Positions 1 through 64,000 of a stretch of DNA of 64,000 nucleotides are shown here, one piece after another. The notes under the pieces were generated by a model. It was not told the DNA's origin. It made no database searches and worked only from the letters and a program-made list of their open reading frames with translations. The first letter of the stretch is position 1. The number at the start of each line of letters is the position of its first letter. The translations under genes and the position numbers were made by a program. Source of the stretch: Spirochaetae bacterium HGW-Spirochaetae-3 (lineage in GTDB: Bacteria > Spirochaetota > Spirochaetia > Treponematales > UBA12059); contig PGXV01000005.1 in assembly GCA_002839315.1 (NCBI GenBank), forward strand, positions 222,016 through 286,015, given 5' to 3'.

Positions 1-22
1 AGCTCGGCTGGAGATCTAGCGC

Positions 23-688
23 GTGCGATTCGCGGCGGTCATAGCGGCCGCCGGGAGGAGCGTCCGCTTCGGCGGCGTCAAGAAGGAGTACAGGCTCCTC
101 GATGGCCTCCCGGTACTGACCCATTCGGTTAGGCTATTCCTCGATACGCCCGGCTGCGCGGCCGTGGTCGTCGTCGTACCCCCCGACGGAGAGGCGGAGG
201 CCCGCTCCGTCCTCGGCGACGCCTTCCTGACGAGGGCCGGTCCGAGGCTCCTGTTCGTCGCGGGCGGCTCTGAGCGCTCCGACAGCGTGAGAGCCGGCCT
301 TCTCGCCCTGCGCGCCGTGGATCCCGAATACGTGCTCGTGCACGACGCCGCCCGTCCCAAGGCCGGCGCCGACCTGGTCAAGCGCGTGCTCGCGGAATCC
401 GCGCGGACCGGCGCCTGCGTGCCGGGCGTGCAGGTCTCCGATACCGTAAAGCTCGTGGCCGCGGACGGAACCGTAGCGGAGCACCTGCCCCGTCCGGCGC
501 TCCGGGCCGTGCAGACCCCCCAGGGATTCCAGTACCGCGGGCTCCTCTCGGCCTACCTGTCGGCCGGTTCCTCCGCGTCCGGGGCCACGGACGATGCGGA
601 GATATGGGCTATGGCCGGCGGCTCCGTCTCCGTCGTAGACGGAGACCGGGACAACGTCAAGATCACCTTCCCCGAGGACTTGCCGTGA
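23..688 (+). CDS. ispD: 2-C-methyl-D-erythritol 4-phosphate cytidylyltransferase
   Basis: 221-aa ORF with GTG start. N-terminal AAGRSVRFGG..KKEY nucleotide-binding loop and full-length IspD-like sequence. Stop overlaps the next start (GTGA). Confidence 0.9.
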   Translation: MRFAAVIAAAGRSVRFGGVKKEYRLLDGLPVLTHSVRLFLDTPGCAAVVVVVPPDGEAEARSVLGDAFLTRAGPRLLFVAGGSERSDSVRAGLLALRAVDPEYVLVHDAARPKAGADLVKRVLAESARTGACVPGVQVSDTVKLVAADGTVAEHLPRPALRAVQTPQGFQYRGLLSAYLSAGSSASGATDDAEIWAMAGGSVSVVDGDRDNVKITFPEDLP

Positions 689-1170
689 ATTTCCGCGTCG
701 GCCAAGGCTGGGACGTCCATCGGCTGGCTCCCGGCCGGCCGTTGATGCTCGGCGGCGTCGACGTTCCGTCCGATCTCGGCGAGGTAGGGCATTCCGACGG
801 CGACGCGCTGTTCCACGCCATCGTCGACGCGATGCTCGGGGCCGTAGCCGCGGGCGACATAGGCCGTCATTTTTCGCCGTCCGACCCTCGCTGGAAGGGC
901 GCCCCCTCGCGCGTCTTCGTCGAGCGGGCCGTCGAAATTCTCGCGGAGGCGGGATGGAGGGTCGTCAACGTCGACTCCACCGTCCTGCTCGAGCGCCCGC
1001 GGCTGGCTCCTCTCGTCGACGACGTACGCGCCTCGATAGCGGAGGCCCTCGGCATACCCATCGGCGCAGTATCGGTAAAGGCGAAGACGTACGAAGGCCT
1101 CGGGCCGGTGGGTCGCCTCGAGGCCATAGAGGCTCAGGCCGTTATCCTGCTCGAGCGCGTAGGCCTATAG
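685..1170 (+). CDS. ispF: 2-C-methyl-D-erythritol 2,4-cyclodiphosphate synthase
   Basis: ORF 604..1170 trimmed to the in-frame GTG at 685 (161 aa). FRVGQGWDVHRL, HSDGDALFHA and AAGDIGRHF motifs are typical of IspF. Confidence 0.9.
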   Translation: MNFRVGQGWDVHRLAPGRPLMLGGVDVPSDLGEVGHSDGDALFHAIVDAMLGAVAAGDIGRHFSPSDPRWKGAPSRVFVERAVEILAEAGWRVVNVDSTVLLERPRLAPLVDDVRASIAEALGIPIGAVSVKAKTYEGLGPVGRLEAIEAQAVILLERVGL

Positions 1171-3171
1171 CTTCCTTACCGATCTTCTCAGGCTCTCGAA
1201 CAGGCTCGCCCACGGCGAATCGGCTCGGTAGAATACCGGCGGATAGCCGAGCGGCGCCTCTATCGTGACATCGCCGCCGCGGAATTCCCGTGACGTCCAG
1301 AGGTGAACCCAATGATCCGCGGGCAGGTACGCGTCCGACAGGTTCTTCCCCGGCTTCGTTACCGGGGCGACGAGCAGGTCCCTGCCGTACAGGTACTGGT
1401 ACGAGAGGCGCCTGAGCCCGGGCTCGTCCTCGTAATGAAGCCAGGTATGGCGGATGGCCGGTACGCCGTTCGATGCGTAGTCGGCCATGGTGTCGGCGTG
1501 GTACGGCGCCAGCCCCGTCCAGACGGCGCTCATCCTGGCGAAGTGGGCGAGCATGGCCGGGTCGGACCAGAACTGCGCGTTCGACTCCGGCCTGTTCCCC
1601 TCGTGCGTCCTCATGATAGGGGTGAACGCCGCGAGCTCGGTCCAACGCATCAGGCATTCGCGCGAGCGCTTGACCCACGCTACCGTCGTATAGCCGCCGA
1701 TGTCGGAGTGCCAGACGCCGGAACCGGAGAACCCCAGCGATAGCGCCGCCGGTATGACGCTCGGCAGCCCGTCGGTGCGGCTCCAGTCGACCAGCTGGTC
1801 TCCGGCCCAGAACGACGGCGTATGCCTCGACGAACCGGCCCAGCCGGAGCGCAGGAAGAACGCCGCCTCGCCCTGCTTGCCCGCCTCGCGGACGGCCTCG
1901 GCGTTTGCCTTGGCCCATAGTACCGGATACTCGTTGTGCGCGAGGAGCGGATCGCGGCCGCCGTGGAGGACGGCGTCCGCCGGGAGGTACTCGCCGAAGT
2001 CGGCCATCCAGCCGGCCATGCCTATGTCGAGCATCTCGCGCCTGATGACGCGCTTGATCCACGCGAAGGCGTCGGGGTTCCACAGGTCGACCATCGCGGC
2101 GGGGAACGTCGTAACGGTGACGAGGTAGTCGCTTCCGTCGGCGCGCTTGACGCAGTAGCCCGCCTTGGACGCCTCTGCGTACATATCGCCCTCTATCGAC
2201 AGGAACGGGTTTATGTAGCCGAGGAAGCGGATGCCTTCGCGGCGTAGACTGGCTATGTCGTCGGGGAGCTTAGGGTACAGGGACCGGTCGAAACTCCAGT
2301 TCCACTGTAGCTGCTTGCCGAAGCTGGTGACGCGCTTGCCGCACCAGTCCTGCACCCATAGCGCTCCTACCTTGACACCGGCCGCCTTCGCCGCGCTCAG
2401 CTTCCCGGCTATGTCGTCGGAACCGCCCTGAACGCCGAGCCAGGCGCCCTCCCATGTCCACGACGGTAGGGCCGGCTGGCGGCCGACGACGGCGGACAGC
2501 GCGCCGACTGCCGAAGGCGCGTCGGCGGCGAAGCCGAGCGTTATCTCGTCCGGGATAGCCCAGCACGACAGGATAGTGGTCTTGGGGCGCTTGAAATCGA
2601 ATACGCAGTAGGCGGTCGTATCGACGTGTACCCATGCCCGCTCGCTCGTTACGAACGACGGTTGGCCGAAATAGGTCGTGTGCCAGTTCCCGCCGGCGCC
2701 GCCCCACAGGTCGGCGAGCAGCGTGATGAGGTCGTGCCCCCTGCCTACGCCCTGTTCCTCGGACCAGAGCGGTACCCTGCTGCCCTTGAGGTCGAGCCGG
2801 GAATATTGCTCGCCGCAGCCGAAGACGCTCTCCCCCGCCGTGGCCGGAAGCCTGAGCAGGAATCGATTGAAGGCCTGGTCGTACCTGGAGAAGGTGACGC
2901 GAAGCGAGCCCGACGTCTCGCGGACGGTCATGCGGACGAGGTTCTCGAACTCTATATCGATGAAGTCGTCGCGAGCCGAGACCTGTTTCCACGCCTTGGC
3001 CTTGACTCGGGACCGGTTCTTCTGGCGTATCGCGTAACCGCCCTTGCGTTGGCGTACCGACGGCTCGGCGGAGCCCATCTCGAACAGGGGCGCGCGCATC
3101 GAATGGCATAGCGCGCGTCGTCCGTCGATGCTTACTACGAATCCATCCTCGGCGGCTTCAAGGTGTATCAC
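1165..3171 (-). CDS. glycoside hydrolase family 31, YihQ-clade alpha-glycosidase
   Basis: ORF 1165..3246. GH31 motifs WVQDWCGKRVTSFGKQLQWNW and nucleophile region GWMADFGEY. Start trimmed to the in-frame GTG at 3171, preceded by GGAGGT-N6; alternative starts run up to 3246. 3' end overlaps the ispF 3' end by 6 nt (convergent). Confidence 0.85.
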   Translation of the reverse strand: MIHLEAAEDGFVVSIDGRRALCHSMRAPLFEMGSAEPSVRQRKGGYAIRQKNRSRVKAKAWKQVSARDDFIDIEFENLVRMTVRETSGSLRVTFSRYDQAFNRFLLRLPATAGESVFGCGEQYSRLDLKGSRVPLWSEEQGVGRGHDLITLLADLWGGAGGNWHTTYFGQPSFVTSERAWVHVDTTAYCVFDFKRPKTTILSCWAIPDEITLGFAADAPSAVGALSAVVGRQPALPSWTWEGAWLGVQGGSDDIAGKLSAAKAAGVKVGALWVQDWCGKRVTSFGKQLQWNWSFDRSLYPKLPDDIASLRREGIRFLGYINPFLSIEGDMYAEASKAGYCVKRADGSDYLVTVTTFPAAMVDLWNPDAFAWIKRVIRREMLDIGMAGWMADFGEYLPADAVLHGGRDPLLAHNEYPVLWAKANAEAVREAGKQGEAAFFLRSGWAGSSRHTPSFWAGDQLVDWSRTDGLPSVIPAALSLGFSGSGVWHSDIGGYTTVAWVKRSRECLMRWTELAAFTPIMRTHEGNRPESNAQFWSDPAMLAHFARMSAVWTGLAPYHADTMADYASNGVPAIRHTWLHYEDEPGLRRLSYQYLYGRDLLVAPVTKPGKNLSDAYLPADHWVHLWTSREFRGGDVTIEAPLGYPPVFYRADSPWASLFESLRRSVRKL

Positions 3172-3267
3172 TGGATGACCTCCACGCCGGCCGCGCGAGC
3201 CGGAGACGGATACCATATACCAGGTCCGGCCGGGGGGCAATACCACTCCCCGCGCGAGCGGTTACGG

Positions 3268-3296
3268 TTGTAATGCCGACGACCATTCGGTAGAAT
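3268..3296 (+). promoter_or_regulatory. candidate promoter of the TIM-barrel gene
   Basis: TTGTAA-N17-TAGAAT, ending 11 nt before the ATG (very short leader). Confidence 0.4.
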
Positions 3297-3307
3297 CCAA
3301 ACCCAGG

Positions 3308-4114
3308 ATGATCCATACGGCGCTGTCTTCCTCGGCTTGCATAGGGGCCGATATCCATACCGTACTCGAAACCGCGTCCGCGGCCGGCGTCCACGGCGTC
3401 GAATGGACCGACGACGGGTTCGTCAGCCCCGGCGACGTCTCGGCCGCTCGCGAGACGATGATGGCGACCCTCAGGGCCGGATTATGCACCGTTTCGTACG
3501 CCACTCTGTACAGAGCGGTCTCGCACGACCGCTCGGCGTTCAGGGCGGCGCTCGCCACGACGAGGGAATTCAACGCCCCTATACTGCGCCTGTGGTCGTC
3601 CCATCGCGGCGATTCTCCGGCCGCCGACGCGGCCGCTTTCCTGGACGAGATCAGGTACCTCGGGGACGAGGCGGGCGAGCAAGGGGTAATGCTGTGCCTC
3701 GGCCTTTCGCATCGCTCCATCCTCGACTCGAGCCGAACCGCTACCGGGATCATGGCGGGGATGGACCACCCCTTCGTCAAGCTGATATGGGAACCGGGCT
3801 CCGGAGAGCTATTCGACGACGCGATGGAAGATTTTACGCTGCTATCGGGCCGGATAGGCCTCGTCGTCGCCAGGGGCGAGGACGTCGCTCCCTTCAACGG
3901 CGGCGACGCTTCCTCGGGAGCGCTCGACGGCAGGGCCGAGGCATGGCTCCAGTACCTCGACTCGTTCGACGAGCAGTGCGGCGACCCGGATATGGCCAGG
4001 TACGTCGTAATCAAATCGATCGTCGGGGGTACGAGCCGACTGAGCGATTCCGTCTCGACCATCAAGGCGTGGAGCGCTAAGCTACGCCGCTACCATCGCC
4101 GGAGGGTGATGTGA
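3308..4114 (+). CDS. sugar phosphate isomerase/epimerase-like (xylose isomerase-like TIM barrel) protein
   Basis: 268-aa ORF. General resemblance to the AP-endonuclease-2/xylose-isomerase-like TIM barrel family; no sharp motif, so function is tentative. Confidence 0.55.
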   Translation: MIHTALSSSACIGADIHTVLETASAAGVHGVEWTDDGFVSPGDVSAARETMMATLRAGLCTVSYATLYRAVSHDRSAFRAALATTREFNAPILRLWSSHRGDSPAADAAAFLDEIRYLGDEAGEQGVMLCLGLSHRSILDSSRTATGIMAGMDHPFVKLIWEPGSGELFDDAMEDFTLLSGRIGLVVARGEDVAPFNGGDASSGALDGRAEAWLQYLDSFDEQCGDPDMARYVVIKSIVGGTSRLSDSVSTIKAWSAKLRRYHRRRVM

Positions 4115-4165
4115 GCGGCACGTGATTCCGATCCCGTGATTCTGTTCGACTATAGGAGGTCTATC

Positions 4166-5083
4166 ATGAAGAACTTCGTATCGAGGACGGGGACGCTTCT
4201 CGTCGCCGTCGCCGTCGTCGCCGCGCTCGCCGCCTGCGTCTCGGCTCCGGCCGCGGCCGGTCCCTTCCAGTTCGAGGCCAAGGCTGTCTCGGTCGCCTCG
4301 AGGGGCGTTTCCGTCCCGGCCGTGCTGACCGTCCCGGCGACCGGCAAGAAGGCGCCACTCGTCGTCATGGCCCACGGCCACGGCGGTAGCAAGGAAGAGG
4401 CGGGCGGCTTTACCGCCATCGCCGAGGAGCTGGCGAGGCTCGGCATAGCCAGCATCCGGATGGACTTCCCCGGATGCGGCGAGAGTTCCGAGCCGTTCAC
4501 CGCCAACAACCTCGCTAATATGCTCGACGATATCGACGCCGCCCGCGCCTTCGCCGTCGCGAACGCCTCGATCGACGAGAAGCGCGTCGGGATGTTCGGC
4601 TACAGCATGGGCGGCCGGTTGGCCATACTGTCCTCAGGCCGCGCCTCGTACGCGTCCATGTCCCTCCTCGCCCCGGCCGCCACCGACGGCGCCGCGTCCA
4701 TGTACATCTTCATGGGCGGCAAGGACGCGTACAAGTCGCTCGCCGCGAAGGCCGCGACCGACGGCCACGTCGTGTTCACCACGATGTTCGGCCAGGTCCA
4801 GGACCTCGGGCTGCAGTGGTTCTCGGATAACGAGTCCGCCAAGTGCATCGAGGCGATCCATGCTTACGCGGGTCCCGTCCAGTACGTCCGGGGCGCCGTC
4901 GACACGATCATCCCCGAGTCGGTCGTCAACGAATCGGCCGCCGCGGCCGCTTCCAGCTCCGGTATCGAGCTCGTGACCATCAAGGGCGCCGATCACGGCT
5001 ACGGTTTCTACGGCGGCGATCCTCAGATCAAGATCGACACGGTAGGCGCCGTAACGGCCTTCTTCGCGAAGACGCTGCGCTAG
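4166..5083 (+). CDS. secreted alpha/beta hydrolase lipoprotein (dienelactone hydrolase / S9-like)
   Basis: ORF 4136..5083 trimmed to the ATG at 4166, preceded by AGGAGG. Signal peptide with lipobox LAAC. GYSMGG nucleophile elbow (GxSxG) and HGHGG oxyanion-type motif. Confidence 0.7.
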   Translation: MKNFVSRTGTLLVAVAVVAALAACVSAPAAAGPFQFEAKAVSVASRGVSVPAVLTVPATGKKAPLVVMAHGHGGSKEEAGGFTAIAEELARLGIASIRMDFPGCGESSEPFTANNLANMLDDIDAARAFAVANASIDEKRVGMFGYSMGGRLAILSSGRASYASMSLLAPAATDGAASMYIFMGGKDAYKSLAAKAATDGHVVFTTMFGQVQDLGLQWFSDNESAKCIEAIHAYAGPVQYVRGAVDTIIPESVVNESAAAAASSSGIELVTIKGADHGYGFYGGDPQIKIDTVGAVTAFFAKTLR

Positions 5084-5116
5084 GCGGTCGTCTCTGGCGT
5101 GGATACTGGAGTCCTC

Positions 5117-5157
5117 GACCCGCCCGACGGCCCCGGCCGCCGGGCGGGTCTCTCTTT
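5117..5157 (+). terminator. terminator-like hairpin after the hydrolase gene
   Basis: GACCCGCCCG..CGGGCGGGTC stem, followed by TCTCTTTCC. Confidence 0.5.
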
Positions 5158-5169
5158 CCCGGAGGCGGC

Positions 5170-5421
5170 ATGAAGCTGTCGTTGCGATACAAGGGCCTGA
5201 CTCGCAAGGAGATACGCGCCTTCAGGATCACCCGGGGTAACGTCATATTCGAACTGTGGTACGAAGCCCTTCAGTGCTATATGGACGCGATCGGCGGCGA
5301 CATAAACAGGTCGCTGGCGACCGACCTGGGCGAGGCGTTCTGGAGAGAGCGCTACGAATCGGGGGAGGAAGTACCCGAGGCCTACGAATACACCATGAGG
5401 CACGTCTGGATGCCGGAATAA
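5170..5421 (+). CDS. hypothetical small protein (83 aa)
   Basis: Tail of ORF 4843..5421. The ATG at 5170 is preceded by GGAGG-N4 and follows a terminator-like hairpin. Non-shadow amino-acid composition; no recognisable family. Confidence 0.4.
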   Translation: MKLSLRYKGLTRKEIRAFRITRGNVIFELWYEALQCYMDAIGGDINRSLATDLGEAFWRERYESGEEVPEAYEYTMRHVWMPE

Positions 5422-5495
5422 GGTGCCCGAGACGATCCTCGACCGTGGATACGACGGACATATCCTTGAGGACTATTCATGTCGCCGCCATTCCG

Positions 5496-5524
5496 TTGAC
5501 GGTCGTAGCTCCGGCGTCTATACT
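5496..5524 (+). promoter_or_regulatory. candidate argG promoter
   Basis: TTGACG-N17-TATACT, ~47 nt upstream of the ATG. Confidence 0.5.
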
Positions 5525-5570
5525 CGGCATAGTTTCTATATGACGATACGGACATGGAGGGATAATAGGT

Positions 5571-6833
5571 ATGGGAGAGAAAGTAGTCCTCGCGTATTCC
5601 GGCGGGCTCGATACGTCGGTGATCCTCAAGTGGCTTATCAACAAGGGCTACGAAGTGATCTGCTTCATGGCCAACGTCGGCCAGCAGGAGGATTTCGAGA
5701 AGGCCCGCGAGAAAGCCTTGAAGCTAGGGGCCTCCAAGGTGTACCTGGAGGATCTGCGCGAGGAATTCGTCGTCGACTATATATTCCAGGCGCTCAAGGC
5801 GAACGCGCTCTACGAGGGCCGATACCTGCTCGGTACGTCGCTGGCCCGGCCGCTGATCGCGAAGCATCAGGTACGCATAGCCACGGAGGAGGGCGCCTCG
5901 TACGTAGCCCACGGGGCCACGGGCAAGGGCAACGACCAGGTCCGCTTCGAACTGACCTTCGCCGCGCTCGGCCCGAGTCTTAGGATCATATCCCCGTGGA
6001 AGGACGCCGAGTTCCTCCAGCAGTTCAAGGGGCGCACGGATATGCTCAGGTACGCCGAGGAGCAGGGCATACCGGTCTCCGCTACTATCAAGAAACCGTA
6101 TAGCGAGGACGAGAACCTGATGCATATCAGCCATGAGGCAGGTATCCTCGAGGACCCGGCCCTGATCGCCACCGAGGACATCTACTCGCGGACCAACTCG
6201 CCCAAGGCCGCTCCCGACGCCGAGACGCTCATAGCCATCGAATTCAAGGACGGCCTGCCTTCGGCGGTAACGAACCTCGCGGACGGAAAGCGCGTCGAGG
6301 GCGCCCTGCCGATGTTCCTCTTCCTGAACGAGCTCGGTCGCGTGAACGGCATAGGCCGCGTCGACATGGTCGAGAACCGTTTTATCGGCATAAAGTCGCG
6401 CGGTATCTACGAGAGCCCCGGAGCTACGATCCTGTGGGCCGCGCACCGCGATATCGAAGGCATAGCGATGGACCGGGAGGTGATGCACCTGAAGCTGACG
6501 CTGGAGCCGAAATTCTCGGAGTTCCTGTATAACGGGTTCTGGTTCGCGCCCGAGATGGACTTCCTGATGGCCGCCTTCAACCAGTCCCAGGAGGCGATCG
6601 ACGGCAAGGTTACCCTGTCTCTCTACAAGGGAAACGTACTCGCGATCGCCCGCGAGTCGCCTACCTCGCTGTACGACCAGGAACTAGGCAGCATGGACGT
6701 GGAGGGAGGCTTCGACCAGACCGACTCGCGCGGTTTCATCAGGCTCAACTCGATACGGCTGAAGGCCCACAACGTCATCCTGGACAAGAAGCACGTAGGC
6801 CTCTTCCACGTGATCCAGCCCGCCGCCGAGTAA
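5571..6833 (+). CDS. argG: argininosuccinate synthase
   Basis: 420-aa ORF. N-terminal [16 protein letters not shown]-pyrophosphatase motif and full-length ArgG-like sequence. Confidence 0.95.
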
Positions 6834-6838
6834 CGCGT

Positions 6839-6869
6839 AGCGGCGGACCGGGCCCGGCCGCCGCTTTTT
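6839..6869 (+). terminator. rho-independent terminator after argG
   Basis: AGCGGCGG..CCGCCGCT stem followed by a T5 run, in the convergent gap with fabF. Confidence 0.7.
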
Positions 6870-6878
6870 CCCGTTCTT

Positions 6879-8113
<1,235 letters not shown>

Positions 8114-8117
<4 letters not shown>

Positions 8118-9595
8118 GTTTTCGCCTCCCCGGCGACTTCCGCGCGGAGGAAGGCGAGTACGTCTACGGCCGAGTAGTCCATGCCGAAGCGCTGGATGAG
8201 GAGTCGTAGCGATTCCAGGTGCTTGCCGACGGTTAAGAGCGGCTTCTCGAGGCGGGCGCCCGCGTAGCTCATGCCCAGCCCGAGATTCGCGAGCAGTGCG
8301 TTACAGAGGCAGCGCGCGTTCTTCGCCAGGTCGGCCGCGCCGCCCTTCTTCTCGAACGACGATGGGGCCTCGGCCGGGCAGCGATAGCCGACGCGGCCGT
8401 CGCCGGTCTCGTACGGCTGCCGCAACAGGCCGATGTTGCAGACCCGTAGGCGCCCCTCGAACACGCTCTCGTCGGAGAGCGTGCCTTCCAGCAGGGCGAT
8501 CTTGAACGGATATCCGGTCGGCGAAGCGTCGGGATGGGTGAATACCAGCGCCTTGCCGGCCTCGACCGCCTTGAGGAAGCGCCGCTTCAGCTCGGGGAGC
8601 AGCCCCGACTCGCGGCAGAACGCGAACAGCGTCCCTACCTGTATGCCCGTCGCCCCGTCGGCCTTCGAGGCCCGGAGCGAGTCGGGCATGCCGTAGGAGC
8701 CCCCGAGCCAGAACGGAATTTTGAGGCCTACCATCTTGGCATAATCGACGTCGTCCTTCGGGCCGTATATAGGCTCGCCACGCTCGTCGAGCTCCAGTAC
8801 GCCGCGCGGCGGCGCGTTATGCCCGCCGGCGGTCTGATTCTCGACGACGATGCCGTCGACCCTGCCCGAGGCCCGCGTCAGCATCGTCGCGGCGAGGATG
8901 TACGACGAAACGATGGCCAGGAAGGCCGGCCGCTTCAGCGACGCGGGGGGAGCCGCGAGTACCTCGGCGGGGTCGAAGCGGGCGACGTAACGCGTGTCTT
9001 TCGGGGCTCCGTCGACGTATACCCGTATCTCTCCGGCCTCGCCCCTGGCGTAGCGGTCGAGCAGGCCCGGTATCTCGAGCGGTATGCCGGCTCCCATCAG
9101 GATATAATCGACGCCGGCGAGCATCGCGCCGTATATCGACGCGGGATTCGGTAGCTGGACTTTCTCGAGGTAATTGACGCCGACGAGGCCCGGCTGTCCT
9201 TCCTTGGCGAGATGAACCTCGACGAAGTTGGCCGCGACCGTCAGCTCGTCGACGATCCGCCGGCTCTCGGCCTCGGCGGCCGACGGGACGGGCGCGCCTT
9301 CGGCGCGTACGGCCTCGCGCATCGGTAGCGGCGCGAAGTCGTGCGTGTCGGCCGTGCCGTCGGGGCGGAACCAGTCGGCGAGTACCCTGTCGGCCAGCGC
9401 GCGGTCGGGAAAGGCCGAAAGGCCGCGCCGCATGTGCCCGCCCTGGTCCCCCTGCTGCAGGCGCCTCGCCATGACCGTGTCCAGGGCGGTTCCCGAGACC
9501 ACCCCCAAGGCGCCCTGCGCGGAGACCGCTCGCGCTAATCTCCAGTCGGAGACGCCGACGCCCATGCCGCCTTGAATGATGTTCGGGTGTTCCAT
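8114..9595 (-). CDS. nitronate monooxygenase-family flavoprotein, candidate FabK/PfaD-like enoyl reductase
   Basis: 493 aa. N-terminal IIQGGMGVGVS NMO/FMN-binding signature. Translationally coupled to fabF downstream. Confidence 0.65.
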
Positions 9596-9607
9596 AAGCC
9601 ATCCTAA

Positions 9608-9632
9608 ATGACAAGTATAGTCAAACTGTCAT
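9608..9632. promoter_or_regulatory. operator-like inverted repeat upstream of the NMO-fabF operon
   Basis: ATGACA-N13-TGTCAT, 13-37 nt upstream of the start codon. It overlaps a TATACT -10-like hexamer on the minus strand. Confidence 0.3.
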
Positions 9633-9660
9633 CCGATGATAGGCCATGTGCTCCGTAGAG

Positions 9661-10500
9661 TCAATCGCGTTTCGCGGACTCCTTCGCTTCGTCCCAGTAG
9701 CGGTCCATCATCTCGAGCTTGCCTTGCTCCATCGCCTCGCCGGCCTCGGCCATACGCCTTTCTACATGCCTGAATCGCGACGCGAATTTCTCGGCGGCGC
9801 GCTGCATCGCTATGGCGGGATCGACGCGGTGCTTGCGCGCCACGTTGACGAGCGAGAAGAACAGGTCGCCTATCTCGTCCTCCAGCATGGCGCGCTCGGC
9901 GGAGTCGTCGTCTCCCGACGCGGCCTTGGCCTCTATAGCCTGGCAGGCCTCGCGCGACTCGCGAAGCTCCTCCTCGAGTTTGTCCCACGGTCCCGTCTGA
10001 TCGGGCCAGTCGAAACCGACCTTCGCGGCCGCCTTCTGTAGCTTGTAGCAGCGTTCGAGCGGGGGTAGGGCCTTGGAAACGGCGTCTAGGACGGAGTCCT
10101 TCCTGCGCCGCCCCTCGACGTTCTCCTTGATGTCGTTCCATTGCCTGAGCACCGCGTCGGGCGTGTCCGCCTCGGCGTCCGCGAAGACGTGCGGATGGCG
10201 CCGAACCAGCTTGTCCGAGATCGTGTCGAGCGCCTCCGTGGTCGTGAAGGCTCCCGATTCCTCGTATATCACCGCCATCATCGTAGCGACGAGTATGACG
10301 TCGCCTATCTCTTCCTTGATGTGGTCGATATCGCCGTCATTGATGGCCTCGACGCATTCGTAGGCTTCCTCTATCAGGTTGCCGCGGATACTGACGGGCG
10401 TCTGTTCGCGGTCCCAAGGGCAACCCTCCGGCGAGCGCAGGCGGACGAAGATATCGTAGAGGCGCCCGAAGGCTTCCTTGGGGTCGTTTGTCGTGCTCAT
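9661..10500 (-). CDS. mazG: nucleoside triphosphate pyrophosphohydrolase MazG
   Basis: ORF 9661..11190 trimmed to Met231 (ATG at 10500; 279 aa). Tandem MazG repeats with CPWDREQT, EEAYE..EExGD and RHPHVF motifs. The upstream 230 codons are Arg/Gly-rich and run across the potA start. Confidence 0.85.
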   Translation of the reverse strand: MSTTNDPKEAFGRLYDIFVRLRSPEGCPWDREQTPVSIRGNLIEEAYECVEAINDGDIDHIKEEIGDVILVATMMAVIYEESGAFTTTEALDTISDKLVRRHPHVFADAEADTPDAVLRQWNDIKENVEGRRRKDSVLDAVSKALPPLERCYKLQKAAAKVGFDWPDQTGPWDKLEEELRESREACQAIEAKAASGDDDSAERAMLEDEIGDLFFSLVNVARKHRVDPAIAMQRAAEKFASRFRHVERRMAEAGEAMEQGKLEMMDRYWDEAKESAKRD

Positions 10501-10800
10501 GCGCGTATTCTGCCCGAGCTCGGCGCCTTGCGCAAGTCGCCGGGCCGATATCGGGGAGCGCGTGAATATACGTGAATAATCGACGTCTTGATAGCATAAA
10601 CAGCGAATAATCGCTGCATACGATGCGCGCCGGCCGATTGACAAGCAGGCCTTCCATGCCGCATTGTGCGCTCCGTGATGTATGAACCAGGCGGATCGAA
10701 TTCCGCCGCCGGGCCGGTATCGGCATCCGGAAACGGCCGCCGCTGATAGCTCGCTACGCGCGGCGGCATCATGGAACTCGGAGGGTAAAGGAAAAAGACG

Positions 10801-11907
10801 GTGAAAGGGAGCGACGTAGTTATTGAGCACGTACGCAAGTCGTTCGGCGATTTCAAGGCGCTGGATGACGTGAGCGTTGGAATAAGGAAGGGCGAGTTCT
10901 TCTCGCTCTTGGGCCCATCCGGTTGCGGCAAGACCACCTTGCTGCGGATCATCGCGGGCTTTGAAAGCCCCGAGGGCGGCGCGGTGCTCCTTGACGGCCG
11001 CGACGTTTCGCCTCTGCCGCCCGACGCGCGGCACGTGAATACGGTTTTCCAGAATTACGCGCTGTTCCCGCACCTGTCGGTGTTCGAGAACGTAGCCTTT
11101 TCCCTGCGCCTCAAGAAAGCCCCCGAATCGGAGATAAAGGCCAAGGTGGCCGAGTACCTCCAGCTCGTGGAGCTCCAGGCCCACGCGCACAAGAAGCCTT
11201 CCCAGCTATCCGGCGGGCAGAAGCAGCGCGTCGCGATCGCGAGGGCGCTCATCAACGAGCCCTCGGTCCTTCTTCTCGACGAGCCGCTGTCCGCCCTGGA
11301 CGCGAAGCTCCGCCAGCACATGCTCATCGAGCTCGACTCGATACACGACAAGATAGGCATCACCTTCATCTACGTGACCCACGACCAGCAGGAGGCGCTA
11401 TCCGTCTCCGACCGCATCGCCGTGATGAACGCCGGCGAGGTGCTGCAGATCGGTACGCCCCAGGAGATATACGAGTCGCCGGCTACCGATTTCGTCGCGA
11501 AGTTCATAGGGGAGACCAATCTCTACGAAGCCGACGTCGCGTCGGTGTCGGGCGAGACGGTCGATCTGTCGGTCGACGGCTTCGGGACGGTCAAGGTGAC
11601 CGCGACCGAGCCGCCTCCCGTAGGATCCCGCGTCAGCTGGACGATACGGCCCGAGAAGGTGCGCATCGGGCTTGAGGAGCCGAAGTCCGCGAGGAACGGC
11701 ATTAACGCGATAGCCGGCGTCGTCGACGAGCCTATATACTCCGGATTCCAGAGCAAGTTCTATGTGCGCACGCCGAGCGGCCTCGTGCTCAAGGTCATAA
11801 AGCAGCACGCGGACTGGTCTGACGATGGGCCCGAGATCGCCTGGAAAGACTCGGTCTGGCTGTCGTTCAGCGCCGAGGACGCCTATATCGTCGAGGTTAA
11901 GCGATGA
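10801..11907 (+). CDS. potA: spermidine/putrescine ABC transporter ATPase
   Basis: 368 aa with GTG start. Walker A GPSGCGKTT, signature LSGGQKQR, Walker B LLLDEPLSALD, plus a PotA-type C-terminal regulatory domain. Confidence 0.9.
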   Translation: MKGSDVVIEHVRKSFGDFKALDDVSVGIRKGEFFSLLGPSGCGKTTLLRIIAGFESPEGGAVLLDGRDVSPLPPDARHVNTVFQNYALFPHLSVFENVAFSLRLKKAPESEIKAKVAEYLQLVELQAHAHKKPSQLSGGQKQRVAIARALINEPSVLLLDEPLSALDAKLRQHMLIELDSIHDKIGITFIYVTHDQQEALSVSDRIAVMNAGEVLQIGTPQEIYESPATDFVAKFIGETNLYEADVASVSGETVDLSVDGFGTVKVTATEPPPVGSRVSWTIRPEKVRIGLEEPKSARNGINAIAGVVDEPIYSGFQSKFYVRTPSGLVLKVIKQHADWSDDGPEIAWKDSVWLSFSAEDAYIVEVKR

Positions 11908-12815
11908 AGCGCGTTCCCGGAAGCTCCGGGGCGCAAGGCGGCCTGTACGCCGCCCCGTCCATCTTCTGGCTTTCCGTCTTCTTCCTCGCGCCGCTCGCGA
12001 TCATCGTCGCGTACAGTTTCCTCACGCCCGGAGCCCGTGGCGGCGTCGAGTGGACGCCTACCCTGGACGCGTATAGGGCCATAGCCAATCCGACCTTCGC
12101 CAAGGTGACGCTCAATACGATACTCGTCGCGATCGGCGCTACCGCCATAACCCTGCTCATCGCCGTTCCGTGCGGCTACTACATGGCGAGGAGCGAGCGC
12201 CAGACCCTGCTCCTGATGCTCATCATGATTCCCTTCTGGACCAATTTTCTTATACGCATCTACGCGTGGATAGCGATCCTCGGCAACGAGGGTTTCCTCA
12301 ACGACATCCTCCTGGCTACGGGGCTCGCCAAGCAGAGCGTGCGCTTCCTCTACAACCGGGGCGCGGTGATGCTCGTACTCGTGTACACGTACCTGCCGTA
12401 CGCGATCCTGCCCCTGTACTCGACGATAGACAAGTTCGACTTCTCGCTGCTCGAGGCCGCCCGCGACCTCGGCGCGTCCAAGCTCGGCGCCATCAACAAG
12501 GTGCTGCTGCCCAACATCAAGGGCGGCATCCTGACGGCCTTCCTGTTCACCTTCATACCGATATTCGGCGCGTACGCCGTGCCGCTGCTCGTCGGCGGTA
12601 CCGAGTCGTACATGCTGGGCAACCTGATAGCCGACGAGCTGACGAAGAGCCGCGACTGGCCGCTCGCGTCGGCGATATCCCTCGTCATCACGCTCGTCAC
12701 GACGATCGGCGTCCTTCTCCTCTTGCGCGCCAACGGCAATGCGGTGCTCGGCGGATCAGGCGACGGGGAGCCGGCCGTATCGGAGCCCGCGGCGGCTATC
12801 GGAGGATCCCGATGA
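11904..12815 (+). CDS. potB: spermidine/putrescine ABC transporter permease
   Basis: 303 aa, multi-TM. EAA-type loop LEAARDLGASK. Start overlaps the potA stop. Confidence 0.85.
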   Translation: MKRVPGSSGAQGGLYAAPSIFWLSVFFLAPLAIIVAYSFLTPGARGGVEWTPTLDAYRAIANPTFAKVTLNTILVAIGATAITLLIAVPCGYYMARSERQTLLLMLIMIPFWTNFLIRIYAWIAILGNEGFLNDILLATGLAKQSVRFLYNRGAVMLVLVYTYLPYAILPLYSTIDKFDFSLLEAARDLGASKLGAINKVLLPNIKGGILTAFLFTFIPIFGAYAVPLLVGGTESYMLGNLIADELTKSRDWPLASAISLVITLVTTIGVLLLLRANGNAVLGGSGDGEPAVSEPAAAIGGSR

Positions 12816-13606
12816 GCCGCCCCGCGACGCGGCGGCGCTCGAGCTTCTCGAGGAGCGTTTTCGTCGGTACCATCGTGTTCCTCAGCCTGCCCTTGTTCGT
12901 GCTGGTGCTGTACTCGTTCAACGCGTCGAAGTCGGGCAGCTGGACCGGCTTCTCGCTCCGGTGGTACGTCAAGCTTTTCACCGACTCGCCGCAGCTATGG
13001 CGAGCGTTCGGCAATAGCGCCATCGTCGCGCTTAGCTCGGCGCTCGTCGCGACGGTCATCGGTACGCTCGGCGCCGTCGCGGTCAACTGGTACAAATTCC
13101 GGCTCCGCGCGTACCTGCGTACCATCACGTTCCTGCCGATGATACTTCCCGAGATCATCATCGGCGTGTCGCTGCTTATCTTCTTCTCCGGCATCGGCAT
13201 GCGCCTGAGCCTGTTCACGGTGTTCGTCGCGCACGTATCGTTCAACCTGCCGTTCGTGTTCCTGCTCGTGCTGGCCAGGCTCGAGGAGTTCGACTTCTCC
13301 ATCATCGAGGCCGCGCGAGACTTGGGAGCGAGCGAACGGCAGACCCTCCTCAAGGTGATACTGCCCCTGTCGATGCCCGGAATCGTCTCCGGCTTCCTGA
13401 CGGCGGTCACCCTGTCGCTCGAGGATTTCGTCATAACGTTCTTCGTCACCGGTCCCGGCGCGACGACGCTGCCGTTGTACGTATACTCCGCGATACGCTT
13501 CGGCGTGTCTCCCGTGATTAACGCCCTGTCCGTGGTGATGATCCTGGGCACCGTCCTCCTGACCTGGTCGACGAGGAATTTCCTGAAGTACATCGCGGCC
13601 AAGTGA
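12812..13606 (+). CDS. potC: spermidine/putrescine ABC transporter permease
   Basis: ORF 12170..13606 trimmed to the ATG at 12812 (ATGA overlap with potB). IEAARDLGASE loop, multi-TM. Confidence 0.85.
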   Translation: MSRPATRRRSSFSRSVFVGTIVFLSLPLFVLVLYSFNASKSGSWTGFSLRWYVKLFTDSPQLWRAFGNSAIVALSSALVATVIGTLGAVAVNWYKFRLRAYLRTITFLPMILPEIIIGVSLLIFFSGIGMRLSLFTVFVAHVSFNLPFVFLLVLARLEEFDFSIIEAARDLGASERQTLLKVILPLSMPGIVSGFLTAVTLSLEDFVITFFVTGPGATTLPLYVYSAIRFGVSPVINALSVVMILGTVLLTWSTRNFLKYIAAK

Positions 13607-13640
13607 GGCTTGCGAATCCCTCCCGCAAAGGAGCACTACG

Positions 13641-14672
13641 ATGAAGAAGAACCTTTTCATGGCGGCTTTCGCCGCGACGATGTGCCTGGTACTATCCGCC
13701 TGCGGCGGCGCCGCCGAGAAGCTGTACCTGTTCAACTGGATATACTACATACCCGACGACGTAATCGAGGACTTCACCAAGGAGACGGGGATCAAGGTGA
13801 TCGTCGACTCGTACGCGTCGAACGAGGAGATGTACAACAAGATCGTCGCCGGCGGCGGCGGGTACGACATCGTCGTGCCGTCGGGCGATTACGTATCGAT
13901 AATGATAGCGGAGGGCCTGCTCGAGCCGATCGACAAGACGAAGGTCCCCAACTTCGGCAACTTGGATCCCGCGGCGATAGCGCGGATCGGCTTCGACGCC
14001 GGCAACACGCACAGCGTGCCGTTCATGATGGGCGCGGCCGGCGTATCGGTCAATAAGACCAAGGTCTCCGGCTACGACCGCAGCTGGAGCATCTTCGACC
14101 GCTCCGACCTACAGGGCCGGATGACGATGCTGGACGACATGCGCGAGGTGCTGGGAGCGGCGCTCAAGACGCTCGGCTACTCCGTCAACGACCCGGATCC
14201 GGCCCACCTGGAGCAGGCCCGCCAGGTCGTCGAGCGCTGGAAGCCCAACCTGGTCAAGTTCGACGCCGAGGCCTTCGCCAAGAGCTTCGCGGCAGGCGAA
14301 TTCTGGGTGGTGCAGGGATACGCGGAGAACGTGTTCATAGAGTACCCCGAAGAGAAGCGGGGCGACGTCGATTTCTTCTTCCCGAAGGAAGGCACGCCGA
14401 TGTACATGGATAGCTTCTGCGTCCTCAAGGGATCGAAGAACGCTGAGCAGGCGTACAAGTTCATCGACTATATGCTCAGGCCCGACATCGCCGCCCGCGT
14501 CTCCGATTATCTGATGCTGCCGTCGCCCAACGTCCCGGCCCGCGCGTTGATGAAGGTAACGCCTAACTACCAGTTCTCCGACCTCGATAGAGGCGAGTTC
14601 AAGGAAGACCTCGGCCAGGAGACCCTCAAGCTGTATAACGATATATGGCGCCGCATCCGGGTAGGTAATTAA
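13641..14672 (+). CDS. potD: spermidine/putrescine-binding periplasmic lipoprotein
   Basis: 343 aa, AAGGAG RBS, lipobox LSAC. PotD/PotF-like sequence (LYLFNWIYYIPDD...). Confidence 0.85.
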   Translation: MKKNLFMAAFAATMCLVLSACGGAAEKLYLFNWIYYIPDDVIEDFTKETGIKVIVDSYASNEEMYNKIVAGGGGYDIVVPSGDYVSIMIAEGLLEPIDKTKVPNFGNLDPAAIARIGFDAGNTHSVPFMMGAAGVSVNKTKVSGYDRSWSIFDRSDLQGRMTMLDDMREVLGAALKTLGYSVNDPDPAHLEQARQVVERWKPNLVKFDAEAFAKSFAAGEFWVVQGYAENVFIEYPEEKRGDVDFFFPKEGTPMYMDSFCVLKGSKNAEQAYKFIDYMLRPDIAARVSDYLMLPSPNVPARALMKVTPNYQFSDLDRGEFKEDLGQETLKLYNDIWRRIRVGN

Positions 14673-14801
14673 TAAGAGGATGAAGAAGAGGGGATCAGCG
14701 GTTCAGCGGTTCAGTTACGGTATCGACAACCGTTAGCCGAACTGATCCACTCATCCCCTGATCCACTCTCTTTCCCGTCTCTTCTTCTCTTATCCTATCC
14801 G
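14673..14801. repeat. 129-bp imperfect palindrome filling the convergent potD/secreted-protein gap (member of the dispersed TCAG-arm repeat family)
   Basis: Left arm: AAGAGGATGAAGAAGAGGGGATCAGCGGTTCAGCGGTTCAG. Centre: TTACGGTATCGACAACCGTTA. Right arm: CTGATCCACTCATCCCCTGATCCACTCTC..TCTCTTCTTCTCTTATCC. Confidence 0.75.
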
Positions 14802-16724
14802 TTACTTGGCGATAGCGATGATAGCCTTGATGTCCTCGGCGCCGATGCCCATCCCGAAGCCCATCGTGGACGGCGTCGCGTCGAACCAGCCGAGCATGCC
14901 CGACATATCGTTGGCGCTGAAGTCGAGCGCCTGCCCGTCTTCCGGCATCATGCGCAATAACAGCCGTACGAGACTCTTCGTCGAGACGTAGAGTATCGCG
15001 CGCGTATCGGCGGGCGCGCCCGCGCGTATCGCCTTGAACGCCTTGTCGGCGCGTAGCGATCGCTTGGCGCCGCCCTTCCGGATTGACGCGGCCGCGGCCG
15101 CGGGATCGCCGAGCCCGAAGAGGACGTTGTCGCCGCTGTAGAAGTAAACCGGGGCGGCGATATCGCTGATCAGGCGGAAGGCCGCCGCCGTACCCTCGTC
15201 GACCGTCCCCTCCGCCGGCTTGATGTCGTAGGTGTACGCGTCGTACGGCATGCCGCCGGCCTTGCCGACCGATCGCCGCATGTCGAAGGTGAAACCGGAG
15301 GAAGCGAGAAGCTCCTGGTAGGCCGGATTCTTCGTCAGGTCGAGCGACTTGCCCGCCGCGTCGCGGAACGCCTGGCGATCGGTGACGTCCATGGCTCCGC
15401 TGAATTTGAGACCGAGGCCTCGCCCCAGCATCGCCAGCATCTCGTCCCCTTCGGGAAAGTCTCCCGACCGTACGGCCTGGATGATCTCGGCTGAAGGTTC
15501 GAGGCCTATGGACATGCCGCCGTTCATGCCCGCGACGGCCGCGTAGCCCTTCATCGCGTCCATCGTGGCGGCCGTCAGGCCCTCATCCCCGAGGACGGCC
15601 TTGTAAAGCGCCTCGAGTAGCGGGAGGCCCCAATCGTAAGGAGCGGACCACGCTATCGAGACGATGGCGTCGCTATCGCAGAAGGACAGGTATGGTATCG
15701 ACCGGTCGCCCGCCGAAGCGCGCTCGGCCATCGCGGCCAGCTTGCTCCCGTTCTTGAGCCGGGCGCCGGTCCTGAGCCAGATGCCGTCCTCGCGTACCGT
15801 CAGGGCGACCTCGACGGCGCTGAGGTCAGACAAGCCCTCCTTGAGCGCCTTCCCGAGAGATGCCATCTGCTCGGCCGTCGGATCGGCTGGCGCCTCGGCC
15901 TCGAATCCGGACTCGGGCTCGGCGTTATCCCAGGGGTAGTCCTCGGCGTATTCCGCGTTATCCTCGGCGGACGTCCCGTCGATGGAGGTGTTATCTATCG
16001 GAGCGTATTCATCGGGAGCTTCCTCCGGGGAGTAGTCGTAGTCGTCGTACTCCCCGGAGGAACCGGAGAGCATAGAGCCGAGTCCGCCCGGCAGCGTATC
16101 GAGATACGCTGCTCCGGCGACCGGATCGGCCCATACGGCGAGGCTGGAGGCGGGATAGGCCGCGAGGCTCTTCAGGTCCATCGCGGCGCCCGAACCGTAG
16201 GCGGGGATAGCGCTGCCTCCCGTGCTGATGACGGCGTATCCGGGATAATCCGTCGCTATCGACATGGCGCCGGCCTCGCCCTTCAGCATCTCGTCGAGGG
16301 CGGTCGAGAGGGCCGCGCTGTCCTCGGGCGACAATGCGGCGCGGATCGGGATGAAGAGGGTGGCTGACGGCTGGCCCGCTCCGTCCTCCGCCGGGTATAT
16401 AGCCGCGACGATGCGCTTCGATGGGTCCATCGCGCGGAATAGCCTGGCCTTGGAATCGGCTTCCTGTCCCTCGGTTCCCGACGGCACCATGGACTCCACG
16501 AGCCCGGCCAGCGAGTCGGCCGGTCCGCCTAGGCCGGCGTTACGCAGGAACGCGATGGCGTTCGAGTAGAGCGCTGACGGATCGCCGACGGAAACGACGA
16601 CGATGGCCCCCGGATGGACCGATTCCAGCGGGTCGAAGAGGGCCTTTGAAGTAGCTCCCAGTAGCGTCATCGACGCGATTGCGACGAAGGCCGTCGCGAG
16701 CCGTAAGCGAGTAGAGCGGGCCAT
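14802..16724 (-). CDS. large secreted hypothetical protein with acidic low-complexity insert (possibly DUF3352-like)
   Basis: ORF 14802..16988 trimmed to the ATG at 16724 (GGAGGA RBS). Signal peptide MARSTRLRLATAFVAIASMTLLGA. D/E/Y-rich stretch SGEYDDYDYSPEEAPDEY... The family assignment is from memory only. Confidence 0.6.
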   Translation of the reverse strand: MARSTRLRLATAFVAIASMTLLGATSKALFDPLESVHPGAIVVVSVGDPSALYSNAIAFLRNAGLGGPADSLAGLVESMVPSGTEGQEADSKARLFRAMDPSKRIVAAIYPAEDGAGQPSATLFIPIRAALSPEDSAALSTALDEMLKGEAGAMSIATDYPGYAVISTGGSAIPAYGSGAAMDLKSLAAYPASSLAVWADPVAGAAYLDTLPGGLGSMLSGSSGEYDDYDYSPEEAPDEYAPIDNTSIDGTSAEDNAEYAEDYPWDNAEPESGFEAEAPADPTAEQMASLGKALKEGLSDLSAVEVALTVREDGIWLRTGARLKNGSKLAAMAERASAGDRSIPYLSFCDSDAIVSIAWSAPYDWGLPLLEALYKAVLGDEGLTAATMDAMKGYAAVAGMNGGMSIGLEPSAEIIQAVRSGDFPEGDEMLAMLGRGLGLKFSGAMDVTDRQAFRDAAGKSLDLTKNPAYQELLASSGFTFDMRRSVGKAGGMPYDAYTYDIKPAEGTVDEGTAAAFRLISDIAAPVYFYSGDNVLFGLGDPAAAAASIRKGGAKRSLRADKAFKAIRAGAPADTRAILYVSTKSLVRLLLRMMPEDGQALDFSANDMSGMLGWFDATPSTMGFGMGIGAEDIKAIIAIAK

Positions 16725-16967
16725 TGCGGTATCCTCCAGAGAAAATTTTGAATACGCCCGGAACATGAGGGTATCGCCTACAAGGATACCGCATACTCCG
16801 CGTCTGTTCCAGCGCCGTGGTTTGCCGGCCGAGGAGGCCGAGCGCAGGCCCTGGATGAGGGCGTCGCGTAACCCATTGCGTAAACCGGCGCCTGATCTAT
16901 ACTTGGTGTGACGGATATGGCGCCGGGACAGACGCCGCGCGGCCGCCCTCGATCGCGGCGAGAAAGG

Positions 16968-17486
16968 ATGCATATGTCCAGAACGCATTCATGGATGACT
17001 GCGGCGGCGCTCGTCGCCCTCGTAGCGGCTTCCTGCGTCAGCGACGGCCCGGAACCGGACGACGGGGAATATGGCGACGAGATCGTCAAGATCGGAATAT
17101 TCGACTTCGAGGTAAAGGCGAGCGTTCCCGGTTACGAGCCCCTCGCCGCTGATGTGCCGGCCGCCCTGACCGAGGCTTTCCTCAGGGGCGGCGTCGTTCA
17201 GCCGGTCGAGCGTTCCGCTCTCGAGCGGGTGGTCGCCGAGCTGGAGCTATCTCTCGGCGGTCTCGTCGATCCCGGCACGGCCGCCAGGGTCGGCAAGATG
17301 GCTGGCGCACGATACGTGCTGCTCGGGCAGGTCTCTATCATCGGCGACCAGGTGCGCCTGTCCTGCCGTGTCGTCGACGTAGAGACGGCCCAGATCGTCT
17401 ACGCCGGTAGCGCCTACGGCGATGTAGAGTACATCTTCGAGATCGAGGAAGAACTGGCCGAGTTGGTGGAAGATGACTTCTCGTGA
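16968..17486 (+). CDS. small periplasmic lipoprotein, CsgG/FlgO/LpoB-like fold
   Basis: ORF 16908..17486 trimmed to the ATG at 16968. Lipobox VAASC. Pattern KIGIFDFE...VERSALERVVAELELSLGG...GKMAGARYVLLGQV is typical of this small lipoprotein family. Confidence 0.5.
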   Translation: MHMSRTHSWMTAAALVALVAASCVSDGPEPDDGEYGDEIVKIGIFDFEVKASVPGYEPLAADVPAALTEAFLRGGVVQPVERSALERVVAELELSLGGLVDPGTAARVGKMAGARYVLLGQVSIIGDQVRLSCRVVDVETAQIVYAGSAYGDVEYIFEIEEELAELVEDDFS

Positions 17487-17518
17487 TCGTCTTGGACTAT
17501 GTTGGATTCTGAAAAGAC

Positions 17519-17547
17519 TTGATTTCTTCTGTAGATGTCGCCATATT
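17519..17547 (+). promoter_or_regulatory. candidate sigma70-type promoter in an AT-rich island upstream of the P5C dehydrogenase gene
   Basis: TTGATT-N17-CATATT. It would give a ~240-nt 5' leader. Confidence 0.3.
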
Positions 17548-17791
17548 GATATATCAGATGGTATACAGTGATGTTTACTGACTATCGTCACCGCCGTCGG
17601 CGGGCAGGCGTTACGTTCGCTCGCCCATCAGGGCGCCTCGGCGAAACGCCGCCGATCTTTTAAAGGACCATACTTCGAGTTCCGCCGTCCTACAGCGACG
17701 CGCCCGATGGAGGGCGCCCGCCATGGCGCGGAACCGATGGGCCGAGCCCCAAAGGGCCCGACCTCCCGCTATTTTTGGAAAGGAGTATGGC

Positions 17792-19432
17792 ATGTACGAT
17801 TCTCTTATATACGGGCAAGAACCCGTTCCGGCGTTGCCGGCTAACGAACCCGTCCGTTCCTACGCGCCCGGATCCCCCGAGCGCGCGGCTATCGACGCCG
17901 AGCTACGCTCGATGGCCGCCGATCCCATCGAGATTCCCCTCGTCATAGGCGGCGAGGAGATCCGGACCGGGCGCCTCAAGGAGATACGGGCGCCGCACGA
18001 CCACTCGCTCGTGCTCGGGCGCTACCACGAGGCGGGCGAGGCCGAGGCCGTCATGGCCGCCGAAGCCGCCGCCGTCGCGTACCGGGGGTGGTCGGAGACG
18101 CCGTTCCAGGAACGCGCCGCCGTGTTCCGAAAGGCCGCCGACCTGATCTCGTCGGGATGGTGGAAGACGCTGAACGCCGCCACGATGCTCGGACAATCCA
18201 AGAACGCGTACCAGGCGGAGATAGACGCGACGTGCGAGACCGCTGATTTCTTCCGTATCAATCCCGCTCTCGCCGAGCGTCTCTATGCCGAACAGCCGCG
18301 TTCGGGGGCCGGAGAGCGGAACCTGACGGATTACAGGCCGCTCGACGGCTTCGTATACGCCGTGACGCCGTTCAACTTCACCGCGATCGCGGCGAACCTG
18401 CCATCGGCGCCGGCCCTGATGGGCAACGTCGTCGTGTGGAAGCCCGCGTCGACGTCGGTCCTGTCCAACTGGCACCTGATGCGGCTGTACAAGGCCGCCG
18501 GACTGCCTGACGGCGTCATTAACTTCCTCCCCGGCTCCGCGAAGTCCATAAGCGCGGGCGTCCTGTCGAGGCCGGACCTCGCGGGGCTGCACTTCACCGG
18601 TTCTACCGCGGTATTCAATAGCCTCTGGAAGAGCGTCGCCGATAATCTGTCGACGTACCGATCCTATCCGCGCCTGATCGGCGAGACCGGCGGCAAGGAC
18701 TTCGTCTTCGTTCATCCCGACGCCGACATGGACGCGGCAATCGCCGCCTGCGTCCGGGGGGCCTTCGAGTACCAGGGCCAAAAATGCTCCGCGGCGTCAC
18801 GGCTATACCTGCCGCGTTCCTCGGCCGCGCGCTTCTTGGAGAGGCTCTCGGAGGAAATATCGAGCATCAGCGTGGGCGCGCCCTCTGATCACGGAAATTT
18901 CGTTAACGCGGTGATCGACGAGGCCGCGTTCGATACCATCGTCGGCTATATAGAGCGGGCCCGGGCGAACCCGTCGTGCAGGATCGTCGCGGGCGGCGGC
19001 TACGATAAGTCCAAGGGGTTCTTCATCTCCCCGACGCTGATCGTCAGCGACGATCCCCGTTCCGAGCCGATGGCTAGCGAGATCTTCGGGCCGGTGCTCA
19101 CCGCGTACGCCTACGACGACTCCGATATGCCCGCCGCGTACGCGTTGGTCGACGAGACGACCCCGTACGCCCTGACCGGCGCTATCTTCGCGAGCGATAG
19201 GTCGACGATCATCGAGGCGACGGGCGCCCTCAGGCACGCCGCGGGGAATTTCTATATTAACGACAAGCCTACGGGAGCGGTCGTCGGCAGGCAGCCGTTC
19301 GGCGGAGCGCGCGGATCGGGTACGAACGACAAGGCGGGGTCGTTCCTCAACCTCGTGCGCTGGACCAGCTCGAGGACGATCAAGGAGACCTTCGCGCCGC
19401 CGACCGATTGGCGTTATCCGTTCATGGGCTAG
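17792..19432 (+). CDS. pruA: L-glutamate gamma-semialdehyde (1-pyrroline-5-carboxylate) dehydrogenase
   Basis: ORF 17723..19432 trimmed to the ATG at 17792 (AAGGAG RBS; 546 aa). Aldehyde dehydrogenase motifs GETGGKD and catalytic YQGQKCSA. N-terminus typical of stand-alone P5CDH. Confidence 0.85.
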   Translation: MYDSLIYGQEPVPALPANEPVRSYAPGSPERAAIDAELRSMAADPIEIPLVIGGEEIRTGRLKEIRAPHDHSLVLGRYHEAGEAEAVMAAEAAAVAYRGWSETPFQERAAVFRKAADLISSGWWKTLNAATMLGQSKNAYQAEIDATCETADFFRINPALAERLYAEQPRSGAGERNLTDYRPLDGFVYAVTPFNFTAIAANLPSAPALMGNVVVWKPASTSVLSNWHLMRLYKAAGLPDGVINFLPGSAKSISAGVLSRPDLAGLHFTGSTAVFNSLWKSVADNLSTYRSYPRLIGETGGKDFVFVHPDADMDAAIAACVRGAFEYQGQKCSAASRLYLPRSSAARFLERLSEEISSISVGAPSDHGNFVNAVIDEAAFDTIVGYIERARANPSCRIVAGGGYDKSKGFFISPTLIVSDDPRSEPMASEIFGPVLTAYAYDDSDMPAAYALVDETTPYALTGAIFASDRSTIIEATGALRHAAGNFYINDKPTGAVVGRQPFGGARGSGTNDKAGSFLNLVRWTSSRTIKETFAPPTDWRYPFMG

Positions 19433-19454
19433 GGGACGGAGCCGGGAGACGGAG

Positions 19455-20354
19455 CTAGGTCGCGCCTATTGCCAGCGCGGCCGCGCCGAGGAGCCCGGCG
19501 TCCCCGCCCAGCCCCGGAGGCACGATGAACGCGTCCATCGCGCCGGGGGCGTCCAGGCGCGGCGCGTAGCCGGCCAGGCGCCGGGATAGGTGGGTCCGTA
19601 TCAGTTCCGCGAGGCCGGGCGCCGAGCCTAAGCCGCCGCCCAGCACGATGCGCTCCGTCGCGAGTACGTGGACGAGCGGCAGGAAGCCGGAGGCCAGGTA
19701 GCGCGCCTCCAGGTCCCATGCCGGGTGATCGGGAGCCAGGGTCTCGGCCGGAGCGCCCCAGCGCTCGGCTACGGCCGGCCCGGATGCCATGCCTTCGAGA
19801 CAGCAACGGTGGAACGGGCAACGGCCCGGGTACTCGTCGCCGGGTTCCCGCGGTACGGGTACGTGGCCGGTCTCGGGATGGCCGGCGCCGTGGAGCAGGA
19901 CGCCGTTGGATACGACGCCTCCGCCTATCCCGGTGCCTACGGTAACGTAGACATGGTCGGACAGGCCTCGCGACGCGCCCCATAGCCCCTCCGCGAGCGC
20001 GGCGGCATTGACGTCGGTGTCCATCGAAGCTTCCATCCCTAGCCGCTCCATGAGCGCGCCTGACAGGTCGAACCCCGCCCAGCCCGGTTTCGGAGTCGGG
20101 CCGATCCGGCCCCAGGACGGTTGCCCGAACCTACCGGCGAGCGGACCGAACGATGCTACTCCGAGCGCCGACGCCCGGCCGATTTCCGAGAACGACTGGC
20201 GGAACCAAGACGCCGCGGCATCGATCGTCGATGCGGGCTCGCCCGTCGCGATCCTCGCCTTGCGCAGTATCGACGGCGCGCCGCCTTTAGGATCGTTCTC
20301 GAGAAGGCCGAGCACGAATTTGGTGCCGCCCGCCTCGATCGCCGCGATGAGCAT
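19455..20354 (-). CDS. ROK-family sugar kinase (fructokinase/glucokinase-like)
   Basis: 299 aa. N-terminal IEAGGTKF ATPase motif, VTVGTGIGGG, and Cys-rich zinc motif CPFHRCCLEG. Confidence 0.8.
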   Translation of the reverse strand: MLIAAIEAGGTKFVLGLLENDPKGGAPSILRKARIATGEPASTIDAAASWFRQSFSEIGRASALGVASFGPLAGRFGQPSWGRIGPTPKPGWAGFDLSGALMERLGMEASMDTDVNAAALAEGLWGASRGLSDHVYVTVGTGIGGGVVSNGVLLHGAGHPETGHVPVPREPGDEYPGRCPFHRCCLEGMASGPAVAERWGAPAETLAPDHPAWDLEARYLASGFLPLVHVLATERIVLGGGLGSAPGLAELIRTHLSRRLAGYAPRLDAPGAMDAFIVPPGLGGDAGLLGAAALAIGAT

Positions 20355-20357
20355 CGC

Positions 20358-20870
20358 TTATTCGTCCTTTTTCGCCGACTCTTCGCCGGCACCAGTAGAA
20401 TCAGGCTTGGGATGCGAGGTCGAGACTGCTTTCACATAGATGTAGTAATCGTTGTCGGCGTCGTAGAAGGCCGGTATGTGCCCGATGGTCTGGAATCCGA
20501 TCGACTGGAAGAAGTCGTCCCCGATGGCGTTCTCCTTGACCTTGGACGTCTCTATCCTGATGACGGCGTACTTCTTGGACTGGAGGAGCCGTTCCTCGAG
20601 TAGCTCCACGAGCCTCGGGCCGACCGCCTTGTTCTGGTAATCGCGCCCTACGACGAATGTATGCACGTCGAAGGTGTAGTCGGTATTAGGGGCGCGGTAG
20701 TACAGGCAGAAGCCGGCCAGGATCGAGCCGTCCCGTAGCTCTATGAGCTCGAACGGCGAGCCGGGGTTTTCTTTCCACGTCGCTAGCGTCTCCTTGAGGA
20801 TATCGAGTTCGATATCCCTGTAGGCGCCCGTTTCAAGCGATACCAGCTCGTATTCACGAATGTTTATCAT
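20358..20870 (-). CDS. GNAT-family N-acetyltransferase
   Basis: ORF 20358..20990 trimmed to Met41 (170 aa; start uncertain). Acetyl-CoA loop-like VVGRDYQNKAVGPRLV. Its stop lies 3 nt upstream of the ROK kinase start. Confidence 0.6.
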   Translation of the reverse strand: MINIREYELVSLETGAYRDIELDILKETLATWKENPGSPFELIELRDGSILAGFCLYYRAPNTDYTFDVHTFVVGRDYQNKAVGPRLVELLEERLLQSKKYAVIRIETSKVKENAIGDDFFQSIGFQTIGHIPAFYDADNDYYIYVKAVSTSHPKPDSTGAGEESAKKDE

Positions 20871-21142
20871 GCCGTTCTTCCTTGCGAGCCCGCCGCCCTC
20901 GGCGTTTTTATTATTCATCCGATTAGATAATGCCATTACTATCCTAGTATATCGTATGTTAAATGTACACACGCAAGGTATAGTATGCATCTATAATGGC
21001 TTGTACATGAAAGGATTGGACGTTCGTTGTCAATTTTTACCCCTTTCAGGCCGAAATAGTATATGAGCCGAATACGAAGTGTTGGCGGACGTTTTCCACG
21101 CGGGAGCGCGAGAGTTGTCCTCCGAGGCAAGGATGGATTAAA

Positions 21143-22369
21143 GTGACGGAATATACGATACATAACGCCGACATTGCGAGCGGCGATACGATACGCGGCC
21201 GCGCTTCCGTATCGGTGAGCGGGAAGAAACTGACGTCGAACCGCGTCGCCGGCCCGGCTTTCGACCTCGGCGGTTCTTCGTTCGTATATCCCGCCCTGAT
21301 CAACGTCCACGATCATTTCCGCGGGAACTACCTGCCTCGCGTCGGTCCCAAGGACGATAAGTACTACCTGAACTGGGCCCCGTGGGACGCCGACCTCAAA
21401 TCGTCCCCGGTATTCGACGAACGGTCGAACATCAGCGTAGACCAGATGTATTTCCTCTCCGCGTACAAGAGCCTGTTCTCCGGCGTAGCCACCGCCAACG
21501 ACCACTTCCCGCACGAGATCAACGGCGTCTACCTTCCCAGGCTCCCCATCCGGGTCATCGAGGAATATTGCCTGTCCCACGAATGCTCGTCGTTCGACCT
21601 GCATTGGGGCGACGGTATCGAGATCGAGCATAAGCGGGCCCTGGAACGTAACTGGCCGCATATAACGCACCTGGAAGAAGGCTTCGATCCGGAGTCGCAG
21701 GACGGTATCCCCATCCTGGAGAAGCTCGGTTGCCTCGATGACCACGATGTGTTCATCCACTGCATAGGCTTCTCCGACGAGGATATCGGAAAGACGTCCA
21801 GGGCTGGCGCGTCCGTCGCGTGGTGCCCCGGATCGAATATTTTCATGTTCAACGTTACCTGCAAGATACGCAAGATGCTCGAGGCCGGCGTCAACGTCTC
21901 GATAGGCACCGATTCCACCGCGACCGGTTCCGTGAACCTGCTCGCCGAGATGAAGTTCGCCCGCGAGGTATACAGGGATATGTATGGCGAGGATCTGCCG
22001 GCCAAGACCGTCTTCAAGATGGTCACCGCCAATCCCGCGAAAGCCTTCCGAATGTCGGACCGCATCGGCGCCCTCGACCCGGGCATGAACGCCGATATAC
22101 TCGTCCTCAAGGCGAGGAAGGAAGAGCCGTACGAGAACCTCGCCGCGGCTACGATGGAGGACATCGAGTTCCTGTCCGTCGACGGCGCGCCGGTGCTCGC
22201 CGAGAAGCGCTTCGAGGAATTGCTTCCGGGGAACGGGGCCGACTACGAGGAGATCCGGATAGGGGGCAGGGCCATGTTCGCCAAGGGCGCGCCCGCCACG
22301 CTGTACCGCGAGATCCGCGATGCAGTAGGCTTCAAGAAACGTCTCGAGTTCTTGCCGTTCGATTGTTGA
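21143..22369 (+). CDS. metal-dependent amidohydrolase-superfamily protein
   Basis: 408 aa with GTG start. N-terminal INVHDHF metal-binding HxH motif; later GTDS and other amidohydrolase-type features. Substrate unknown. Confidence 0.7.
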   Translation: MTEYTIHNADIASGDTIRGRASVSVSGKKLTSNRVAGPAFDLGGSSFVYPALINVHDHFRGNYLPRVGPKDDKYYLNWAPWDADLKSSPVFDERSNISVDQMYFLSAYKSLFSGVATANDHFPHEINGVYLPRLPIRVIEEYCLSHECSSFDLHWGDGIEIEHKRALERNWPHITHLEEGFDPESQDGIPILEKLGCLDDHDVFIHCIGFSDEDIGKTSRAGASVAWCPGSNIFMFNVTCKIRKMLEAGVNVSIGTDSTATGSVNLLAEMKFAREVYRDMYGEDLPAKTVFKMVTANPAKAFRMSDRIGALDPGMNADILVLKARKEEPYENLAAATMEDIEFLSVDGAPVLAEKRFEELLPGNGADYEEIRIGGRAMFAKGAPATLYREIRDAVGFKKRLEFLPFDC

Positions 22370-22464
22370 CGATCGGCATGGCTTGATCGCCGTATATATA
22401 CTATAATGGCCGGGCGGCACGTCGCTTAGCGCCTTCGCCGTAATTTTGGAGCAATGAGGATACG

Positions 22465-23535
22465 ATGCCCAAGGTAGGGACATACCGCGCCAACTCCGTC
22501 ATTTACTTCCAGGGAGACCAGGGAGACAAAATTTACGTCCTCCAGCGCGGCAGGGTGAGCCTTAACTATAACGATATCGAAACGGGCAAGCTCATCCGCG
22601 AGATTATCCAGACCGGGGAGTTCTTCGGAGTCAAGAGCGCGCTCGGACGATACCCCCGCGAGGAGAACGCCGTCGTGCTTGAGGACGCCAACGTGCTCGC
22701 GTTCACCGTTCCCGAGTTCGAGGCGTTCTCCATGTCCAACACCAGGATCATCATCAAGATGCTCAAGGTGTTCTCCAACCAGCTCCGGCACATACACAAG
22801 CAGGTCGAGAACCTGATGGAGAATCCCACCGCGGTCAACGCGGAGATGGGCCTGTTCAAGACGGGCGAATACTATCTCCGTAGCCGCATGTATTCCCAGG
22901 CGCGTTACGTGCTTGGCCGTTACCTGACCTATTATCCGGCGGGGAAGATGGCCGAGCAGGCGGGGCGCTACCTGGAGACAGCCGAGGCCTCGCTGGCGAG
23001 GTACGGGGACGGCAAGGGCCCGGCCCCGCTCGCGGGCTCCCAGGCTTCCTCCCCCGCGGCGCCGTCGTCGCCCGGCTTCTCCGCGGATCAGGGCGGTCCG
23101 TCTTTCTCCTCCTCGCAGGCCGCGAAGCCTTCCGAAGGCGCGAGCCTGTCGGACGTCGCGAAGGAGTACTACAACGCGGTCAGCCTCTTCTCCCAGGAGA
23201 AGTACCAGGAAGCGCTGAAGGCGCTGAAGGCCATAGCCGACGGCGGGGACGATTCGGAGTACGTCGCGAAGGCCCAGTTCGACATGGGGCGCTGCCTCTT
23301 CGCGCTCAGCCAGTGGGACCTGGCCATCAAGCACTTCACCGGTATCGTCCAGAGCGCCCCCAAGCATCCGGACATGGCGGATATTTTGTATATCATGGGT
23401 CAATCGTGGGATAAGAAGGGCGACAAGGCCAGGGCGAAGGCTTTCTTCGCCAAGGTGCTGTCGATGCCGGGCGACGAGGACTCGAGCGCGCGCATCAAGG
23501 CCAAGAAAGCGCTCAACGCGTTGGGAGGAGCCTGA
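22465..23535 (+). CDS. cyclic nucleotide-binding domain protein with C-terminal TPR/YbgF-like repeats
   Basis: 356 aa. N-terminal cNMP-binding fold (IYFQGDQGDKIYVLQRGRV...FFGVKSALG), Ser/Pro linker, then TPR-like repeats. Confidence 0.7.
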   Translation: MPKVGTYRANSVIYFQGDQGDKIYVLQRGRVSLNYNDIETGKLIREIIQTGEFFGVKSALGRYPREENAVVLEDANVLAFTVPEFEAFSMSNTRIIIKMLKVFSNQLRHIHKQVENLMENPTAVNAEMGLFKTGEYYLRSRMYSQARYVLGRYLTYYPAGKMAEQAGRYLETAEASLARYGDGKGPAPLAGSQASSPAAPSSPGFSADQGGPSFSSSQAAKPSEGASLSDVAKEYYNAVSLFSQEKYQEALKALKAIADGGDDSEYVAKAQFDMGRCLFALSQWDLAIKHFTGIVQSAPKHPDMADILYIMGQSWDKKGDKARAKAFFAKVLSMPGDEDSSARIKAKKALNALGGA

Positions 23536-23536
23536 T

Positions 23537-24181
23537 ATGGCCGACCTCGCAGGATTCAGCCGTTTCGCGCGCACGTACCAGTCCGGAGAGATAATCTTCT
23601 CCGAGTACGAGCCCGGCGACAGCTTCTACCTCATACAGGCGGGCCGCGTCCGTATCACCAAGATAGTCGGCGATATCGAGAAGAATATCGATATACTATC
23701 GGCGCCCGAGATATTCGGCGAGATGGCCATCCTGGAAGGCGCGCCCCGCTCCGCCACCGCCATAGCCCTCGAGACCGTCAAGGTGCTGGAATTCAACCGG
23801 GCCAACTTCGAGATACTGATGATGGGGAACCCGCAGATCGCGCTCAGGCTCCTCAAGGTGTTCACCAAGCGCATATACGATCAGAAGCGCCGGTTCATGA
23901 TACTGACCCTGGACGATCCGCAGGCCAAGATCGCCGACGTGTTCCTTATGCTCGACGAGACCCAGGGCTCTACCGTACCGGGCGAGCAGCTCGGCGACAA
24001 GCGCGAATTCAAGGTAACCGTCGACGACGTCGCCCATTGGGCCGGTATGAATACCGCCGAGGTCCAGACCCTGCTCGGCCATTTCTTCAATCAGCACCGG
24101 GTCGAGCTGTTCCCCGACCATATCGTCGTCAAGAACATCAACGACTTCATACGCTTCGTCAATTCCAAGCGTAAGAAGTAG
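23537..24181 (+). CDS. Crp/Fnr-family cyclic nucleotide-binding regulator
   Basis: 214 aa. cNMP-binding motif (FYLIQAGRVRI...IFGEMAIL..PRSATA) plus a C-terminal HTH-like region. Starts 1 nt after the upstream stop, with a GGGAGGAG RBS. Confidence 0.75.
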   Translation: MADLAGFSRFARTYQSGEIIFSEYEPGDSFYLIQAGRVRITKIVGDIEKNIDILSAPEIFGEMAILEGAPRSATAIALETVKVLEFNRANFEILMMGNPQIALRLLKVFTKRIYDQKRRFMILTLDDPQAKIADVFLMLDETQGSTVPGEQLGDKREFKVTVDDVAHWAGMNTAEVQTLLGHFFNQHRVELFPDHIVVKNINDFIRFVNSKRKK

Positions 24182-24246
24182 GAGAGGGCCGAAATCCCGG
24201 CCCCTTGCATTTTCTGATCCGTTTCCTGTATAGTCTCGCCCGTATC

Positions 24247-24319
24247 GCCGAGATAGCTCACTTGGCAGAGCGGCGCACTCGTAATGCGCAGGTACCGAGT
24301 TCGATTCTCGGTCTCGGCT
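24247..24319 (+). tRNA. tRNA-Thr (anticodon CGT)
   Basis: 73-nt cloverleaf read by hand. Acceptor GCCGAGA/TCTCGGC, D arm GCTC..GAGC, anticodon stem GCGCA/TGCGC with loop CTCGTAA, T arm CCGAG-TTCGATT-CTCGG. CCA not encoded. Confidence 0.93.
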
Positions 24320-24360
24320 AAAAAAGCCGCGCGTCCCCCCGGGGATGCGCGGCTTTTTTT
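24320..24360. terminator. bidirectional rho-independent terminator (tRNA-Thr / adenosine deaminase)
   Basis: A-run, GC-rich hairpin AGCCGCGC..CCCC/GGGG..GCGCGGCT, then a T7 run. It lies between the tRNA 3' end and the stop of the convergent add gene. Confidence 0.8.
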
Positions 24361-24399
24361 GTGGCCGGACGCCCTCCGGCTCCCGCGTCCCGGGGCCTC

Positions 24400-25635
24400 T
24401 TACTCCGAATCCGCGTTTACTCCGTACTTCTCGGCTACCGCCTCGTAACGGGTTATCAGTCGCCGCACGTAGTCCCTTTTCTCGGCGTACGGGCCAGGGT
24501 AGAAGCTTCGCTTGAACCCGTAGACGATCATGTTCTTGAGGGCCTTGGGGCCTATGTCGAAATTCTCGACGGCCAGGCGTATCTCCTTGGAGACGGTCGT
24601 GTTCGATACGAGCCGGTTGTCGGTGCAAAGCGTCGTCGAGAGCCTTCGCTCGAGCATCCTGCCGAGCGAATGGTCCCGGACGTCGGTCAGCCACGGGTTG
24701 GTCTGCAGATTGCTCGTGAGGCAGACCTCTATGGTGACGCGCCGGTCGGCTATGAAGTTCGCGAGCCGATCGACGTACTCGCGCTTGTCGGCTATGCCGG
24801 GATCGGCGACCTTGTCGACGTCGAAGAGGAAGTAGCCGTGACCGAGACGATCGGCGTGGAGGTCGGTGATGGCCTGGAATATGCTCTCCGCCCCGTAGGC
24901 CTCGCCCGCGTGTACCGTCTTGTGCATGAAATTCTCGTGGACGAAGTCGAAGGCCTCGCGGAACTGACCCGCCGGATGGCCCGCCTCCTGTCCGGCTATG
25001 TCGAAGCCGACGATCGGGATACCGAGCTCGTCCCTGATCCTCACGACGCCGCGGGCGACTTCCGCGGCGGCCATCCTGATGACCTCGGCCGGGGCCGACT
25101 CGCCGTGCAGCGCGAAGAACGCGTCGTAGTACGGGGAATAGCCCGAGCCGCCGAACATGCGCATCGCGCAGGCGATTATCCCGTAGTCGAAGGGCGGGAG
25201 GCCTCCCTCGCCGACCTCGGGCCGGGCGTTGAATTCGGCCTTCGCGCGGCCAAGGCCCTTGTCGACGGCGGCGAGCACGCGTTCCATGGTCAGGCCGCGG
25301 TTGTCCATAAGGAGCTGAGGGGCGAAGCGAGGCTCGATGTAGCAGACGCCTTCTTCGATGTTGTCCATCGCGAGCTCGTAGGCGGCCCTCTCCAGGTTCT
25401 CGAGGTCGCGAAGGACGGCGCAGGTATAGGCGAAGCCTTCGAGGTATTCGGGCAGGTCGGCGTAGCTTTCCTTGAAAACGAGCTCGCGCATGCCCTCCTC
25501 GGTATACGAAGGCAGGTTCGTGCCGCCTTCCCGGGCCATCTCTATGAGGGAGGGCAGCCTGAGCGAGCCGTCGAGGTGCACGTGCAGGTCGGTCTTCGGA
25601 ATCTCCCGGATAAAGGCGTCGGGATATCGGCTCAT
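24400..25635 (-). CDS. add: adenosine deaminase-family protein
   Basis: 411 aa. N-terminal PKTDLHVHLDGS zinc-binding motif, HAGE and CTDN motifs of the adenosine/AMP deaminase family. GAGGAG RBS. Confidence 0.85.
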   Translation of the reverse strand: MSRYPDAFIREIPKTDLHVHLDGSLRLPSLIEMAREGGTNLPSYTEEGMRELVFKESYADLPEYLEGFAYTCAVLRDLENLERAAYELAMDNIEEGVCYIEPRFAPQLLMDNRGLTMERVLAAVDKGLGRAKAEFNARPEVGEGGLPPFDYGIIACAMRMFGGSGYSPYYDAFFALHGESAPAEVIRMAAAEVARGVVRIRDELGIPIVGFDIAGQEAGHPAGQFREAFDFVHENFMHKTVHAGEAYGAESIFQAITDLHADRLGHGYFLFDVDKVADPGIADKREYVDRLANFIADRRVTIEVCLTSNLQTNPWLTDVRDHSLGRMLERRLSTTLCTDNRLVSNTTVSKEIRLAVENFDIGPKALKNMIVYGFKRSFYPGPYAEKRDYVRRLITRYEAVAEKYGVNADSE

Positions 25636-25801
25636 GGTTCGCTCCTCGAGTCGGGGGTGGGTGGCTTCTAGTCTAGCCCCCTTTTCACCTAACGTCGAGG
25701 CGACGACCTTGTGCTATTACGCTTTCGGTGTATTCTTATGTCTTGGGCGTAGCCGCTACCGCGCGCGCCTGGGACGAACGACGAGCGGAGGAGTTCTGCA
25801 C

Positions 25802-27388
25802 ATGCCCGAAGGAACGCGGAGATCGAAATCGCAGGGGCTCGCGGGTCAGGACGCGTCGCAAGACGCCGCGGGATCCCCCGAGACGGAAGCCGAGATTCAG
25901 AAGCGCCTGCTTTCGTCGATAATCGAGCTTTCCTCCAGCGCTATCTTCGCCAAGGATCTCGAGGGCCGGTACGTGGTGGCCAACGCGGCCTGTGCGGATA
26001 TTTTCAGCCTCCCGGCCGAGATGGTCATAGGGCGGACGGACGCGGAGCTCGTACCGCCCGATACGGCGAAGGCTTTTAGCGATACCGACGCGATGGCAAT
26101 ATCGTCGGGGCGCGTCCAGGAACTGATCGAGAGCCTTGCTGTCGGGGAAGAAAAGCGATCGTATCTCGTTAGGAAGGCCCCCTGGCGCGACGCCTCCGGC
26201 GCTATAGTCGGTAGCGTCGGCATATCGCGGGATATTACGGCCGTGGTCAGAGCCGAGGCCGAGGTCAATCGGAATAGGGAACGGCTCGAGCGCTTGGTCG
26301 ACATACTGCAGCATCCCGCTAAGACGGCTCAGGAATTCCTCGATTTCGCCCTGGCACAGGCCATAGCGCTGACGGAGAGCGCGATCGGCTATATCTATCG
26401 CTACGACGAGCCCCGCTGGGAATTCGTCCTCAACTCCTGGTCCAAGGGCGTCATGGACGCTTGTACCGTGATGAATCCGTCCACTCGGTACGAGCTGGAC
26501 AAGACGGGAATCTGGGGCGACGCGGTCCGTGAGCGCAGGTCCATAGTCGTTAACGATTTCGAGGCGCCCGACAGCCGCAGGAAAGGCTACCCCCGAGGCC
26601 ACGTCCCGCTTAGGCGATTCATGACAGTTCCCGTGTTCCGGGACGGAACCATAGTCGGGGTCGTGGGGCTAGCCAATAAAGAGGCCGATTACGATCCGAC
26701 AGACGTCCTGCAGGTGTCGTTGCTTATGGACGTCGTATGGAAGGTCACCGAGCAGAAGCAGAACGAGGAGCGCATACGGGAATTGCTCGAGGAGAAGGAA
26801 CTGCTGCTCAAGGAAGTGCACCATAGAGTCAAGAACAATATGAACACTATCCTCAGCCTCCTGTCTCTCCAGGCCGGAGCGATGAAGGACCGGGCTGCCA
26901 TAGAGGCGCTCGGGGATATGGAGAGTCGCGTACGGAGCATGTCGGTGCTCTACGATAAGCTCTATCGCTCAGACCATTTCCAGAGTCTCTCCATCGCCGA
27001 TTACCTGTCCTCCCTCGTCGACGAGATAGTCGCCGTCTTCCCCGAGCGCGTCAGGCTTACCGTAGAGAAGCGTATCGACGATTTCGCATTGGAAATAGCC
27101 AAGATCCAGCCGCTCGGAATCCTCATAGGCGAGCTCCTTACGAACGCCATGAAGTACGCGTTCGCCGGCAGGGAGGAGGGCTCGATACTGGTGGCCGCCT
27201 CGATGAAGGACGGGACGGCCACGGTGGTCGTCCGGGACGACGGCGTCGGGTTGCCCGAGGAACCCGGGCCGGGCTCGTCGGGCGGGTTCGGGCTGCTGCT
27301 CGTCGAGTCGTTGGCTAGCCAGATGGGCGGGACCCTGAGCATAGACCGCGAAGGCGGAACCAGGGTCGCTCTGGAGTTTCCCATATAG
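25802..27388 (+). CDS. PAS-GAF sensor histidine kinase (HisKA_2 type)
   Basis: ORF 25472..27388 trimmed to the ATG at 25802 (GGAGGAG RBS; 528 aa). PAS-like segment and GAF-like segment (FMTVPVFRDGTIVGVVGLANK). HHRVKNNMNTILSLLSLQ phosphoacceptor box and a HATPase_c tail (GGFGLLLVESL). Confidence 0.8.
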   Translation: MPEGTRRSKSQGLAGQDASQDAAGSPETEAEIQKRLLSSIIELSSSAIFAKDLEGRYVVANAACADIFSLPAEMVIGRTDAELVPPDTAKAFSDTDAMAISSGRVQELIESLAVGEEKRSYLVRKAPWRDASGAIVGSVGISRDITAVVRAEAEVNRNRERLERLVDILQHPAKTAQEFLDFALAQAIALTESAIGYIYRYDEPRWEFVLNSWSKGVMDACTVMNPSTRYELDKTGIWGDAVRERRSIVVNDFEAPDSRRKGYPRGHVPLRRFMTVPVFRDGTIVGVVGLANKEADYDPTDVLQVSLLMDVVWKVTEQKQNEERIRELLEEKELLLKEVHHRVKNNMNTILSLLSLQAGAMKDRAAIEALGDMESRVRSMSVLYDKLYRSDHFQSLSIADYLSSLVDEIVAVFPERVRLTVEKRIDDFALEIAKIQPLGILIGELLTNAMKYAFAGREEGSILVAASMKDGTATVVVRDDGVGLPEEPGPGSSGGFGLLLVESLASQMGGTLSIDREGGTRVALEFPI

Positions 27389-27445
27389 GCGCGCGTCCCT
27401 GCGCGCCGCCGCTTCACGCTCGGCGGCGCAGTAGGGCCCCGAACG

Positions 27446-28840
27446 CTATTCGGCCGGCGTTAGTTCCACGGTGAAGTGGCGCATGATGGGGGCCTCGCGG
27501 ACGATGCGATAACCGCGGCGGATCGACGCCGCGCGCTCCTTGACGTTGGCCAGGCCGGCGGCGATGTACTTCATATGGTCGTTCGTGTAGGTTCGCCTCG
27601 GTATCGCCAGGCGTAGGAGCTCGAGCGCCGGGTATCGTTCCTCGCCCGTATCCGGATCGCGGTCCGCGAGCAGCGTCCCTATCTCTATGCCGCGAACGCC
27701 CGCTTCGAGGTATAGCTCGATTCCCAGCGTCTGCGCTATGAACTCCTCCTTCGGGACGGTCGGCAATAACCGCCTGGCGTCGACGAAGATAGCGTGGCCG
27801 CCGTAGGGCCGCTGCACGGCTATGCCGTATTCGGTGAGTAGCCCGCCCAGGTACGCCACCTGCCCGACGCGCGACTCGAGGTAATCGAGCTCGCAGGCCT
27901 CCTTGAGCCCTACCGACAGGGCGCCCATATCGCGGCCGGCCATGCCGCCGTAGGTATTGAAGCCTTCGAACATGATGTTGAAGGTGCTGGCCTTCTGCCA
28001 CAGCGCCTCGTCGCGGAACGCCACGAAGCCGCCTATGTTGACGATACCGTCCTTCTTGCTGGACATCGTCATGCCGTCGGCGTACGAGAACATCTCCCGT
28101 ACTATCGAGCGTACGTCCTTGTCGGCGTAGCCTCTCTCGCGCGTCTTGATGAAGTACGCGTTCTCCGCGAAGCGGGCCGAATCGAAGAACAGCGGAACGC
28201 CGTGCGTGCGGCACAGGGCCGATACGCCCTCTATGTTCTCCATGCTGACCGGCTGGCCGCCGGAGCTGTTGCAGGTAATGGTCAGGATACAGACCGGTAC
28301 GGCCTCGCGGGGGTGCGACTCGAGAACCGCCTTCAGCTTTCCCAGGTCGACGTTGCCCTTGAACGGGTGGTCCGCTTGCGTATCGAAGGCCTCCGCAATG
28401 GTGCAGTCGATCGTGCGGGCCTTGCGGAACTCTATGTGGCCCTTGGTCGTATCGAAGTGGCTGTTGCCCGGTACCACCTTGCCCGCGCCCGCGTCGCCGA
28501 CGCCTATAAGCGCGCTGAAGAGCACGTTCTCGGCCGCCCGGCCCTGGTGGCACGGTAGGAAGCTCGTGAAACCGAAGACCTCTTCTATCGAATCCTTGAG
28601 CTTGTAGTATGAACTGGCGCCCGCGTAACTTTCGTCGCCTAGCATCATTTCCGCCCATTGCGCGCTTGACATCGCGCCGGTCCCCGAGTCGGTCAACAGG
28701 TCGATATAGACTTGTTCGCTTCTCAGGTTGAACAGGTTGTACTTGGCCTCGCGTATCCATGCGGCGCGGTCTTCGCGAGTCGATCGCCTGATCGGTTCTA
28801 TCGTCTTCATTCTGTACGGTTCGGCCCAGGGCAGTTCCAT
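27446..28840 (-). CDS. tryptophanase / tyrosine phenol-lyase family beta-eliminating lyase
   Basis: ORF 27446..28864 trimmed to the ATG at 28840 (GAGGAG-N5 RBS; 464 aa). AEPYRMKTIEP N-terminus, DLLTDSGTGAMS, and PLP-lysine region MSSKKDG. I cannot discriminate TnaA from TPL by eye. Confidence 0.85.
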   Translation of the reverse strand: MELPWAEPYRMKTIEPIRRSTREDRAAWIREAKYNLFNLRSEQVYIDLLTDSGTGAMSSAQWAEMMLGDESYAGASSYYKLKDSIEEVFGFTSFLPCHQGRAAENVLFSALIGVGDAGAGKVVPGNSHFDTTKGHIEFRKARTIDCTIAEAFDTQADHPFKGNVDLGKLKAVLESHPREAVPVCILTITCNSSGGQPVSMENIEGVSALCRTHGVPLFFDSARFAENAYFIKTRERGYADKDVRSIVREMFSYADGMTMSSKKDGIVNIGGFVAFRDEALWQKASTFNIMFEGFNTYGGMAGRDMGALSVGLKEACELDYLESRVGQVAYLGGLLTEYGIAVQRPYGGHAIFVDARRLLPTVPKEEFIAQTLGIELYLEAGVRGIEIGTLLADRDPDTGEERYPALELLRLAIPRRTYTNDHMKYIAAGLANVKERAASIRRGYRIVREAPIMRHFTVELTPAE

Positions 28841-28875
28841 GGTAGCTCCTCGTTCTGGAATCACGTGACGGGCGC

Positions 28876-28904
28876 ATTCTACTCCTGGTCCGTTCGAGAG
28901 TCAA
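28876..28904 (-). promoter_or_regulatory. candidate promoter of the tryptophanase-family gene
   Basis: On the minus strand, TTGACT-N17-TAGAAT, ending ~35 nt upstream of the ATG. Confidence 0.5.
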
Positions 28905-28953
28905 AGGAATTCACGGTTAATTCTTTATGGTGTAGTTACTTATAGAAACATTG

Positions 28954-29024
28954 AAACTCAGTGGTCGCGATGAGGAGCGCCCGGCGTGATTTCATCGCGC
29001 GCGAGTTGTCAGTGGATCCTTGAT
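28954..29024. repeat. hairpin element sharing words with the dispersed repeat family
   Basis: AAACTCAGTGG-[8-bp stem CGCGATGA/TCATCGCG]-GAGTTGTCAGTGGATCCTTGAT. It shares the CAGTGGAT and GAGTTGTC words with the copies at 63.8 kb and 32.7-35.2 kb. Confidence 0.5.
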
Positions 29025-29236
29025 GCGTCGAGGTCTTCTCGGAAGGCTTCGGCCAGATTAGGGACGCTTCCGTAAACGGGGGGATTTCAAGGCGCTCTCC
29101 TGTTCGGGGGCGGCGGGTGCGTTAGGGCGTGGGGCCGATCGTCGGGGAGCTTCGTCTGGGCGATCCGCATATTTCCGATATGCAATACCTAGTATCCATA
29201 CTGATGCTACTGCTTTGTCCTGACAACCTCTCCCAC

Positions 29237-29265
29237 TTGATTCTGTCAGCGCATATCACTATACT
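29237..29265 (+). promoter_or_regulatory. candidate promoter of the EF-G paralog
   Basis: TTGATT-N17-TATACT, about 200 nt upstream of the ATG. Confidence 0.5.
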
Positions 29266-29471
29266 GCGACGCGAGTACGTTTCTTTCAATCAACCGCGCT
29301 TTCCGCGCTAAACCGATGCTTAAGCGAAGCACCCGCGAAGAACGTGGATGTCGCGTAAGGCTTTGGGCCTGTGGGAGCGGGCTCGCGACCCAACTAACAG
29401 AACGACGTAACTCGAGGACCGCGCCGGATTGGCGCGCGGACCATACCCTGTGCGAAGGTAGAGGCAAGAGC

Positions 29472-31562
29472 ATGGCTTTCGAAATTTCGAAGATGCGCAA
29501 TATCGGTATCAGCGCCCACATCGACTCCGGCAAGACGACGCTGTCTGAACGTATCCTGTTCTATTGCAACAAGATACACTCGATCCACGAAGTCCGCGGC
29601 AAGGACGGCGTCGGCGCGACGATGGACTCGATGGAGCTGGAGCGCGAGCGCGGCATCACCATCGCGTCGGCCGCGACGAACGTCACCTGGAAGGACACGA
29701 CGGTCAACCTGATCGATACGCCCGGGCACGTCGACTTCACCATCGAGGTCGAGCGCTCGTTACGCGTGCTCGACGGCGCGGTGCTCGTGCTGTGCTCGGT
29801 CGGAGGCGTGCAGTCCCAGACGCTGACCGTCGACCGCCAGCTCAAGCGTTATCACGTGCCCCGCCTCGCGTTCATCAACAAGGCCGACCGCACGGGAGCC
29901 AATCCGTACCGCGTCAAGAACCAGATAGTCGAGAAGCTCGGCCTCAACGCCGCGTTCATAACCCTGCCGATCGGCCTCGAGGACAAGCTCGAGGGGCTCG
30001 TCGATCTCGTGCTGATGAAGGCCGTCTACTTCGACGGCGAGGGCGGCATCGACATACGCTACGCCGAGATCCCCGCGCACCTGCAGGCCGACGCGGCCAA
30101 GTACCGCGAGGAGCTGCTCGACTGCGCGGCCATGTTCTCCGACGAGCTGGCCGAGGCTTACCTGGAAGGCACCGAGACGCCCGAGATGATCAAGGCCGCC
30201 ATCCGCAAGGGTACCATCGCCCAGCAGTTCGTACCGGTATTCGTCGGTTCCGCCTATAAGAACAAGGGCGTCCAGCTGCTGCTCGACGGCGTCGTCGACT
30301 ACCTGCCGGATCCTACCGAGGTGAAGAATATCGCCCTCGACCTGGACAAGGGAGAGGAAGAGCACGTCGTCATCGCCGATCCCAAGCTCCCGACCGTCGC
30401 CCTCGGCTTCAAGCTCGAGGACGGCCAGTACGGCCAGCTGACCTACGTGCGCATCTACCAGGGCGAGATAAAGAAGGGTAGCGAGCTCTTCAATACCCGC
30501 TCCCGCAAGAAGTTCAAGGTCGGCCGTCTCGTGCGCATGCACGCCGCGACGATGGAAGACATCACCGAAGGCGGTCCCGGCGACATCGTCGCGCTGTTCG
30601 GCATCGAATGCGCCTCCGGCGATACGTTCTGCGAACCGTCCGTGAACTTCGCGATGACGTCGATGTTCGTACCCGACACGGTTATTTCGCTGGCCATCGA
30701 GCCGGCCGACAAGAAGAGCGCCGACCAGATGTCCAAGGCGCTCAACCGCTTCACGAAGGAAGACCCGACGTTCCAGACCTACGTCGATCCCGAGAGCAAC
30801 CAGACCATCATCAAGGGCATGGGCGAGCTGCACCTCGAGGTCTACATCGAGCGCATGCGCCGCGAGTACAAGTGCGAGGTGACGACCGGCATGCCGCAGG
30901 TCGCGTACCGCGAGGCCATCAGCCAGCGCGCCGACTTCAACTATACGCACAAGAAGCAGACCGGCGGTTCGGGCCAGTACGGCCGCGTCGCCGGCTACAT
31001 GGAGCCTATCGAGGGCGCCGTCTACGAGTTCGTCAATTCCGTCAAGGGCGGAGCCATCCCGAACGAATATATCCAGTCCTGCGACAAGGGCTTCAAGGAG
31101 GCCTCGAAGAAGGGCTCGCTTATCGGATTCCCCGTGGTGAACATCCGCTGCGTCATAAACGACGGAGCGAGCCACCCCGTCGACTCTTCCGATATCGCGT
31201 TCCAGCTGGCTTCGATAGGCTGTTTCCGCGAGGCATACGAGAAGGCCAAGCCGGTTATACTCGAGCCGATCATGAAGGTGGTCGCCGAGGGACCCGCGGA
31301 GTTTCAGGGCAATATCTACGCGTCCGTCAACCAGAGGCGCGGACTCATCACGGCCAGTACCGAAGAGGCCTCGTTCTGCCGCGTGGAGGCCGAGGTCCCG
31401 CTGTCCGAGATGTTCGGCTACTCGACGGTGCTGCGTTCGATGACCCAGGGCAAGGCCGAGTTCTCGATGGAATTCCTCAAGTACGGCAAGGTGCCGACGA
31501 GCGTATCCGAGCAGCTCCGCAAGGAGTTCGAGGAGAAGCGTCGCAAGGAACAGGGCCGCTAG
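29472..31562 (+). CDS. fusA: elongation factor G (stand-alone paralog, EF-G2-like context)
   Basis: ORF 29316..31562 trimmed to the ATG at 29472 (696 aa). G1 [10 protein letters not shown]3 DTPGHVDF, G4 NKADR, and full five-domain EF-G-like sequence. No rpsL/rpsG/tuf neighbours. Confidence 0.9.
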
Positions 31563-31576
31563 TCCTTTCCGTACAT

Positions 31577-31611
31577 GCAAACGGGCCGGTTCTCCGGTCC
31601 GTTTGCGTTTT
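31577..31611 (+). terminator. rho-independent terminator after the EF-G gene
   Basis: Stem GCAAACGG/CCGTTTGC with a 14-nt loop, followed by GTTTT. Confidence 0.7.
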
Positions 31612-31726
31612 ATGGGGAACGGTCGTATACTCGAATACGTGATACATTTGGCGCGGTCCACCGCGGCCGCGGCGGATCGGTATAATCAAACTAACGACTT
31701 CTCAAAAGACATCGTAAGGAGTTCCC

Positions 31727-32431
31727 ATGCTTAAAGAGGAGCTGATCAAGAAGAGTCCCGTTCGCGTCCTCGAGCGGGGTATCGAGGGCGGGCTCAAGGG
31801 CGGCAATATCGGCGTCATCGCTAGCCGGAAGGGAATCGGTAAGACGAGCGTGCTCGTCCAGCTGGCATTGGACAAGCTGATGCAGGGCAAGAAGGTCATT
31901 CACGTCTCGTTCACCACGCATACGAGCTACGTCATATCGTGGTACGAGAACATCTTTACGGAGCTCGCCAAGAAGAAGAACCTCGAGGATTACTCGAGCG
32001 TGCACGACGACCTTATGAAGAACCGCGTGATCATGAACTTCAACCAGGAAGGCGTGAGCACGGACCAGATACTCAAGTCCCTACGCGCGATGATCGTCGA
32101 CGGCGGATTCGACGCCGACGCGGTGATAGCCGACGGGTTCGACTTCGCGAGGGCCGACGCCGAGCACTTCGACAAGGTCAGCGCCTTCGCCAAGGAGATG
32201 AAGCTCGAGTTCTGGTATTCGTGCACGATGTCCGGCGAGGAGCCACTGCTCGACAAGAAGAACGTGCCCGTCATCCTGCGGCCGTTCCTCGACGATATCG
32301 CGGTCCTGATCGTGCTCGAGCCCAAGGCGGAGTACATACACTTCATCGTGGTCAAGGACCACGGGCGCATGAACCCCGAGGACCTGAACATCAAGCTGGA
32401 CGCGAAGACTCTCCTTATCGCCGAAGCCTAG
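31727..32431 (+). CDS. orphan KaiC/DnaB/RecA-superfamily ATPase-like protein
   Basis: 234 aa, AAGGAG RBS. DnaB/KaiC-style P-loop VIASRKGIGKTSV, and a Walker-B-like hydrophobic strand ending in Asp (DAVIADGFDF). GC visibly lower than its neighbours (55% in the first 60 nt). Confidence 0.55.
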   Translation: MLKEELIKKSPVRVLERGIEGGLKGGNIGVIASRKGIGKTSVLVQLALDKLMQGKKVIHVSFTTHTSYVISWYENIFTELAKKKNLEDYSSVHDDLMKNRVIMNFNQEGVSTDQILKSLRAMIVDGGFDADAVIADGFDFARADAEHFDKVSAFAKEMKLEFWYSCTMSGEEPLLDKKNVPVILRPFLDDIAVLIVLEPKAEYIHFIVVKDHGRMNPEDLNIKLDAKTLLIAEA

Positions 32432-32432
32432 T

Positions 32433-32554
32433 TTTCGCATATAGCGAGGCGTCTACTTCGTCGCGCCCCATTCCGTACCCCTCGACGTGCAATAGCACGC
32501 CGTCGAGGCCCGGAATGGGGCGCTTCTCGTATACATCCTCGCTATGCGCGAAAA
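32433..32554. repeat. long imperfect hairpin unit U1 (~122 nt)
   Basis: Nested stems. TTTTCGCATATAGCGAGG/CCTCGCTATGCGCGAAAA (imperfect). CCCCATTCCG/CGGAATGGGG (10 bp, perfect). CCTCGACG/CGTCGAGG (8 bp). Apex TGC-AATA-GCA. Confidence 0.8.
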
Positions 32555-32564
32555 CCCGTGTTGG

Positions 32565-32690
32565 GGAGGACATACCGAAGCGATCGCTTCGTCTCTCGGC
32601 CCCCCCGTGCCCCTCGACGTGCGATAGCACGCCGTCGTGGCCCGGGGGGCTTCGTTTCTCGCGCTCATCCCCGGTATGATCGAAAGCGCT
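32565..32690. repeat. long imperfect hairpin unit U2, a tandem copy of U1 offset by 132 bp
   Basis: The 37-nt apex block is 34/37 identical to U1. The middle stem is replaced by GCCCCCCCG/CGGGGGGC (compensatory). The outer stem includes CATACCG/CGGTATG. Confidence 0.75.
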
Positions 32691-32695
32691 TGTCT

Positions 32696-32750
32696 GGGGA
32701 GTAATCTGTGATCAGTGGAAGATACGCTATCTTGATAACAGATCACTTCT
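32696..32750. repeat. dispersed palindromic repeat, copy upstream of vapB
   Basis: TAATCTG-TGATCAG-TGGAAGATACGCTATCTTGATAACAGATCAC. Hairpin GTGATC..AAGATA-CGC-TATCTT..GAT(A)AC. Confidence 0.8.
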
Positions 32751-32802
32751 AACAATTGACATTTCATATCGATGCCACTACCGTAGTACATGGAGGCTAT
32801 CG

Positions 32803-33009
32803 ATGAACACTGTCGTCGTTTCAACAAAATACCAGGTAGTCATTCCGAAGGAAATCAGGGACGATATCGGTCTCAAGGCCGGGACGACCATGGAGATAAT
32901 CAATTACGGCAACCGCATCGAGCTGATTCCCCTGCAGCCGATGAAAAGCCTTAAGGGCGTTTTCAAGGGGATTGATACGAATATCGATCGAGACGCGGAT
33001 CGGCTATGA
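32803..33009 (+). CDS. vapB: AbrB/MazE/SpoVT-family antitoxin
   Basis: 68 aa, GGAGG RBS. The N-terminal KYQVVIPKEIRDDIGLKAGT swapped-hairpin motif is typical of AbrB-fold antitoxins. Its stop overlaps the vapC start. Confidence 0.8.
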   Translation: MNTVVVSTKYQVVIPKEIRDDIGLKAGTTMEIINYGNRIELIPLQPMKSLKGVFKGIDTNIDRDADRL

Positions 33010-33380
33010 ACGTCGTCGATTCCTCGTGCTGGCTGGAGTTCTTCTCGGGGAGCGCGGTCGGGGAAACGATCTCACCCTTCATCGAAGACATCGAGGGGCT
33101 ACTCGTTCCTTCTATAACGTTATACGAGGTGTTCAAGAAAATCCTCCAGGAGCTGGACGAGGACAAGGCTCTCTTCGCCGTCGCTCATATGAAGCAAGGA
33201 AGGGTCGTCGAGCTGGACGCCGATCTCGCGATATACGCGGCCAAGGTCGGCAAGGAATACCGGCTGGCGATGGCCGACAGCATCATCTACGCCGTAGCGC
33301 GAAAATTCGGCGCGACGCTGTGGACGCAGGACAAGCACTTCAAGGATCTGCCGAACGTGCGATATTTTAAGAAAGAGTAA
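33006..33380 (+). CDS. vapC: PIN-domain ribonuclease toxin
   Basis: 124 aa. N-terminal VVDSS acidic residue, the central acidic/Thr region, and C-terminal TQDKHF are typical of VapC PIN toxins. 4-nt overlap with vapB. Confidence 0.85.
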   Translation: MNVVDSSCWLEFFSGSAVGETISPFIEDIEGLLVPSITLYEVFKKILQELDEDKALFAVAHMKQGRVVELDADLAIYAAKVGKEYRLAMADSIIYAVARKFGATLWTQDKHFKDLPNVRYFKKE

Positions 33381-33426
33381 TCAGTAATCTGTGATCAGTG
33401 GAAGACACGCTATCTTGATCACGGAT
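33377..33426. repeat. dispersed palindromic repeat, copy immediately downstream of vapC
   Basis: TAATCAG-TAATCTG-TGATCAG-TGGAAGACACGCTATCTTGATCAC. 38/40 identical to the copy at 32700-32739. The first TAA is the vapC stop. Confidence 0.85.
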
Positions 33427-33428
33427 AC

Positions 33429-33481
33429 GTGTGAGTTATGTGTGTGAGTGTAGGATAGCGTGTCCTCACTCACACTCACAC
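33429..33481. repeat. second hairpin with the inverted core (TAGCGTG) and unrelated GTGTGAG-type arms
   Basis: GTGTGAGTTATGTGTGTGAGTGTAGGA-TAGCGTG-TCCTCACTCACACTCACAC. The apex is the reverse complement of the CACGCTA apex of the adjacent copy. Confidence 0.8.
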
Positions 33482-33491
33482 TTCTCCCCCG

Positions 33492-35189
33492 TTACAGCTT
33501 CCCGTCCTCCACGCCGTCCAGCCACGCCTCGATGGGCGCCACGATACGGGCTATGGTGCCGTCGACGAAGGGGTCGTGCAGGTTCGCTGAGGCGACCAGC
33601 CCGGTAAACGGCTTGCTGCCGCCCAGATCGCAGAGCCCCAGGTAATCGGACCAGGCTCTCTCCCTGTCGGTCATCGATTTTCCCCAGAACTCGAAGGCGC
33701 ACACCTGCGCGAGCGTATAGTCGATGTAGTAGAAGGGGTCCTCGAAGATGTGCCCCTGCCTGTACCAGAAGCCGCCTGAAGATAGGAACTCGTCGTCGCC
33801 GTAGTCGCGATGGGGCAGGTACTTCTTCTCGATCGATCTCCACTTCGCATTGCGCTCGGCGGGGCTGGCTCCGGGATACTCATAGACCCAGTGCTGGAAT
33901 TCATCGACTGAAACGCCGTAGGGGATGAACAGGAGGGCTCCGGAGAGGTGGGCGAACTTGTATTTATCGACATCGGCTCCGAAGAAATTCTTCATCCACG
34001 GCCAGGCGAAGAATTCCATGCTCATCGAGTGTATCTCGCAGGCCTCCAGGGTCGGCCAATGGTACTCGGGAAGCTCGAATGAGCGGCTACGGTAGCATTG
34101 GAACGCATGCCCGGCCTCATGGGTCAGGACGTCGACGTCGCCGGCGGTGCCGTTGAAGTTGGAGAAGATGAACGGCGCCCGCTCGGCAGGGACGTAGCTA
34201 CAGTAACCGCCCCCCGCCTTGCCCTTCCGGGTCTCCAGGTCCATGAGTCGGCGATCCAGCATGTAGCCGAAGAATTCTCCGGTTTCCGGCGACATCTCCT
34301 CGTACATCTTCCTGCCGTTTTCGATTATCCATCGCGGATCGCCCTTGGGCTTGGCGTTGCCGGTGAGGAATTCCAGCGATTCGTCGTGGAAAGAGAGCGC
34401 TTCGAGGCCGAGACGCGCGGCCTGGCGCTTCCTGAGCCTCTGCGATAGCGGGACTATCGATTCGTATACCTGCTCGCGGTACGCGGCGACCATGGCGGCG
34501 TCATAGTCCGAGCGACTGAGCCGGGCATAGGCGAGCGGTATGAAATTGGGGAAGCCCAGCTTGACGGCGATGCGGTTGCGAACGCTCACCAATTCGTCGA
34601 AGATACGGTCGAATTCCCCGGAGTTGGCCGCGTAGAAGCCGCTCACGGCCTTGTGCGCCCGTTCACGCGTCGACCTGTCGGCGGACTCGGTGAATGGCGT
34701 CATCTGGGAAAGATTGCGCTCTTCCCCCTCGAACATGATCCTCGCGCTCGCCTTGAGCTTGACGTATTCGCTGGCGAGCCTGTTCTCGGCCTGCAGGTCC
34801 TCGATGACCTCTGGCTTGCAGGTTTTCATCTGCATCTCTGCCAGGCGGAAGAGCTGGGCGCCCCAGCGTTCCTCGAGTTGCCCGCGGAAGGGCGACCTTA
34901 TCAAAGCCTGGTAGAAATCGCTCTTGAGGCCCTCGTAGACGGGGCGCATGCCGTCCATGTAGTCGTTCTCGGCCTCGTAGAACGCGTCTCCGGTGTCTAT
35001 GGTGTGCCTGATCTCGACGAGGGCGTTCATCGACTCGACGCGGTCGCGCAACCCGTTGACGCGCGTCATCACCTCGTCTTGTTCCTCCGCTGAAGCCGCC
35101 TTCGAGAAGGCCGCGATGAGGTCCTTGAACGCCGGTTCTATCTCCTCGAGGGCGGGGCGCGAATAGGTGAAATTATCGAATGTCGTCAT
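33492..35189 (-). CDS. pepF: oligoendopeptidase F family (M3B) metallopeptidase
   Basis: 565 aa, AAGGAG RBS. HEAGHAF zinc motif and M3B-like length and sequence. Confidence 0.85.
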   Translation of the reverse strand: MTTFDNFTYSRPALEEIEPAFKDLIAAFSKAASAEEQDEVMTRVNGLRDRVESMNALVEIRHTIDTGDAFYEAENDYMDGMRPVYEGLKSDFYQALIRSPFRGQLEERWGAQLFRLAEMQMKTCKPEVIEDLQAENRLASEYVKLKASARIMFEGEERNLSQMTPFTESADRSTRERAHKAVSGFYAANSGEFDRIFDELVSVRNRIAVKLGFPNFIPLAYARLSRSDYDAAMVAAYREQVYESIVPLSQRLRKRQAARLGLEALSFHDESLEFLTGNAKPKGDPRWIIENGRKMYEEMSPETGEFFGYMLDRRLMDLETRKGKAGGGYCSYVPAERAPFIFSNFNGTAGDVDVLTHEAGHAFQCYRSRSFELPEYHWPTLEACEIHSMSMEFFAWPWMKNFFGADVDKYKFAHLSGALLFIPYGVSVDEFQHWVYEYPGASPAERNAKWRSIEKKYLPHRDYGDDEFLSSGGFWYRQGHIFEDPFYYIDYTLAQVCAFEFWGKSMTDRERAWSDYLGLCDLGGSKPFTGLVASANLHDPFVDGTIARIVAPIEAWLDGVEDGKL

Positions 35190-35205
35190 GGGAGGCTCCT
35201 TGGAG

Positions 35206-35262
35206 AGAAGTAATCAGTAATCAGTAATCAGTGGAGGATACGCTATCTTGATCACAGATCGC
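35206..35262. repeat. dispersed palindromic repeat between pepF and pgl
   Basis: (TAATCAG)x3-TGGAGGATACGCTATCTTGATCACAGATC. The right arm contains the pgl stop codon (complement of 35252-35254). Confidence 0.85.
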
Positions 35263-35965
35263 TTTCCTTCACGAACGCTATCGCGGATTCCGCGGCCGCG
35301 AGTACGGCGGGGCTTGACCGGTCGCCCCCCGCGAGTCGACGTAACGCGTCCTCCTTGCCGGCCGAGCGTACGATGAAGCGGGTCCTCCGGGTGGAAGCGA
35401 GCGTCGATAGCGATAGGCTGACTCGTTCGCGCGGTTCCGATGGCGCGAGGCATGCGACGGCGACGGTGGCTCCGGCGACGGTTGTCTGGCCGGTGAATAT
35501 GCCTGCCGTATGCCCGTCGGGTCCGAGCCCGAGGTAGCACGCGTCGAAGAGGGGCTCTCCCGGTAGAACGCCGGGAGCGTTCCTGAGCCGTTCGACGAAC
35601 TCCGTCATGCGCTCGATCGCGGCGGCCCGGCCTGATTCGACGCTCCAGCCGACTATCTCGACGGCTCCGGCGGCGAGGGCCGCGGAGAAGGCGTCCCGTA
35701 TCATGGACTCGTTGCGATCCCCGGGGGAGCGGGGGCTCGACCGCTCGTCGCCGACGACCAGCCTCGCCGGTCCGTGCGGCGAGGCCGGGCGGGCGACCAG
35801 CGCCGCGGAGATGGCGCGGTACGCCGGCGTCGGCGTCGTGCCGCCCGCGAGGCAAAAGAGGGGGCTGCGACCCGCCGTATAGGCTGATTCCAGCGCGTCG
35901 ATGAAATCCTCGACGACGGCTCGCGTCCACGCTCCGGCGTCATCGAAGCCTCGCAATGCTATCAT
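35252..35965 (-). CDS. pgl: 6-phosphogluconolactonase
   Basis: ORF 35252..36001 (TTG start), trimmed to the ATG at 35965 (237 aa; start uncertain). CLAGGTTP, GDERSSP and LGLGPDGHTAGIF motifs of the Pgl/NagB family. Confidence 0.75.
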   Translation of the reverse strand: MIALRGFDDAGAWTRAVVEDFIDALESAYTAGRSPLFCLAGGTTPTPAYRAISAALVARPASPHGPARLVVGDERSSPRSPGDRNESMIRDAFSAALAAGAVEIVGWSVESGRAAAIERMTEFVERLRNAPGVLPGEPLFDACYLGLGPDGHTAGIFTGQTTVAGATVAVACLAPSEPRERVSLSLSTLASTRRTRFIVRSAGKEDALRRLAGGDRSSPAVLAAAESAIAFVKESDL

Positions 35966-36167
35966 GCGCTCGAGTATGACGAGGCATCTGCCCGAAAGCA
36001 AGGCCGGTTCTCTTCCCGTGCGTTTTTTCAGGAGCGACCTGCCTGACGGCTACAAATCCATAGGCGTTTCATGCTATCATGGTCAGGATACGTTTATTAT
36101 TTCATTCTTGGAGCTCGCCGGGCGCCTTTTCAGGGCGTCGGCTCAATTACCGCTATAAGGATCGACG

Positions 36168-37466
36168 ATGCGAATCGATGAATGCGTATACGCGCGCGGC
36201 TCGGCCGCCGACTCCATATCCGACGAAGCGCTGGCGCAGGCCTTTATCGAGGCGCTGCAGTCCATAGGGCCTCGCCATCGCGTACTGGCTCTGCCGCCCG
36301 ACGGCACGAGGAACCACTCGAAGGCCGGCGTGCTGTTGAAGGCCGCCTATGATTACTACGGCGACGCGCTCGCCGCGGTGATGCCTGCCCTCGGCACGCA
36401 CCGGCCAATGAGCGACGCGGCGATCGGCGCGATGTACCCCGGCGTGCCGTCGGGACTGTTCCGGCCCCATGACTGGAGGCGTGACGTCGTAGAGCTGGGA
36501 CGCGTGCCTGAAAGCTTCGTCAGAGAGGTTTCGGAAGGGTTGTGCGCCTTCGACTGGCCCGCCCAGGTCAATCGGCTCGTCGTCAACGGCGGGTTCGACC
36601 TGGTACTGTCGCTGGGCCAGGTCGTGCCGCACGAGGTCGTCGGCATGGCCAACTATACGAAGAACCTGTTCGTCGGCGTAGGCGGCAAGGACGGCATCGA
36701 CCGGTCGCACTGGATAGGCGCCGCCTACGGGATCGAGCGCACGCTCGGCCGCGTCGATACGCCGGTCAGAGCCGTGCTCGACTACGCCCAGGAACGCTTC
36801 GCTTCGGCCATCCCGACGCTGTACGCGCTGACGGTCGTCGGGCCGGAAGACCGAAGCGGCGTCGCCGACGGCGATCTCGTTACGAGGGGACTGTTCGTGG
36901 GCGCGGGCCGCGAAGCGTTCTCCAGGGCCGCCGCCTTGTCCGCGGAGGTCAATATTCTGTACCTGCCCAAGGCCGCGGCGAAGGTCGTCGTCTACCTGGA
37001 CCCCGATTCCTTCAAGTCCACCTGGCTGGGCAACAAGGCGATCTATCGGACGCGGCTCGCGATAGCCGACGCCGGGGAGCTCCTCGTGCTGGCCCCCGGC
37101 GTCGACAGCTTCGGCGAGGACAAGGCTATAGACGAGACGATACGCGACTACGGCTACTGCGGCGCCGCCATGGCGCGGGAACTCGTCGAATCGGGAGAGC
37201 TGGCCGGCGACCTCGCGGGCGCGGCTCACCTCGCGCACGGCTCGACCGAAGGGCGATTCTCGGTGACGTACGCCTCCGGCGGCCTTGGGCGCGCCGAGAT
37301 CGAGGACGTCGGCTACCGTTGGGCCGACTGCCAGGAATCGATGGGGCGCTACGGGCCGGATATCCTCAAGGATGGCTGGAACGTCGTGGGCGGCGAGGAA
37401 ATCTTCTTCATACGCAATCCGGCGCTAGGCCTCTGGGCGACCAGGGAACGGTTCGCGGCGAGCTAG
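36168..37466 (+). CDS. LarA-like (DUF2088, lactate racemase family) protein
   Basis: 432 aa. LPPDGTRN (cf. LarA SDHTRP), ALGTHRP (cf. ATGFHRP) and PHEVVGMANYTKN (cf. SHFFAGFSGGRKS, Lys retained). The LarA comparison is recalled from memory. Confidence 0.55.
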   Translation: MRIDECVYARGSAADSISDEALAQAFIEALQSIGPRHRVLALPPDGTRNHSKAGVLLKAAYDYYGDALAAVMPALGTHRPMSDAAIGAMYPGVPSGLFRPHDWRRDVVELGRVPESFVREVSEGLCAFDWPAQVNRLVVNGGFDLVLSLGQVVPHEVVGMANYTKNLFVGVGGKDGIDRSHWIGAAYGIERTLGRVDTPVRAVLDYAQERFASAIPTLYALTVVGPEDRSGVADGDLVTRGLFVGAGREAFSRAAALSAEVNILYLPKAAAKVVVYLDPDSFKSTWLGNKAIYRTRLAIADAGELLVLAPGVDSFGEDKAIDETIRDYGYCGAAMARELVESGELAGDLAGAAHLAHGSTEGRFSVTYASGGLGRAEIEDVGYRWADCQESMGRYGPDILKDGWNVVGGEEIFFIRNPALGLWATRERFAAS

Positions 37467-37584
37467 GCTATCGTCTCCGAGCTTTTCGGCGCGTGGGCGG
37501 CCTTTCCCGCCCGAGCGTCGTCCGTACGCTATATTCGTATACTATGACGGCGCGCTTCCGTGCGGGCCGGGGACGGAGTTTGGT

Positions 37585-38589
37585 ATGGAACAGGACAGGG
37601 GCGCCTCCGAGGCCTACGGCATCATATCCAGGGTGCGGGCCGCGATGGCCGAGCGGCTGGTCGGCAAGTCTGATATGGTCGACGCGATACTTACCGCCGT
37701 CATGTCGGACGGGCACGTCCTGCTCGAAGGCGTTCCGGGCCTTGCCAAGACCCTCGCTGTCCGGACCTTCGCCGAGGCCGCCGGGCTATCGTACAAGCGC
37801 ATCCAGTTTACCCCCGACCTCTTGCCCGGCGACGTGACGGGGACCCTGTTCTACGACGCGGGTACCGGGAGCTTCGTGCCCCGCCAGGGGCCGGTCTTCG
37901 CCAACATCGTGCTGGCCGACGAGATCAACCGGGCCCCGGCGAAGGTTCAGTCCGCGCTGCTCGAGGCGATGGAGGAACGTCAGGTGACCATGGGCGACCG
38001 GAGCCTGCCGCTACCGTCGCCGTTCTTCGTGCTCGCCACTCAGAATCCCATAGAGCACGAGGGTACCTTCCGCCTGCCGGAGGCGCAGCTGGATCGCTTC
38101 ATGCTCAAGGTCGTCGTCGGGTATCCGGACGCGTCGGAGGAACTCGACGTGGTGATGCGCTATGCCGACGGCCCTTCCGCCCGGCCCGCCTCGCGCGGCG
38201 TCGACGGGGCCATTTCGTCGGCCGACGTCGCGGTCCTGAAGGCCGCTGCGTCCGCGGTCCGCTTCGAACGCGACGCCGCCGAATACGCGGTGGCCATCGT
38301 CAGGGCGACTCGCCCCGGTTCGGACGCCAAGGACGCCCCGCAGGCCCTGCGCGAACTGTCCCGCTATATCGAATACGGCGCCAGCCCCCGCGGATCCATC
38401 GCGCTGTACCGCGCCTCCAGGGCGGCGGCCCTGATCGCCGGCCGGGATTACGTCCTCCCCGACGACGTCAAGCGATCCGCGCTGGCGGTATTGCGGCACC
38501 GCGTCGTCCCCTCGTACGAGGCCGAGGCGGACCGTATGGGTTCCGACGCCATCGTCAAGGGCGTCCTGTCGGCAGTCCCGGTGCCCTGA
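37585..38589 (+). CDS. MoxR-family AAA+ ATPase
   Basis: 334 aa. Walker A GVPGLAKT, Walker B VLADEINRA, and the MoxR-type C-terminal lid. Confidence 0.9.
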   Translation: MEQDRGASEAYGIISRVRAAMAERLVGKSDMVDAILTAVMSDGHVLLEGVPGLAKTLAVRTFAEAAGLSYKRIQFTPDLLPGDVTGTLFYDAGTGSFVPRQGPVFANIVLADEINRAPAKVQSALLEAMEERQVTMGDRSLPLPSPFFVLATQNPIEHEGTFRLPEAQLDRFMLKVVVGYPDASEELDVVMRYADGPSARPASRGVDGAISSADVAVLKAAASAVRFERDAAEYAVAIVRATRPGSDAKDAPQALRELSRYIEYGASPRGSIALYRASRAAALIAGRDYVLPDDVKRSALAVLRHRVVPSYEAEADRMGSDAIVKGVLSAVPVP

Positions 38590-39485
38590 TGGACGAGGCG
38601 TCGCTCCGCGAGCGTATACGCAGGCTCGTCTTCGCCGCTCCCGCCCTTTCCGAGGCCCTCGGCTCGGGTAACTTCAGGTCCGTATTCAAGGGTCGAGGCA
38701 TGGACTTCGAGGCGTTGCGCGAGTACGACGCCGGCGACGACGCGATGCGCATGGATTGGAACGCTACCGCGCGCTTCGGCAAGCCGTACGTGAAAACCTA
38801 TAAGGACGACCGCGACCTGACCCTCTACCTCGTCATCGACGAGTCTCCCTCGATGGAATTCGGCGCCGGCCGGACCAAGCGGGAGACCGCCGCGTTGGCC
38901 GCGTCGTTACTGGCCTACGCGTGCTCGCTTAACGGCATACGCGTAGGCGCGCTATTCTTCGGCGGCGCCGCCGCGATGGACGGGAGGGCGCCGGCCGCCG
39001 GTCAGGGAGCCGCGAGAGCCCTTATGGAGCGTCTGGCCGGCGGATCGGCTCGCGCCGCGGCGAGCGCCGGCGAAACGGCCGGATCCGACCTGGGAGCGGC
39101 CCTGACCGCCGCAGCGTCGATACTGAAGCGTCGTAGCCTCGTCCTCGTCGTCAGCGACTTCATGACCTCGGGCTACGCCCTGCCGCTCGCGTTGCTGGCC
39201 CGCAGGAACGACGTGGCGGCGTTGCGCGTGCACGACCGGCTCGACTCCGAACCCCCAGGGGTCGGGTTGTCGCTCAGGGTCGCCGACGCGGAATCGGGGG
39301 CTTCCAGGCTGGTAGTACCGAGATCGGCCGCTTACCGCGAGGCGCGCACGCGCTCGGCCAAGACCGCCAGGCTCGAGTGGCTCGTCGCGCTGTCCGCGTC
39401 GAAGGTCCCGTATCTTGAGATGGATTCCGCGACCGATCCCGTAGAGTCCCTCGTGGCGTTCTTCGGGCGCCGAAGGAGCGCCTGA
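38589..39485 (+). CDS. DUF58 domain protein (MoxR partner)
   Basis: 298 aa. REYDAGDDAMRMDWNATARFGKPYVKTY and LVIDESPSM motifs are typical of DUF58. TGATG overlap with the moxR gene. Confidence 0.8.
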   Translation: MDEASLRERIRRLVFAAPALSEALGSGNFRSVFKGRGMDFEALREYDAGDDAMRMDWNATARFGKPYVKTYKDDRDLTLYLVIDESPSMEFGAGRTKRETAALAASLLAYACSLNGIRVGALFFGGAAAMDGRAPAAGQGAARALMERLAGGSARAAASAGETAGSDLGAALTAAASILKRRSLVLVVSDFMTSGYALPLALLARRNDVAALRVHDRLDSEPPGVGLSLRVADAESGASRLVVPRSAAYREARTRSAKTARLEWLVALSASKVPYLEMDSATDPVESLVAFFGRRRSA

Positions 39486-40390
39486 TGCGCCCCGCTCGCA
39501 GGGCCGTCGCGTCCCTATTGATCGCCGCCGTATGCGTCATCGCTTCCGCCGAAGGCGTATCAACGGGTAGGGTCGAGTTCGTGCCCGCGTCCTTCGTGCC
39601 CGGTCAGCTCGTGACGCTGTACGCGACGCTCGATCCCGGCGACGCTCGCTGGGCCGAGGCGACGCCCGGCGCGGTCTCCGTCGATGCCGGCGAGAACGGC
39701 CCGAGCGTGCTGTCCGTCGCCATGGAGAAGCGCTCCGGCGCTCCGTTGCTCGTCGTCCGATTCGTGGCCTGGCGAGCGGGACCAGGATTCCTGCCCGCGA
39801 TGACCGTCGGCGGCCTCGAGTCGCCGCGGATTCGGTTCGAATGCGTTTCGGCGCTTGCTGACGGCGATCTTCGGTCTCCGGAACCCTTGCCGCAACTCGA
39901 GCCTCCCGGCCTCTACGCGCGGCTCTACCTGCTGGGCGGAGCCCTCCTCGTCGTCATCGTCGCCGGACTGGCCGCCGCTACGAAGGCCGCTCCGTGGTTC
40001 CGAGCATTGGCGGCTAAGCGCGCCTTCGCAGCGGCCAGGCGCGAATTCGACGAATCCCTTGCGATGATCGCCGGCATCGGGTCGCAGACGGCCGCCTGGG
40101 CGGAGCTATGCTCGGTCGTCCGCCGTTTCGTAGGCCTTCGCTCGGGAAAAGACTGGAGCGCGCTGACGGCTTCGGAGGTCGAGTCGTTACCCGAAGACGC
40201 GGCGCCGGGCGGCGTCCTGGGCGACGTCGCCTCGATCCTGGCTACTGGCGACGCCGTCAGGTTCGCGGGAAGGCGCGACTCGCCGATAGGCGCGGGAGTC
40301 TCGCTCGCCGGTTCGATAGCCGACAGGCTGGACGAGGCCTGTCTCGAGCCCGTACCCCCCGAGAGCGCGAGCGAGAGGAAGGCGTCATGA
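39485..40390 (+). CDS. hypothetical membrane protein of the Bat-type operon
   Basis: 301 aa. Signal peptide plus a central TM (LYLLGGALLVVIVAGLAAA). Start and stop overlap both neighbours. Confidence 0.5.
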   Translation: MRPARRAVASLLIAAVCVIASAEGVSTGRVEFVPASFVPGQLVTLYATLDPGDARWAEATPGAVSVDAGENGPSVLSVAMEKRSGAPLLVVRFVAWRAGPGFLPAMTVGGLESPRIRFECVSALADGDLRSPEPLPQLEPPGLYARLYLLGGALLVVIVAGLAAATKAAPWFRALAAKRAFAAARREFDESLAMIAGIGSQTAAWAELCSVVRRFVGLRSGKDWSALTASEVESLPEDAAPGGVLGDVASILATGDAVRFAGRRDSPIGAGVSLAGSIADRLDEACLEPVPPESASERKAS

Positions 40391-41424
40391 TCTCGTTCGA
40401 GCATCCTCTCGCGCTCGCGCTATGCCTCGCGCCTCCCGCGGCGGCCGTAGCCTCCGCGATCCGTAACAGGAAGCGCCTGCGGTTATTGTCCCTCCCGCTG
40501 GACGTCTGGGGAGGTTCCCCGTCCGACGACGCCGCCGCACCTTGGCGCGCGGCGCTCGCGGCGTCAGTGATGCTCTACGGCCTGGCCTGGATGGCCCTGG
40601 CGGTCGCCGCCGCAGGGCCGGCGAGCGAGGCCGCGACGCGAACCTCGGCGAACGCCGGCCTCGACGTCGTCTTCGCCGTCGACGTGTCCCCCAGCATGGC
40701 CGCGCGCGATCTCGAGCCTACTCGCCTGGACGCCGCCAAGGCTTTCGTCCGCGCCTACGTCGAATCGCCGGAAGGCGCCGCTGGCGCGGCCGTCGGCCTG
40801 GTCGCGTTCGGAGCGGAGTCCGCCTTGGCATGTCCTCCGACGACCGATTACGCCGCCGTGCTGGACCGGCTGGACGCGATACGGCCCGGCATCCTCGGTG
40901 ACGGTACGGCGATAGGCCAGGGCCTGGCCAGCGCGTACAGGCAGATATCCGCGTCCGGCTCGCCCGGGGCCATAGCGGTGCTTCTGAGCGACGGCGAGGA
41001 TAACGTCGGGCTCTCGCACCCGGGCGACGCCGCGCGGGCGCTGAGACGCTACGGCGCCGGATTGCTCGTGGTGGGCTTAGGATCGCGCGGCGACGTGCCG
41101 ATAGACTACGTGGACCCGGCGACCGGCCAGCGCATGAGCGGCGCCTATCGCTCAGGTTTCGACGACGACGCGCTGTCGTCGATAGCGTCATCGGGGGGAG
41201 GCGAATACCGATCAGCGTCAGATGACCGAGGCCTCGCGGCCCTGGTTACGGAACTCGGGAGCATGGGCGCTGAAGCGAGGGGCGATACGGCGATGGACGG
41301 GAACGCGTATCGCGCCGTCTCGTCGACCAAGAAGCCCGTCGGTCGTTCCCTGTTCATCGCCGCGATGGCCCTGGCGACCATGGGTTGGGCCTTGCGCCGC
41401 CTCGCGTTCGGAGGCCTCGCATGA
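40387..41424 (+). CDS. batA: VWA-domain membrane protein (BatA-like)
   Basis: ORF 40108..41424 trimmed to the ATG at 40387 (ATGA overlap). N-terminal TMs, MIDAS motif DVSPSM, C-terminal TM. Confidence 0.75.
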   Translation: MISFEHPLALALCLAPPAAAVASAIRNRKRLRLLSLPLDVWGGSPSDDAAAPWRAALAASVMLYGLAWMALAVAAAGPASEAATRTSANAGLDVVFAVDVSPSMAARDLEPTRLDAAKAFVRAYVESPEGAAGAAVGLVAFGAESALACPPTTDYAAVLDRLDAIRPGILGDGTAIGQGLASAYRQISASGSPGAIAVLLSDGEDNVGLSHPGDAARALRRYGAGLLVVGLGSRGDVPIDYVDPATGQRMSGAYRSGFDDDALSSIASSGGGEYRSASDDRGLAALVTELGSMGAEARGDTAMDGNAYRAVSSTKKPVGRSLFIAAMALATMGWALRRLAFGGLA

Positions 41425-42479
41425 GTCGTCCTCTCTCGACGGTCGCCTGGACGCTGCTCCCGCTCATTCCGTACGCGCTATTGCAGATTCGATTCGTAGG
41501 CGGGCTCCGCTCCGTCCCGGCGGCGCTCGGCGCGGCGCCCGGTTCCGTCGCCTCGTGGCGGCGGTATATCGCTAGGCGCTCGCTCGCCGCCGCGTTCGGC
41601 GGATCGTTCTGGATCGCCTGCGCCCTTGCGTCGTCCGGGGTGATGACTCTTCCGCGGTATGTGTCGGAACCGGTGACCGGCGCCGAGATAGCCTTCGTGA
41701 TAGACGCGTCCAATTCGATGCTCAGCGTCGACGGCCGCCGAAGCCGGCTCGACGCGGCTAAGGAATTCGCCGGGAGGCTCGCCGCCTCCGCAGAGGGCGC
41801 CGGGCTCTCGGTCGTCGCCTTCAGGGGGCGACCGACGACGCTCTGCCCGTCTACCCGCGACAGGAAGGCGTTCGCAGACGCCTTGGGCTGGGCGGGTCCG
41901 ACGGTGACCAGCGCCGCGGGCTCCGATGTAGGGGCGGCGATAGACGAAGCGGCACGGCCCGTGTTCCGCGTCGGTACGGCCCGCGTTATCGTCGTCCTCA
42001 GCGACGGCAACGACACGGGCGGCGCCGCGGCCGCTGCATCCGCCAGGGCCGCGGCCGCCGGCGCCGCGCTCGCCTTCGTCGGTTTCGGCGGGCCTGAGGG
42101 GGCGCCCGTCGTCGATATCGACGGCGAGCCGGTCCTCGGGAAGGACGGCCTCGCCGTCCGGACGGCCCAGGACGAGGCCTCCATGCGCGGCTGGGCCGCC
42201 GCGGGCCGAGGCGCGTTCGCTCGGGCCGACGATCCCGACGCCTTCGCGAGGATAGCCGCCCTGTGCGTCGGGGCCGCCTCGTCGACGGGACGGAGACGAG
42301 ACGTCAGGGTCGAGGTGGACGCGTCGCCCACCCTCGCGCTCGTCGCGCTGGCTTCGCTCGGCGTTGCGCTAACGCTATCCGCGGCCCCGCGCGCGCCGCG
42401 GACTCCCGTTAGGAAGCGGAATGCCGCGACGCGGCGCGCTATACGAGTACGCGCCAGCGAGGAGCAAGCCGATGCGTGA
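41421..42479 (+). CDS. batB: VWA-domain membrane protein (BatB-like)
   Basis: ORF 41385..42479 trimmed to the ATG at 41421 (ATGA overlap). MIDAS motif DASNSM, with flanking TMs. Confidence 0.75.
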   Translation: MSRPLSTVAWTLLPLIPYALLQIRFVGGLRSVPAALGAAPGSVASWRRYIARRSLAAAFGGSFWIACALASSGVMTLPRYVSEPVTGAEIAFVIDASNSMLSVDGRRSRLDAAKEFAGRLAASAEGAGLSVVAFRGRPTTLCPSTRDRKAFADALGWAGPTVTSAAGSDVGAAIDEAARPVFRVGTARVIVVLSDGNDTGGAAAAASARAAAAGAALAFVGFGGPEGAPVVDIDGEPVLGKDGLAVRTAQDEASMRGWAAAGRGAFARADDPDAFARIAALCVGAASSTGRRRDVRVEVDASPTLALVALASLGVALTLSAAPRAPRTPVRKRNAATRRAIRVRASEEQADA

Positions 42480-43113
42480 TCGTACCATCCGGCCTGGGCG
42501 CCATAACGTAGCGCTGGCGGCCGTCGTCCTCGCTACGGCCGCGCTGTCGTCATGCGGTTCTTCCGACGCGTTTTTTATCGCGCGCGCCAATAGGCTCTTC
42601 CGGGACGGCTTCGCTCACGAGGCGGCCGCGCTGTACTTAAGAGCCGGAGCGGGCGAGGAGCCGATCGCATCGTACGATCTGGCGAACGTCTTCGCGTCGC
42701 TCGGCGAGGACGCCGCCGCACGGGCAATGCACGACAGGGCGATGGAGTCCGGAGACGCGGTCGTCGTAGCGCGGTCCTGGTACAATATCGGCGCCGGTGC
42801 CTACGCGCGGGGCGAGTACGCGGAGGCCGCCGCCGCCTTCAGGTCCGCGCTCGAGGTCCGGGCTCGATCCGAGGCGGAGCTAGGCGGCAGGGCCTCGGGG
42901 CCCGACGTAGCGCTCTCGCTCGAGATGGCCAGGGCCTACGAGCTGGCGCTGAAGGCCCAGGCCGAGCGGCGCGACGCCGGCGCGACGGAACGGAGCCCGT
43001 ACGGGGCCGGTCGCCCCGACGGCTCGGTCCAGCCGTTCGCGCTCTCGCGGACTGACGAGAAGACGCTGTTCGCTCCGGGATCCTCGGACCGCGGCGCCGC
43101 GGAGGACCACTGA
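42472..43113 (+). CDS. TPR-repeat lipoprotein (BatC-like)
   Basis: ORF 42421..43113 trimmed to the ATG at 42472. Lipobox LSSC and TPR-like Ala/Tyr-rich repeats. Confidence 0.6.
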   Translation: MRDRTIRPGRHNVALAAVVLATAALSSCGSSDAFFIARANRLFRDGFAHEAAALYLRAGAGEEPIASYDLANVFASLGEDAAARAMHDRAMESGDAVVVARSWYNIGAGAYARGEYAEAAAAFRSALEVRARSEAELGGRASGPDVALSLEMARAYELALKAQAERRDAGATERSPYGAGRPDGSVQPFALSRTDEKTLFAPGSSDRGAAEDH

Positions 43114-44945
43114 TGCGAGAACGATCCAGACCGCTCTCGATAGCGGTATTGGCTTGTACGCTCGCGGCGGCGGCCTGGGGACAGGAAGGTCGCACGGTCC
43201 GCATAATACCCGAGGCTCCCGAGGTCGGCGCCGCCTTTACCGTCGAGGCGTCGCTACCTGACGAGCGGGCCGAGGCGATCGTGCCGTCGGAGCCTGGCGT
43301 TTCCGGTCCAGCGCTCTATACGGGCGCCGACGTCCGGCCCGGCGACGGCGGGAACGCGGCCGTGATCGAGTATCGCTTCATCGTTACCGGGATAGGCAGG
43401 ATAGATATCATCGACCTGACCGCGCGGTCGCTCAACCGCTGGATACATCTCGGCTCGTGGTCGCTGGAGTCGGTCGCCGGCGTCCAGCCGCTCCCTGCGC
43501 GCCTCGGCTCGTGGGACGCGCCGCGTACGGTCGTGGCGCGCGAGATATTCAGGATCGCGACCCTGGGGCCGGACGGCGCGCCGATCGCCTGCCCGGCATT
43601 CGCGGTAGAGGGCGCCCTGTTCGAGCCGATACCCGGCGTCCCCGGCGCCTTCTACGCGGTAGCGCTGGATGCCGGGACTCTTCGGCTGCCTGCCCTGGAG
43701 ATAGGCGGCGCCGGAGACGCGTGCTCGCTGGCCGCGCGCTCCATCGAGTCGCGTCCGCTACCGCCGAGCGCCGCGAAAGCGCGCGCGGTAGGCGGCTCCT
43801 GGCGGCTGGAGCTCGCCGCGCCGCGGCCGGGAGCGACGGTCGGCTTGGACGAGATCGTCGCCTGGGATCTCCGGGCCGTCGGTCGAGGCTGGCCCGGCCT
43901 GGCCGCGCCTCCCTCGCTGTCCGTAGTGGCTCCCGATGGGACCCTGCCGCAAACGGGCGGCGGCACGGCTTATTCGTCCGGGACTGGCTCCGCCCTGGGC
44001 GTCGTCTCGGGAGCGCGAGGGGTTTTCTCGGTATCGGGCCCCGGTACGTACCTGGTACGCCCCGAGCCTTACCCCTGGTTCGATACGTCGACGGGAACCC
44101 TCAGGATGGCATCCGCCGCGGCCGTACGCGTCATCGTCACGGCGAGGCGGGAACCGGCGTGGCAGGCGCCCGACGGCGTAGCGGACTTTGCGCGGCGCTC
44201 TCTCGCGGCATTGGCCGAGGGCGACGCGCGATGGGAACCGCTCCTGGCCGCCGCCGATACGGGCGATAACCCCGATTGGTCGGCGATCAGGCTCGCGGCA
44301 CTTGGATCGGCCGGCGTCGGCTCGGGCAGGGGAGCCCTGGCTTCGGCCCGGTTTACCGGACCCGGAGCGAAGGATACGGCCGCGGCGCTCGCCGCGCTCG
44401 GCCTGCTCGCAGCGGGACGCGATGCGGAGAGCCGCGCGGAATCCTACTGCGTATTCCTTCGTCTGGAGAAGGCGGCGTTTCCCCTTCGCGGGGTCTCGGG
44501 GATGGCCGACGCGGCCGCTACGTCATTCGGTAACCTCTTACGCGTATCGTATGTTCTACCGCCGTTCGGATGGACGGCCGCCCTCGGCGCCTGCTTCGCG
44601 ATCGTCGCCTGTTGCGCTATCGCGGCCGTCATGATAGCCGCGCGCTCGGACGAAGGAGCCCGAAGGAGGCGCTCCGGTATTCGCGTCGTCGCCGTCGTAT
44701 CGGCCGTCCTGGGAGCGTCGTCTCTGGCGATTTCGGCGGCGTCGGCCGTCGAACGATCCGTGCCTCGATTCGTCAGCCTGGGCGGCCAGGCGCGTTCCGT
44801 ACCGTCCGAGCTCGCTATTCAAGGCCCCGCGATCGAGGCTGGCCGTACCGGGCGGGTCCTTCGATACGCGGATCGTTGGCTGTTCGTCGAGACGGACGAC
44901 GGCCGCGCCGTATGGCTCGTCGGAGACGACGCCGCACTATACTGA
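43113..44945 (+). CDS. large exported/membrane protein (BatD-like)
   Basis: 610 aa. Signal peptide, long extracytoplasmic region and C-terminal TMs. The position after BatA-C matches Bat-operon architecture. Confidence 0.55.
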   Translation: MRERSRPLSIAVLACTLAAAAWGQEGRTVRIIPEAPEVGAAFTVEASLPDERAEAIVPSEPGVSGPALYTGADVRPGDGGNAAVIEYRFIVTGIGRIDIIDLTARSLNRWIHLGSWSLESVAGVQPLPARLGSWDAPRTVVAREIFRIATLGPDGAPIACPAFAVEGALFEPIPGVPGAFYAVALDAGTLRLPALEIGGAGDACSLAARSIESRPLPPSAAKARAVGGSWRLELAAPRPGATVGLDEIVAWDLRAVGRGWPGLAAPPSLSVVAPDGTLPQTGGGTAYSSGTGSALGVVSGARGVFSVSGPGTYLVRPEPYPWFDTSTGTLRMASAAAVRVIVTARREPAWQAPDGVADFARRSLAALAEGDARWEPLLAAADTGDNPDWSAIRLAALGSAGVGSGRGALASARFTGPGAKDTAAALAALGLLAAGRDAESRAESYCVFLRLEKAAFPLRGVSGMADAAATSFGNLLRVSYVLPPFGWTAALGACFAIVACCAIAAVMIAARSDEGARRRRSGIRVVAVVSAVLGASSLAISAASAVERSVPRFVSLGGQARSVPSELAIQGPAIEAGRTGRVLRYADRWLFVETDDGRAVWLVGDDAALY

Positions 44946-44955
44946 GGAGACGCAC

Positions 44956-45444
44956 GTGGATTTCGGGGATATTCTCAATATGTGGGACGCGCAGACCCGT
45001 CCGGCCAAGGCCAAGAACATCAAGGCCGGCGGGGAGAAGGGCAAGGCGGCCGAATCGCAGGAGGCGTGGTTGAAGCGTTACGGCGTCCCCGGGCCGACCG
45101 TCGCCCGCAGCGATGAAACCGTGGAACGGCGACTGTCCAGGCGCGATATCGACGCGATGCCCATAGACGCCAGCATCGACCTGCACGGCATGACAGTCAG
45201 GGAGGCGGAAGCCGCGTTGGCTTCGTTCTTCGCGGCCGCCGAGCGTGCGGGGTGCGAGAAGATACTCATCGTGCACGGCAAGGGACTGCACTCGTCATCG
45301 GAGCCGGTGCTAGCGGGCCTGGTGAGGCGCTGGCTGGAGACGCGAACGTCGGCCGGAAGATCCGGCCATCCGGACGCGGCCAACGGCGGTAATGGGGCTA
45401 CGTGGGTGCTACTGAAGCGAACGAGCGATCAGCGCTCTCGGTAG
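44956..45444 (+). CDS. Smr-domain protein
   Basis: 162 aa, GTG start with a GAGGAG RBS. C-terminal [12 protein letters not shown]...[10 protein letters not shown] Smr motif. Confidence 0.8.
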
Positions 45445-45650
45445 ATGATGCGACCTCGGGAAAGGTCATAGGGAGACAAGGCAACCCGTACGGTATCGCC
45501 CGGTACGATGCGGATATAGTGCTTGCGCATCTTGCCGGAGAGATGGGCCAGAATCAGGTGTCCGCCATTCTTCAATTCGACCCTGAACATGGTGTTGGGG
45601 AGGGCTTCGCGAACGACGCCCTCTACTTCGATGGCTTCTTCCTTGGCCAC
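45429..45650 (-). CDS. infA: translation initiation factor IF-1
   Basis: 73 aa, GTG start with an [21 protein letters not shown]...[14 protein letters not shown] is a canonical IF-1 sequence. 3' end overlaps the smr 3' end by 16 nt. Confidence 0.95.
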
Positions 45651-45709
45651 AATGCCTCCTAAAAAGAAATACGACGTTCTCCATTGAACGGAGCGTCACT
45701 AGCGCTATA

Positions 45710-45738
45710 ATAGTACGGGCCGCGCAAGCACGTGTCAA
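45710..45738 (-). promoter_or_regulatory. candidate infA promoter
   Basis: On the minus strand, TTGACA-N17-TACTAT. Confidence 0.45.
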
Positions 45739-45755
45739 CCTAGGCCGCGAGGCGG

Positions 45756-45784
45756 TTGACACGGGTCCGCGATCCATGAATAGT
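45756..45784 (+). promoter_or_regulatory. candidate promoter of the dksA-like gene
   Basis: TTGACA-N17-AATAGT. Its -35 box and the infA -35 box form the inverted repeat GTGTCAAC..GTTGACAC. Confidence 0.45.
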
Positions 45785-45890
45785 GACTCGCCCGTGGACG
45801 AGCGACGAAAGTTCGGGAATTACGGCCCACGGGCCGAACGCCGCACCGCGGTGCGGCCCGAGCGTAGACGAGACTAGCGAGGAGGGTCCT

Positions 45891-46247
45891 ATGGATAAGG
45901 ATTTTACCGAAAAGATGCGCGAATCGCTTACGACTATGAAGCAGGAGATCCTCGATAAACTGGTAGAGTCGAACGCTGACTTCCGTGCCATCGTCGAAGA
46001 GATGGATCCCAAGGACTTCGCCGACGTCGCGTCGGACGACGTCGACAGGAAGATGATAGAGGCCCTCGGCTCGCAGGACCTGAAGCGCTTGCGATCGATA
46101 GAGGCGGCCCTCGTCAGGATACAGCAGGGACGCTACGGCTCCTGCATGAAATGCTCCAAGCGCATTCCTCCGGAGCGGCTCACGGCCCTGCCCTACGCCG
46201 TCCTATGCATCGACTGCCAGAAGAGCGAAGAGCGCCGGAACCGCTGA
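45891..46247 (+). CDS. DksA/TraR-family C4 zinc-finger protein
   Basis: ORF 45783..46247 trimmed to the ATG at 45891 (GGAGGG RBS; 118 aa). Coiled-coil N-terminus and CMKCSKRIPPERLTALPYAVLCIDC zinc finger. Confidence 0.75.
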   Translation: MDKDFTEKMRESLTTMKQEILDKLVESNADFRAIVEEMDPKDFADVASDDVDRKMIEALGSQDLKRLRSIEAALVRIQQGRYGSCMKCSKRIPPERLTALPYAVLCIDCQKSEERRNR

Positions 46248-46251
46248 CGCG

Positions 46252-47136
46252 TCAGTCCAGCGGTATCTCGAACCGGCCTCCCTTGCCGAATGCCGCGAGG
46301 CTACGGTAGCCCGCGGCCGCGGCGAGGCGGAGGCCGTCGTCGCGATTCGCTCCCAGCTGGGCAGGGGCGTGGGCGTCGGCGTTGACGCAGACGCGTACGC
46401 CCCGGGCCCGTAGTTCCTTCAGTACCCATAAGGCGGGGTAAGGCGAGTCAGTCTTGCCCCGCGCTATCCCCCCCGTATTGATCTCCACTATGACGTCAGC
46501 CGCCGCCACGGCCTCGACGGCTCCCATCGCCGCCCGTCGATACCGTTCGGAGTCCTCCCTGAAGCGCGATTGTCCGCGGTTGTTCTTCCTGATCAAGTCG
46601 AAGTGCCCCAGTATATCGAATCCGCCGGCCTTGGCGCAGGCCGCGACCGCCGCGTAGTAGTCGTCGACGAGGGCCAGGGCGTCGCCGTCGTAGAATCGCT
46701 CCAGGTGCCGCTCGAAGTCTTCCTCGGGTTCGTCGACCGTAAAGCCGAAGGTCGGCTCGCCCGCCTCGTCCAGCGCCTCGACCGATGGCGCGGGCGCTCC
46801 GGCCGGCGTGACGAAGTGGGCCGAGCCTATCGAGAAGTCCAGTCCCGCCTCCGCGAACCTGCCGTCCGCGGGTCCGCACAGCCCGTCTATGAAGTCTATC
46901 TCGAGGCCGGCGAGGATCTCCATCGTCGGCGCGTACTCGCGGCCGAGCTCGCGCAAGGTCCGGACGTATTCGGGTGCGCGCTCTAGATCCATGTTCCATC
47001 CGGTCCTGAAGGGCAACGGCGCGTGGGACGAGAATCCCAATATCGAGAAGCCTGCCGCGCGAGCGGCGTGCGCCATGGCTCGAGCCGAGGCTCTACCGTC
47101 GCAAAAATCGCAGTGGGTATGGTAATTAGTAAGCAT
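46252..47136 (-). CDS. PHP-family histidinol-phosphatase-like protein
   Basis: ORF 46252..47247 trimmed to the ATG at 47136 (294 aa). NYHTHCDFCDG metal-binding N-terminus and HisJ/HisK-like PHP motifs (GSAH, DAH). Confidence 0.75.
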   Translation of the reverse strand: MLTNYHTHCDFCDGRASARAMAHAARAAGFSILGFSSHAPLPFRTGWNMDLERAPEYVRTLRELGREYAPTMEILAGLEIDFIDGLCGPADGRFAEAGLDFSIGSAHFVTPAGAPAPSVEALDEAGEPTFGFTVDEPEEDFERHLERFYDGDALALVDDYYAAVAACAKAGGFDILGHFDLIRKNNRGQSRFREDSERYRRAAMGAVEAVAAADVIVEINTGGIARGKTDSPYPALWVLKELRARGVRVCVNADAHAPAQLGANRDDGLRLAAAAGYRSLAAFGKGGRFEIPLD

Positions 47137-47142
47137 GCGCGG

Positions 47143-47172
47143 AGTATACTCCGTGCCGGACGCCCGATTCAA
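47143..47172 (-). promoter_or_regulatory. candidate promoter giving a leaderless PHP-phosphatase mRNA
   Basis: On the minus strand, TTGAAT-N18-TATACT-N6-ATG. The -10 box sits inside the perfect palindrome GGAGTATACTCC. Confidence 0.3.
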
Positions 47173-47322
47173 CGCGCGGCTGATCCGTCGGTAGTTGTAT
47201 AAATATGCGAGTAAAGTGCATGAATATGCGATATTGACTTGACTCAAAAAAGGGGGCGATGATATTGTGCGGCGATTCTACGTGTAGAACGCTCTATCCA
47301 AATGTTACTGGGGGACTCGAGA

Positions 47323-48711
47323 ATGAGTACAAAGCCCATCAAGGTGCCGCACACTTTCGTGCTGCTGTTCGCCCTGATCATCGTAGCGATCATCGGATCG
47401 TACGTCATCCCTGCCGGTGAATTCGATCGCGCCAAGGATCCGAATTCCGGAAAGACCGTGGTCGTTCCCGGTACGTACCACGCCGTAGAGCAGGTTCCCC
47501 AGCATCCTTTCAAGACGTTCATCGCCGTCCAGAAGGGCTCGATAGACGCGGCCGACGTCGTATTCTTCGTGTTCTTCGTCTACGCGTCGTTCTATATCGT
47601 GCTACAGACAGGCGCCCTCCACTCGTTCATAGGCGGATTGCTCAGGGCGTTGAAGGGTAAGGAGATTATCCTCATCCCCGTGTTCATGTACGTCTTCGCT
47701 CTCGGGGGCTCGGTCTTCGGTATGTTCGAGGAGACGTTCGGTTTCATTCCTCTGTTCGTCGGGCTCGCCATAGCGATGGGCTTCGATGCCATAGTCGGAA
47801 TGAGCATGGTGTTCCTCGCCGTCGGCATGGGATTCGCGGCGGCGTTCATGAACCCGTTCACCGTGGGCGTAGCGCAGAAGGTAGCGGAGCTACCGCTGTT
47901 CTCCGGCATGGGCTTCCGTATCGTCAGCTGGTTCGTATTCGTGACGATGGCGGTCATCTGGACCATGAGGTACGCCATCAAGATCAAGAAGGATCCGAGC
48001 AAGAGCCTCCTCGCCGGCGTCGACATGGGCAAGCTCGCGCTCAACCATGACGAGCTGATCGAGAAGAAGGCCACCGGCCGCGACAAGCTCATCCTGTGGT
48101 GGGTCGTAGCCACGGTCGGCCTCCTCGTCTGGGGCGTCATCGTCAAGGGCTGGTACTTCGACGAGCTCGCGGGCCTGTTCATCATCATGGGCATCGTCGC
48201 GGGCTTCCTCGCCGGATGGGGACCCAGCAAGATCGCTTCTACCTTCCTCGAGGGATGCAAGGATATCGTATTCGGCGCGCTGGTCGTCGGCCTGTCGCGC
48301 GGCATTCTCGTCGTGATGCGGGACGCCAAGATCATAGACACCGTGGTGTACGGTATGTCCCTCCCCCTGTCCTCGCTCCCGCGCTGGATAGCGGCCGAGG
48401 GCATGCTGGTCGTGCAGACCCTCATCAACTTCTTCATCCCGTCCGGTTCCGGCCAGGCGGCGACGACCATGCCTATCATGGCCCCGCTGTCCGACCTCCT
48501 CGGCATCTCGAGGCAGACCGCCGTACTGGCGTTCCAGTACGGAGACGGCTTCTCCAACCTCCTGTGGCCGACCACGCTGCTACCGGTCGTCTGCTCCATC
48601 GCCAAGATCCCGATCCAGAAGTGGTGGCGCTATTTCATACCGTTCTTCGGCTTCCTGATCGTAGCCCAGATGATCTTCATCGCCGCGTCGGTCTTCATAG
48701 GCCTGGTCTGA
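47323..48711 (+). CDS. YfcC/DcuC-like anaerobic C4-dicarboxylate-carrier-family membrane transporter
   Basis: ORF 47302..48711 trimmed to the ATG at 47323. Polytopic, with a YfcC-like N-terminus (KVPHTFVLLFALIIV) and length. Confidence 0.7.
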   Translation: MSTKPIKVPHTFVLLFALIIVAIIGSYVIPAGEFDRAKDPNSGKTVVVPGTYHAVEQVPQHPFKTFIAVQKGSIDAADVVFFVFFVYASFYIVLQTGALHSFIGGLLRALKGKEIILIPVFMYVFALGGSVFGMFEETFGFIPLFVGLAIAMGFDAIVGMSMVFLAVGMGFAAAFMNPFTVGVAQKVAELPLFSGMGFRIVSWFVFVTMAVIWTMRYAIKIKKDPSKSLLAGVDMGKLALNHDELIEKKATGRDKLILWWVVATVGLLVWGVIVKGWYFDELAGLFIIMGIVAGFLAGWGPSKIASTFLEGCKDIVFGALVVGLSRGILVVMRDAKIIDTVVYGMSLPLSSLPRWIAAEGMLVVQTLINFFIPSGSGQAATTMPIMAPLSDLLGISRQTAVLAFQYGDGFSNLLWPTTLLPVVCSIAKIPIQKWWRYFIPFFGFLIVAQMIFIAASVFIGLV

Positions 48712-48810
48712 TATTACGGCCACTTCTCGGCGATAACGTTGTATACTTGCGACGGCCCGGGGCGACCCGGGCCGTCGTTTCATTAGCAAGCGATACTGAA
48801 AGGAACCATC

Positions 48811-49989
48811 GTGAGTGAATATGATAGGATCATAAGAACAGTCGACGAGGCGATAGCCGCGAGGGCCGCGGAGGCCGTGGCCCTGAGCGACGCGATGGCG
48901 GCCGATCCTGAGATCTCAGAGCAGGAATTCAGGAGCAGCAAGGCGCACGTCGAATTCCTTGAAAAAAGCGGATTCGCCGTGGAGTATCCGTTCTTCGGGA
49001 TACCGACGGCCTACAACGGCAAGCTATCGTACGGTACGAACGGCCGCGTCTCATTATTGACCGAATACGACGCCCTGCCGGGAATAGGCCACGCGTGCGG
49101 CCATAACGTCCATGGCGCCATGAGCCTGCTCGCGGGCGCCGGCCTCGCCCCCGTGATGAAAGAGCTCGGCGGCGAGCTCTGGGTTACCGGTACGCCGGCC
49201 GAGGAGAGCAACGGCGCGAAGATCACGATGGCCGCGGGGGGAGTCTTCGACGGGCTCGACCTGGCGCTGATGATACACTCCGGGAACAGCGAATGCCGCG
49301 TCCGCTACCGCTGCCTGGCTATGGACGGGATCGAATTCAAGTTCACCGGAAGGGCCTCGCATGCGGCGGCCTCGCCGTGGGAGGGCAGGAACGCGCTCAA
49401 CGGCGCCCAGCTCTTCTTCCATGCGATAGACATGCTGAGGCAGCACGTCAGGCCCGATGTACGTATGCATGGTATCTACGTCGACGGAGGCAAGGCATGC
49501 AATATCGTCCCGGAATCCGCGACCGTGCGCTTCTACTTCCGCTCGCCGCGCCGCGCGCACCTGAACGACCTGCTCCAGAAGGCCTATAACGCCGCCAAGG
49601 GCGCCGCGCTGGCGACCGAGACCGAGGTGGAGTGGCATCAGTTCGAGCTGCCCTTCGACGAGCTCGTGCCGAACGAAGCGGCGGAATCGATGATGGAATC
49701 CGTCTATGACGAGCTCGGCGTAGGGTACGGCCCCGTTTCCGGTCCGGACGGCTCGTCCGACGTAGGTAACGTCAGCATGCATTGCCCGACGCTCCAGCCT
49801 CTGTTGCCGATCGTCGACAAGCCTTACGCACTGCATACGCGCGAATTCGAGGCGGCTACCAGGCAACCGCAGGCTCACGCCGCTATAGCGACCGGAGCCA
49901 GGATACTCGCGCGCGCGGCGCTCAGGACCTTCCTCGAGCCGGAGCTACGATCGAGGATGAACGCCTGCCTTGAGAAGAACAAGGGCTAG
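48811..49989 (+). CDS. M20-family amidohydrolase/peptidase (AbgB/aminobenzoyl-glutamate-utilisation-like)
   Basis: 392 aa with GTG start. HACGHN metal motif, GTPAEE, and a dimerisation-domain-like middle section. Confidence 0.75.
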   Translation: MSEYDRIIRTVDEAIAARAAEAVALSDAMAADPEISEQEFRSSKAHVEFLEKSGFAVEYPFFGIPTAYNGKLSYGTNGRVSLLTEYDALPGIGHACGHNVHGAMSLLAGAGLAPVMKELGGELWVTGTPAEESNGAKITMAAGGVFDGLDLALMIHSGNSECRVRYRCLAMDGIEFKFTGRASHAAASPWEGRNALNGAQLFFHAIDMLRQHVRPDVRMHGIYVDGGKACNIVPESATVRFYFRSPRRAHLNDLLQKAYNAAKGAALATETEVEWHQFELPFDELVPNEAAESMMESVYDELGVGYGPVSGPDGSSDVGNVSMHCPTLQPLLPIVDKPYALHTREFEAATRQPQAHAAIATGARILARAALRTFLEPELRSRMNACLEKNKG

Positions 49990-50002
49990 GATAGCGGACG
50001 GC

Positions 50003-51154
50003 ATGGAATACCGGACGGGATTCTCGCTCCACCGCGGCGCGGACGGGGCGTTCGCGCCGTGGTCGATGTCGGGGGCGTCGCTTCATGACGGACGCGTCGC
50101 GCTGATCGATTCCGCGTCGCGCGGCGTCGGCGAGGCGGGCATCGAATGCGCCGCCGGAGAGGTGACGAGCCCCGAGGTCCAGACGGATTTTCCGTTCGCC
50201 TCTTGCGTTACCTCCTGGAACGCCGACCTGCCCGAAGGTTCGTGGCTGGAGACGTCGTTGCGCGTTCGCTCGGGCGGGACCTGGACGTCGTGGCGCTCGC
50301 TCGGCGTATGGGCGCCCGACGATTCGACTATCCGCAGGCACTCGGTCGCCTGCCAGGACGACGTCGCGGCGCGCGTGGCCACCGATACCCTGGAGCCGAC
50401 GCGCCCGGCGGACGCGTTCCAGGCCCGCCTCCGCCTATTCGCGGCGGTCGGCGCCGGCGGCCGGGTACGCTGCGTCGCGATGCCCGAGCTTCGCTCGTTC
50501 TCTGTCGCGTACTCGGACGCCAAGCCGGTCGTCGCGCCCGTCGTCTCGTCCCCGTCGCCGCGCGCCCGCGGCCTGGTCGTCGGGGCGGTGCCGCGATGCT
50601 CGCAGATGGTGTATCCGGGGGGCGGCGACGTCTGGTGCAGCCCGACCTCGGTGGCTATGGTCCTCGGGTATTGGCGCGGCGAAGACGGACCCTGCGAGGA
50701 TCGCGTGCGCGCCGCGGTCGCCGGCGTCTACGACCATGGCTACGCCGGCCACGGGAATTGGTCCTTCAACGCCGCGTACGCCGGGTCCCGCGTCGGTATG
50801 GAGGCCTATGTCGCCCGCTTCCGCGGCCTCGATCGGCTCGAGCCGTGGATAGCGGCCGGCGTACCCATAGTCCTGTCGGTCTCCTGGGATAACGACGAGG
50901 GGCGGACTCTGACGGCGGCTCCCGTGCCCAGGTCGGCCGGGCACCTGACGACTCTCGTAGGATTCGACGACGACGGTAACGCCGTCATGAACGAGCCCGC
51001 CTCGCCGTCGGACGATACAGTCCGCCGCGTCTACGACAGGCGCGAGCTGGAAACGCGCTGGCTGTCCGCGTCTGGCGGTACGGCCTACGTAGTATTCCCG
51101 TCGGGAACGGGCGAAACGGATCGATCCGGGCTCTTCGCGGCGACCGCGGGCTAG
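50003..51154 (+). CDS. C39-like (papain-fold) peptidase domain protein with an uncharacterised N-terminal domain
   Basis: ORF 49970..51154; the ATG at 50003 is preferred. C-terminal half has WCSPTSVAMVLGYW (candidate Cys nucleophile) and GHLTTLVGFDDDGN (candidate His). Confidence 0.5.
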   Translation: MEYRTGFSLHRGADGAFAPWSMSGASLHDGRVALIDSASRGVGEAGIECAAGEVTSPEVQTDFPFASCVTSWNADLPEGSWLETSLRVRSGGTWTSWRSLGVWAPDDSTIRRHSVACQDDVAARVATDTLEPTRPADAFQARLRLFAAVGAGGRVRCVAMPELRSFSVAYSDAKPVVAPVVSSPSPRARGLVVGAVPRCSQMVYPGGGDVWCSPTSVAMVLGYWRGEDGPCEDRVRAAVAGVYDHGYAGHGNWSFNAAYAGSRVGMEAYVARFRGLDRLEPWIAAGVPIVLSVSWDNDEGRTLTAAPVPRSAGHLTTLVGFDDDGNAVMNEPASPSDDTVRRVYDRRELETRWLSASGGTAYVVFPSGTGETDRSGLFAATAG

Positions 51155-52467
51155 CGAGAGCCGTATAGGTAGTCGACCGCCGCGGCCTGAATGCCTTCCT
51201 GCCATGAGTAATACGAAGAGAACACGCCGCCCCGGGTCTCGGGATCGACCGAGGTACCGCCTATCAGGTAGACGAAGCCTTTTCGCGCGTCGACGTCGAA
51301 GAGCATGCCGCCGAGCAGCCCGTACGCGTCGGCATGATGGCCCTCCATCGCGACGCCGCCGGCCTCACGCAGGTAATTCCCGCCGAACTCGTCCCTGGAG
51401 TCGGTCGTCATGAATAGCGCTAGCCCCGAGCGACGACTCTTGCCGCGGCCGAGATCGCCGTTCATCGTAGCCCGGTCGAAGGTCCAGCGCGCCTCGCGCA
51501 TGGTCTCCACGCTCTTCGCCGACAGTATCCGCGCGCCGTCCACTTCACCACGGCCCATGAACATGAGCGCTAGCCGCGCTACCTCGCGCGCCGACGCGCG
51601 CAGGCCCCCCTGCGGGGAGAACCAGGTCGCGTTGACGCCCGGCTCGTACGCGGCGATAGCGGCGTCGCTCGGGTTCGAAGAGGGGCGGACGCCCCGCAGG
51701 TCGTCGACCTGCGCTAACCACGGGCCCGCGTAGTTCCAGTCGTCCTCGCCTCTACCCTTGCGGTACAGCGCCGCCAGGTCGGCGAGGCCGTCGTCCGATA
51801 GTAGCCTGACGTTGAACGATCCCCCGACGCCGAGCGGGGCGAGCACGCGCTCCCGCATGAAGAGATCGAAGCGTCGTCCCGTAACCCGCTCCAGTATCGT
51901 GCCTATGACGCCGAAGCCGAGGTTGCAGTACGCGTAGTAGCCCCCCGGCGCGAGCCTCGGGTCCGAGGGCGTCCCGGCGAAATGGGCGCCTCCCTCCCAC
52001 GCGTCCGAGCCCGGTTCGAAGAACTCGCGGAGCGAACGGCCTGGCGGTAGCGAGTAATTCCCTCCGTCGCGTAGCGACGAGACGTGCGATAGCAGCATCG
52101 CCGGGGTTATCGGGGCATCGGGGAAGGCCGGGTTGCGAAGGCGCCATCCGAGGTAATCGGAAACGTCGGCGTCCAGGTCGAGGAGCCCTTCCTCGACGAG
52201 CATCATACAGGCGACGCCGACGAAGGGCTTCGATATCGAAGCGACGCGGAACCTGGTGCCGGCGGTCACCGGCAGGTCGAGGGACGGATCGGTAGGGTGG
52301 ATGAACCGGCGGCCGAGGTAACGCTCGTACGATACGGAGCCGTCCTCGATAGCGACGAAGGCGAGTCCGGACAGCTCGGCGCCCGGACTCGCAGCGACGA
52401 GGTCGAGCCGCCTGGATAATTCGATCGAACGGGAGGAGTCGTCATTCGTTTCCATGGCTACGATCAT
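51151..52467 (-). CDS. beta-lactamase-fold serine hydrolase (class C / D-aminopeptidase-like)
   Basis: 438 aa, GGAGG RBS. SxxK motif ASISKPF. 3' end overlaps the convergent C39-like gene by 4 nt. Confidence 0.75.
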   Translation of the reverse strand: MIVAMETNDDSSRSIELSRRLDLVAASPGAELSGLAFVAIEDGSVSYERYLGRRFIHPTDPSLDLPVTAGTRFRVASISKPFVGVACMMLVEEGLLDLDADVSDYLGWRLRNPAFPDAPITPAMLLSHVSSLRDGGNYSLPPGRSLREFFEPGSDAWEGGAHFAGTPSDPRLAPGGYYAYCNLGFGVIGTILERVTGRRFDLFMRERVLAPLGVGGSFNVRLLSDDGLADLAALYRKGRGEDDWNYAGPWLAQVDDLRGVRPSSNPSDAAIAAYEPGVNATWFSPQGGLRASAREVARLALMFMGRGEVDGARILSAKSVETMREARWTFDRATMNGDLGRGKSRRSGLALFMTTDSRDEFGGNYLREAGGVAMEGHHADAYGLLGGMLFDVDARKGFVYLIGGTSVDPETRGGVFSSYYSWQEGIQAAAVDYLYGSR

Positions 52468-52523
52468 GCAGCGACCTCCACGTCCTTGACAAGCGGAAAC
52501 CGCGCTCCCATACTGGCCCGCCT

Positions 52524-53060
52524 ATGAAATCGTCCATGAGGCGACTGTTCGATATCAGGGCCGCGGCTCTCGGTACGACCGTCGCCGCGGCGGCATGCGC
52601 CGCCTCGTTCGCGATAGCCGCGCTCGGTCTCGGCAACCTCTATTACGCCTCGGTATTCATGCCCGTAGCGATGCTCGGGTGCCTCTCTATAGCCTGGTTC
52701 TCGTTCCTGCGCGACGACGGCTTCGCGCGTCGGAAAGCCGGCTCCGATGTCGGCGACCCGGACGGCGCGCTGCCGGAACCCGCGCCGGCGGAGCCCGTCG
52801 CCGTTCAGGGCCTCGGCCGGTCCTGCGCCGCCTCCGATATAGGCGACGTCGCCCGGCGCGACGTCCCGCCCGGGCATCCCGACGCGTCTATGTACGTTCC
52901 CCGGAACAGCGGCCTCGTCCCCAGGCGCCCCCTCGCAGGCTCCGCTACCGGGCGTTCCGGCGTCTCGGCCCGCGCCGCCCTCGTCTGGGCCGCCGTAGAG
53001 ATAGGCGCCGTGGCCGCTCTCCTCTACTCGGTAGCCGGCGTCGGCTCCCGCTTCTATTAG
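52524..53060 (+). CDS. hypothetical membrane protein
   Basis: 178 aa with about three predicted TM stretches. No SD sequence and no recognisable family. It could be a spurious ORF. Confidence 0.3.
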   Translation: MKSSMRRLFDIRAAALGTTVAAAACAASFAIAALGLGNLYYASVFMPVAMLGCLSIAWFSFLRDDGFARRKAGSDVGDPDGALPEPAPAEPVAVQGLGRSCAASDIGDVARRDVPPGHPDASMYVPRNSGLVPRRPLAGSATGRSGVSARAALVWAAVEIGAVAALLYSVAGVGSRFY

Positions 53061-53175
53061 CGGAGGAGCGATCTGTTGGCAGTGATCTGTGATCGGTGGA
53101 AGCGGGGAAGAGAAGTGGTTCAGTGGACGAGTGGAAAAGTTACGCTATCATCCGCTGATTATTGATTACCATGAC
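53061..53175. repeat. composite copy of the dispersed repeat family
   Basis: TGATCTG-TGATCGG-TGGAAG..GGGGAAGAGAAGTGGTTCAGTGGACGAGTGGAAAAGTTACGCTATCATCCGCTGATTATTGATTAC. Confidence 0.7.
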
Positions 53176-53266
53176 ATAGTGGCGGTTGTCAGGGCTTAAG
53201 CTTCAGGCAGGCTCGTGACCCCGGCCGCCCGCGGCGAGCGCCAGCTCGTCCGCTTGAACGACGACG

Positions 53267-53336
53267 CCCGTATCGCCGCGTTAGTCGGCGATACGGGGTC
53301 AGCGTACGCGATCGCGGCCCTCAGGCCCGCGATCGC
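53267..53336 (-). terminator. two perfect GC-rich stem-loops immediately after the peptide-binding-protein stop codon
   Basis: GCGATCGCGGCC-CTCA-GGCCCGCGATCGC (12 bp) at 53308-53336. CCCGTATCGCCG-N7-CGGCGATACGGG (12 bp) at 53267-53297. There is no clear U-tract, so terminator function is uncertain. Confidence 0.4.
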
Positions 53337-53337
53337 G

Positions 53338-55161
53338 TTATTTTGCTCTCTTCAGGGCCGCGTCTCGCGCGGTTTCCCACGACTTCTCGAGCGACAGGTA
53401 CTCATCGGTCCCCATGCCCTTGGGCATGACGATCTGTCCCTTGAACTTAAGCGTCGACAGGCCGAACGGCGCGTAGGGCGGGGTGAACGGCTCGAGCTTG
53501 GACGCCTCGAATCCGCCGCCGCCTCGCGCGAACGGTATGACGATAGCCTCGTCGATCAGGTAGGCCTCGGCCTTCGCGAATAGTTCGTAGCGCTTCTTCA
53601 TGTCCTTCGTCTCGGCCATGGCGGGGTCGACCAGCTTGTCGTAGCTGGTCTTACCGTCGGCCTGCTTGTAGGCGGGCGAGCTGTCGAGGAAGACGTAGTT
53701 GGCGCCTGAGACGAACGGATCTGTGTAGGTCTGGGGGTCGGCGTAGTCCGGGCCCCAGTTGAGTTCCATCAGGCCGTAGTTGCCGGCGCGCCTGGTGGCG
53801 CTGAGGAATCCGGTTGACGGGAACGAAACGGGTATTATGTCGATGAAGTCCTTGCCGAGCAGGGTCTCGAGCTGCTGCTCGACTACCTGGACGCGGTTGG
53901 CCCACTCGTAGATGTTGTCGGAGCGGTACGGCATCATGATCTTGACCGGGAAGGTGGCCTTGCCGGCCAGTTCCTTCATCGCCGCGGCCTTGAAGCCAAG
54001 CGCCGCGGCCTTATCGAAGGGCGTGGAGCCGGCGAGGGCCGCGAGGTCGCCCGTAGAGACGTAGTCCCTGCCGCCGGCGCTCGCGAAGAAGGAGGGCGTG
54101 ATCGTCTTTATGATGCGGCGATCCGGCGAGTAGGGCTCCCAGGTGAGCATCGCCGCCTTGCGGTCCAGGGCGCTGTATATGGCCTTGCGGAAGTTCTTGT
54201 TGTTGACCGCGACGGCCCAGTTCGCGGGCTCGTACTCGGCCGCGAAGGTCGGCTTGAAGTTGAAGCCGTAGAAGTACGTGTAATAGCTGACCCTGGACGG
54301 GCGGACCTGTACCTTCTTGGCCGGATCCTTCATCCAGGTGTCGAGGATGCTGGACGGAATGGGCGCGTACGAGCTCTGTCCCCTGAGGAATAGCTCGGGG
54401 GCGAGGGTCCTGGCCTCCTTGTTGTAGCGGTAGATCAGCCGCGGGATGTTGACGTTCTTCTGGTCCCAGTACTTCTTGTTCTTGGTAAGGACCCTGGACA
54501 CCTGGGGCTCGAACTCGGTCATGATATAGGCGCCGTTGGACAGCACGCTCTTGTGGTCGCGTCCGAAGGTCGATCCCATGGCCTCGAGGAACTTTCCGTT
54601 GACCGGCAGGTACGTCACGTAGCTGAGCATCGACAGGAAGTACGGTACCGGCGCCTTGAGCGTGTACTCGAGCGTGTACTTGTCCACCGCCTTGACTCCG
54701 ACCTGCGAGAAGTCGGTTATCTTGGCTTCGTAGAACTCGTCGGCGTTCTTGATGACCGTGGACAGGGGATCGACGATCGTCGACGCGTTGGCCTTGGTCA
54801 GGATGTACCTGGCGGCGTCCACCCAGTCCTGGGCGGTAACCTCGGCGTAGGGCTTGGCCTGCCAAGTATACCACTGGACTCCCTTGCGGAGCTTGAAGGT
54901 CCAGACGAGCCCGTCGGGCGAGGAGGTCCACGACTCGGCGAGGCTCGGCTTGAGCACGCCGTACTTATCGTACTCTATGAGGTTGTCGATCGTGTTGGCG
55001 AACATGAAGTGTTCGTTCTCGGTACCGGTGATGAGGTGGTTAAGCGTCGTCACCTCGCCCGAGTACATCTCGTAGTAGTCCCCGGATTTCCGCTGGGACC
55101 ATGCCTGGCCGACCGCGACGATCGCGACGATCGCCAGCGCGAGTGCCTGCTTGTTCTTCAT
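53338..55161 (-). CDS. ABC transporter peptide-binding protein (family 5, Opp/Dpp type)
   Basis: 607 aa, AGGAAG RBS, signal peptide. Full-length OppA/DppA-SBP-like sequence. Confidence 0.85.
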   Translation of the reverse strand: MKNKQALALAIVAIVAVGQAWSQRKSGDYYEMYSGEVTTLNHLITGTENEHFMFANTIDNLIEYDKYGVLKPSLAESWTSSPDGLVWTFKLRKGVQWYTWQAKPYAEVTAQDWVDAARYILTKANASTIVDPLSTVIKNADEFYEAKITDFSQVGVKAVDKYTLEYTLKAPVPYFLSMLSYVTYLPVNGKFLEAMGSTFGRDHKSVLSNGAYIMTEFEPQVSRVLTKNKKYWDQKNVNIPRLIYRYNKEARTLAPELFLRGQSSYAPIPSSILDTWMKDPAKKVQVRPSRVSYYTYFYGFNFKPTFAAEYEPANWAVAVNNKNFRKAIYSALDRKAAMLTWEPYSPDRRIIKTITPSFFASAGGRDYVSTGDLAALAGSTPFDKAAALGFKAAAMKELAGKATFPVKIMMPYRSDNIYEWANRVQVVEQQLETLLGKDFIDIIPVSFPSTGFLSATRRAGNYGLMELNWGPDYADPQTYTDPFVSGANYVFLDSSPAYKQADGKTSYDKLVDPAMAETKDMKKRYELFAKAEAYLIDEAIVIPFARGGGGFEASKLEPFTPPYAPFGLSTLKFKGQIVMPKGMGTDEYLSLEKSWETARDAALKRAK

Positions 55162-55343
55162 GTGCTACTTCCTTAACAGAAGACTATAGTAAAAAGACGG
55201 TAACACCGCCGCTTTCCAAGTATTTCACTCGACTTGCCCGAAGTCAAATTGTATATGCTATTATTGTCCCGGCGGAGGCCCCGGACGACTGGCCTCTCCG
55301 GCGTTAGGCATGTTACTATACAACGATACATACGGCAAGGAGG

Positions 55344-56315
55344 ATGGCCGCCCTCAGCGGCCGGCGCGCGATGCTGAAATACTCTATAAAGCGGCTCCTG
55401 CAGTCGCTCGTTACGCTGCTCATCGTCGTTACGGCGGTATTCCTGCTGATGAGGCTACTCCCTATAGAGGGCTACTTCGGCGACGGCTTCGACAAGCTTA
55501 GCGAAAGCCAGCGCGAGGCGGTGCTCCAGAAGATGGGGCTCCTCGATCCGTGGTACGTCCAGCTAGGCACGTTCTATAAAGGCCTCGCCAGGGGCGACCT
55601 CGGCGTCTCGAGCATCTACCGCAAGGACGTGCCGGTGCTCGAGGTGATAGCCCCGCGCGTACCGTACTCCGTGCGCTTCGGCCTCGCCGCCATCACGCTC
55701 GCGCTCGTCGCCGGCCTCGCGATGGGCGTCTCGATGGCGAAGCACAAGGGCAAGGGCCTGGACAAGCTGTGGACCGGCTACGTCGTTTTCGTCAACGCGG
55801 TACCGTTGGCGGTCTACCTGCTGTTCATACAGCTGTACGGTACGAGCCTCTTCAACCTGCCGTTGCTGTTCGACAAGTACATGCCTTCAAGCTGGATCCT
55901 TCCGGCCCTGTCCATGTCCCTCGGCAGCATCGCCGGATACGCGATGTGGATGCGGCGATACATGGTCGACGAGCTCAATAAGGACTATATCAAGCTGGCG
56001 CGGGCCAAGGGGCTCTCCCAGTCGACGATCATGGTCAGGCACGTGATGCGAAACGCCTACGTTCCCATGGCCCAGTACCTGCCCGCGTCGATACTGATGA
56101 CGATATCCGGCTCGATATACATCGAGTCGCTGTACTCGATACCCGGAATGGGGGGGCTGCTCGTGGACGTCATCCAACGCCAGGACAATCCGATGGTCCA
56201 GGCGCTCGTTCTCATCTTCTCGTCGGTCGGCATCGTCGGCCTCTTCCTCGGGGACCTCCTGATGGCCTTGTTCGACCCGCGTATCAAGCTGTCGAAGAGC
56301 GGGGTGTCCCGATGA
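55344..56315 (+). CDS. peptide ABC transporter permease (OppB/DppB type)
   Basis: 323 aa. Canonical N-terminus MLKYSIKRLLQS begins at the alternative ATG 55371. EAA-like loop KLARAKGLSQ. Confidence 0.85.
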   Translation: MAALSGRRAMLKYSIKRLLQSLVTLLIVVTAVFLLMRLLPIEGYFGDGFDKLSESQREAVLQKMGLLDPWYVQLGTFYKGLARGDLGVSSIYRKDVPVLEVIAPRVPYSVRFGLAAITLALVAGLAMGVSMAKHKGKGLDKLWTGYVVFVNAVPLAVYLLFIQLYGTSLFNLPLLFDKYMPSSWILPALSMSLGSIAGYAMWMRRYMVDELNKDYIKLARAKGLSQSTIMVRHVMRNAYVPMAQYLPASILMTISGSIYIESLYSIPGMGGLLVDVIQRQDNPMVQALVLIFSSVGIVGLFLGDLLMALFDPRIKLSKSGVSR

Positions 56316-57295
56316 TCCGCGACAGGATACTTACCAACGCCGAATCCGCCGTCGCCGCGGAGGTCGACGCGTCGCTGTTCGTCCAGGCGGAATTCGACGC
56401 GAGCGCGGGGGAGCGCGGCGGCTATTCCGATTATTCCTATTGGCGCTCGACGATGCGCGGATTCCTCAGGAACAGGGTCGCGCTCGGCTTCCTCGTGCTG
56501 CTCGGGACGCTGCTGCTCTTCACGTTCATCCAGCCGATGCTGCCGGGCCAGAAGAGCCCGACGCTTATCCATAACGATCCGGCGACCGGCATGCAGTTCC
56601 GCAACGTGCCGCCGGGCCGGGAGTTCTGGTTCGGCACGAACACGATAGGCCAGGACCTCTGGTCGCGCATCTGGGGCGGCACCCGTACCTCGCTGCTCAT
56701 CGGCCTCATCGTCGGCGCGGTCGAGATGATCATCGGCATAAGCTTCGGCGCTATATGGGGATACGTGCGCAGGCTCGACGGCGTGATCACCGAGATATAC
56801 AACGTCCTCAACAACATCCCGACGACGATAGTCCTTATGCTACTCGCCTATATCCTCCGCCCCAGCTTCAAGACCATGGTGATAGCGATGTGCGCCACCG
56901 GGTGGCTGGGCCTGGCCCGCTTCGTACGCAACCAGATCGTCATCATCCGCGACCGGGAATATAACCTCGCGTCGCGCTGCCTCGGAACGCCGAGCCGCCG
57001 CATCATCGTCAAGAACCTGCTACCGTACCTCGTGTCGGTGATCATGCTGCAGACCGCGCTGTCCATACCAGGGACGATAGGCTGGGAGGTGTTCCTGACG
57101 TACATCGGCCTGGGCCTGCCGGTCAGCATCCCGTCGCTCGGCAACCTCGTCAACGAGGGGCGGCAGATCATGATGTCGCCGGAGCTGCGCTACCAGCTGC
57201 TGTTCCCGACGGTGATCCTGTCGATGATAACCATCTCGTTCTACGTGCTCGGCAACGCGTTCTCCGACGCGTCCGACCCGCGCAACCACGTGTAA
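56312..57295 (+). CDS. peptide ABC transporter permease (OppC/DppC type)
   Basis: 327 aa, ATGA overlap with the upstream permease. NLASRCLGTPSRRII loop; multi-TM. Confidence 0.85.
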   Translation: MIRDRILTNAESAVAAEVDASLFVQAEFDASAGERGGYSDYSYWRSTMRGFLRNRVALGFLVLLGTLLLFTFIQPMLPGQKSPTLIHNDPATGMQFRNVPPGREFWFGTNTIGQDLWSRIWGGTRTSLLIGLIVGAVEMIIGISFGAIWGYVRRLDGVITEIYNVLNNIPTTIVLMLLAYILRPSFKTMVIAMCATGWLGLARFVRNQIVIIRDREYNLASRCLGTPSRRIIVKNLLPYLVSVIMLQTALSIPGTIGWEVFLTYIGLGLPVSIPSLGNLVNEGRQIMMSPELRYQLLFPTVILSMITISFYVLGNAFSDASDPRNHV

Positions 57296-57306
57296 GGATA
57301 GAAGCT

Positions 57307-58365
57307 ATGGCAAAAGGCGACGCGATACTCGAGGCCAAGGACGTAGTTATCAAGTTCAACCTGCGAGGCAGGACGCTGACGGCGATACGCGGCGCCAGCC
57401 TCGAACTGAACGAAGGCGAGACGCTAGCGATAGTCGGCGAGTCGGGGTCCGGGAAATCCGTGCTGACGAAGTCGTTCATCGGCATGCTCGACCAGAACGG
57501 CTGGGTGGATTCGGGCTCCGTTATGTTCGAGGGACGTAACCTCGCCGCGCTACGGGACGAGAAGGAGTGGCTGGCGATTCGCGGCAAGAAGATCGCCATG
57601 GTCTTCCAGGACCCGATGACGGCGCTCAACCCGCTCCTGAGCGTCGGAGCCCAGATCCGGGAGGTCTTCGAGCTCCATCACGGCCTGTCCGGCAAGGCGG
57701 CGGACCACGCGGTTATCGACATGCTCGAGCGGGTCGGCATAGACGCTCCGGAGTCCAGGCGGAAGCAATACCCCCACGAATTCTCCGGCGGCATGAGGCA
57801 GCGCGTCGTCATAGCGATAGCGGTAGCGTGCAAGCCGCGCATCCTGATATGCGACGAGCCGACGACGGCCCTGGACGTGACGATCCAGGCGCAGATACTC
57901 GATCTGATAAAGGCGCTGCAGCGCGACCTGGCCTTTACGACGGTATACATCACCCACGACCTCGGCGTCGTCGCCAACGTCGCCGACCGCGTCGCGGTGA
58001 TGTATTCCGGCCAGATCGTAGAGACGGGCATGGCCGAGGAGGTCTTCTACGACTCGCGTCATCCGTATACCTGGGCCCTGCTTTCGTCGCTGCCGCAGCT
58101 CGGCGTCAAAGGCCAGCCCCTATACTCGATATCGGGCACGCCGCCTAACCTGTTCAACAGGATCTCGGGCGACGCGTTCGCGCCTCGCAACCCCAAGGCG
58201 CTCAAGGTCGATTTCGTCGCGCAGCCGCCGATGTTCCAGATAAGCCCGACCCATAGGGCGGCTACCTGGCTGCTCGATCCGCGGGCGCCGGCTATGGATC
58301 CGCCGCCGGCGATTTTGGCTATGCGCGCCAAGCTCGGCGGCGCCAAGATCGGAGGCGCGCGATGA
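57307..58365 (+). CDS. peptide ABC transporter ATPase (OppD/DppD type)
   Basis: 352 aa. Walker A GESGSGKS, signature FSGGMRQR, Walker [12 protein letters not shown], and the oligopeptide C-terminal extension. Confidence 0.9.
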
Positions 58366-59315
58366 ACGGCGGCGAACGCGAGGCCGTGCTCGAGCTAAAG
58401 GACCTCGAGGTCTCCTTCAAGGTCAAGGGCGGCGACGTATTCAAGGCGGTCAAGGGCGTCAACTTCACCATCTATAAGGGAGAGACCTTCGGCCTGGTCG
58501 GCGAGTCGGGCTCGGGCAAGACGAGCATCGGGCGGGCCGTCGTCAGGATAAACGACGCCAGCGCCGGATCCATACTGTACAAGGGCCGCAAGATCAACGG
58601 AAAGATATCCAGGGAGCTGGACCTCGAGGTGGTCCGCAAGATACAGATGATATTCCAGGACCCCATGGCGTCCTTGAACGAGCGCGCCAAGGTCGACTAC
58701 ATCATCTCGGAGGGGCTCTATAACATCGGCGTCAAGCGAACCGAGGCCGAGAGGAAGGACCTGGTCTCGAAGGCGCTGCTCGAGGTGGGGCTCCTGCCCG
58801 AATTCGCTTCGCGCTTCCCCCACGAGTTCTCGGGCGGCCAGCGGCAGCGCATCGGCATCGCGCGGGCGCTGATCATGGAACCCGAGCTCATCGTCGCCGA
58901 CGAGCCTATATCGGCGCTCGACGTGTCGATTCGGGCCCAGGTGCTCAACCTCCTGTCGGCGATACAGAAGGCCAAGGGCCTTACGTACCTGTTCATAGCG
59001 CACGATCTCTCGGTGGTGCGGTTTATCACCGACCGCATAGCCGTCATCAACAAGGGCGAGATCGTCGAGCTCGCGGAGACGGAGGAGTTGTTCAGGCGCC
59101 CGCTGCATCCGTATACGCGGGCGCTGATATCCGCTATCCCGCAGCCGGATCCTATAGCCGAGCGCGGCAAGGTCGTTACCGTCTACGACCCGAGGTGCCA
59201 CGATTACTCGACGCAGGGGCCCTCTTGGGTAGACGTGGGCGGAGGGCATTTCGTGCTGGCCAACGCGAAGGAGGTTGAGGCGTACCGGGCGGAGATGGCC
59301 GCGGCGCAGCCTTAA
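58362..59315 (+). CDS. peptide ABC transporter ATPase (OppF/DppF type)
   Basis: 317 aa. [28 protein letters not shown]. Overlaps the upstream stop. Confidence 0.9.
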
Positions 59316-60046
59316 CTCGACGCGCTCGTAACGAGCGCCTCGAAGGGCGCGAGGAATTCCGGGAAGCGCCTGGTCATGCCTTCCGGGTGGAACTGGACCG
59401 CGACGAGGAAGCGATCGGGATCGGGCGACTCGACGGCCTCGACGATGCCGTCGAGGGCGCGAGCGGAAACGACAAGGCCGGGCGCGACGTCCTTGATCGC
59501 CTGGTGGTGGAAGCTGTTGACGAGGATACGCGCGTCCGCGAACAGATGGCCGAGCCGCGTGCCCGGTACGATATCGATATAGTGGGCGGGCTCGTCCATA
59601 GGGACGTCGAAGGAGTGGCCGCCGGCCGTCGGGACCTGTGCGGGGATGTCCTGGTATAGGGTGCCTCCGAGCGCTACGTTGACGACCTGGCAGCCGCGGC
59701 ATATGCCGAGTAGGGGTAGCCCGCGGGCCTGAGCGGCGGCGAACAGGGCGAGTTCCCAGCGATCGCGGCCGGAATCCATCCGCGCGACGCCGCCGGACGC
59801 GGCCTCGCCGTAGAGGTAGGGGCAGACGTCCCCGCCGCCCGACAGTACGAGACCGTCGAGGCGTCGGACGAAGGCCGCCGCGGCTTCGGCTAACTCGGCG
59901 CCCGAGGCGAGGCCGCTCGGGCCGGGTAGTACGAGAGGCAGGCCCCCGGCCGCCGAGACGGAATAGGGGTACGTGGCGTTTATCGAGACGTAGGCCGATC
60001 GGTTCTTGTGTTCGTCGAACGATGTTATTCCGATGACGGGCGGCAC
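59312..60046 (-). CDS. class I glutamine amidotransferase-like C26 peptidase (PuuD / gamma-glutamyl hydrolase family)
   Basis: ORF 59312..60343 trimmed to the in-frame GTG at 60046, preceded by GAGGAG-N6 (244 aa). Nucleophile motif GICRGCQ and NSFHHQA. Stop codons overlap convergently with the upstream ATPase gene. Confidence 0.75.
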
Positions 60047-60233
60047 GGGTGGCTCCTCGCGGACCGCTCGGGGCCGCGGATGGCATTCTATACGCGGAGG
60101 CGCGCTTCGTGAAGCCGTCTCCCGGAGCGGGGGTACGTATTGAGGTCTCAAGATCGACGTGATACGCTGATTCCGCGCCGGGAGACGCGCGATGGACGCT
60201 TCTATTCCCGAGTCGAACGGAGGGCTCGTCTTG

Positions 60234-61361
60234 ATGATCGATAGGCAGGCTTGGGCCGAGATAGATCTCTCGGCGATACGGAAGAACGTACGCAACCTGG
60301 TTGCCCTCGCCGGGAACGGAGCGGGTATATGCGCCGTCGTCAAGGCGGACGGCTACGGGCACGGCGCCGGCCCGGTCGCGCGCGCGTGCCTCGACTCGGG
60401 CGCGTCGTCGCTCGCCGTCGCCCTCGTCGACGAAGGCGTCGCCCTTAGGCGCTCGGGCATCGTAGAGCCCATACTCGTGCTCGGCTATACGGGGGAAGAA
60501 GGCGCCGGCAGGGCCGCCGCGTGGGGTCTGTCGGTCGTCGCCGTATCCGAGGACAACGCCCGTTACATCGCCTCCGAGGCGAAGCTGAGGGGGAAGCCGG
60601 CCCGTATACACCTGAAGATAGATACCGGCATGTCAAGGCTCGGCCTCTCGCCGGAAGAGGCGGCCGCCGCGGCGGCCGAGATATACGCCATGCCCGGGGC
60701 GATCCTCGAGGGCGTCTGCTCCCATTTCGCCGATTCCGACGCGGCGGACGGTGCCTTCGCGACGCTACAGCTGTCGCGCTTCAACGAGGCGGTAGCCGCG
60801 ATCGAGCGCGCCGGCGTCCGGGGCTTCGCCCGCCATATGGCTAATAGCGCCGCGTTCATACACATGCCCGAGGCCCGCTTGGACATGGCGCGCCCGGGCA
60901 TAGCGATATACGGCCTGCGAGCGTCTACGCAACGGGCCTGTCCCTTCGAGCCGGTTCCCGCGATGGCGCTGAAGGCCCGGGTCGTCCAGGTCCGCACGGT
61001 ACCGGCGGGGGAAACCGTAGGCTACGGCCGGACGTTCCGCGCGGCCCGAGACTCGAGGATAGCCACGCTACCGCTCGGTTACGCCGACGGCGTATCGCGC
61101 GCCCTTTCGAACCGCGGGTCCGTCGGCTTCGGCTCCGGGCGCGCGCCGATGGTCGGGACGATATGCATGGATCAGCTGATGGTCGACCTGACCGACCTTC
61201 CCGAGGAGGGGCCCGGTTCCGTCGCGACCATATTCGGGCCGGGAGGGCCGCCGGTATCCGAGCTCGCCGACCTCCTGGGCACGATAGACTACGAGGTCGT
61301 CTGCGACGTTTCCGGGCGAATACCACGGATCTATAGCGATAGCCGCATGGAGGAAGATTAA
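60234..61361 (+). CDS. alr: alanine racemase
   Basis: ORF 60192..61361; the ATG at 60234 is preferred (GGAGGG RBS; 375 aa). PLP-lysine motif VVKADGYGHG, GIAIYGL tyrosine region, and CMDQ. Confidence 0.85.
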   Translation: MIDRQAWAEIDLSAIRKNVRNLVALAGNGAGICAVVKADGYGHGAGPVARACLDSGASSLAVALVDEGVALRRSGIVEPILVLGYTGEEGAGRAAAWGLSVVAVSEDNARYIASEAKLRGKPARIHLKIDTGMSRLGLSPEEAAAAAAEIYAMPGAILEGVCSHFADSDAADGAFATLQLSRFNEAVAAIERAGVRGFARHMANSAAFIHMPEARLDMARPGIAIYGLRASTQRACPFEPVPAMALKARVVQVRTVPAGETVGYGRTFRAARDSRIATLPLGYADGVSRALSNRGSVGFGSGRAPMVGTICMDQLMVDLTDLPEEGPGSVATIFGPGGPPVSELADLLGTIDYEVVCDVSGRIPRIYSDSRMEED

Positions 61362-61364
61362 AAA

Positions 61365-62579
61365 ATGCTACGACATACCCGTTACGACGTCGATCTCGAC
61401 GCCGTGGCCCACAACTTCAGGCGAGTGAGGGAGATCGTTGGCTCGGAAGCCGATAGCGCCGCTCCGAAGGCCGCCGTCGTGCTCAAGGCGGACGCGTACG
61501 GGCTGGGAGCGGTACCGGTGGCGCGCGTACTCCTTCGCGAGGGCGCCGACATGCTCGCCGTCGCCTGCCTGCCCGAGGCCGTGCAACTGCGGCGCGCCTT
61601 CCCCGACGCGCCCATCCTCGTGATGGGCCACACGCCCGACGAGTACTTCCCGGAAGCGGTCCGCGAGCGCGTGACCTGCACGATCTTCGATTACGCCCAG
61701 GCTGAGGCCTTGTCTACCGAGGCGGCGCGGGCGGGCGTTACGGCGGTCGCGCACGTCAAGGTGGACACGGGCATGAACCGGCTCGGCCTCAAGCCCGAGC
61801 TGTTCGAGCCGGGTACGGGCGCTGGCTCGGCGGCCGGGCTGCTGGCCCGGATGGCCTGCCTGCCCTCGCTTGCTCTGGAAGGCGTCTTCACCCACCTGGC
61901 GCTCAACGACGAGGCGTCGGACGCGGCCCAATTCGCGACGTTCATGAGGCTCTTGGACGGCGCGGCCGCGCTCGGCGTACGCTTCGCGATACGGCACGTC
62001 TGCGATTCGATAGGGTTGATGAAATACCCCGAATACCGCTTGGACATGGTGCGTCCCGGCGCGGTGATGTACGGCGTCACGCCCCTCGACACCCCGTTGA
62101 CCGCGTCCGCCGATATCCGAACGCCGTTCCGCCTCTCCACGCGCATATCGAGGATCAGGCCGATGGCGGCGGGCGAGGGCGTAGGCTACGACTATACGTT
62201 CCGCGCTCCGCCGGGCGGCACGCTACTGGCGACCCTTCCCGTGGGCTACGCTGACGGCTATAAACGCTGCCTGTCCAACGTCGCGAGCGTGCTGGTCCGC
62301 GGGCGCCGCGCCCCGGTCGTCGGGCTCGTCTGCATGGACCAGTGCACCGTCGACGTAGGCGGCGTGCCCGGGGTCCGGGAAGGCGACGAGGTCGTGCTGC
62401 TGGGCGGCGACCGGTCAGACAGGCCAGGCGAGGGCATCCCCGTCCTGGAGATGGCCGGGTGGGCCAAGACCAACCGCAACGACGTCATCTGCTCCATAGG
62501 CCGTCGCGTTCCCCGCGTCTACCTCGAGGGCGGCCGGCCCGCCGTCGAATCGGATTTTGTACTGGGAGGTACCGTATGA
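61365..62579 (+). CDS. second alanine-racemase-family paralog (divergent; AYGLG PLP motif)
   Basis: 404 aa, starting 3 nt after the alr stop. VLKADAYGLG, GAVMYGV, VCMDQ. Specificity unknown. Confidence 0.75.
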   Translation: MLRHTRYDVDLDAVAHNFRRVREIVGSEADSAAPKAAVVLKADAYGLGAVPVARVLLREGADMLAVACLPEAVQLRRAFPDAPILVMGHTPDEYFPEAVRERVTCTIFDYAQAEALSTEAARAGVTAVAHVKVDTGMNRLGLKPELFEPGTGAGSAAGLLARMACLPSLALEGVFTHLALNDEASDAAQFATFMRLLDGAAALGVRFAIRHVCDSIGLMKYPEYRLDMVRPGAVMYGVTPLDTPLTASADIRTPFRLSTRISRIRPMAAGEGVGYDYTFRAPPGGTLLATLPVGYADGYKRCLSNVASVLVRGRRAPVVGLVCMDQCTVDVGGVPGVREGDEVVLLGGDRSDRPGEGIPVLEMAGWAKTNRNDVICSIGRRVPRVYLEGGRPAVESDFVLGGTV

Positions 62580-63760
62580 TAGCGCCAGAAAAGCTTCGTA
62601 TCGACGCGTGGGACATCCGCCCCTGGCTCGTAGAGATACGCAGGACCCTGCATCGCCATCCCGAACTCGGGTACGCGGAGACGCGGACCGCCGATTACAT
62701 AGGATCGAAGCTCGATGAGATGGGTATCGAGTACGCGCGTACGGGTACCGCGATCGTCGGCCTCGTGCGGGGCGCCAAGCCCGGCAAGACCGTGGCGCTC
62801 CGCGCCGACATCGACGCATTGCCTATAAAGGAAGAGACGGGAGTCGAGTACGCCTCCGAGAACGACGGCGTCATGCACGCCTGCGGTCACGACGCGCATG
62901 CGACGATCCTTCTCGGCGCGGCGAGATGGTTCGCCGAGCGTCGATCCGATCTGGCCGGCAACGTGAAGCTACTGTTCCAGCCGGCAGAGGAAACCGACGG
63001 CGGCGCCGAGATAATGATCAGGGGCGGTTGCATGGAGAATCCGCGCGTAGACTACGTGCTCGGCCTCCACGTGATGCCGTACTTGCCGGTAGGCCGGATC
63101 GAGACGAAGAAGGGCGCCCTCAACGGCTCCTCTACCGAGCTCGACTTCACGATCGGCGGCACGAGCTGCCACGCCGCCTATCCCGAGCGCGGCGTCGACG
63201 CGATCATGATAGCGGCGCACGTCGTAACGGCCCTCCATTGCCTCGTGTCGCGATACGTGTCGCCGCTCGAGGCCGCGGTACTGACCATAGGCACGATCCG
63301 CGGCGGTACCGTATCAAACGTAGTCGCGGGCGAGGTCACGATGAAGTCGACGCTACGAACGACGAGCGATCAGACGCGCGACATGCTGGTAGACAAGGCC
63401 AGGTCGATAGTCGAAAGCGTATCCGCGTCGTTCGGCGGATCGGGCTCCCTAAAAGTCAGCTACGGATATACCGCGCTCATAAACGACTCGGCCGTCGTCG
63501 ACGAGATCGCCGCCGTCGCCGACGAGATCCTGTGCCCCGGCTCGCTCGAGTGGAAAGAGAAGCCGAGCATGGGCGTCGAGGATTTCTCGTTCTTCTGCAG
63601 GGAGCGGCCCGGCGCCTTCTACCACCTCGGCTGCGGCAACGAGAAGCGCGGGATATCCTCGCCCATTCATTCGCCGACGTTCGACATCGACGAGGACTGC
63701 CTGCCCCTCGGCGTGGCGATGCAGGTCGCCTGCGCCCTGCGCCTCCTGGAGAAGGCCTGA
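62576..63760 (+). CDS. M20D-family N-acyl-L-amino acid amidohydrolase / carboxypeptidase
   Basis: ORF 62342..63760 trimmed to the ATG at 62576 (ATGA overlap). RRTLHRHPELGYAE, MHACGHDAH, and LFQPAEE motifs. Confidence 0.8.
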   Translation: MIAPEKLRIDAWDIRPWLVEIRRTLHRHPELGYAETRTADYIGSKLDEMGIEYARTGTAIVGLVRGAKPGKTVALRADIDALPIKEETGVEYASENDGVMHACGHDAHATILLGAARWFAERRSDLAGNVKLLFQPAEETDGGAEIMIRGGCMENPRVDYVLGLHVMPYLPVGRIETKKGALNGSSTELDFTIGGTSCHAAYPERGVDAIMIAAHVVTALHCLVSRYVSPLEAAVLTIGTIRGGTVSNVVAGEVTMKSTLRTTSDQTRDMLVDKARSIVESVSASFGGSGSLKVSYGYTALINDSAVVDEIAAVADEILCPGSLEWKEKPSMGVEDFSFFCRERPGAFYHLGCGNEKRGISSPIHSPTFDIDEDCLPLGVAMQVACALRLLEKA

Positions 63761-63769
63761 CGGCGAATA

Positions 63770-63836
63770 CGAGCGGTTCAGTGGATGAGTTGTCGTAACC
63801 GAACCCCTGAACCACTTATTGTCACGGTATTTTTTT
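63770..63836. repeat. dispersed-family hairpin followed by a T8 run (probable terminator)
   Basis: GGTTCAGTGGATGAGTTGTCGTAACCGAACCCCTGAACC (stem GGTTCAG/CTGAACC), then ...CACGGTATTTTTTTT. Confidence 0.6.
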
Positions 63837-63860
63837 TGATTGCTATTCTGGAGGTGCGTT

Positions 63861-64000
63861 TTGGATAAGCTGTATATAAGCGCGGATATCGAGGGCGTTT
63901 GCGGGATCGCGGACTGGAAAGAGACCGAGATAGGCGAGGCCCAGGGCGCGTACTTCCGCGCCGAGATGACCCACGAAGTGGCCTCCGCCTGCGAGGCCGC
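63861..64000 (+). CDS. dppA: D-aminopeptidase DppA (peptidase M55), 5' fragment running off the window
   Basis: Hand translation from TTG (GGAGGT-N5 RBS): LDKLYISADIEGVCGIADWKET...MTHEVASACEA. It matches the KLYxSxDxEGxxG N-terminus of M55 peptidases. Not in the ORF track because it is truncated. Confidence 0.7.
   Translation, partial: MDKLYISADIEGVCGIADWKETEIGEAQGAYFRAEMTHEVASACEA

Follow-up and report, generated by a model that had tools for sequence, protein, structure and literature searches.

A tandem foldback repeat retained at the stop codon of an ATPase gene in one clade of uncultured spirochaetes

The 64-kb stretch of spirochaete DNA analysed here, to which we refer as the window, contains directly behind a KaiC-like ATPase gene two tandem units (32431-32570 and 32562-32699), each of which folds into a three-tier hairpin with a near-identical bulged apex. 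The element formed by these units is a new family of a known kind, the closest known kinds being the MITE-type foldback repeats (ERIC, Correia) together with modular tandem repeats (BOX). The explanation that we favour, and to which we give an even chance, is that of a foldback repeat of mobile origin that was inserted once at the ATPase stop codon, was amplified in tandem, and has been retained under constraint, probably through a hairpin at the 3' end of the transcript.

The original prediction, made from the sequence of the window, described two tandem units offset by 132 bp after the stop of the KaiC-like gene, an apex block nearly identical in both, and a multi-tier hairpin fold for each; all of its statements about the sequence hold. 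A repeat search gave the same spacing of 132 nt for the direct repeat (D1), and the apex block corresponds to a 36-nt core (32478-32513 and 32610-32645) with two mismatches, for which 100 shuffles produced no chance match and of which the 64-kb window contains no further copies. The outer inverted repeat of unit 1 (I1) is 19 nt long and 89% complementary (32431-32449 / 32537-32555), and its middle stem (I3) is 13 nt long and 100% complementary (32463-32475 / 32511-32523). The stems of unit 2 (inverted repeats I2/I7) follow the same plan, with a different middle stem. Folding of both strands, as the original prediction had proposed, gave z values of -6.9 (plus strand) and -9.0 (minus strand) relative to shuffled sequences. 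The units are about 125-140 nt long, and the foldback spans the whole unit. The array extends slightly beyond the region first described: its first base is the last one of the stop codon TAG (G, 32431), and it ends at about 32699, including the tail of unit 2. Six further assemblies of this strain, obtained independently, have exactly this sequence, which shows that it is not an assembly artefact. The features of the region are as follows:

31727-32431, + strand: upstream ATPase gene, 234 aa, divergent RecA-superfamily ('KaiC/GvpD/RAD55-like'), from the ORF list
32431-32555, + strand: unit 1 hairpin
32431-32449 / 32537-32555, + strand: unit 1 outer stem
32450-32462, + strand: unit 1 5' loop strand
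32463-32475 / 32511-32523, + strand: unit 1 middle stem
32480-32486 / 32502-32508, + strand: unit 1 apex lower stem, 7 bp
32487-32490 / 32495-32498, + strand: unit 1 apex upper stem, 4 bp
32491-32494, + strand: unit 1 apex loop AATA
32499-32501, + strand: unit 1 bulge GCC, 3 nt, on the 3' arm
32524-32536, + strand: unit 1 3' loop strand
32556-32570, + strand: linker, with mini-hairpin CCC-GTGTT-GGG and purine-rich tail
32571-32678, + strand: unit 2 hairpin
32571-32577 / 32672-32678, + strand: unit 2 outer stem
32578-32598 and 32651-32671, + strand: unit 2 pyrimidine-rich loop strands, with the common 10-mer TCGTYTCTCG
32599-32607 / 32643-32650, + strand: unit 2 middle stem
32612-32618 / 32634-32640, + strand: unit 2 apex lower stem, with a conserved T-T mismatch
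32619-32622 / 32627-32630, + strand: unit 2 apex upper stem
32623-32626, + strand: unit 2 apex loop GATA
32631-32633, + strand: unit 2 bulge GCC
32679-32699, + strand: unit 2 tail ATCGAAAGCGCTTGTCTGGGG, homologous to the end of unit 1 (...CGAAAAC plus linker)
32700-32747, + strand: first copy of the palindromic repeat 'R2', a 46-nt repeat separate from the hairpin units

The tail of unit 2 lacks a 5' partner inside that unit. The large internal loop consists of two pyrimidine-rich strands that repeat each other in direct orientation, in type B units as TCGTYTCTCG, and the units end in 5'-GTTTTCG...CGAAAAC-3', whichever strand is read. Indels of 11-13 nt separate the units from one another, among them the inserted mini-hairpin CCCGAAGGG, and these indels indicate that the units are non-coding.

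The stop codon TAG of the ATPase gene occupies positions 32429-32431, and its G is the first base of the hairpin. Pfam returned only sub-threshold matches for the ATPase protein (KaiC, DnaB_C and AAA_25). The gene had been described as an orphan, which is not the case: we found 1954 homologues, with Spirochaetota / KaiC-family source names (often KaiC/GvpD/RAD55-family ATPase), the gene is always preceded by a gene for an EF-G paralogue, and its synteny is conserved. The toxin-antitoxin (TA) cassette downstream, which had been regarded as relevant context, is a type II MazE/AbrB plus PIN pair. It is absent from L007, L010, L022, L023, L024 and L027, and all six of these loci keep the hairpins. 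Because the cassette is missing from most element-bearing genomes, the element, whose units follow the ATPase stop, belongs with the 3' end of that gene and not with the TA module. A type III TA RNA (a ToxI-like array) was rejected on the same two grounds, namely the type II nature of the module and its absence from the six hairpin-bearing loci. Repeat R2, found again at 33383-33426 and at 35216-35260, encloses the TA cassette; the inverted repeat at 32700-32747 is one copy of this separate repeat, and the idea that it is only a TA operator was discarded. The few kb around the array are rich in repeats and variable in gene content, and the genes downstream differ among lineages.

We searched for homologues with nhmmer and with a covariance model built from the units (model R1), as the original prediction had recommended. 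Homologous units were found only in the closest relatives and only directly 3' of the ATPase stop codon. Besides the window, the element-bearing loci, two of which (L141 and L177) carry arrays recovered by an apex-pattern scan of metagenome contigs, have arrays that range from one to about 4.5 units:

L007: 2 units
L010 / L025: 1 unit
L022: ~4.5 units
L023 / L141: 2 units plus one apex-deleted unit
L024: 1 unit plus a fragment
L027: 1 unit plus repeated 5' arms
L052: a unit copy that reaches the contig end, incomplete
L177: 2 units plus fragments

A neighbour-joining tree of the ATPase gene places the element-bearing lineages, which are uncultured, Treponematales-like spirochaetes, in one clade, and the hairpin starts exactly at the ATPase stop codon in every one of them. 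At the same position, the nearest element-free relatives mostly have short ordinary hairpins, followed by a T-run in L013/L029, L026 and L030/L015. Occupation of this one site in one clade, with all outgroups element-free, shows a single gain rather than repeated mobility: the element was acquired once, at the ATPase stop codon in the ancestor of this small clade, and has been retained since then. In L007, TAG flanks both units on each side, and in L023, L024 and L010 a TAG lies 6-11 nt past the right arm; a TAG target duplication is absent from the window itself. Individual units combine stretches of two types, A and B, in mosaic fashion, and unit number shifts between lineages. Truncated or mismatched chimeric units are seen in L177 (the second full unit, ~1193-1323) and in L022 (units 2, 3 and 5), bearing in mind that tandem repeats of the relatives may be mis-assembled in metagenome assemblies.

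Neither the 82.6 kb of this genome that were searched (64 kb plus 18.6 kb of the same contig) nor the rest of some 680 kb of related spirochaete loci (flanks in 80 related genomes) contained a further copy, and the spirochaete element is known from one locus in the sequence covered. The exact pattern of the window loop, GACGTGCNATAGCACGCCGTC, had no match in genome or metagenome contig collections, from which the strain itself is absent, and a distant blastn search of plasmid sequences gave no match.

Among the first, positionally orthologous units, identities per region are as follows:

apex arms: 81-83% identity
outer stem: 81-82% identity
unpaired loop strands: 77-78% identity
middle stem: 51-59% identity, 97% paired
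apex loop: 50% identity
linker: 50% identity

At the 4-fold sites of the ATPase gene, the window is 47-61% identical to its relatives, which reach up to 87% identity with one another. Synonymous sites change faster than the apex and the pyrimidine-rich unpaired strands and about as fast as the middle stem, the pairing of which is kept. The slow evolution of the apex and the unpaired strands, together with the turned-over and still paired state of the middle stem, indicates that the structure and some of the sequence are both constrained.

Pairing was analysed for a hand-defined structure of 41 pairs in 12 units. Of all cells, 89.5% were paired versus 35-47% in slid controls, and changes on both sides were found in 16 of the 41 pairs, a number reached by none of 500 shuffles; slid controls gave two to six. 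The middle stem reads CCCCATTCCG/CGGAATGGGG in the window, CCCCTCGCCG/CGGCGAGGGG in L007, CCCCGATCCG/CGGATCGGGG in L022 and L023, and GCACGCGG/CCGCGTGC in L027. The proposal that pairing rather than sequence is conserved in the middle tier, drawn at first from the two units of the window, is therefore borne out far more strongly by the orthologues. The apex upper stem GTGC/GCAC is replaced by ATAC/GTAT in L024 and L027, and compensation in the linker mini-stem of relatives (CCCG/CGGG, CCCT/AGGG, TCTTC/GAAGA and GCT/AGC) was read by eye, the register differing among the relatives. What is conserved also includes an asymmetry, consisting of the one-sided 3-nt bulge and the direct-repeat loop strands.

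When the window, L022, L139 and 13 look-alike loci (see below) were compared with Rfam 15, no family was found at the gathering threshold, and at E<=10 only noise of the miRNA/snoRNA type appeared (11-20 bits), in agreement with the original prediction that this is no named RNA family. A full-text literature search with the apex sequence returned only unrelated papers. CsrA-type GGA motifs, 6S-like RNA, group II domain V, retrons, the K-turn and boxA were rejected since their defining sequence features are missing.

A scan of metagenome contigs for the apex pattern with a free (gapped) loop returned 120 loci. About 100 of these are chance matches in high-GC coding regions, an example being CTCGACGTGCAGCGGCACGCCGTCGTC, whose other strand reads DDGVPLHVE; the chance coding matches were reused as controls (104 loci). 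About 14 loci are non-coding look-alikes, in which the same 21-nt apex, including the bulge, is central in foldbacks of 120-160 nt with C/U-rich flanks. L139 (two copies), L176, L181 and L214 share a 64-nt core that is 91% identical and have different arms; this group was assigned to Myxococcota by KorA homology. The ends differ between subfamilies.

In L176, the element lies between korA and korB, genes that overlap by ATGA/GTGA in the relatives L223 and L225 (KorA identity 89% and 81%). The filled site reads ATGA-CAGGGTCC...GAGTACCCTG-TGA, with a 3-bp stop-codon repeat (TGA...TGA) and inverted ends CAGGGT/ACCCTG, and the junction assembles a new GTG start for korB. L225 has a copy in the opposite orientation after korB, found by the Myxococcota model R2 (unrelated to repeat R2) alone, with a score of 74 bits and a covarying apex; it has TAG...TAG flanks and perfect 19-bp inverted ends, and its insertion site is empty in L223 and L176. 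The behaviour of the Myxococcota group is therefore that of a MITE-like foldback, which inserts at stop codons and which an operon tolerates in both orientations. Orientation bias was dropped as evidence for an RNA: six of six copies were co-oriented (between co-directional genes), which became six of seven, not significant, with the reversed L225 copy.

Chances are about equal that the spirochaete units do or do not belong to this Myxococcota foldback family. The L027 unit surpasses all 104 control loci in how well its flanks match those of the Myxococcota core, and model R1 scores the two L139 copies (L139a and L139b) at 27-31 bits. The link is nevertheless a weak one, because the identity of the apex was imposed by the search pattern, because the L225 copy escapes model R1 (11 bits, E = 0.5), and because model R2 scores the spirochaete units at 21-25 bits, within the range of the coding controls. 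For a second group of look-alikes (L116, L163 and others), an archaellin-like domain had first suggested an archaeal origin. Their proteasome ATPase matches the bacterial pup-type model best and their pepN is of the actinobacterial type, and the cross-domain claim was therefore withdrawn.

The units most resemble small palindromic, once-mobile repeats of the MITE/ERIC/REP type. It is common for intergenic repeats to be located at the 3' ends of genes, to be co-transcribed with them and to influence mRNA stability; MITE-type repeats, which are intergenic and often at gene 3' ends, can likewise give an RNA hairpin that changes the fate of the mRNA (PMC3184786). As in ERIC, Correia/CREE, Nezha and Chunjie, the units are non-coding, within the 100-200 nt typical of this type, and form an imperfect palindrome along their whole length, with inverted ends. 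Terminal inverted repeats are present both in unit 1 (19-nt arms, 89%) and in the L225 copy (19 bp, perfect). The Myxococcota look-alikes share with MITE-type repeats insertion polymorphism, terminal inverted repeats and short target duplications; ERIC and Correia duplicate TA, whereas the look-alikes duplicate a 3-bp stop codon (TGA or TAG). The usual MITE pattern is reversed here, the centre (bulged apex and loop strands) being conserved and the ends differing between subfamilies. The spirochaete element also differs from MITE-type repeats in being known from one locus, with no dispersed copies in the 82.6 kb or in the flanks of the 80 related genomes, and in being conserved above the 4-fold sites of the window. 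BOX modules are much shorter than the spirochaete units. Like the units, BOX of Streptococcus pneumoniae is a modular intergenic repeat with variable numbers of tandem modules and a predicted folded RNA (PMC3184786). There is no sequence relationship between the two, and BOX is highly multi-copy, whereas the units are known at one locus. REP sequences and BIMEs resemble the units as intergenic palindromes that are often clustered. They shield the mRNA upstream of them and, near a stop codon, interfere with translation termination. They differ from the units in their length of 20-40 nt, the conserved 5' GTAG, the alternating orientation in BIMEs and the associated RAYT gene.

The original prediction had also named a recombination or transposition substrate as a candidate. 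A transposition-related repeat remains a live candidate; the attC-like version was rejected, and the IS200/IS605 or REP-like version is not supported. Like the units, an integron attC site is a folded single strand, in which an outer stem is followed by an unpaired central spacer and then by an inner stem that has extrahelical bases and a variable tip. The context is similar too, TA cassettes being common cargo. However, the R boxes are absent or reversed here: the ends GTTTTCG...CGAAAAC are, on either strand, the reverse of RYYYAAC...GTTRRRY, with both GTT and AAC on the outside. In addition, it is the apex and not the outer boxes that is conserved, and there is no cassette array or integrase, IntI being absent from the 64-kb window. 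REP/RAYT was rejected in view of the unit length of 125-140 nt, the lack of the architecture of GTAG plus short hairpin (GTAG is sporadic and confined to the linkers of some relatives), and the absence of a Y1 gene or domain from the window. The search for IntI and Y1 genes that the original prediction had recommended thus found neither in the 64 kb, which likewise contain no integrase, transposase or reverse transcriptase genes.

According to the favoured explanation, the ancestor would have been a MITE-like mobile foldback, a step suggested by the Myxococcota insertions with the same apex, that inserted once at the ATPase stop codon in the clade ancestor. The anatomy of the spirochaete units is MITE-like independently of the Myxococcota link, their inverted ends reaching the stop codon. 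Tandem growth could have occurred by unequal recombination between units or by re-insertion beside an existing copy. The hairpin would then be co-transcribed with the ATPase mRNA as a 3'-UTR element of the ERIC/REP/BOX kind, and may influence 3'-end processing and stability by acting as a barrier or docking site; an effect on translation termination is conceivable because the stem begins at the stop codon. A decaying MITE would not be expected to stay conserved over long times, so that this explanation requires exaptation, and the element was probably exapted.

A locus-specific structured RNA without mobile ancestry is possible, if on the unlikely side. In this case, the ATPase gene would have either a 3'-UTR element that works in cis or a small RNA derived from its 3' UTR, with a trans-acting protein that reads the bulged apex and the twin pyrimidine strands and with units derived from local duplication. 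Such an RNA would be consistent with the single locus in all spirochaete sequence covered, with vertical retention in one clade, with a hairpin that begins at the stop codon in every lineage, and with stems that covary while unpaired parts are conserved above the 4-fold sites of the window. Two details of the apex point the same way: one-sided changes in the lower stem give seven G-U cells on the plus strand versus one A-C, and position 95 is A, U or G opposite a fixed U. On the other hand, tandem whole-length foldbacks that are 91% Watson-Crick, with truncated and chimeric units, would be unusual for a dedicated regulatory RNA, no Rfam relative was found, and the occurrence of the same apex in insertion-polymorphic Myxococcota elements would have to be a coincidence. 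Moreover, the real stems contain 12 G-U pairs (plus strand) versus 7 A-C, and these near-equal counts fit a palindrome at the DNA level as well as an RNA. The minus strand always folds more stably because the C/U-rich loops sit on the plus strand. Both the G-U versus A-C comparison and the strand energies were set aside as evidence for a strand or for RNA, being uninformative overall.

A broader reading, which we consider doubtful, is that the bulged hairpin CUCGACGUGC(C)-loop-(G)GCACGCCGUCG and the twin pyrimidine strands form a recognition module that defines an undescribed class of elements in more than one phylum. This class may range over Spirochaetota, Myxococcota and at least one other high-GC lineage. 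The module could belong to a structure-guided mobile foldback, whose enzyme would read the centre instead of the ends and which would land on stop codons. Alternatively, it could be an RNA docking site that has been domesticated and is bound by a conserved, dimeric RNA-binding factor in control of mRNA 3' ends. In either case, the array of the spirochaetes would be a retained, amplified and functional instance.

The almost exclusively Watson-Crick stems, the wobble pairs with no strand preference, the variable copy number with mosaic units, and the repeat-rich neighbourhood with its variable gene content would also suit a selfish or neutral DNA palindrome with no host function or RNA role, the arms of which are kept complementary by intrastrand repair or conversion or by other genomic copies. 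Arm-to-arm conversion, however, would erase the one-sided bulge and the direct-repeat loop strands, and these asymmetries are about 80% identical versus 47-61% at the 4-fold sites of the window, which makes this explanation improbable.

It is more improbable still that the element is a transcription stop signal, either an intrinsic terminator whose U-tract is poor or, like rutA-boxB-rutB, a module for Rho loading in which two C/U-rich strands are held by a hairpin. The strand in the sense of the mRNA does have C/U-rich, G-poor strands beside a very stable hairpin, and several element-free relatives have T-run terminator hairpins at the same position. A precedent is TRIT, a hairpin conserved in sequence and structure that lies, like the units, in a narrow window at stop codons in mycobacteria, and for which its discoverers suggested a factor that reads the double-stranded motif (PMC3152330). 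By description, which is the level at which the two were compared, TRIT is unlike the units in being reported only from Mycobacterium, in having 147 dispersed, mostly bidirectional copies and in overlapping the end of the coding sequence (~-8) (PMC3152330). An intrinsic terminator was rejected because neither unit end has a hairpin followed by a T-run, the scan giving a weak internal site only (32639-32651); the outer stem has T4 before it and A4 after it, the opposite of what a terminator requires. L024 has a canonical terminator downstream of its unit, and a strong terminator would be hard to reconcile with the tolerance of look-alikes within the korAB operon in both orientations.

A single-strand DNA recombination substrate (an integron attC site, or an IS200/IS605 or REP/RAYT hairpin) could account for the extrahelical bases, the unpaired central region, the TA cassette and the downstream genes that vary by lineage, but is extremely unlikely given the lack of attC boxes, a conserved apex that is the opposite of the attC pattern, the absence of IntI, Y1 or HUH genes from the 64 kb, and a TA cassette that is bracketed by repeat R2 and not by the hairpin units.

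If the foldback-repeat explanation is true, the array would be a clean natural case of a foldback repeat kept long after its insertion. Its middle stem, fully turned over and yet paired, together with the frozen unpaired parts, would provide a ready covariation data set, and the bulged apex with the twin pyrimidine strands would be a specific candidate binding site. Such a site could help to find a hairpin-reading factor in bacteria of high GC content with few classical terminators. The Myxococcota insertions, positioned exactly at stop codons and even between translationally coupled genes, bear on the tolerance of genomes to intergenic repeats. Should the array be only a relic repeat, the finding would be an ordinary one.

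Elsewhere in the window, the Rfam matches were limited to one tRNA and one Moco riboswitch. A scan of viral contigs gave one match, with a 3-nt gap in the loop.

In many Spirochaetota MAGs (L001-L101), a gene encoding an EF-G paralogue is followed by one encoding a 234-aa KaiC-like ATPase, and this conserved gene pair precedes the hairpin units in the window. The ATPase gave no above-threshold match in Pfam or NCBIfam. In the lineage of L024, a spirochaete relative that also carries a hairpin unit after the ATPase gene, a terminator of canonical form (CCGGA...TCCGG, then T6) is present downstream of the unit (L024 about 3945-3975). In this lineage, the unit lies within the 3' UTR and does not form its end.

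Features of the window and of L007, another spirochaete relative with hairpin units
Window 17661-17800, Moco riboswitch
Window 24247-24319, tRNA gene
Window 29316-31562, EF-G paralogue
Window 31727-32431, 234-aa KaiC-like ATPase
Window 32700-32747, + strand, 46-nt palindromic repeat, copy 1
Window 33383-33426, + strand, 46-nt palindromic repeat, copy 2
Window 33427-33482, GT-rich palindrome
Window 35216-35260, + strand, 46-nt palindromic repeat, copy 3
L007 11015-11068, GT-rich palindrome
L007 12400-12470, GT-rich palindrome
L007 about 14207, 46-nt palindromic repeat, additional copy

The window contains a second family, unrelated to the hairpin units: a 46-nt palindromic repeat with the core GTGATCAGTGGAAGATACGCTATCTTGAT, whose copies all lie on the + strand within 2.6 kb. 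Because this palindrome occurs three times, with two copies bracketing the MazE/PIN cassette, what appeared to be the operator of this TA cassette is a copy of the repeat, and not (only) an operator. Between the repeat copies, the TA module may have been either gained or lost. A GT-rich palindrome, GTGTGTGAGTGT...ACACTCACAC, was found alongside the repeat family. In L007, a 1.4-kb segment flanked by copies of the GT-rich palindrome takes the place of the TA cassette, and the alignment with the window resumes only from window position 33303 on.

The sequence CTCGACGTGCAGCGGCACGCCGTCGTC recurs within many unrelated high-GC coding regions (about 100 loci among L102-L221), in which the opposite strand encodes DDGVPLHVE; thus, when a large metagenome collection is searched, a 21-nt GC-rich pattern readily hits coding sequence or matches by chance. 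Five loci (L116, L122, L163, L135 and L106) all come from one metagenome, Ga0265292, in which a 150-nt foldback carrying the apex of the hairpin units is present in four or more copies, each with different flanks. The CTTCGTCGC motif occurs in these foldbacks, as does a mini-hairpin of the form CCC-NNN(N)-GGG with GAA(G), UUCG or UCCG as the loop. They belong to a high-GC bacterium that has an archaellin-like gene and a proteasome ATPase of the pup type. On a Myxococcota contig (L176), as compared with the corresponding sites at 11839-11842 of both L223 and L225, a foldback element at 1904-2067 splits the ATGA overlap of the translationally coupled korA and korB genes. The downstream gene now begins at a GTG composed of the last base of the foldback and a duplicated TG, and AGAG/GGAG is located inside the foldback just upstream of this new start.

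The Moco (molybdenum cofactor) riboswitch of the window (44 bits) is located upstream of a gene of the aldehyde dehydrogenase family, and the window also contains one tRNA gene.

Follow-up and report, generated by a model that had tools for sequence, protein, structure and literature searches.

A mosaic family of small intergenic hairpin repeats with heptamer-built arms in uncultured Spirochaetota

The window, as we call the whole stretch of DNA analyzed here, is 64 kb long and was the part of this genome examined. About halfway along it lie a mazE-like antitoxin gene paired with a PIN (VapC) toxin gene, an M3-peptidase gene, and the gene pgl, and the spacers around them hold four strong copies of a palindromic element, c1 to c4 (Table 1). 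Copy c1, antisense to both neighboring genes, lies 50 nt upstream of mazE. In c2, the outermost heptamer, GTAATCA, contains the TAA stop codon of the PIN/VapC gene (33378–33380). Copy c4 is inverted relative to c2, carries CACTTCTCC at its end, and lies 4 nt from the M3 stop codon. Together they bear out the back-to-back pair described in the sequence-only reading, in opposite orientation at 33377–33487, with TAATCAG/TGATCAG-type arms in the one and GTGTGAG-type arms in the other. Both of their cores carry the GCGTGTC variant. Further on, the pgl ORF runs into the left arm of c3 and terminates at the TGA of a GTGATCA word (35252–35254), while the (TGATTAC)x3 array of c3, plus CTTCTCTCC, reaches the ribosome-binding site (RBS) of the M3 gene.

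Table 1. Elements and the gene pair among them, in positions of the window
Feature	Position	Strand	Arms, core, or apex	Scores
Divergent long hairpin (w14)	14673-14801	-	apex CGATACCGTAACT at 14713-14725	MFE -49.3, z -5.4
Copy c1	32696-32752	-	TGATCA-type arms; core AGATAGCGTATCT at 32720-32732	R2 64.1 bits, E 2.6e-15
mazE-like antitoxin + PIN (VapC) toxin pair	32803-33380	+		Pfam MazE_antitoxin 1e-10, PIN 7e-18
Copy c2	33377-33428	-	TGATCA-type arms; core 33403-33415	R2 50.5 bits
Copy c4	33429-33487	+	GTGTGAG/CTCACAC arms; core GGATAGCGTGTCC at 33453-33465	R2 31.7 bits
Copy c3	35204-35275	-	fills the pgl-M3 spacer	R2 59.7 bits
Divergent mosaic copy (w53)	53061-53175	-	apex TGATAGCGTAACT at 53138-53150
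Weak relative	63770-63815	+	GTTGTCG..TAACCGAACC..CTGAACC	R1 8.7 bits, E about 8

The exact core GAYACGCTATC was found four times in the window, against 0.09 expected, at 32721(+), 33404(+), 33464(-), and 35237(+). All four matches are in intergenic spacers, and none of 100 shuffles reached this number. The shorter core TACGSTATC gave six matches in the window, where 1.06 were expected. Covariance modeling, one of the checks proposed at the outset, pointed the same way: R2, built from copies on other contigs and from none in the window, recovered all four strong copies at 64, 60, 50, and 32 bits (E 3e-15 to 3e-6). The folding z-scores of the elements range from -2.9 to -5.4, and c4, whose arms pair in the type-A register through changes on both sides, folds with an MFE of -27.6 and a z-score of -4.3. 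That the copies are unrelated hairpins alike by chance, with no family behind them, would fit the relaxed 13-mer core with two mismatches, which is not enriched in the window (seven matches, 4.9 expected), as well as one unrelated and three weak hairpins among the copies first reported. The counts of the exact 11-mer, the recovery by R2, and a 26-nt stretch identical across contigs, however, make this scarcely credible, and for the four strong copies the chance reading is refuted.

Eight copies had originally been proposed. Four are solid by R2 and three are divergent relatives, but the hairpin at 28954–29024 is an unrelated GC-rich one in which the core motif is absent and which neither R2 nor a second model, R1, detects; the window thus contains four strong copies and three divergent ones. 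The training set of R1 included the divergent copies 53061–53175 and 14673–14801. Both have TACGSTATC and the word vocabulary of the family, and both score only in R1; the R2 search of the window did not find them. In R1, whose training included it, the first reaches 33.3 bits; it begins directly after the stop codon of a 178-aa gene and is a mosaic of inner words of the GTGGTTCA/GTGGACGA type and outer words of the GATCAC type. The second is the whole 129-bp spacer between two convergent stop codons, and its words GGTTCAG, GTGGATGAG, and GGCTAACGG are common to the syntenic contigs L120 and L125. The weak relative lies 10 nt past a stop codon and, on inspection of the sequence, is similar to the 14673 copy alone. 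The R1 scan of the window gave no convincing further copy; its match at 34689–34744 was rejected as a partial chance match inside the M3 gene.

Aligned in the sense orientation, the elements read (GTGATCT/GTGATCA)n, AAGATA-GCG-TATCTT, TCCAC, (TGATYAC)n. The middle part is a mini-hairpin with a 6-bp AT-rich stem, followed by an unpaired TCCAC, which is the only conserved flank among the 14 aligned copies, a small sample from six independent contig lineages. An outer closure, GGAGAAG...CTTCTCC, is frequent without being universal. The arms are arrays of 7- to 8-nt words. The 5′ arm is built of GTGATCT, GTGATCA, and GTAATCA, and the 3′ arm of the complementary words TGATCAC and TGATTAC; other copies use GTGTGAG or GTGGTTCA instead. 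Tandem Repeats Finder (TRF) reports period 7 at 33376–33399 and 35209–35232, and arrays on contig L117 reach six to nine units. Read in another register, the units are TTACTGA/TCACTGA, one-nucleotide variants of TAACTGA, besides GTGTGAG and 8-mers such as the one just named; the CAGT-constant heptamer signature is not enriched in the window (CAGTNNNCAGT, two matches vs. 0.55 expected).

The arms vary and yet remain complementary. In register, 72.9% of cells are paired, compared with 31%–41% when the partner is slid; 11 pairs are double-changed, and the covariation score of the arms was reached by none of 500 shuffles. The apex helix is 88% paired, with the variants AAGA/TCTT and AGGA/TCCT. A weak strand bias is seen in the mispairs (23 G-T vs. 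13 A-C). The apex itself is nearly palindromic: when a flip of it relative to the arms was considered for c4 versus L125a, the two orientations matched at nine and ten of 15 positions. A core of 19–26 nt is identical across contigs, and the 26-nt stretch ATCAAGATAGCGTATCTTCCACTGAT is shared by the window and contigs L117, L119, and L120, of GC content 0.54, 0.55, and 0.64, respectively (about 0.64 for the window), the elements themselves having 0.39–0.49. The initial picture of a dispersed intergenic hairpin family with a small conserved apex, interchangeable arms, and a BIME-like mosaic make-up is therefore upheld.

The same reading had likened the family to REP/BIME elements moved by a RAYT (Y1 HUH transposase), in which case the mini-hairpin plus CCAC would be a REP and the c2/c4 pair a REPIN (REPINs are described in PMC3116915). 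Like REPs, BIMEs, and REPINs, the elements are extragenic, dispersed, imperfect palindromes of mosaic structure; one inverted doublet exists, with the same core variant in both halves, and conservation of the core across genera is as expected for a hairpin recognized by a protein. In REPs, however, conservation falls on the stem and a GTAG tetranucleotide, with a variable loop, and here the reverse is found. The conserved stem is only 6 bp and AT-rich rather than GC-rich and 20–40 nt long, the arms, which would correspond to REP stems, lack conservation, and GTAG/CTAC is absent from 14 of 14 aligned copies. The copies are also mostly single, c2/c4 being the one doublet. No transposase, RAYT, integrase, or reverse transcriptase occurs in the 64 kb, and none of the about 55 window proteins is a Y1_Tnp. 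We consider a RAYT origin improbable, and this part of the earlier interpretation is not supported.

With respect to genes, the elements take up the interval between a stop codon and the following RBS, beginning 0–10 nt past the stop codon or overlapping one. The stop codon lies inside the first heptamer for pgl, for the PIN gene, and for the gmd and IVP genes of L117. A placement at gene 3′ ends, as first suggested, is thus correct as far as the stop codons go, but incomplete, since the copy at 35204–35275 is also directly 5′ of the RBS of the next gene. In spacers between co-directional genes, the core is in the sense orientation in seven of eight cases, a weak bias (one-sided binomial probability 0.035, calculated by hand). 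Arrays in forward orientation lie a few nucleotides upstream of an RBS or start codon in c3, L125a, L117a, L117b, and L117c. Stop codons in all three frames were considered as a universal property and rejected, as this holds for c3, w53, and w14 only.

Such an exact span from stop codon to RBS, together with the preferred orientation, is what a selected cis-acting RNA element would show, namely an intercistronic or 3′-end hairpin working as a U-tract-independent terminator, an mRNA stabilizer, or a translation coupler or insulator, whose heptamers might bind a ribosome-associated or RNA-binding protein. A translational role has been proposed for TAACTGA repeats (PMC4679880), and the L125 element takes the place of a plain GC hairpin that follows the M3 stop codon in L123; as with a Rho-independent terminator, it comes directly after a stop codon. 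In addition, all eight intergenic regions examined on phage contig L145 have the order stop-(GTNNNCA)n-loop-(TGNNNAC)n-RBS, an architecture not readily taken for pure junk in a phage. Unlike terminators, however, the elements have AT-rich stems, no U-tract, and positions inside operons 5′ of an RBS, and no terminator-like site was found at any of them, while other places in the window, such as the one behind tRNA-Thr, do have canonical terminators. Moreover, the flanking genes have no common function, c1 is antisense to its neighbors, and the orthologous spacers of relatives whose EF-G is 90%–93% identical are without elements. The elements match no Rfam family: the window reaches the gathering score only for tRNA-Thr and a Moco riboswitch, and at E<=1 the sole match to the elements is a spurious mir-466 on GTGTGAG arms. 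Nor was a sigma-70-like site found that would give the element a promoter role. The earlier suggestion of terminator or sRNA hairpins is not supported, and we regard a selected RNA element as unlikely, if compatible with, and not exclusive of, the explanation favored below.

Some elements flank small accessory genes. Direct copies c1 and c2 bracket the mazE-vapC pair, which is inserted when compared with L125 and L123 and is missing from the syntenic site in L123, L124, and L125. On L117, a 23S-IVP gene is situated between direct copies inside a gmd-fcl operon, and on L119 an ORF pair, nucleotidyltransferase-like as far as can be read from its sequence, is located between two copies that also have about 45 nt of downstream leader in common. 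These arrangements, together with the break of synteny between L120 and L125 at the right end of an element and the gene-rearrangement role suggested for long heptamer arrays (PMC4679880), would suit linkers or attachment sites at which homologous or site-specific recombination from copy to copy inserts and exchanges cassettes such as toxin-antitoxin or 23S-IVP genes. Against this, the cases number only three or four, and an element follows each gene of these spacers anyway, so flanking is expected by chance. Also, the cassettes have no consistent orientation relative to the elements, being antisense in the window and sense in L119; no integrase gene is close by, and no attC-like R/L boxes (GTTRRRY; RYYYAAC) are visible in the aligned copies. 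We consider recombination linkers improbable.

All exact-core copies found came from contigs of Spirochaetota, and a metagenome scan returned only four genuine contigs. The EF-G encoded in the window is 93% identical to that of a 'Spirochaetes/Spirochaetia bacterium', and the UGDH of L119 is 89% identical to that of Spirochaetae HGW-3. No copy was found in the 13–22 kb around the locus of relatives with 90%–93% identical EF-G or 89%–92% identical UGDH. The pgl-M3 spacer illustrates this turnover, having TGATCA arms in the window, GTGTGAG arms in L125, and, in L123, L126, and L121, a promoter-like TTGTSG-17-TATAAC spacer instead of an element. Between L120 and L125 the adjoining M3 gene is 97% identical, yet the elements differ by whole words. 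Copy c1 is the ortholog of the L125 element just past the M3-peptidase stop codon, judging by the right flank CAAGCG..TCGATCATACCGGGG that they have in common. When the elements were assessed as possible MITEs, the outer closure recurred without being constant, and comparison of filled with empty sites showed no target-site duplication, those spacers being wholly replaced.

Scans of viral sequences for the core and for type-C words gave no matches, and a blastn search with c1 as the query found none among plasmids or GenBank phages. A scan of genome contigs with GGARGAYACGCTATCYT returned 111 matches, almost all of them chance matches in coding DNA because the pattern is too short. About a dozen matches in Atribacterota were the tRNA-Leu(GAG) gene; an origin of the core from tRNA-Leu was dropped, since the likeness ends at the selected 17–19 nt and the Rfam tRNA model misses the elements. 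In a planctomycete MAG (L038), the core adjoins (GGCATAG)x3, which may be a member of the family or a coincidence. The phage contigs and the elements are linked through common arm words, L145 being the contig read in detail, and the capsid protein of the heptamer-rich phages shares only 44% identity with its counterpart in Brevundimonas phages.

The palindromes are a genuine family of small non-coding hairpin repeats between genes of a few uncultured spirochaetes. As to its nature, we lean, on balance, toward a lineage-restricted, short, non-coding, mosaic hairpin-repeat family of the intergenic heptamer-array kind. The elements would be selfish or near-neutral repeat DNA of the STRR/TAACTGA type with an embedded small dispersed hairpin repeat. 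Their arrays would grow and shrink through 7-nt slippage, and copies may be homogenized or exchanged through recombination with one another. The TGA and TAA stops in their words would be why gene ends tolerate them. Presumably transcribed in operons, where they have nearly always one orientation, the elements could fold as an RNA hairpin that draws the upstream stop codon near the downstream start, and such a hairpin might shield 3′ ends or act on translation as an insulator or a coupler. The identity of the 26-nt core across genera might reflect either recognition by a trans-acting factor or recent spread.

A wider reading, which we consider rather doubtful, is that heptamer-array hairpins are a general stop-to-start device common to bacteria and phages, with the core as the handle of a trans-acting factor. 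Register-flexible arms, with GT..CA/TG..AC constant every 7 nt, might serve as universal gene-boundary linkers for the recombination of small cassettes (toxin-antitoxin pairs, IVP genes) or phage modules without damage to ORFs; alternatively, the arms might juxtapose the upstream stop and the downstream start to govern re-initiation. The arm ends resemble the 3′ tail of 16S rRNA and its complement (GATCACTTCTCC vs. GATCACCTCCTT, GGAGAAGTGATC vs. AAGGAGGTGATC), the tail used being the general consensus. If the device reading is true, this resemblance would be functional.

Intergenic heptamer arrays of the STRR, TAACTGA, and GGGAATC kinds have been on record for decades but, to our knowledge, still lack an account of what they do and how they spread. 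The family described here extends them to high-GC Spirochaetota and, via common arm words, to phage contigs, and it offers several handles: the sharply conserved 26-nt core could be used to fish for a binding factor, the contrast between element-bearing and element-free genomes of close relatives suits phylogenetic profiling for the gene responsible, and filled and empty orthologous spacers suit reporter tests. Because the elements rewrite gene 3′ ends, remove promoters (as in the pgl-M3 spacer), and mark synteny breaks, they also affect annotation and assembly.

Among known systems, the cyanobacterial STRR heptamers with embedded small dispersed repeats (SDRs), reportedly treated by Mazel in 1990 and by Elhai et al. 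in 2008, are similar by description. SDRs are said to be conserved hairpins of about 20–27 nt inside tandem heptamer arrays, mosaic or nested, with recent turnover and no associated transposase; here, likewise, a conserved hairpin core of 19–26 nt lies within arrays, with mosaicism, turnover, and no transposase. The differences are the host phylum and that no insertion polymorphism of the core by itself, with arms lacking an apex, was observed here.

TAACTGA repeats occur in marine Beggiatoaceae and in some Cyanobacteria and Bacteroidetes, where they immediately precede start codons and, in forward orientation, place a stop in every frame; their distribution is sporadic and strain-specific (MacGregor 2015; PMC4679880). 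Our elements also have tandem 7-nt units with a constant ACTG, as (TGATTAC)n/(TGATCAC)n become TTACTGA/TCACTGA in another register, lie in forward orientation within a few nucleotides of an RBS or start, provide stops in all frames in some copies, and are sporadic and strain-specific, with 7-nt indels. They differ in that the unit is not exactly TAACTGA, the host is a spirochaete of about 64% GC, canonical RBSs are kept, and the arrays are short (one to nine units) and paired with their reverse complement across a conserved mini-hairpin, so that the whole element is palindromic; among the TAACTGA repeats of BOGUAY only one indirect repeat was reported (PMC4679880). The heptamers GGGAATC of Xanthomonas and GGGGA(T/C)T of Nostoc are likewise found between aligned ORFs, within 50 bp of stop codons or overlapping them, and some are inverted and stem-loop-capable (Rehm 2015; PMC4692102), but they are G-rich and quadruplex-forming and have no conserved core, whereas the words here are AT-rich, with GATC and stop codons. 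The family resembles the heptamer repeats of cyanobacteria and Beggiatoa more closely than classical REP elements and is a variant of these functionally unexplained repeats; what we say of its own function and mode of spread is inferred.

The intergenic elements in the window are best described as a spirochaete variant of an intergenic heptamer-array class, in which a conserved small hairpin is enclosed by arrays that together form a palindrome. Four exact matches to the core GAYACGCTATC were found, against 0.09 expected, and none of 100 shuffles of the window reached this number. A looser 13-mer with two mismatches showed no enrichment (7 vs. 4.9 expected), so that the case depends on the four strong copies, c1 to c4. 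The shorter TACGSTATC was found six times (1.06 expected), the additional sites lying in two divergent copies. In the sense orientation, which is the reverse complement of the core as first read, the strong copies read (GTGATCT/GTGATCA/GTTATCA)n, AAGATA-GCG-TATCTT, TCCAC, and (TGATCAC/TGATTAC)n, often with a purine-rich GGAGAAG closing the left side and CTTCTCC the right.

Coordinates of the elements and other features (in the window unless a locus is named)
Feature	Location	Core site	R2 score (bits)
Strong copy c1	32696-32752	32721+	64
Strong copy c2	33377-33428	33404+	50
Strong copy c4	33429-33487	33464-	32
Strong copy c3	35204-35275	35237+	60
Divergent copy	53061-53175	53141 (TACGSTATC)	no match
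Divergent copy	14673-14801	14716 (TACGSTATC)	no match
Weak relative	63770-63815		no match
Rejected copy	28954-29024		no match
mazE-like/PIN pair	32803-33380
pgl-M3 spacer with c3	35190-35275
Promoter-like pgl-M3 spacer	L123 9892-10000; L126 19629-19718; L121 4300-4388
Copies bracketing an ORF pair	L119 1340-2180, minus strand
Long hairpins	32430-32556; 32557-32690
tRNA-Thr(CGT)	24247-24319
Moco/tungsten riboswitch	17661-17800
Phage fragment	L145 1-9130
Planctomycete core	L038 5909-6060

Family membership was evaluated with two covariance models. R1, trained on all 14 copies, window ones included, returned from the window only its own training copies, a chance match inside the M3 peptidase gene, and 63761-63822 at 8.7 bits. 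R2 was trained on eight non-window copies only, a fairer test, and recovered only c1 to c4 among the noted sites (E 2.6e-15 to 2.9e-6). The copies at 53061 and 14673 are taken as putative divergent relatives on the basis of the apex TACGSTATC and the words GTGGTTCAGTGGATGAG and GGCTAACGG, common to them and loci L120 and L125, and the site at 63770 is tentatively considered a weak relative of the 14673 copy. The eight copies claimed by the sequence-only reading are thus real for four and plausible for three more, while 28954, missed by R2, was rejected.

The alignment A1 comprises 14 copies in the sense orientation, of which the window supplied seven and other contigs seven. It contains a 13-bp arm helix, a 6-bp apex helix, and a 5-nt bulge, with 72.9% of cells paired; sliding the partner by 1-3 columns lowered pairing to 31-41%. 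Both partners were changed in eleven pairs, and the observed covariation score was matched by none of 500 shuffles. As previously described, two hairpins sit back to back at 33377-33487, one with TAATCAG/TAATCTG/TGATCAG words around GGAAGACACGCTATCTT and the other with GTGTGAG words around the reverse complement. Because the GTGTGAG/CTCACAC copy and the TGATCA copies share one pairing register, the proposed interchangeability of the arms is literally true. Single-sequence folding gave z-scores of -2.9 to -5.4, except for c3, whose arms are unbalanced, and the mispairs (23 G-T vs. 13 A-C) weakly favored the sense strand. The hairpin might have a role at the RNA level.

On a gene map built from ORFs and GC3, every noted site fell in a spacer, in agreement with the intergenic placement first reported. 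The core was in the sense orientation in seven of the eight spacers between co-directional genes, the exception being c1, which is sense to M3, its neighbor in L125. Some copies, not all, provide stops in three frames. In the epimerase-gmd-IVP-fcl operon of L117, each spacer is one element, with the upstream stop within a GTGATCA/GTAATCT word and the RBS after the last TGATYAC. Two copies in L119 flank an ORF pair that reads as nucleotidyltransferase-like from its sequence alone, and downstream from each come the same ~45-nt leader (CGTGTAGTCAGTGAACAGAAGGTGGCAC) and a small gene. The surrounding island, whose genes are toxin-antitoxin-like (HicB-like antitoxin, NTase substrate-binding protein), is lacking in the relatives L175 and L177.

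The elements had been likened to terminators and to REP sequences recognized by RAYT transposases. No terminator-like site was found on any element, ordinary hairpin-plus-T-run terminators being present elsewhere in the window, nor was any sigma-70-like promoter site found on the window elements. The REP/RAYT reading is likewise disfavored, as two defining features are absent. For the third, a RAYT gene in the genome, the search covered the ~55 proteins of the 64-kb window: the Pfam scan revealed housekeeping genes, one toxin-antitoxin pair, and one Smr protein, but neither a RAYT or other transposase nor an integrase or reverse transcriptase.

Turnover of this heptamer-array element is best read from orthologous loci. 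No element was found in 15-22 kb of L123/L124 (M3 78% identical, full synteny with the window) or of L126-L128, L129, and L130 (EF-G 90-93% identical), nor in L175 and L177. Between pgl, the gene before M3, and the M3 oligoendopeptidase, L123, L126, and L121 carry a promoter-like TTGTSG-17-TATAAC spacer, replaced by c3 in the window and by a GTGTGAG-armed element in L125. In these two, the pgl ORF extends as far as the first in-frame TGA of the element (window, ..AFVKESDL*; L125, ..AFVV*; compare ..AFVLD* in L123), and M3 is now presumably transcribed together with pgl. Downstream from the M3 stop stands a plain GC hairpin in L123 and an element orthologous to c1 in L125 and L120. The elements change rapidly at the word level and are associated with insertions and synteny breaks: those of L120 and L125 show whole-word differences, with synteny stopping at the right edge, and the mazE-like antitoxin and PIN (VapC) toxin pair, which in the window is inserted after the M3 stop relative to the syntenic L125, L123, and L124, is flanked by direct copies c1 and c2. 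Spread could have occurred by slippage and recombination, or by a putative factor recognizing the core.

Directly 3' of a 234-aa gene in the window lie two tandem, near-perfect long hairpins of ~127-130 nt (MFE -75 and -87 kcal/mol on the two strands; z -11.6 and -12.8). At the orthologous place the unit stands once in L123 and twice in L125; it is also present in L126 and, in five tandem copies, in L121 (Spirochaetes bacterium GWB1_59_5), and its closing stems covary (GCGCATAGCGAGG/CCTCGCTATGCGC vs. GATCATACCGGGG/CCCCGGTATGATC). The unit has no Rfam match, and may be a satellite or a structured RNA that has not been described. Elsewhere in the window, a canonical hairpin-plus-T-run terminator comes after tRNA-Thr(CGT), and a Moco/tungsten riboswitch (44 bits) precedes an aldehyde dehydrogenase-family gene.

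The element is restricted in lineage. The window falls within a 368-kb metagenome contig, and its EF-G shares 93% identity with proteins under the name Spirochaetes/Spirochaetia bacterium. The metagenome scan with the extended core returned only L117, L118 (same sequence as L119), and L120. The M3 genes of L120 and L125 are 97% identical, the UDP-glucose dehydrogenase of L119 is 89% identical to a Spirochaetae HGW-3 protein, and the 26-nt ATCAAGATAGCGTATCTTCCACTGAT is identical across the window (overall GC ~0.64), L117, L119, and L120 (contig GC 0.55, 0.54, and 0.64, respectively). The core was not found in IMG/VR, PLSDB, or GenBank phages, and the elements had no Rfam match. In a planctomycete MAG (L038), an exact core adjoins (GGCATAG)x3 and then a 10-nt tandem array, CGAAACGGAA, of ~6 copies; it may truly belong to the family, outside Spirochaetota, or match the core by chance. 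The genome-scan 17-mer in eleven Atribacterota loci (L008, L016, L018, L023, L033, L040, L084, L090, L095, L101, and L102), with a conserved 60-nt context, was rejected as coincidental: in the three checked (L008, L016, and L040) it lies inside the tRNA-Leu(GAG) gene, and such matches are numerous because every species carries this gene.

Heptamer arrays were also observed in phages. IMG/VR contigs with a GC of about 0.6 contain (TGATTAC)x3 in 44 stretches. One of these contigs, L145, is a genuine phage fragment (capsid, head-tail connector, Gp77 adaptor, and tail-S proteins; GC about 0.59) that carries 10 or more arrays within 9 kb, and all eight intergenic regions read have the form stop-(GTNNNCA)n-GTAAAGGCAAAAAC-(TGNNNAC)n-RBS-ATG; the related L131, L134, L143, and L148 carry the same arrays. 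The arm words are thus far more widespread than the spirochaete core. Elhai is said to have described, in 2008, Nostoc STRR heptamers with embedded small dispersed repeats. Among published parallels, GGGAATC/GGGGAYT heptamers are found between aligned ORFs, overlapping stop codons (PMC4692102), and for the sporadic TAACTGA repeats, which stand directly 5' of start codons and when forward-oriented supply a stop in each frame, a role in translation or gene rearrangement has been proposed (PMC4679880).

Follow-up and report, generated by a model that had tools for sequence, protein, structure and literature searches.

Why would an Opp-type peptide importer share its locus with two alanine racemase paralogs, an M20D amidohydrolase and a D-aminopeptidase? 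The genes lie at the end of the 64,000-nt stretch of DNA from an uncultured spirochaete analysed here (the window), and an earlier note on it had suggested that they would fit the uptake and complete breakdown of peptidoglycan stem peptides or other peptides containing D-Ala or D-Glu. All the genes named in that note are present at the positions it gave, as judged from Pfam and NCBIfam matches (Table 1), and its account of their arrangement also held: the binding-protein gene, recognised by its SBP_bac_5 match, diverges from OppBCDF in coordinates and strand, the ATG of Alr2 follows the TAA of Alr1 after 3 nt, and an ATGA overlap couples M20D to Alr2. Among the importer genes, B overlaps C and D overlaps F by 4 nt each, and C and D are spaced by 11 nt. 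The open reading frame of the C26 hydrolase as listed (59312-60343, minus strand) is convergent with the Opp genes, and its true start is likely a GTG near 60044 with a GAGGAG site ahead.

Table 1. Features of the locus within the window, with the matches or sequence signals that identify them.
Feature	Position	Strand	Basis and remarks
Peptidase_C39_2-like papain-fold cysteine peptidase	49970..51154	+	PF13529, 50 bits
S12 (beta-lactamase-fold) serine hydrolase	51151..52467	-	PF00144, 142 bits
Small predicted membrane protein	52524..53060	+	Hydrophobic N- and C-terminal stretches; conserved neighbour of locus
SBP_bac_5 oligopeptide-binding protein	53338-55161	-	PF00496, 178 bits; 607 aa, signal peptide
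OppB permease	55344-56315	+	Pfam families of importer genes: BPD_transp_1, OppC_N, ABC_tran, oligo_HPY
OppC permease	56312-57295	+	Same Pfam family set as OppB/D/F
OppD ATPase	57307-58365	+	Same Pfam family set as OppB/C/F
OppF ATPase	58362-59315	+	Same Pfam family set as OppB/C/D
C26 gamma-glutamyl hydrolase (class I glutamine-amidotransferase-like)	59312..60044	-	PF07722, 206 bits
Alr1	60192-61361	+	PF01168 + PF00842; TIGR00492, 348 bits; motif VVKADGYGHG
Alr2	61365-62579	+	PF01168 + PF00842; TIGR00492, 277 bits; motif VLKADAYGLG
M20D amidohydrolase/carboxypeptidase	62576-63760	+	TIGR01891, 347 bits
Hairpin + T8 run	63770..63836	+	Read from sequence, in 100-nt M20D-M55 gap
M55 D-aminopeptidase, 5' part	63861..64000	+	TTG start 63861, GGAGG site ahead

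The window end at position 64000 cuts the locus. The M55 gene, which runs off this end, is complete in the genome (266 aa; PF04951, 275 bits), and the rest of it is followed on the same strand by genes for an S66 LD-carboxypeptidase, LysA and an M19 dipeptidase, in that order. S66 is ATGA-coupled to M55, and LysA and M19 are separated by 1 nt. This LysA (TIGR01048, 449 bits against a cut-off of 298 bits) is the only one in the genome; the closest solved relative of the M19 enzyme is Sco3058 (3id7). The S66, LysA and M19 genes downstream and the S12 gene upstream support the suggested dismantling of stem peptides, as does the DapF gene that other lineages carry within this operon. The locus probably encodes a cytoplasmic system that salvages or catabolises the stem peptides of peptidoglycan and similar peptides containing D-amino acids.

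What is observed here is which genes are present and how they are conserved; the following route is suggested by family membership. Peptides would enter through the Opp-type system and its own binding protein, tetrapeptides would lose their terminal D-Ala to the S66 LD-carboxypeptidase, and D-residues would be taken off by the M55 and S12 enzymes, for which D-Ala-D-Ala is the model substrate. Diaminopimelate (DAP) would then be freed from its gamma-D-glutamyl (N-acyl-L) linkage, most plausibly by the M20D amidohydrolase, and L-Xaa-D-Xaa dipeptides (L-Ala-D-Glu, DAP-D-Ala) would be split by the M19 enzyme. Finally, LysA would convert meso-DAP into lysine and the racemases would feed D-amino acids back into the L pool, Alr1 acting as an ordinary alanine racemase and Alr2 as a racemase dedicated to the salvage system. 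The cluster lacks a gamma-D-Glu-DAP amidase of known type (MpaA, YkfC), and the M20D protein is a candidate gamma-D-Glu-(L)DAP amidase; it scores 366 bits with the CpsA model, under the 500-bit cut-off, and its closest solved relatives are ILL2, 4ewt and YxeP. M20D, M55, S12 and M19 are broad families, and the scores of these proteins fall under the cut-offs of specific NCBIfam equivalogs.

Two well-known systems resemble this scheme. The dppABCDE-ykfABCD genes of Bacillus subtilis encode the D-aminopeptidase DppA, the Dpp importer, the LD-carboxypeptidase YkfA, the L-Ala-D/L-Glu epimerase YkfB and the gamma-D-Glu-DAP endopeptidase YkfC. Like them, the spirochaete locus combines an M55 D-aminopeptidase, a family-5 ABC peptide importer and an S66 LD-carboxypeptidase, its enzymes are cytoplasmic, and murein peptides are the inferred substrate. 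In contrast to the B. subtilis genes, it contains neither an enolase-type epimerase nor an NlpC/P60 enzyme, carrying instead M20D, M19, LysA, one or two PLP racemases, S12 and a C39_2-like peptidase, and M55 (DppA) is not at the operon head. In Escherichia coli, murein tripeptides are catabolised by MppA-Opp, LdcA, MpaA, YcjG and PepD, and then LysA. The logic is the same (import, LD-carboxypeptidase, DAP release, a dipeptide step and conversion of DAP to lysine), and a YcjG-like epimerase gene adjoins pepD elsewhere in the spirochaete genome; however, the E. coli genes are scattered, whereas the spirochaete has a single predicted operon that includes LysA and racemases, with no MpaA (M14) homologue in the cluster. 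We found no published description of a cluster of this kind.

How widely is this gene set kept? Thirteen relatives, belonging to two spirochaete families, have kept the Opp importer with Alr2, M20D, M55, (S66), LysA and M19, so that the possibility raised in the earlier note, that the genes are not co-conserved in relatives, can be set aside: the set persists across families and phyla. Alr2 is present in all 13 of these loci, and M20D, M55, LysA and M19 flank it in 12 (the exception is L030; L023 is a short contig whose M19 lies beyond the DNA examined). S66 occurs in nine and is absent from the otherwise complete L021, L022 and L028. Opp genes, with 71-94% identity for OppBCDF, are found in 11 of the 13, the contigs of the remaining two ending first, and the binding protein has 60-83% identity in the 10 loci whose examined DNA reaches it. 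Further afield, a rearranged gene set occurs in the unassigned metagenome contigs L035, L036, L060 and L061 and in a Bacillota-labelled MAG (L080), and a reduced version consisting of SBP, Alr2, OppBCDF and M55 occurs in Holophaga. M20D adjoins Alr2 in 18 of 20 loci in total, namely 12 of the 13 relatives' loci (not L030) and L035, L036, L060, L061, L063 and L080. The operon heads in L036 and L061 carry sigma-54 promoters and an enhancer-binding protein, a combination usual for catabolic operons. At the genome level, 15 of 41 relatives have Alr2, all 15 of them with a LysA orthologue and 14 with M55. LysA orthologues at 50% identity or more occur in 23 of the 41, and 21 of these also have an Alr2 or M55 orthologue, the exceptions being G002 (87% complete) and G039; no LysA orthologue at this threshold was found among the Treponema-like families.

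Might the locus instead be a set of general oligopeptide uptake and peptidase genes beside housekeeping alr and lysA, with no special link to murein peptides? The closest solved relatives of the binding protein are the pneumococcal AliC, AliB, AliD and AmiA, so that it is like general oligopeptide binders rather than MppA. This AliB/AmiA-like character would fit such a reading, as would the fact that LysA and Alr1 are the genome's only copies of their kind and hence biosynthetic too. DAP-pathway genes also lie elsewhere in the genome (dapA, a dapB-like gene, dapD and a DapF-like gene); LysA must therefore serve lysine biosynthesis as well, and its position could in part reflect that role. We nevertheless regard this reading as improbable, because at least five members come from families in which the characterised enzymes work on D-residues or L-D bonds (M55, S12, S66, M19, the racemases, and LysA with its action at the D-centre of DAP), because the combination recurs in other gene orders and phyla, fusions included, and because the cluster neighbours are absent at 77 canonical alr loci.

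Turning to the racemases, the genome has four PF01168 genes: Alr1, Alr2, a YggS-like gene and an Orr-like gene. Alr1 is the canonical alanine racemase that it was taken for, in its TIGR00492 score as well as in its pocket residues (His45, Asn203, Ile222, Gly266, Ile352 and Tyr354); its top solved match is 5yyc (270 bits), and it is the sole canonical alanine racemase of the genome. Its clade takes in the racemases of the same operon in L035 and L036, and Alr1 is a recurrent but dispensable member of the cluster. Alr2 has 41% identity to Alr1 and belongs to a separate clade (support 100), in whose 34 members a signature is fixed: Tyr354->Asn, Ile352->Asn, Arg/Lys at 353, Gly266->Asp, Asn203->Asp, Arg309->Leu and Ile222->Ala. 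Nine pocket or entryway positions are altered throughout this clade. The signature is carried by 28 of the 150 library representatives returned by the search; on the tree, 3 changes account for it, whereas shuffles needed 27.7 on average and none of the 500 came as low. Among 80 alr loci, three have the signature, two of these with cluster genes, and M55, S66, LysA and M19 were found near none of the 77 canonical ones. The Alr2 clade also occurs in fusions, DapF::Alr2 and S66::Alr2, and canonical Alr is present as well in all 15 genomes with Alr2. Alr2 scores 105-129 bits against solved Bsr and Lyr chains and up to 239 bits against alanine racemases, and its 260 bits with the VanT model lie under the 460-bit cut-off. 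Alr2, not Alr1, is the core racemase of the system and its most constant enzyme; the cluster's most faithful enzyme member is thus an unstudied alanine-racemase relative with what appears to be a rebuilt pocket.

The earlier note had proposed comparing the phylogeny and active sites of the two racemases, and had considered that the second might be catalytically dead or a simple alr duplicate. The comparison points to neither: Alr2 forms a distinct, old clade in which the catalytic Lys, Tyr, both Arg, His and Asp are kept and the pocket is altered. If Alr2 were instead a paralogue that had degenerated or become regulatory, with no racemase activity, this would agree with the loss of the PLP-motif His45 and of the canonical Tyr354, a PLP-phosphate ligand, and with the low activity of a Thermoanaerobacter enzyme that has Gln at the Tyr354 site (PMC4517790). 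Yet Lys39, Tyr265, Arg136, Arg219, His166, Asp313 and Lys129 are invariant or nearly so in the 34 members, and the new residues are conserved across phyla, the pattern of a working, re-specialised enzyme; we consider inactivity very improbable. Rather, the residues suggest that Alr2 has a remodelled substrate pocket with an intact catalytic apparatus, and that the gate residues restricting Alr to alanine have been replaced.

What, then, might Alr2 act on? The residue corresponding to Tyr354 points at the side chain of the substrate (PMC4542195), and its replacement widens racemase specificity (PMC4542195, PMC4517790). The Tyr354Asn change in the Geobacillus enzyme raised serine racemisation 62-fold with no loss of alanine activity, and Asn696Tyr in VanT had the reverse effect (PMC4542195); the Gln of the Thermoanaerobacter enzyme likewise broadens specificity (PMC4517790). 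Racemases without the Tyr gate, namely VanT (Asn696), AlrTt (Gln360) and DadXTt (His359) of Thermoanaerobacter and BsrV of Vibrio (Pro391), have the fold and catalytic dyad in common with Alr2, which resembles VanT in its Asn at the Tyr354 position. Alr2 lacks both the membrane domain of VanT and the signal peptide of the Bsr enzymes, and it has co-varying changes of its own at 45, 167, 169, 203, 205, 222, 266, 309, 352 and 353. We lean slightly towards D-Ala together with other small or polar D-amino acids released by D-aminopeptidases as the substrates of Alr2. Credible but less favoured is a main substrate of another kind, for instance one of the DAP isomers, a D-amino acid that is basic or acidic, or a compound of gamma-D-Glu, and anything else seems improbable.

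The more specific proposal that Alr2 is a racemase or epimerase for one non-alanine stem-peptide substrate (DAP isomers, a basic D-amino acid, D-Glu or gamma-D-Glu-DAP, in which the D-Glu alpha-amino group is free), beside a canonical Alr handling D-Ala, seems doubtful to us. Four lineages (this genus, L035, L036 and L061) have a canonical Alr together with Alr2 in one operon, which argues against simple redundancy, and no genome has Alr2 alone. The site would be enlarged by Tyr354->Asn, Ile352->Asn, Ile222->Ala and Arg309->Leu, the gain of two acidic residues (203, 266) and a basic one (353) would match a distal group that is charged or zwitterionic, and DapF adjoins Alr2 or is fused to it. 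On the other hand, Arg/Lys353 may merely stand in for Tyr354 as the PLP-phosphate ligand, and only the importer accompanies Alr2 universally. A D-aminopeptidase (M55 or S12) adjoins Alr2 in all loci except L063 and L079, where the contigs end, and neither LysA nor DapF is encoded in cis in the clusters of Holophaga and Bacillota; for D-Glu, a classical route exists elsewhere in the genome, with an L-Ala-D/L-Glu epimerase-like gene next to pepD and MurI.

The remaining members differ in their constancy. The earlier note had built its salvage reading on a gamma-glutamyl hydrolase, a D-aminopeptidase and two racemases; the salvage function is supported, but the hydrolase is not a conserved member, and C26 therefore cannot carry the gamma-D-Glu step in general. 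Accessory and genus-restricted, it is also the member with the weakest conservation: same-genus homologues have 39-56% identity, compared with 70-92% for the neighbouring genes, and it is without a match outside the genus in any locus compared; its Cys/His/Glu motifs are present, and it scores 105 bits with the PuuD model, under the 266-bit cut-off. The S12 protein has an SISK (S-x-x-K) motif and no signal peptide, and is listed as cytoplasmic; its closest solved relatives, all weak, are Pab87, the R61 DD-carboxypeptidase and alkaline D-peptidase, making it a candidate D-stereospecific peptidase. Pab87 acts as a D-Ala aminopeptidase and shortens muropeptide pentapeptides (PMC2651629). The S12 gene is co-located with the cluster in L019, L024, L026, L028, L029 and L030, and an S12 gene also lies within the L060 and L080 clusters. 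The C39_2-like peptidase has Cys and His motifs in its translation, no signal peptide, an N-terminal half of about 190 aa without an assigned family and no solved relative found by sequence; homologues with 43-60% identity adjoin the cluster in L025, L035, L026, L030, L029 and L019. The small membrane protein matched no Pfam family, and its homologues (32-46% identity) adjoin the cluster in six loci. Finally, M20D and M55 overlap or lie 5-35 nt apart in L020, L024, L025, L026, L027, L028, L029 and L036, and they lie 95-173 nt apart in part of the genus; the hairpin in the 100-nt gap of the window looks like an inserted intergenic repeat, and it could act as an attenuator.

An ORF listing and family scans of the window recovered every gene that the earlier note had named, and reading of the sequence bore out the 3-nt spacing between the canonical alanine racemase gene (Alr1) and that of its divergent paralogue (Alr2), as well as the ATGA overlap that joins Alr2 to the M20D amidohydrolase gene. 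The host assembly comprises 3.9 Mb and is 98% complete.

Features of the peptide-uptake and racemase locus in the window
Feature	Position	Strand	Remark
Family-5 oligopeptide-binding protein	53338-55161	-	ORF listing and family scans
OppBCDF	55344-59315	+	divergent to the binding-protein gene
C26 hydrolase	probable start GTG near 60044	-	convergent; ORF and family scans
Alr1	60192-61361	+	family scans
Alr2	61365-62579	+	family scans
M20D amidohydrolase	62576-63760	+	family scans
Hairpin and T8 run	63770-63836		within the 100-nt M20D-M55 gap
M55 gene, first 46 codons	from TTG 63861	+	remainder past the window end

When the contig is read onward past the window, the M55 gene is whole and is coupled by ATGA to an adjacent gene for an S66 LD-carboxypeptidase, which has the serine motif GYSDIT and downstream segments containing Glu and His. 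A lysA gene follows on the same strand about 95 nt past the S66 gene; its product scores 449 bits against TIGR01048, above the equivalog cut-off of 297.9, and the sole other fold-III decarboxylase of the genome scores 163 bits. An M19 dipeptidase gene (PF01244, 324 bits; closest solved chain Sco3058 3id7, 197 bits) starts 1 nt past lysA, and convergent SDR and RlmJ genes come next. On the upstream side of the locus, beyond the binding-protein gene, lie genes for a cytoplasmic S12 protein of the beta-lactamase fold, a Peptidase_C39_2-like cysteine peptidase and a small membrane protein. The S12 protein has its closest solved relatives, all weak, in Pab87, which hydrolyses D-Ala-p-nitroanilide and trims muropeptide pentapeptides (PMC2651629), in the R61 DD-carboxypeptidase and in alkaline D-peptidase. 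At 47302-49989 of the window we also observed a YfcC-type carrier with a second M20D amidohydrolase (TIGR01891, 170 bits) directly upstream, a pair that, unlike the S12 and C39-like genes, does not accompany the cluster in those loci of relatives that were examined.

To what extent is this arrangement conserved? Thirteen loci surrounding Alr2 orthologues were fetched from relatives in two families, and the reference proteins were mapped onto them by tblastn. Alr2 was found in all 13, with identities of 57-94% for the cluster members, and in 12 it has M20D, M55, LysA and M19 at its flanks, the exception being L030; in L023, M19 lies past the end of a short contig. S66 occurs in nine of the 13 loci, and the Opp genes are visible in 11, the contigs of L021 and L027 ending first. 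The S12, C39-like and small membrane protein genes stand beside the cluster in other genera too, and L030 has OppABCDF, S12 and the C39-like gene in that order on a single strand. The C26 hydrolase is confined to the genus, with identities of 39-56%, and its poor conservation weakens the idea that it acts as the system's gamma-D-Glu-DAP amidase. In the wider survey of 41 relatives, Alr2 occurs in 15 genomes, all of which have an orthologue of LysA and 14 of which have one of M55, the missing one belonging to a fragmented assembly. At an identity of 50% or more, a LysA orthologue was detected in 23 of the 41 genomes, none of them in Treponema-like families, and 21 of these 23 also have an orthologue of Alr2 or M55; the two others are G002 (87% complete) and G039.

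Related gene sets extend beyond these relatives. In L036, an unassigned metagenome contig, a sigma-54 activator gene is followed by Alr, DapF, Alr2, M20D, M55, S66, LysA, M19 and EamA, with Opp divergent, and L035, another such contig, has a similar set. Two more unassigned contigs carry fusions: L061 has Alr, a DapF::Alr2 fusion, M20D, M55 and S66, and L060 has OppBCDF, the binding protein, LysA, an S66::Alr2 fusion, M20D, S12 and M19. In a MAG labelled Bacillota (L080) the set is S58, a transglutaminase-like peptidase, OppABCDF, Alr2, M20D, M55, S66 and S12, and in Holophaga it consists only of the binding protein, Alr2, OppBCDF and M55.

The host genome contains four PF01168 genes, namely Alr1, Alr2, a YggS-like and an Orr-like gene. 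Both Alr1 (348 bits) and Alr2 (277 bits) exceed the TIGR00492 cut-off of 168 and contain both Pfam domains (PF01168 and PF00842), and they share 41% identity. The third Alr-fold gene, which lies on contig C18 (L004:1453-2628), has the ornithine racemase Orr as its best match (301 bits; cut-off 480). In the Geobacillus residue numbering, transferred by motif, the catalytic residues Lys39, Lys129, Arg136, His166, Arg219, Tyr265' and Asp313 are present in both proteins, and this set is invariant or almost so in the Alr2 clade (n = 34); the alignment columns show that Alr2 also retains Tyr43, Tyr284', Arg290' and, next to Asp313', Met312'. The residues that restrict the enzyme to alanine (Tyr354, Ile352, Ile222, Asn203, Gly266 and Arg309) are all found in Alr1 save at position 309, where it has Thr. 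Alr2 has lost this set, with Asn354, Asn352, Ala222, Asp203, Asp266 and Leu309 fixed in its clade, so that it is classed within the fold and family but is not counted among alanine racemases in the strict sense.

A tree of 62 sequences gave three groups. The first, the Alr2 clade, has a support of 100 and a stem of 0.94; the second is the canonical Alr1 clade, which takes in the operon copies of L035 and L036; the third is a separate canonical clade that tracks Treponema-type taxonomy and is absent from the host genome. Alr1 is thus the sole canonical alanine racemase of this genome. It stands in tandem with Alr2 here and in three of the 13 relatives (G006, G007 and G009), and nearby in G016; it is a recurrent yet dispensable member of the cluster. 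We considered that Alr1 might be a housekeeping gene that adjoins the cluster by chance, and we rejected this reading. First, its clade holds the in-operon racemases of L035 and L036. Second, a reduced arrangement, the trio racemase-M55-LysA, occurs in G023 (G023:C98:7031-10199), where the racemase, the one of the two typed on the tree, falls in the same canonical clade, and in the same gene order in G018 (G018:C60:6150-9342); an Alr2 orthologue was not found in either genome.

Seven motifs are altered throughout the Alr2 clade: YGHG to YGLG; HFAT to HLAL; ANSAA to CDSIG (Asn203 to Asp); RPGI to RxGA (Ile222 to Ala); Tyr-Gly to Tyr-Asp (Gly266 to Asp, in 34 of 34 sequences); GRxCMDQ to GLxCMDQ (Arg309 to Leu); and TIxYE to TN(R/K)N(E/D), in which Ile352 and Tyr354 both become Asn and position 353 is basic. 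In an exhaustive search of 1.8 billion cluster representatives, 28 of the best 150 matches had the Alr2 signature, at identities down to about 38%, and its distribution on a tree requires three changes against 27.7 expected by shuffling. As a control we used 80 alr loci of named genomes among the matches listed, most of them canonical. None of the 77 canonical loci had M55, S66, LysA or M19 in the fetched flanks; two of the three signature loci had cluster genes, and the third lay at a contig end. Alr2 does not belong with the VanT-type enzymes: it has their Asn at position 354, but in a context of Ile, Pro/Ala and Arg in place of Tyr-Ser-Thr, it has no N-terminal membrane domain, and it scores 260 bits against the vanT-G model, whose cut-off is 460. 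Nor is it of the Bsr/Lyr kind, since its translation has no signal peptide that would point to a periplasmic location; it matches solved Bsr/Lyr chains at 105-129 bits, whereas its matches to alanine racemases reach 239 bits. A protein-atlas search returned 'alanine racemase' as the sole label. Among the library representatives, P0153 (763 aa) consists of two complete Alr units in tandem, and P0206 (1018 aa) joins the NAD(P)HX-repair domains YjeF_N and Carb_kinase to a canonical Alr.

What might the altered signature mean for the substrate? Position 354 points at the substrate side chain; in the Geobacillus enzyme the exchange Tyr354Asn leaves alanine activity undiminished and makes serine racemisation 62-fold higher, Asn696Tyr in VanT has the opposite effect, and BsrV has Pro at the equivalent position (PMC4542195). 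A Thermoanaerobacter enzyme with Gln at this site shows 28% relative activity on L-Ser and a lower overall activity (PMC4517790). [quoted passage not shown] The changes in Alr2 fall in both layers, so that, at the level of sequence, both the inner and the middle layer are rebuilt. From motif mapping and this literature, we infer a pocket that should take side chains larger than methyl.

Two readings of this pocket have arguments in their favor. Alr2 may racemise D-Ala together with other residues over a putatively broader range: the importer is its sole universal partner, and a D-aminopeptidase (M55 or S12) adjoins it in all loci except L063 and L079, where the contigs break off beside it. Alternatively, Alr2 may act on a distinct substrate other than alanine, in favor of which we note that in four lineages the operon contains a canonical Alr as well as Alr2, that Alr2 is never the sole racemase, that its changes introduce a basic residue besides two acidic ones, and that DapF adjoins it or is fused to it. 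For the host genome we rate D-Glu as less likely, because MurI and an L-Ala-D/L-Glu epimerase-like gene beside pepD are present, which weakens the notion that Alr2 fills an absent D-Glu step. We advance only tentatively, as a possibility we regard with some doubt, that Alr2-type proteins make up a functionally new class among the fold-type III PLP racemases/epimerases, with a chiral centre of the stem peptide other than alanine as physiological substrate (a DAP isomer, D-Glu, gamma-D-Glu-DAP or a basic D-amino acid), and that this class evolved as the characteristic enzyme of a module for scavenging murein peptides which is widespread, occurring in spirochaetes, Acidobacteriota and Clostridia, but undescribed.

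Murein-peptide uptake and catabolism are known from the dpp-ykf genes of B. subtilis and from E. coli. The present locus resembles dpp-ykf in that an M55 D-aminopeptidase, a family-5 ABC importer and S66 occur together. It differs in that the enolase-superfamily L-Ala-D/L-Glu epimerase and the NlpC/P60 gamma-D-Glu-DAP endopeptidase are not in the locus, nor in any of the approximately 20 loci examined; an epimerase-like gene is instead found on contig C5 of the host. The region concerned (L142, G000:C5:104500-121500), a second locus with a bearing on wall peptides and DAP, contains dapB-like, dapD, DapC/LL-DAP-aminotransferase-like and class-IV aminotransferase (D-amino-acid transaminase-like) genes, three unassigned genes, and pepD (410 bits) with the epimerase-like enolase convergent to it; the enolase scores 255 bits, which is below its cut-off. 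Judging each step by family membership, we propose that Opp would bring in stem peptides, S66 would take D-Ala off tetrapeptides, and M55 and S12 would take off D-residues and cleave D-Ala-D-Ala. M20D, whose relatives include N-acyl-amino-acid hydrolases, might cut the N-acyl-L linkage that joins gamma-D-Glu and DAP; M19 would cleave L-Xaa-D-Xaa dipeptides, LysA would yield lysine, and the racemases would return D-amino acids to use. That LysA is the salvage-only enzyme of a DAP auxotroph is unsupported, since the genome has dapA, dapB-like, dapD and DapF-like genes, and LysA therefore serves biosynthesis too. Besides scavenging foreign wall material, the cluster could recover what the cell's own turnover releases.

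In sediments, digesters and guts, much organic nitrogen and a large stock of D-amino acids are bound up in peptidoglycan, and to our knowledge the use of its peptide part by anaerobes is poorly understood beyond E. coli and B. subtilis. Free-living spirochaetes have been proposed as necromass recyclers, in a paper that leaves peptidoglycan peptides unmentioned (PMC6052044). Our literature searches found no description of this gene combination or of a PLP-type racemase of the Alr2 kind. New here are the spirochaete instance of the cluster, its wider membership with S12 and a papain-like peptidase, and the delimitation of the Alr2 clade by its signature, together with its fusions to DapF and to the LD-carboxypeptidase. 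The locus offers a compact enzyme set, open to testing, for the use of wall peptides by free-living spirochaetes. The Alr2 subfamily, conserved, uncharacterised and defined by a sequence signature, can be assayed directly; its signature could mark murein-peptide scavenging in genomes, and the subfamily might possibly yield racemases of novel specificity.

With regard to regulation, well-formed sigma-54 promoters of the form TGGCAT-N5-(T/C)TGCA precede the first racemase gene by 79 nt in L036 (L036:7900-8000, TGGCATGCTTCTTGCA), where a gene for a sigma-54 enhancer-binding protein is adjacent to the operon, and by 52 nt in L061 (L061:600-680). Upstream of Alr1 in the genus of the window there was one weak, non-conserved match and no conserved element, and the promoter/terminator scan gave nothing over chance level. 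The gap between M20D and M55, 95-173 nt long in some members of the genus, is absent, with the genes abutting or overlapping, or 5-35 nt long in eight other loci; the hairpin within it therefore looks like an inserted intergenic repeat and not an ancestral operon boundary.
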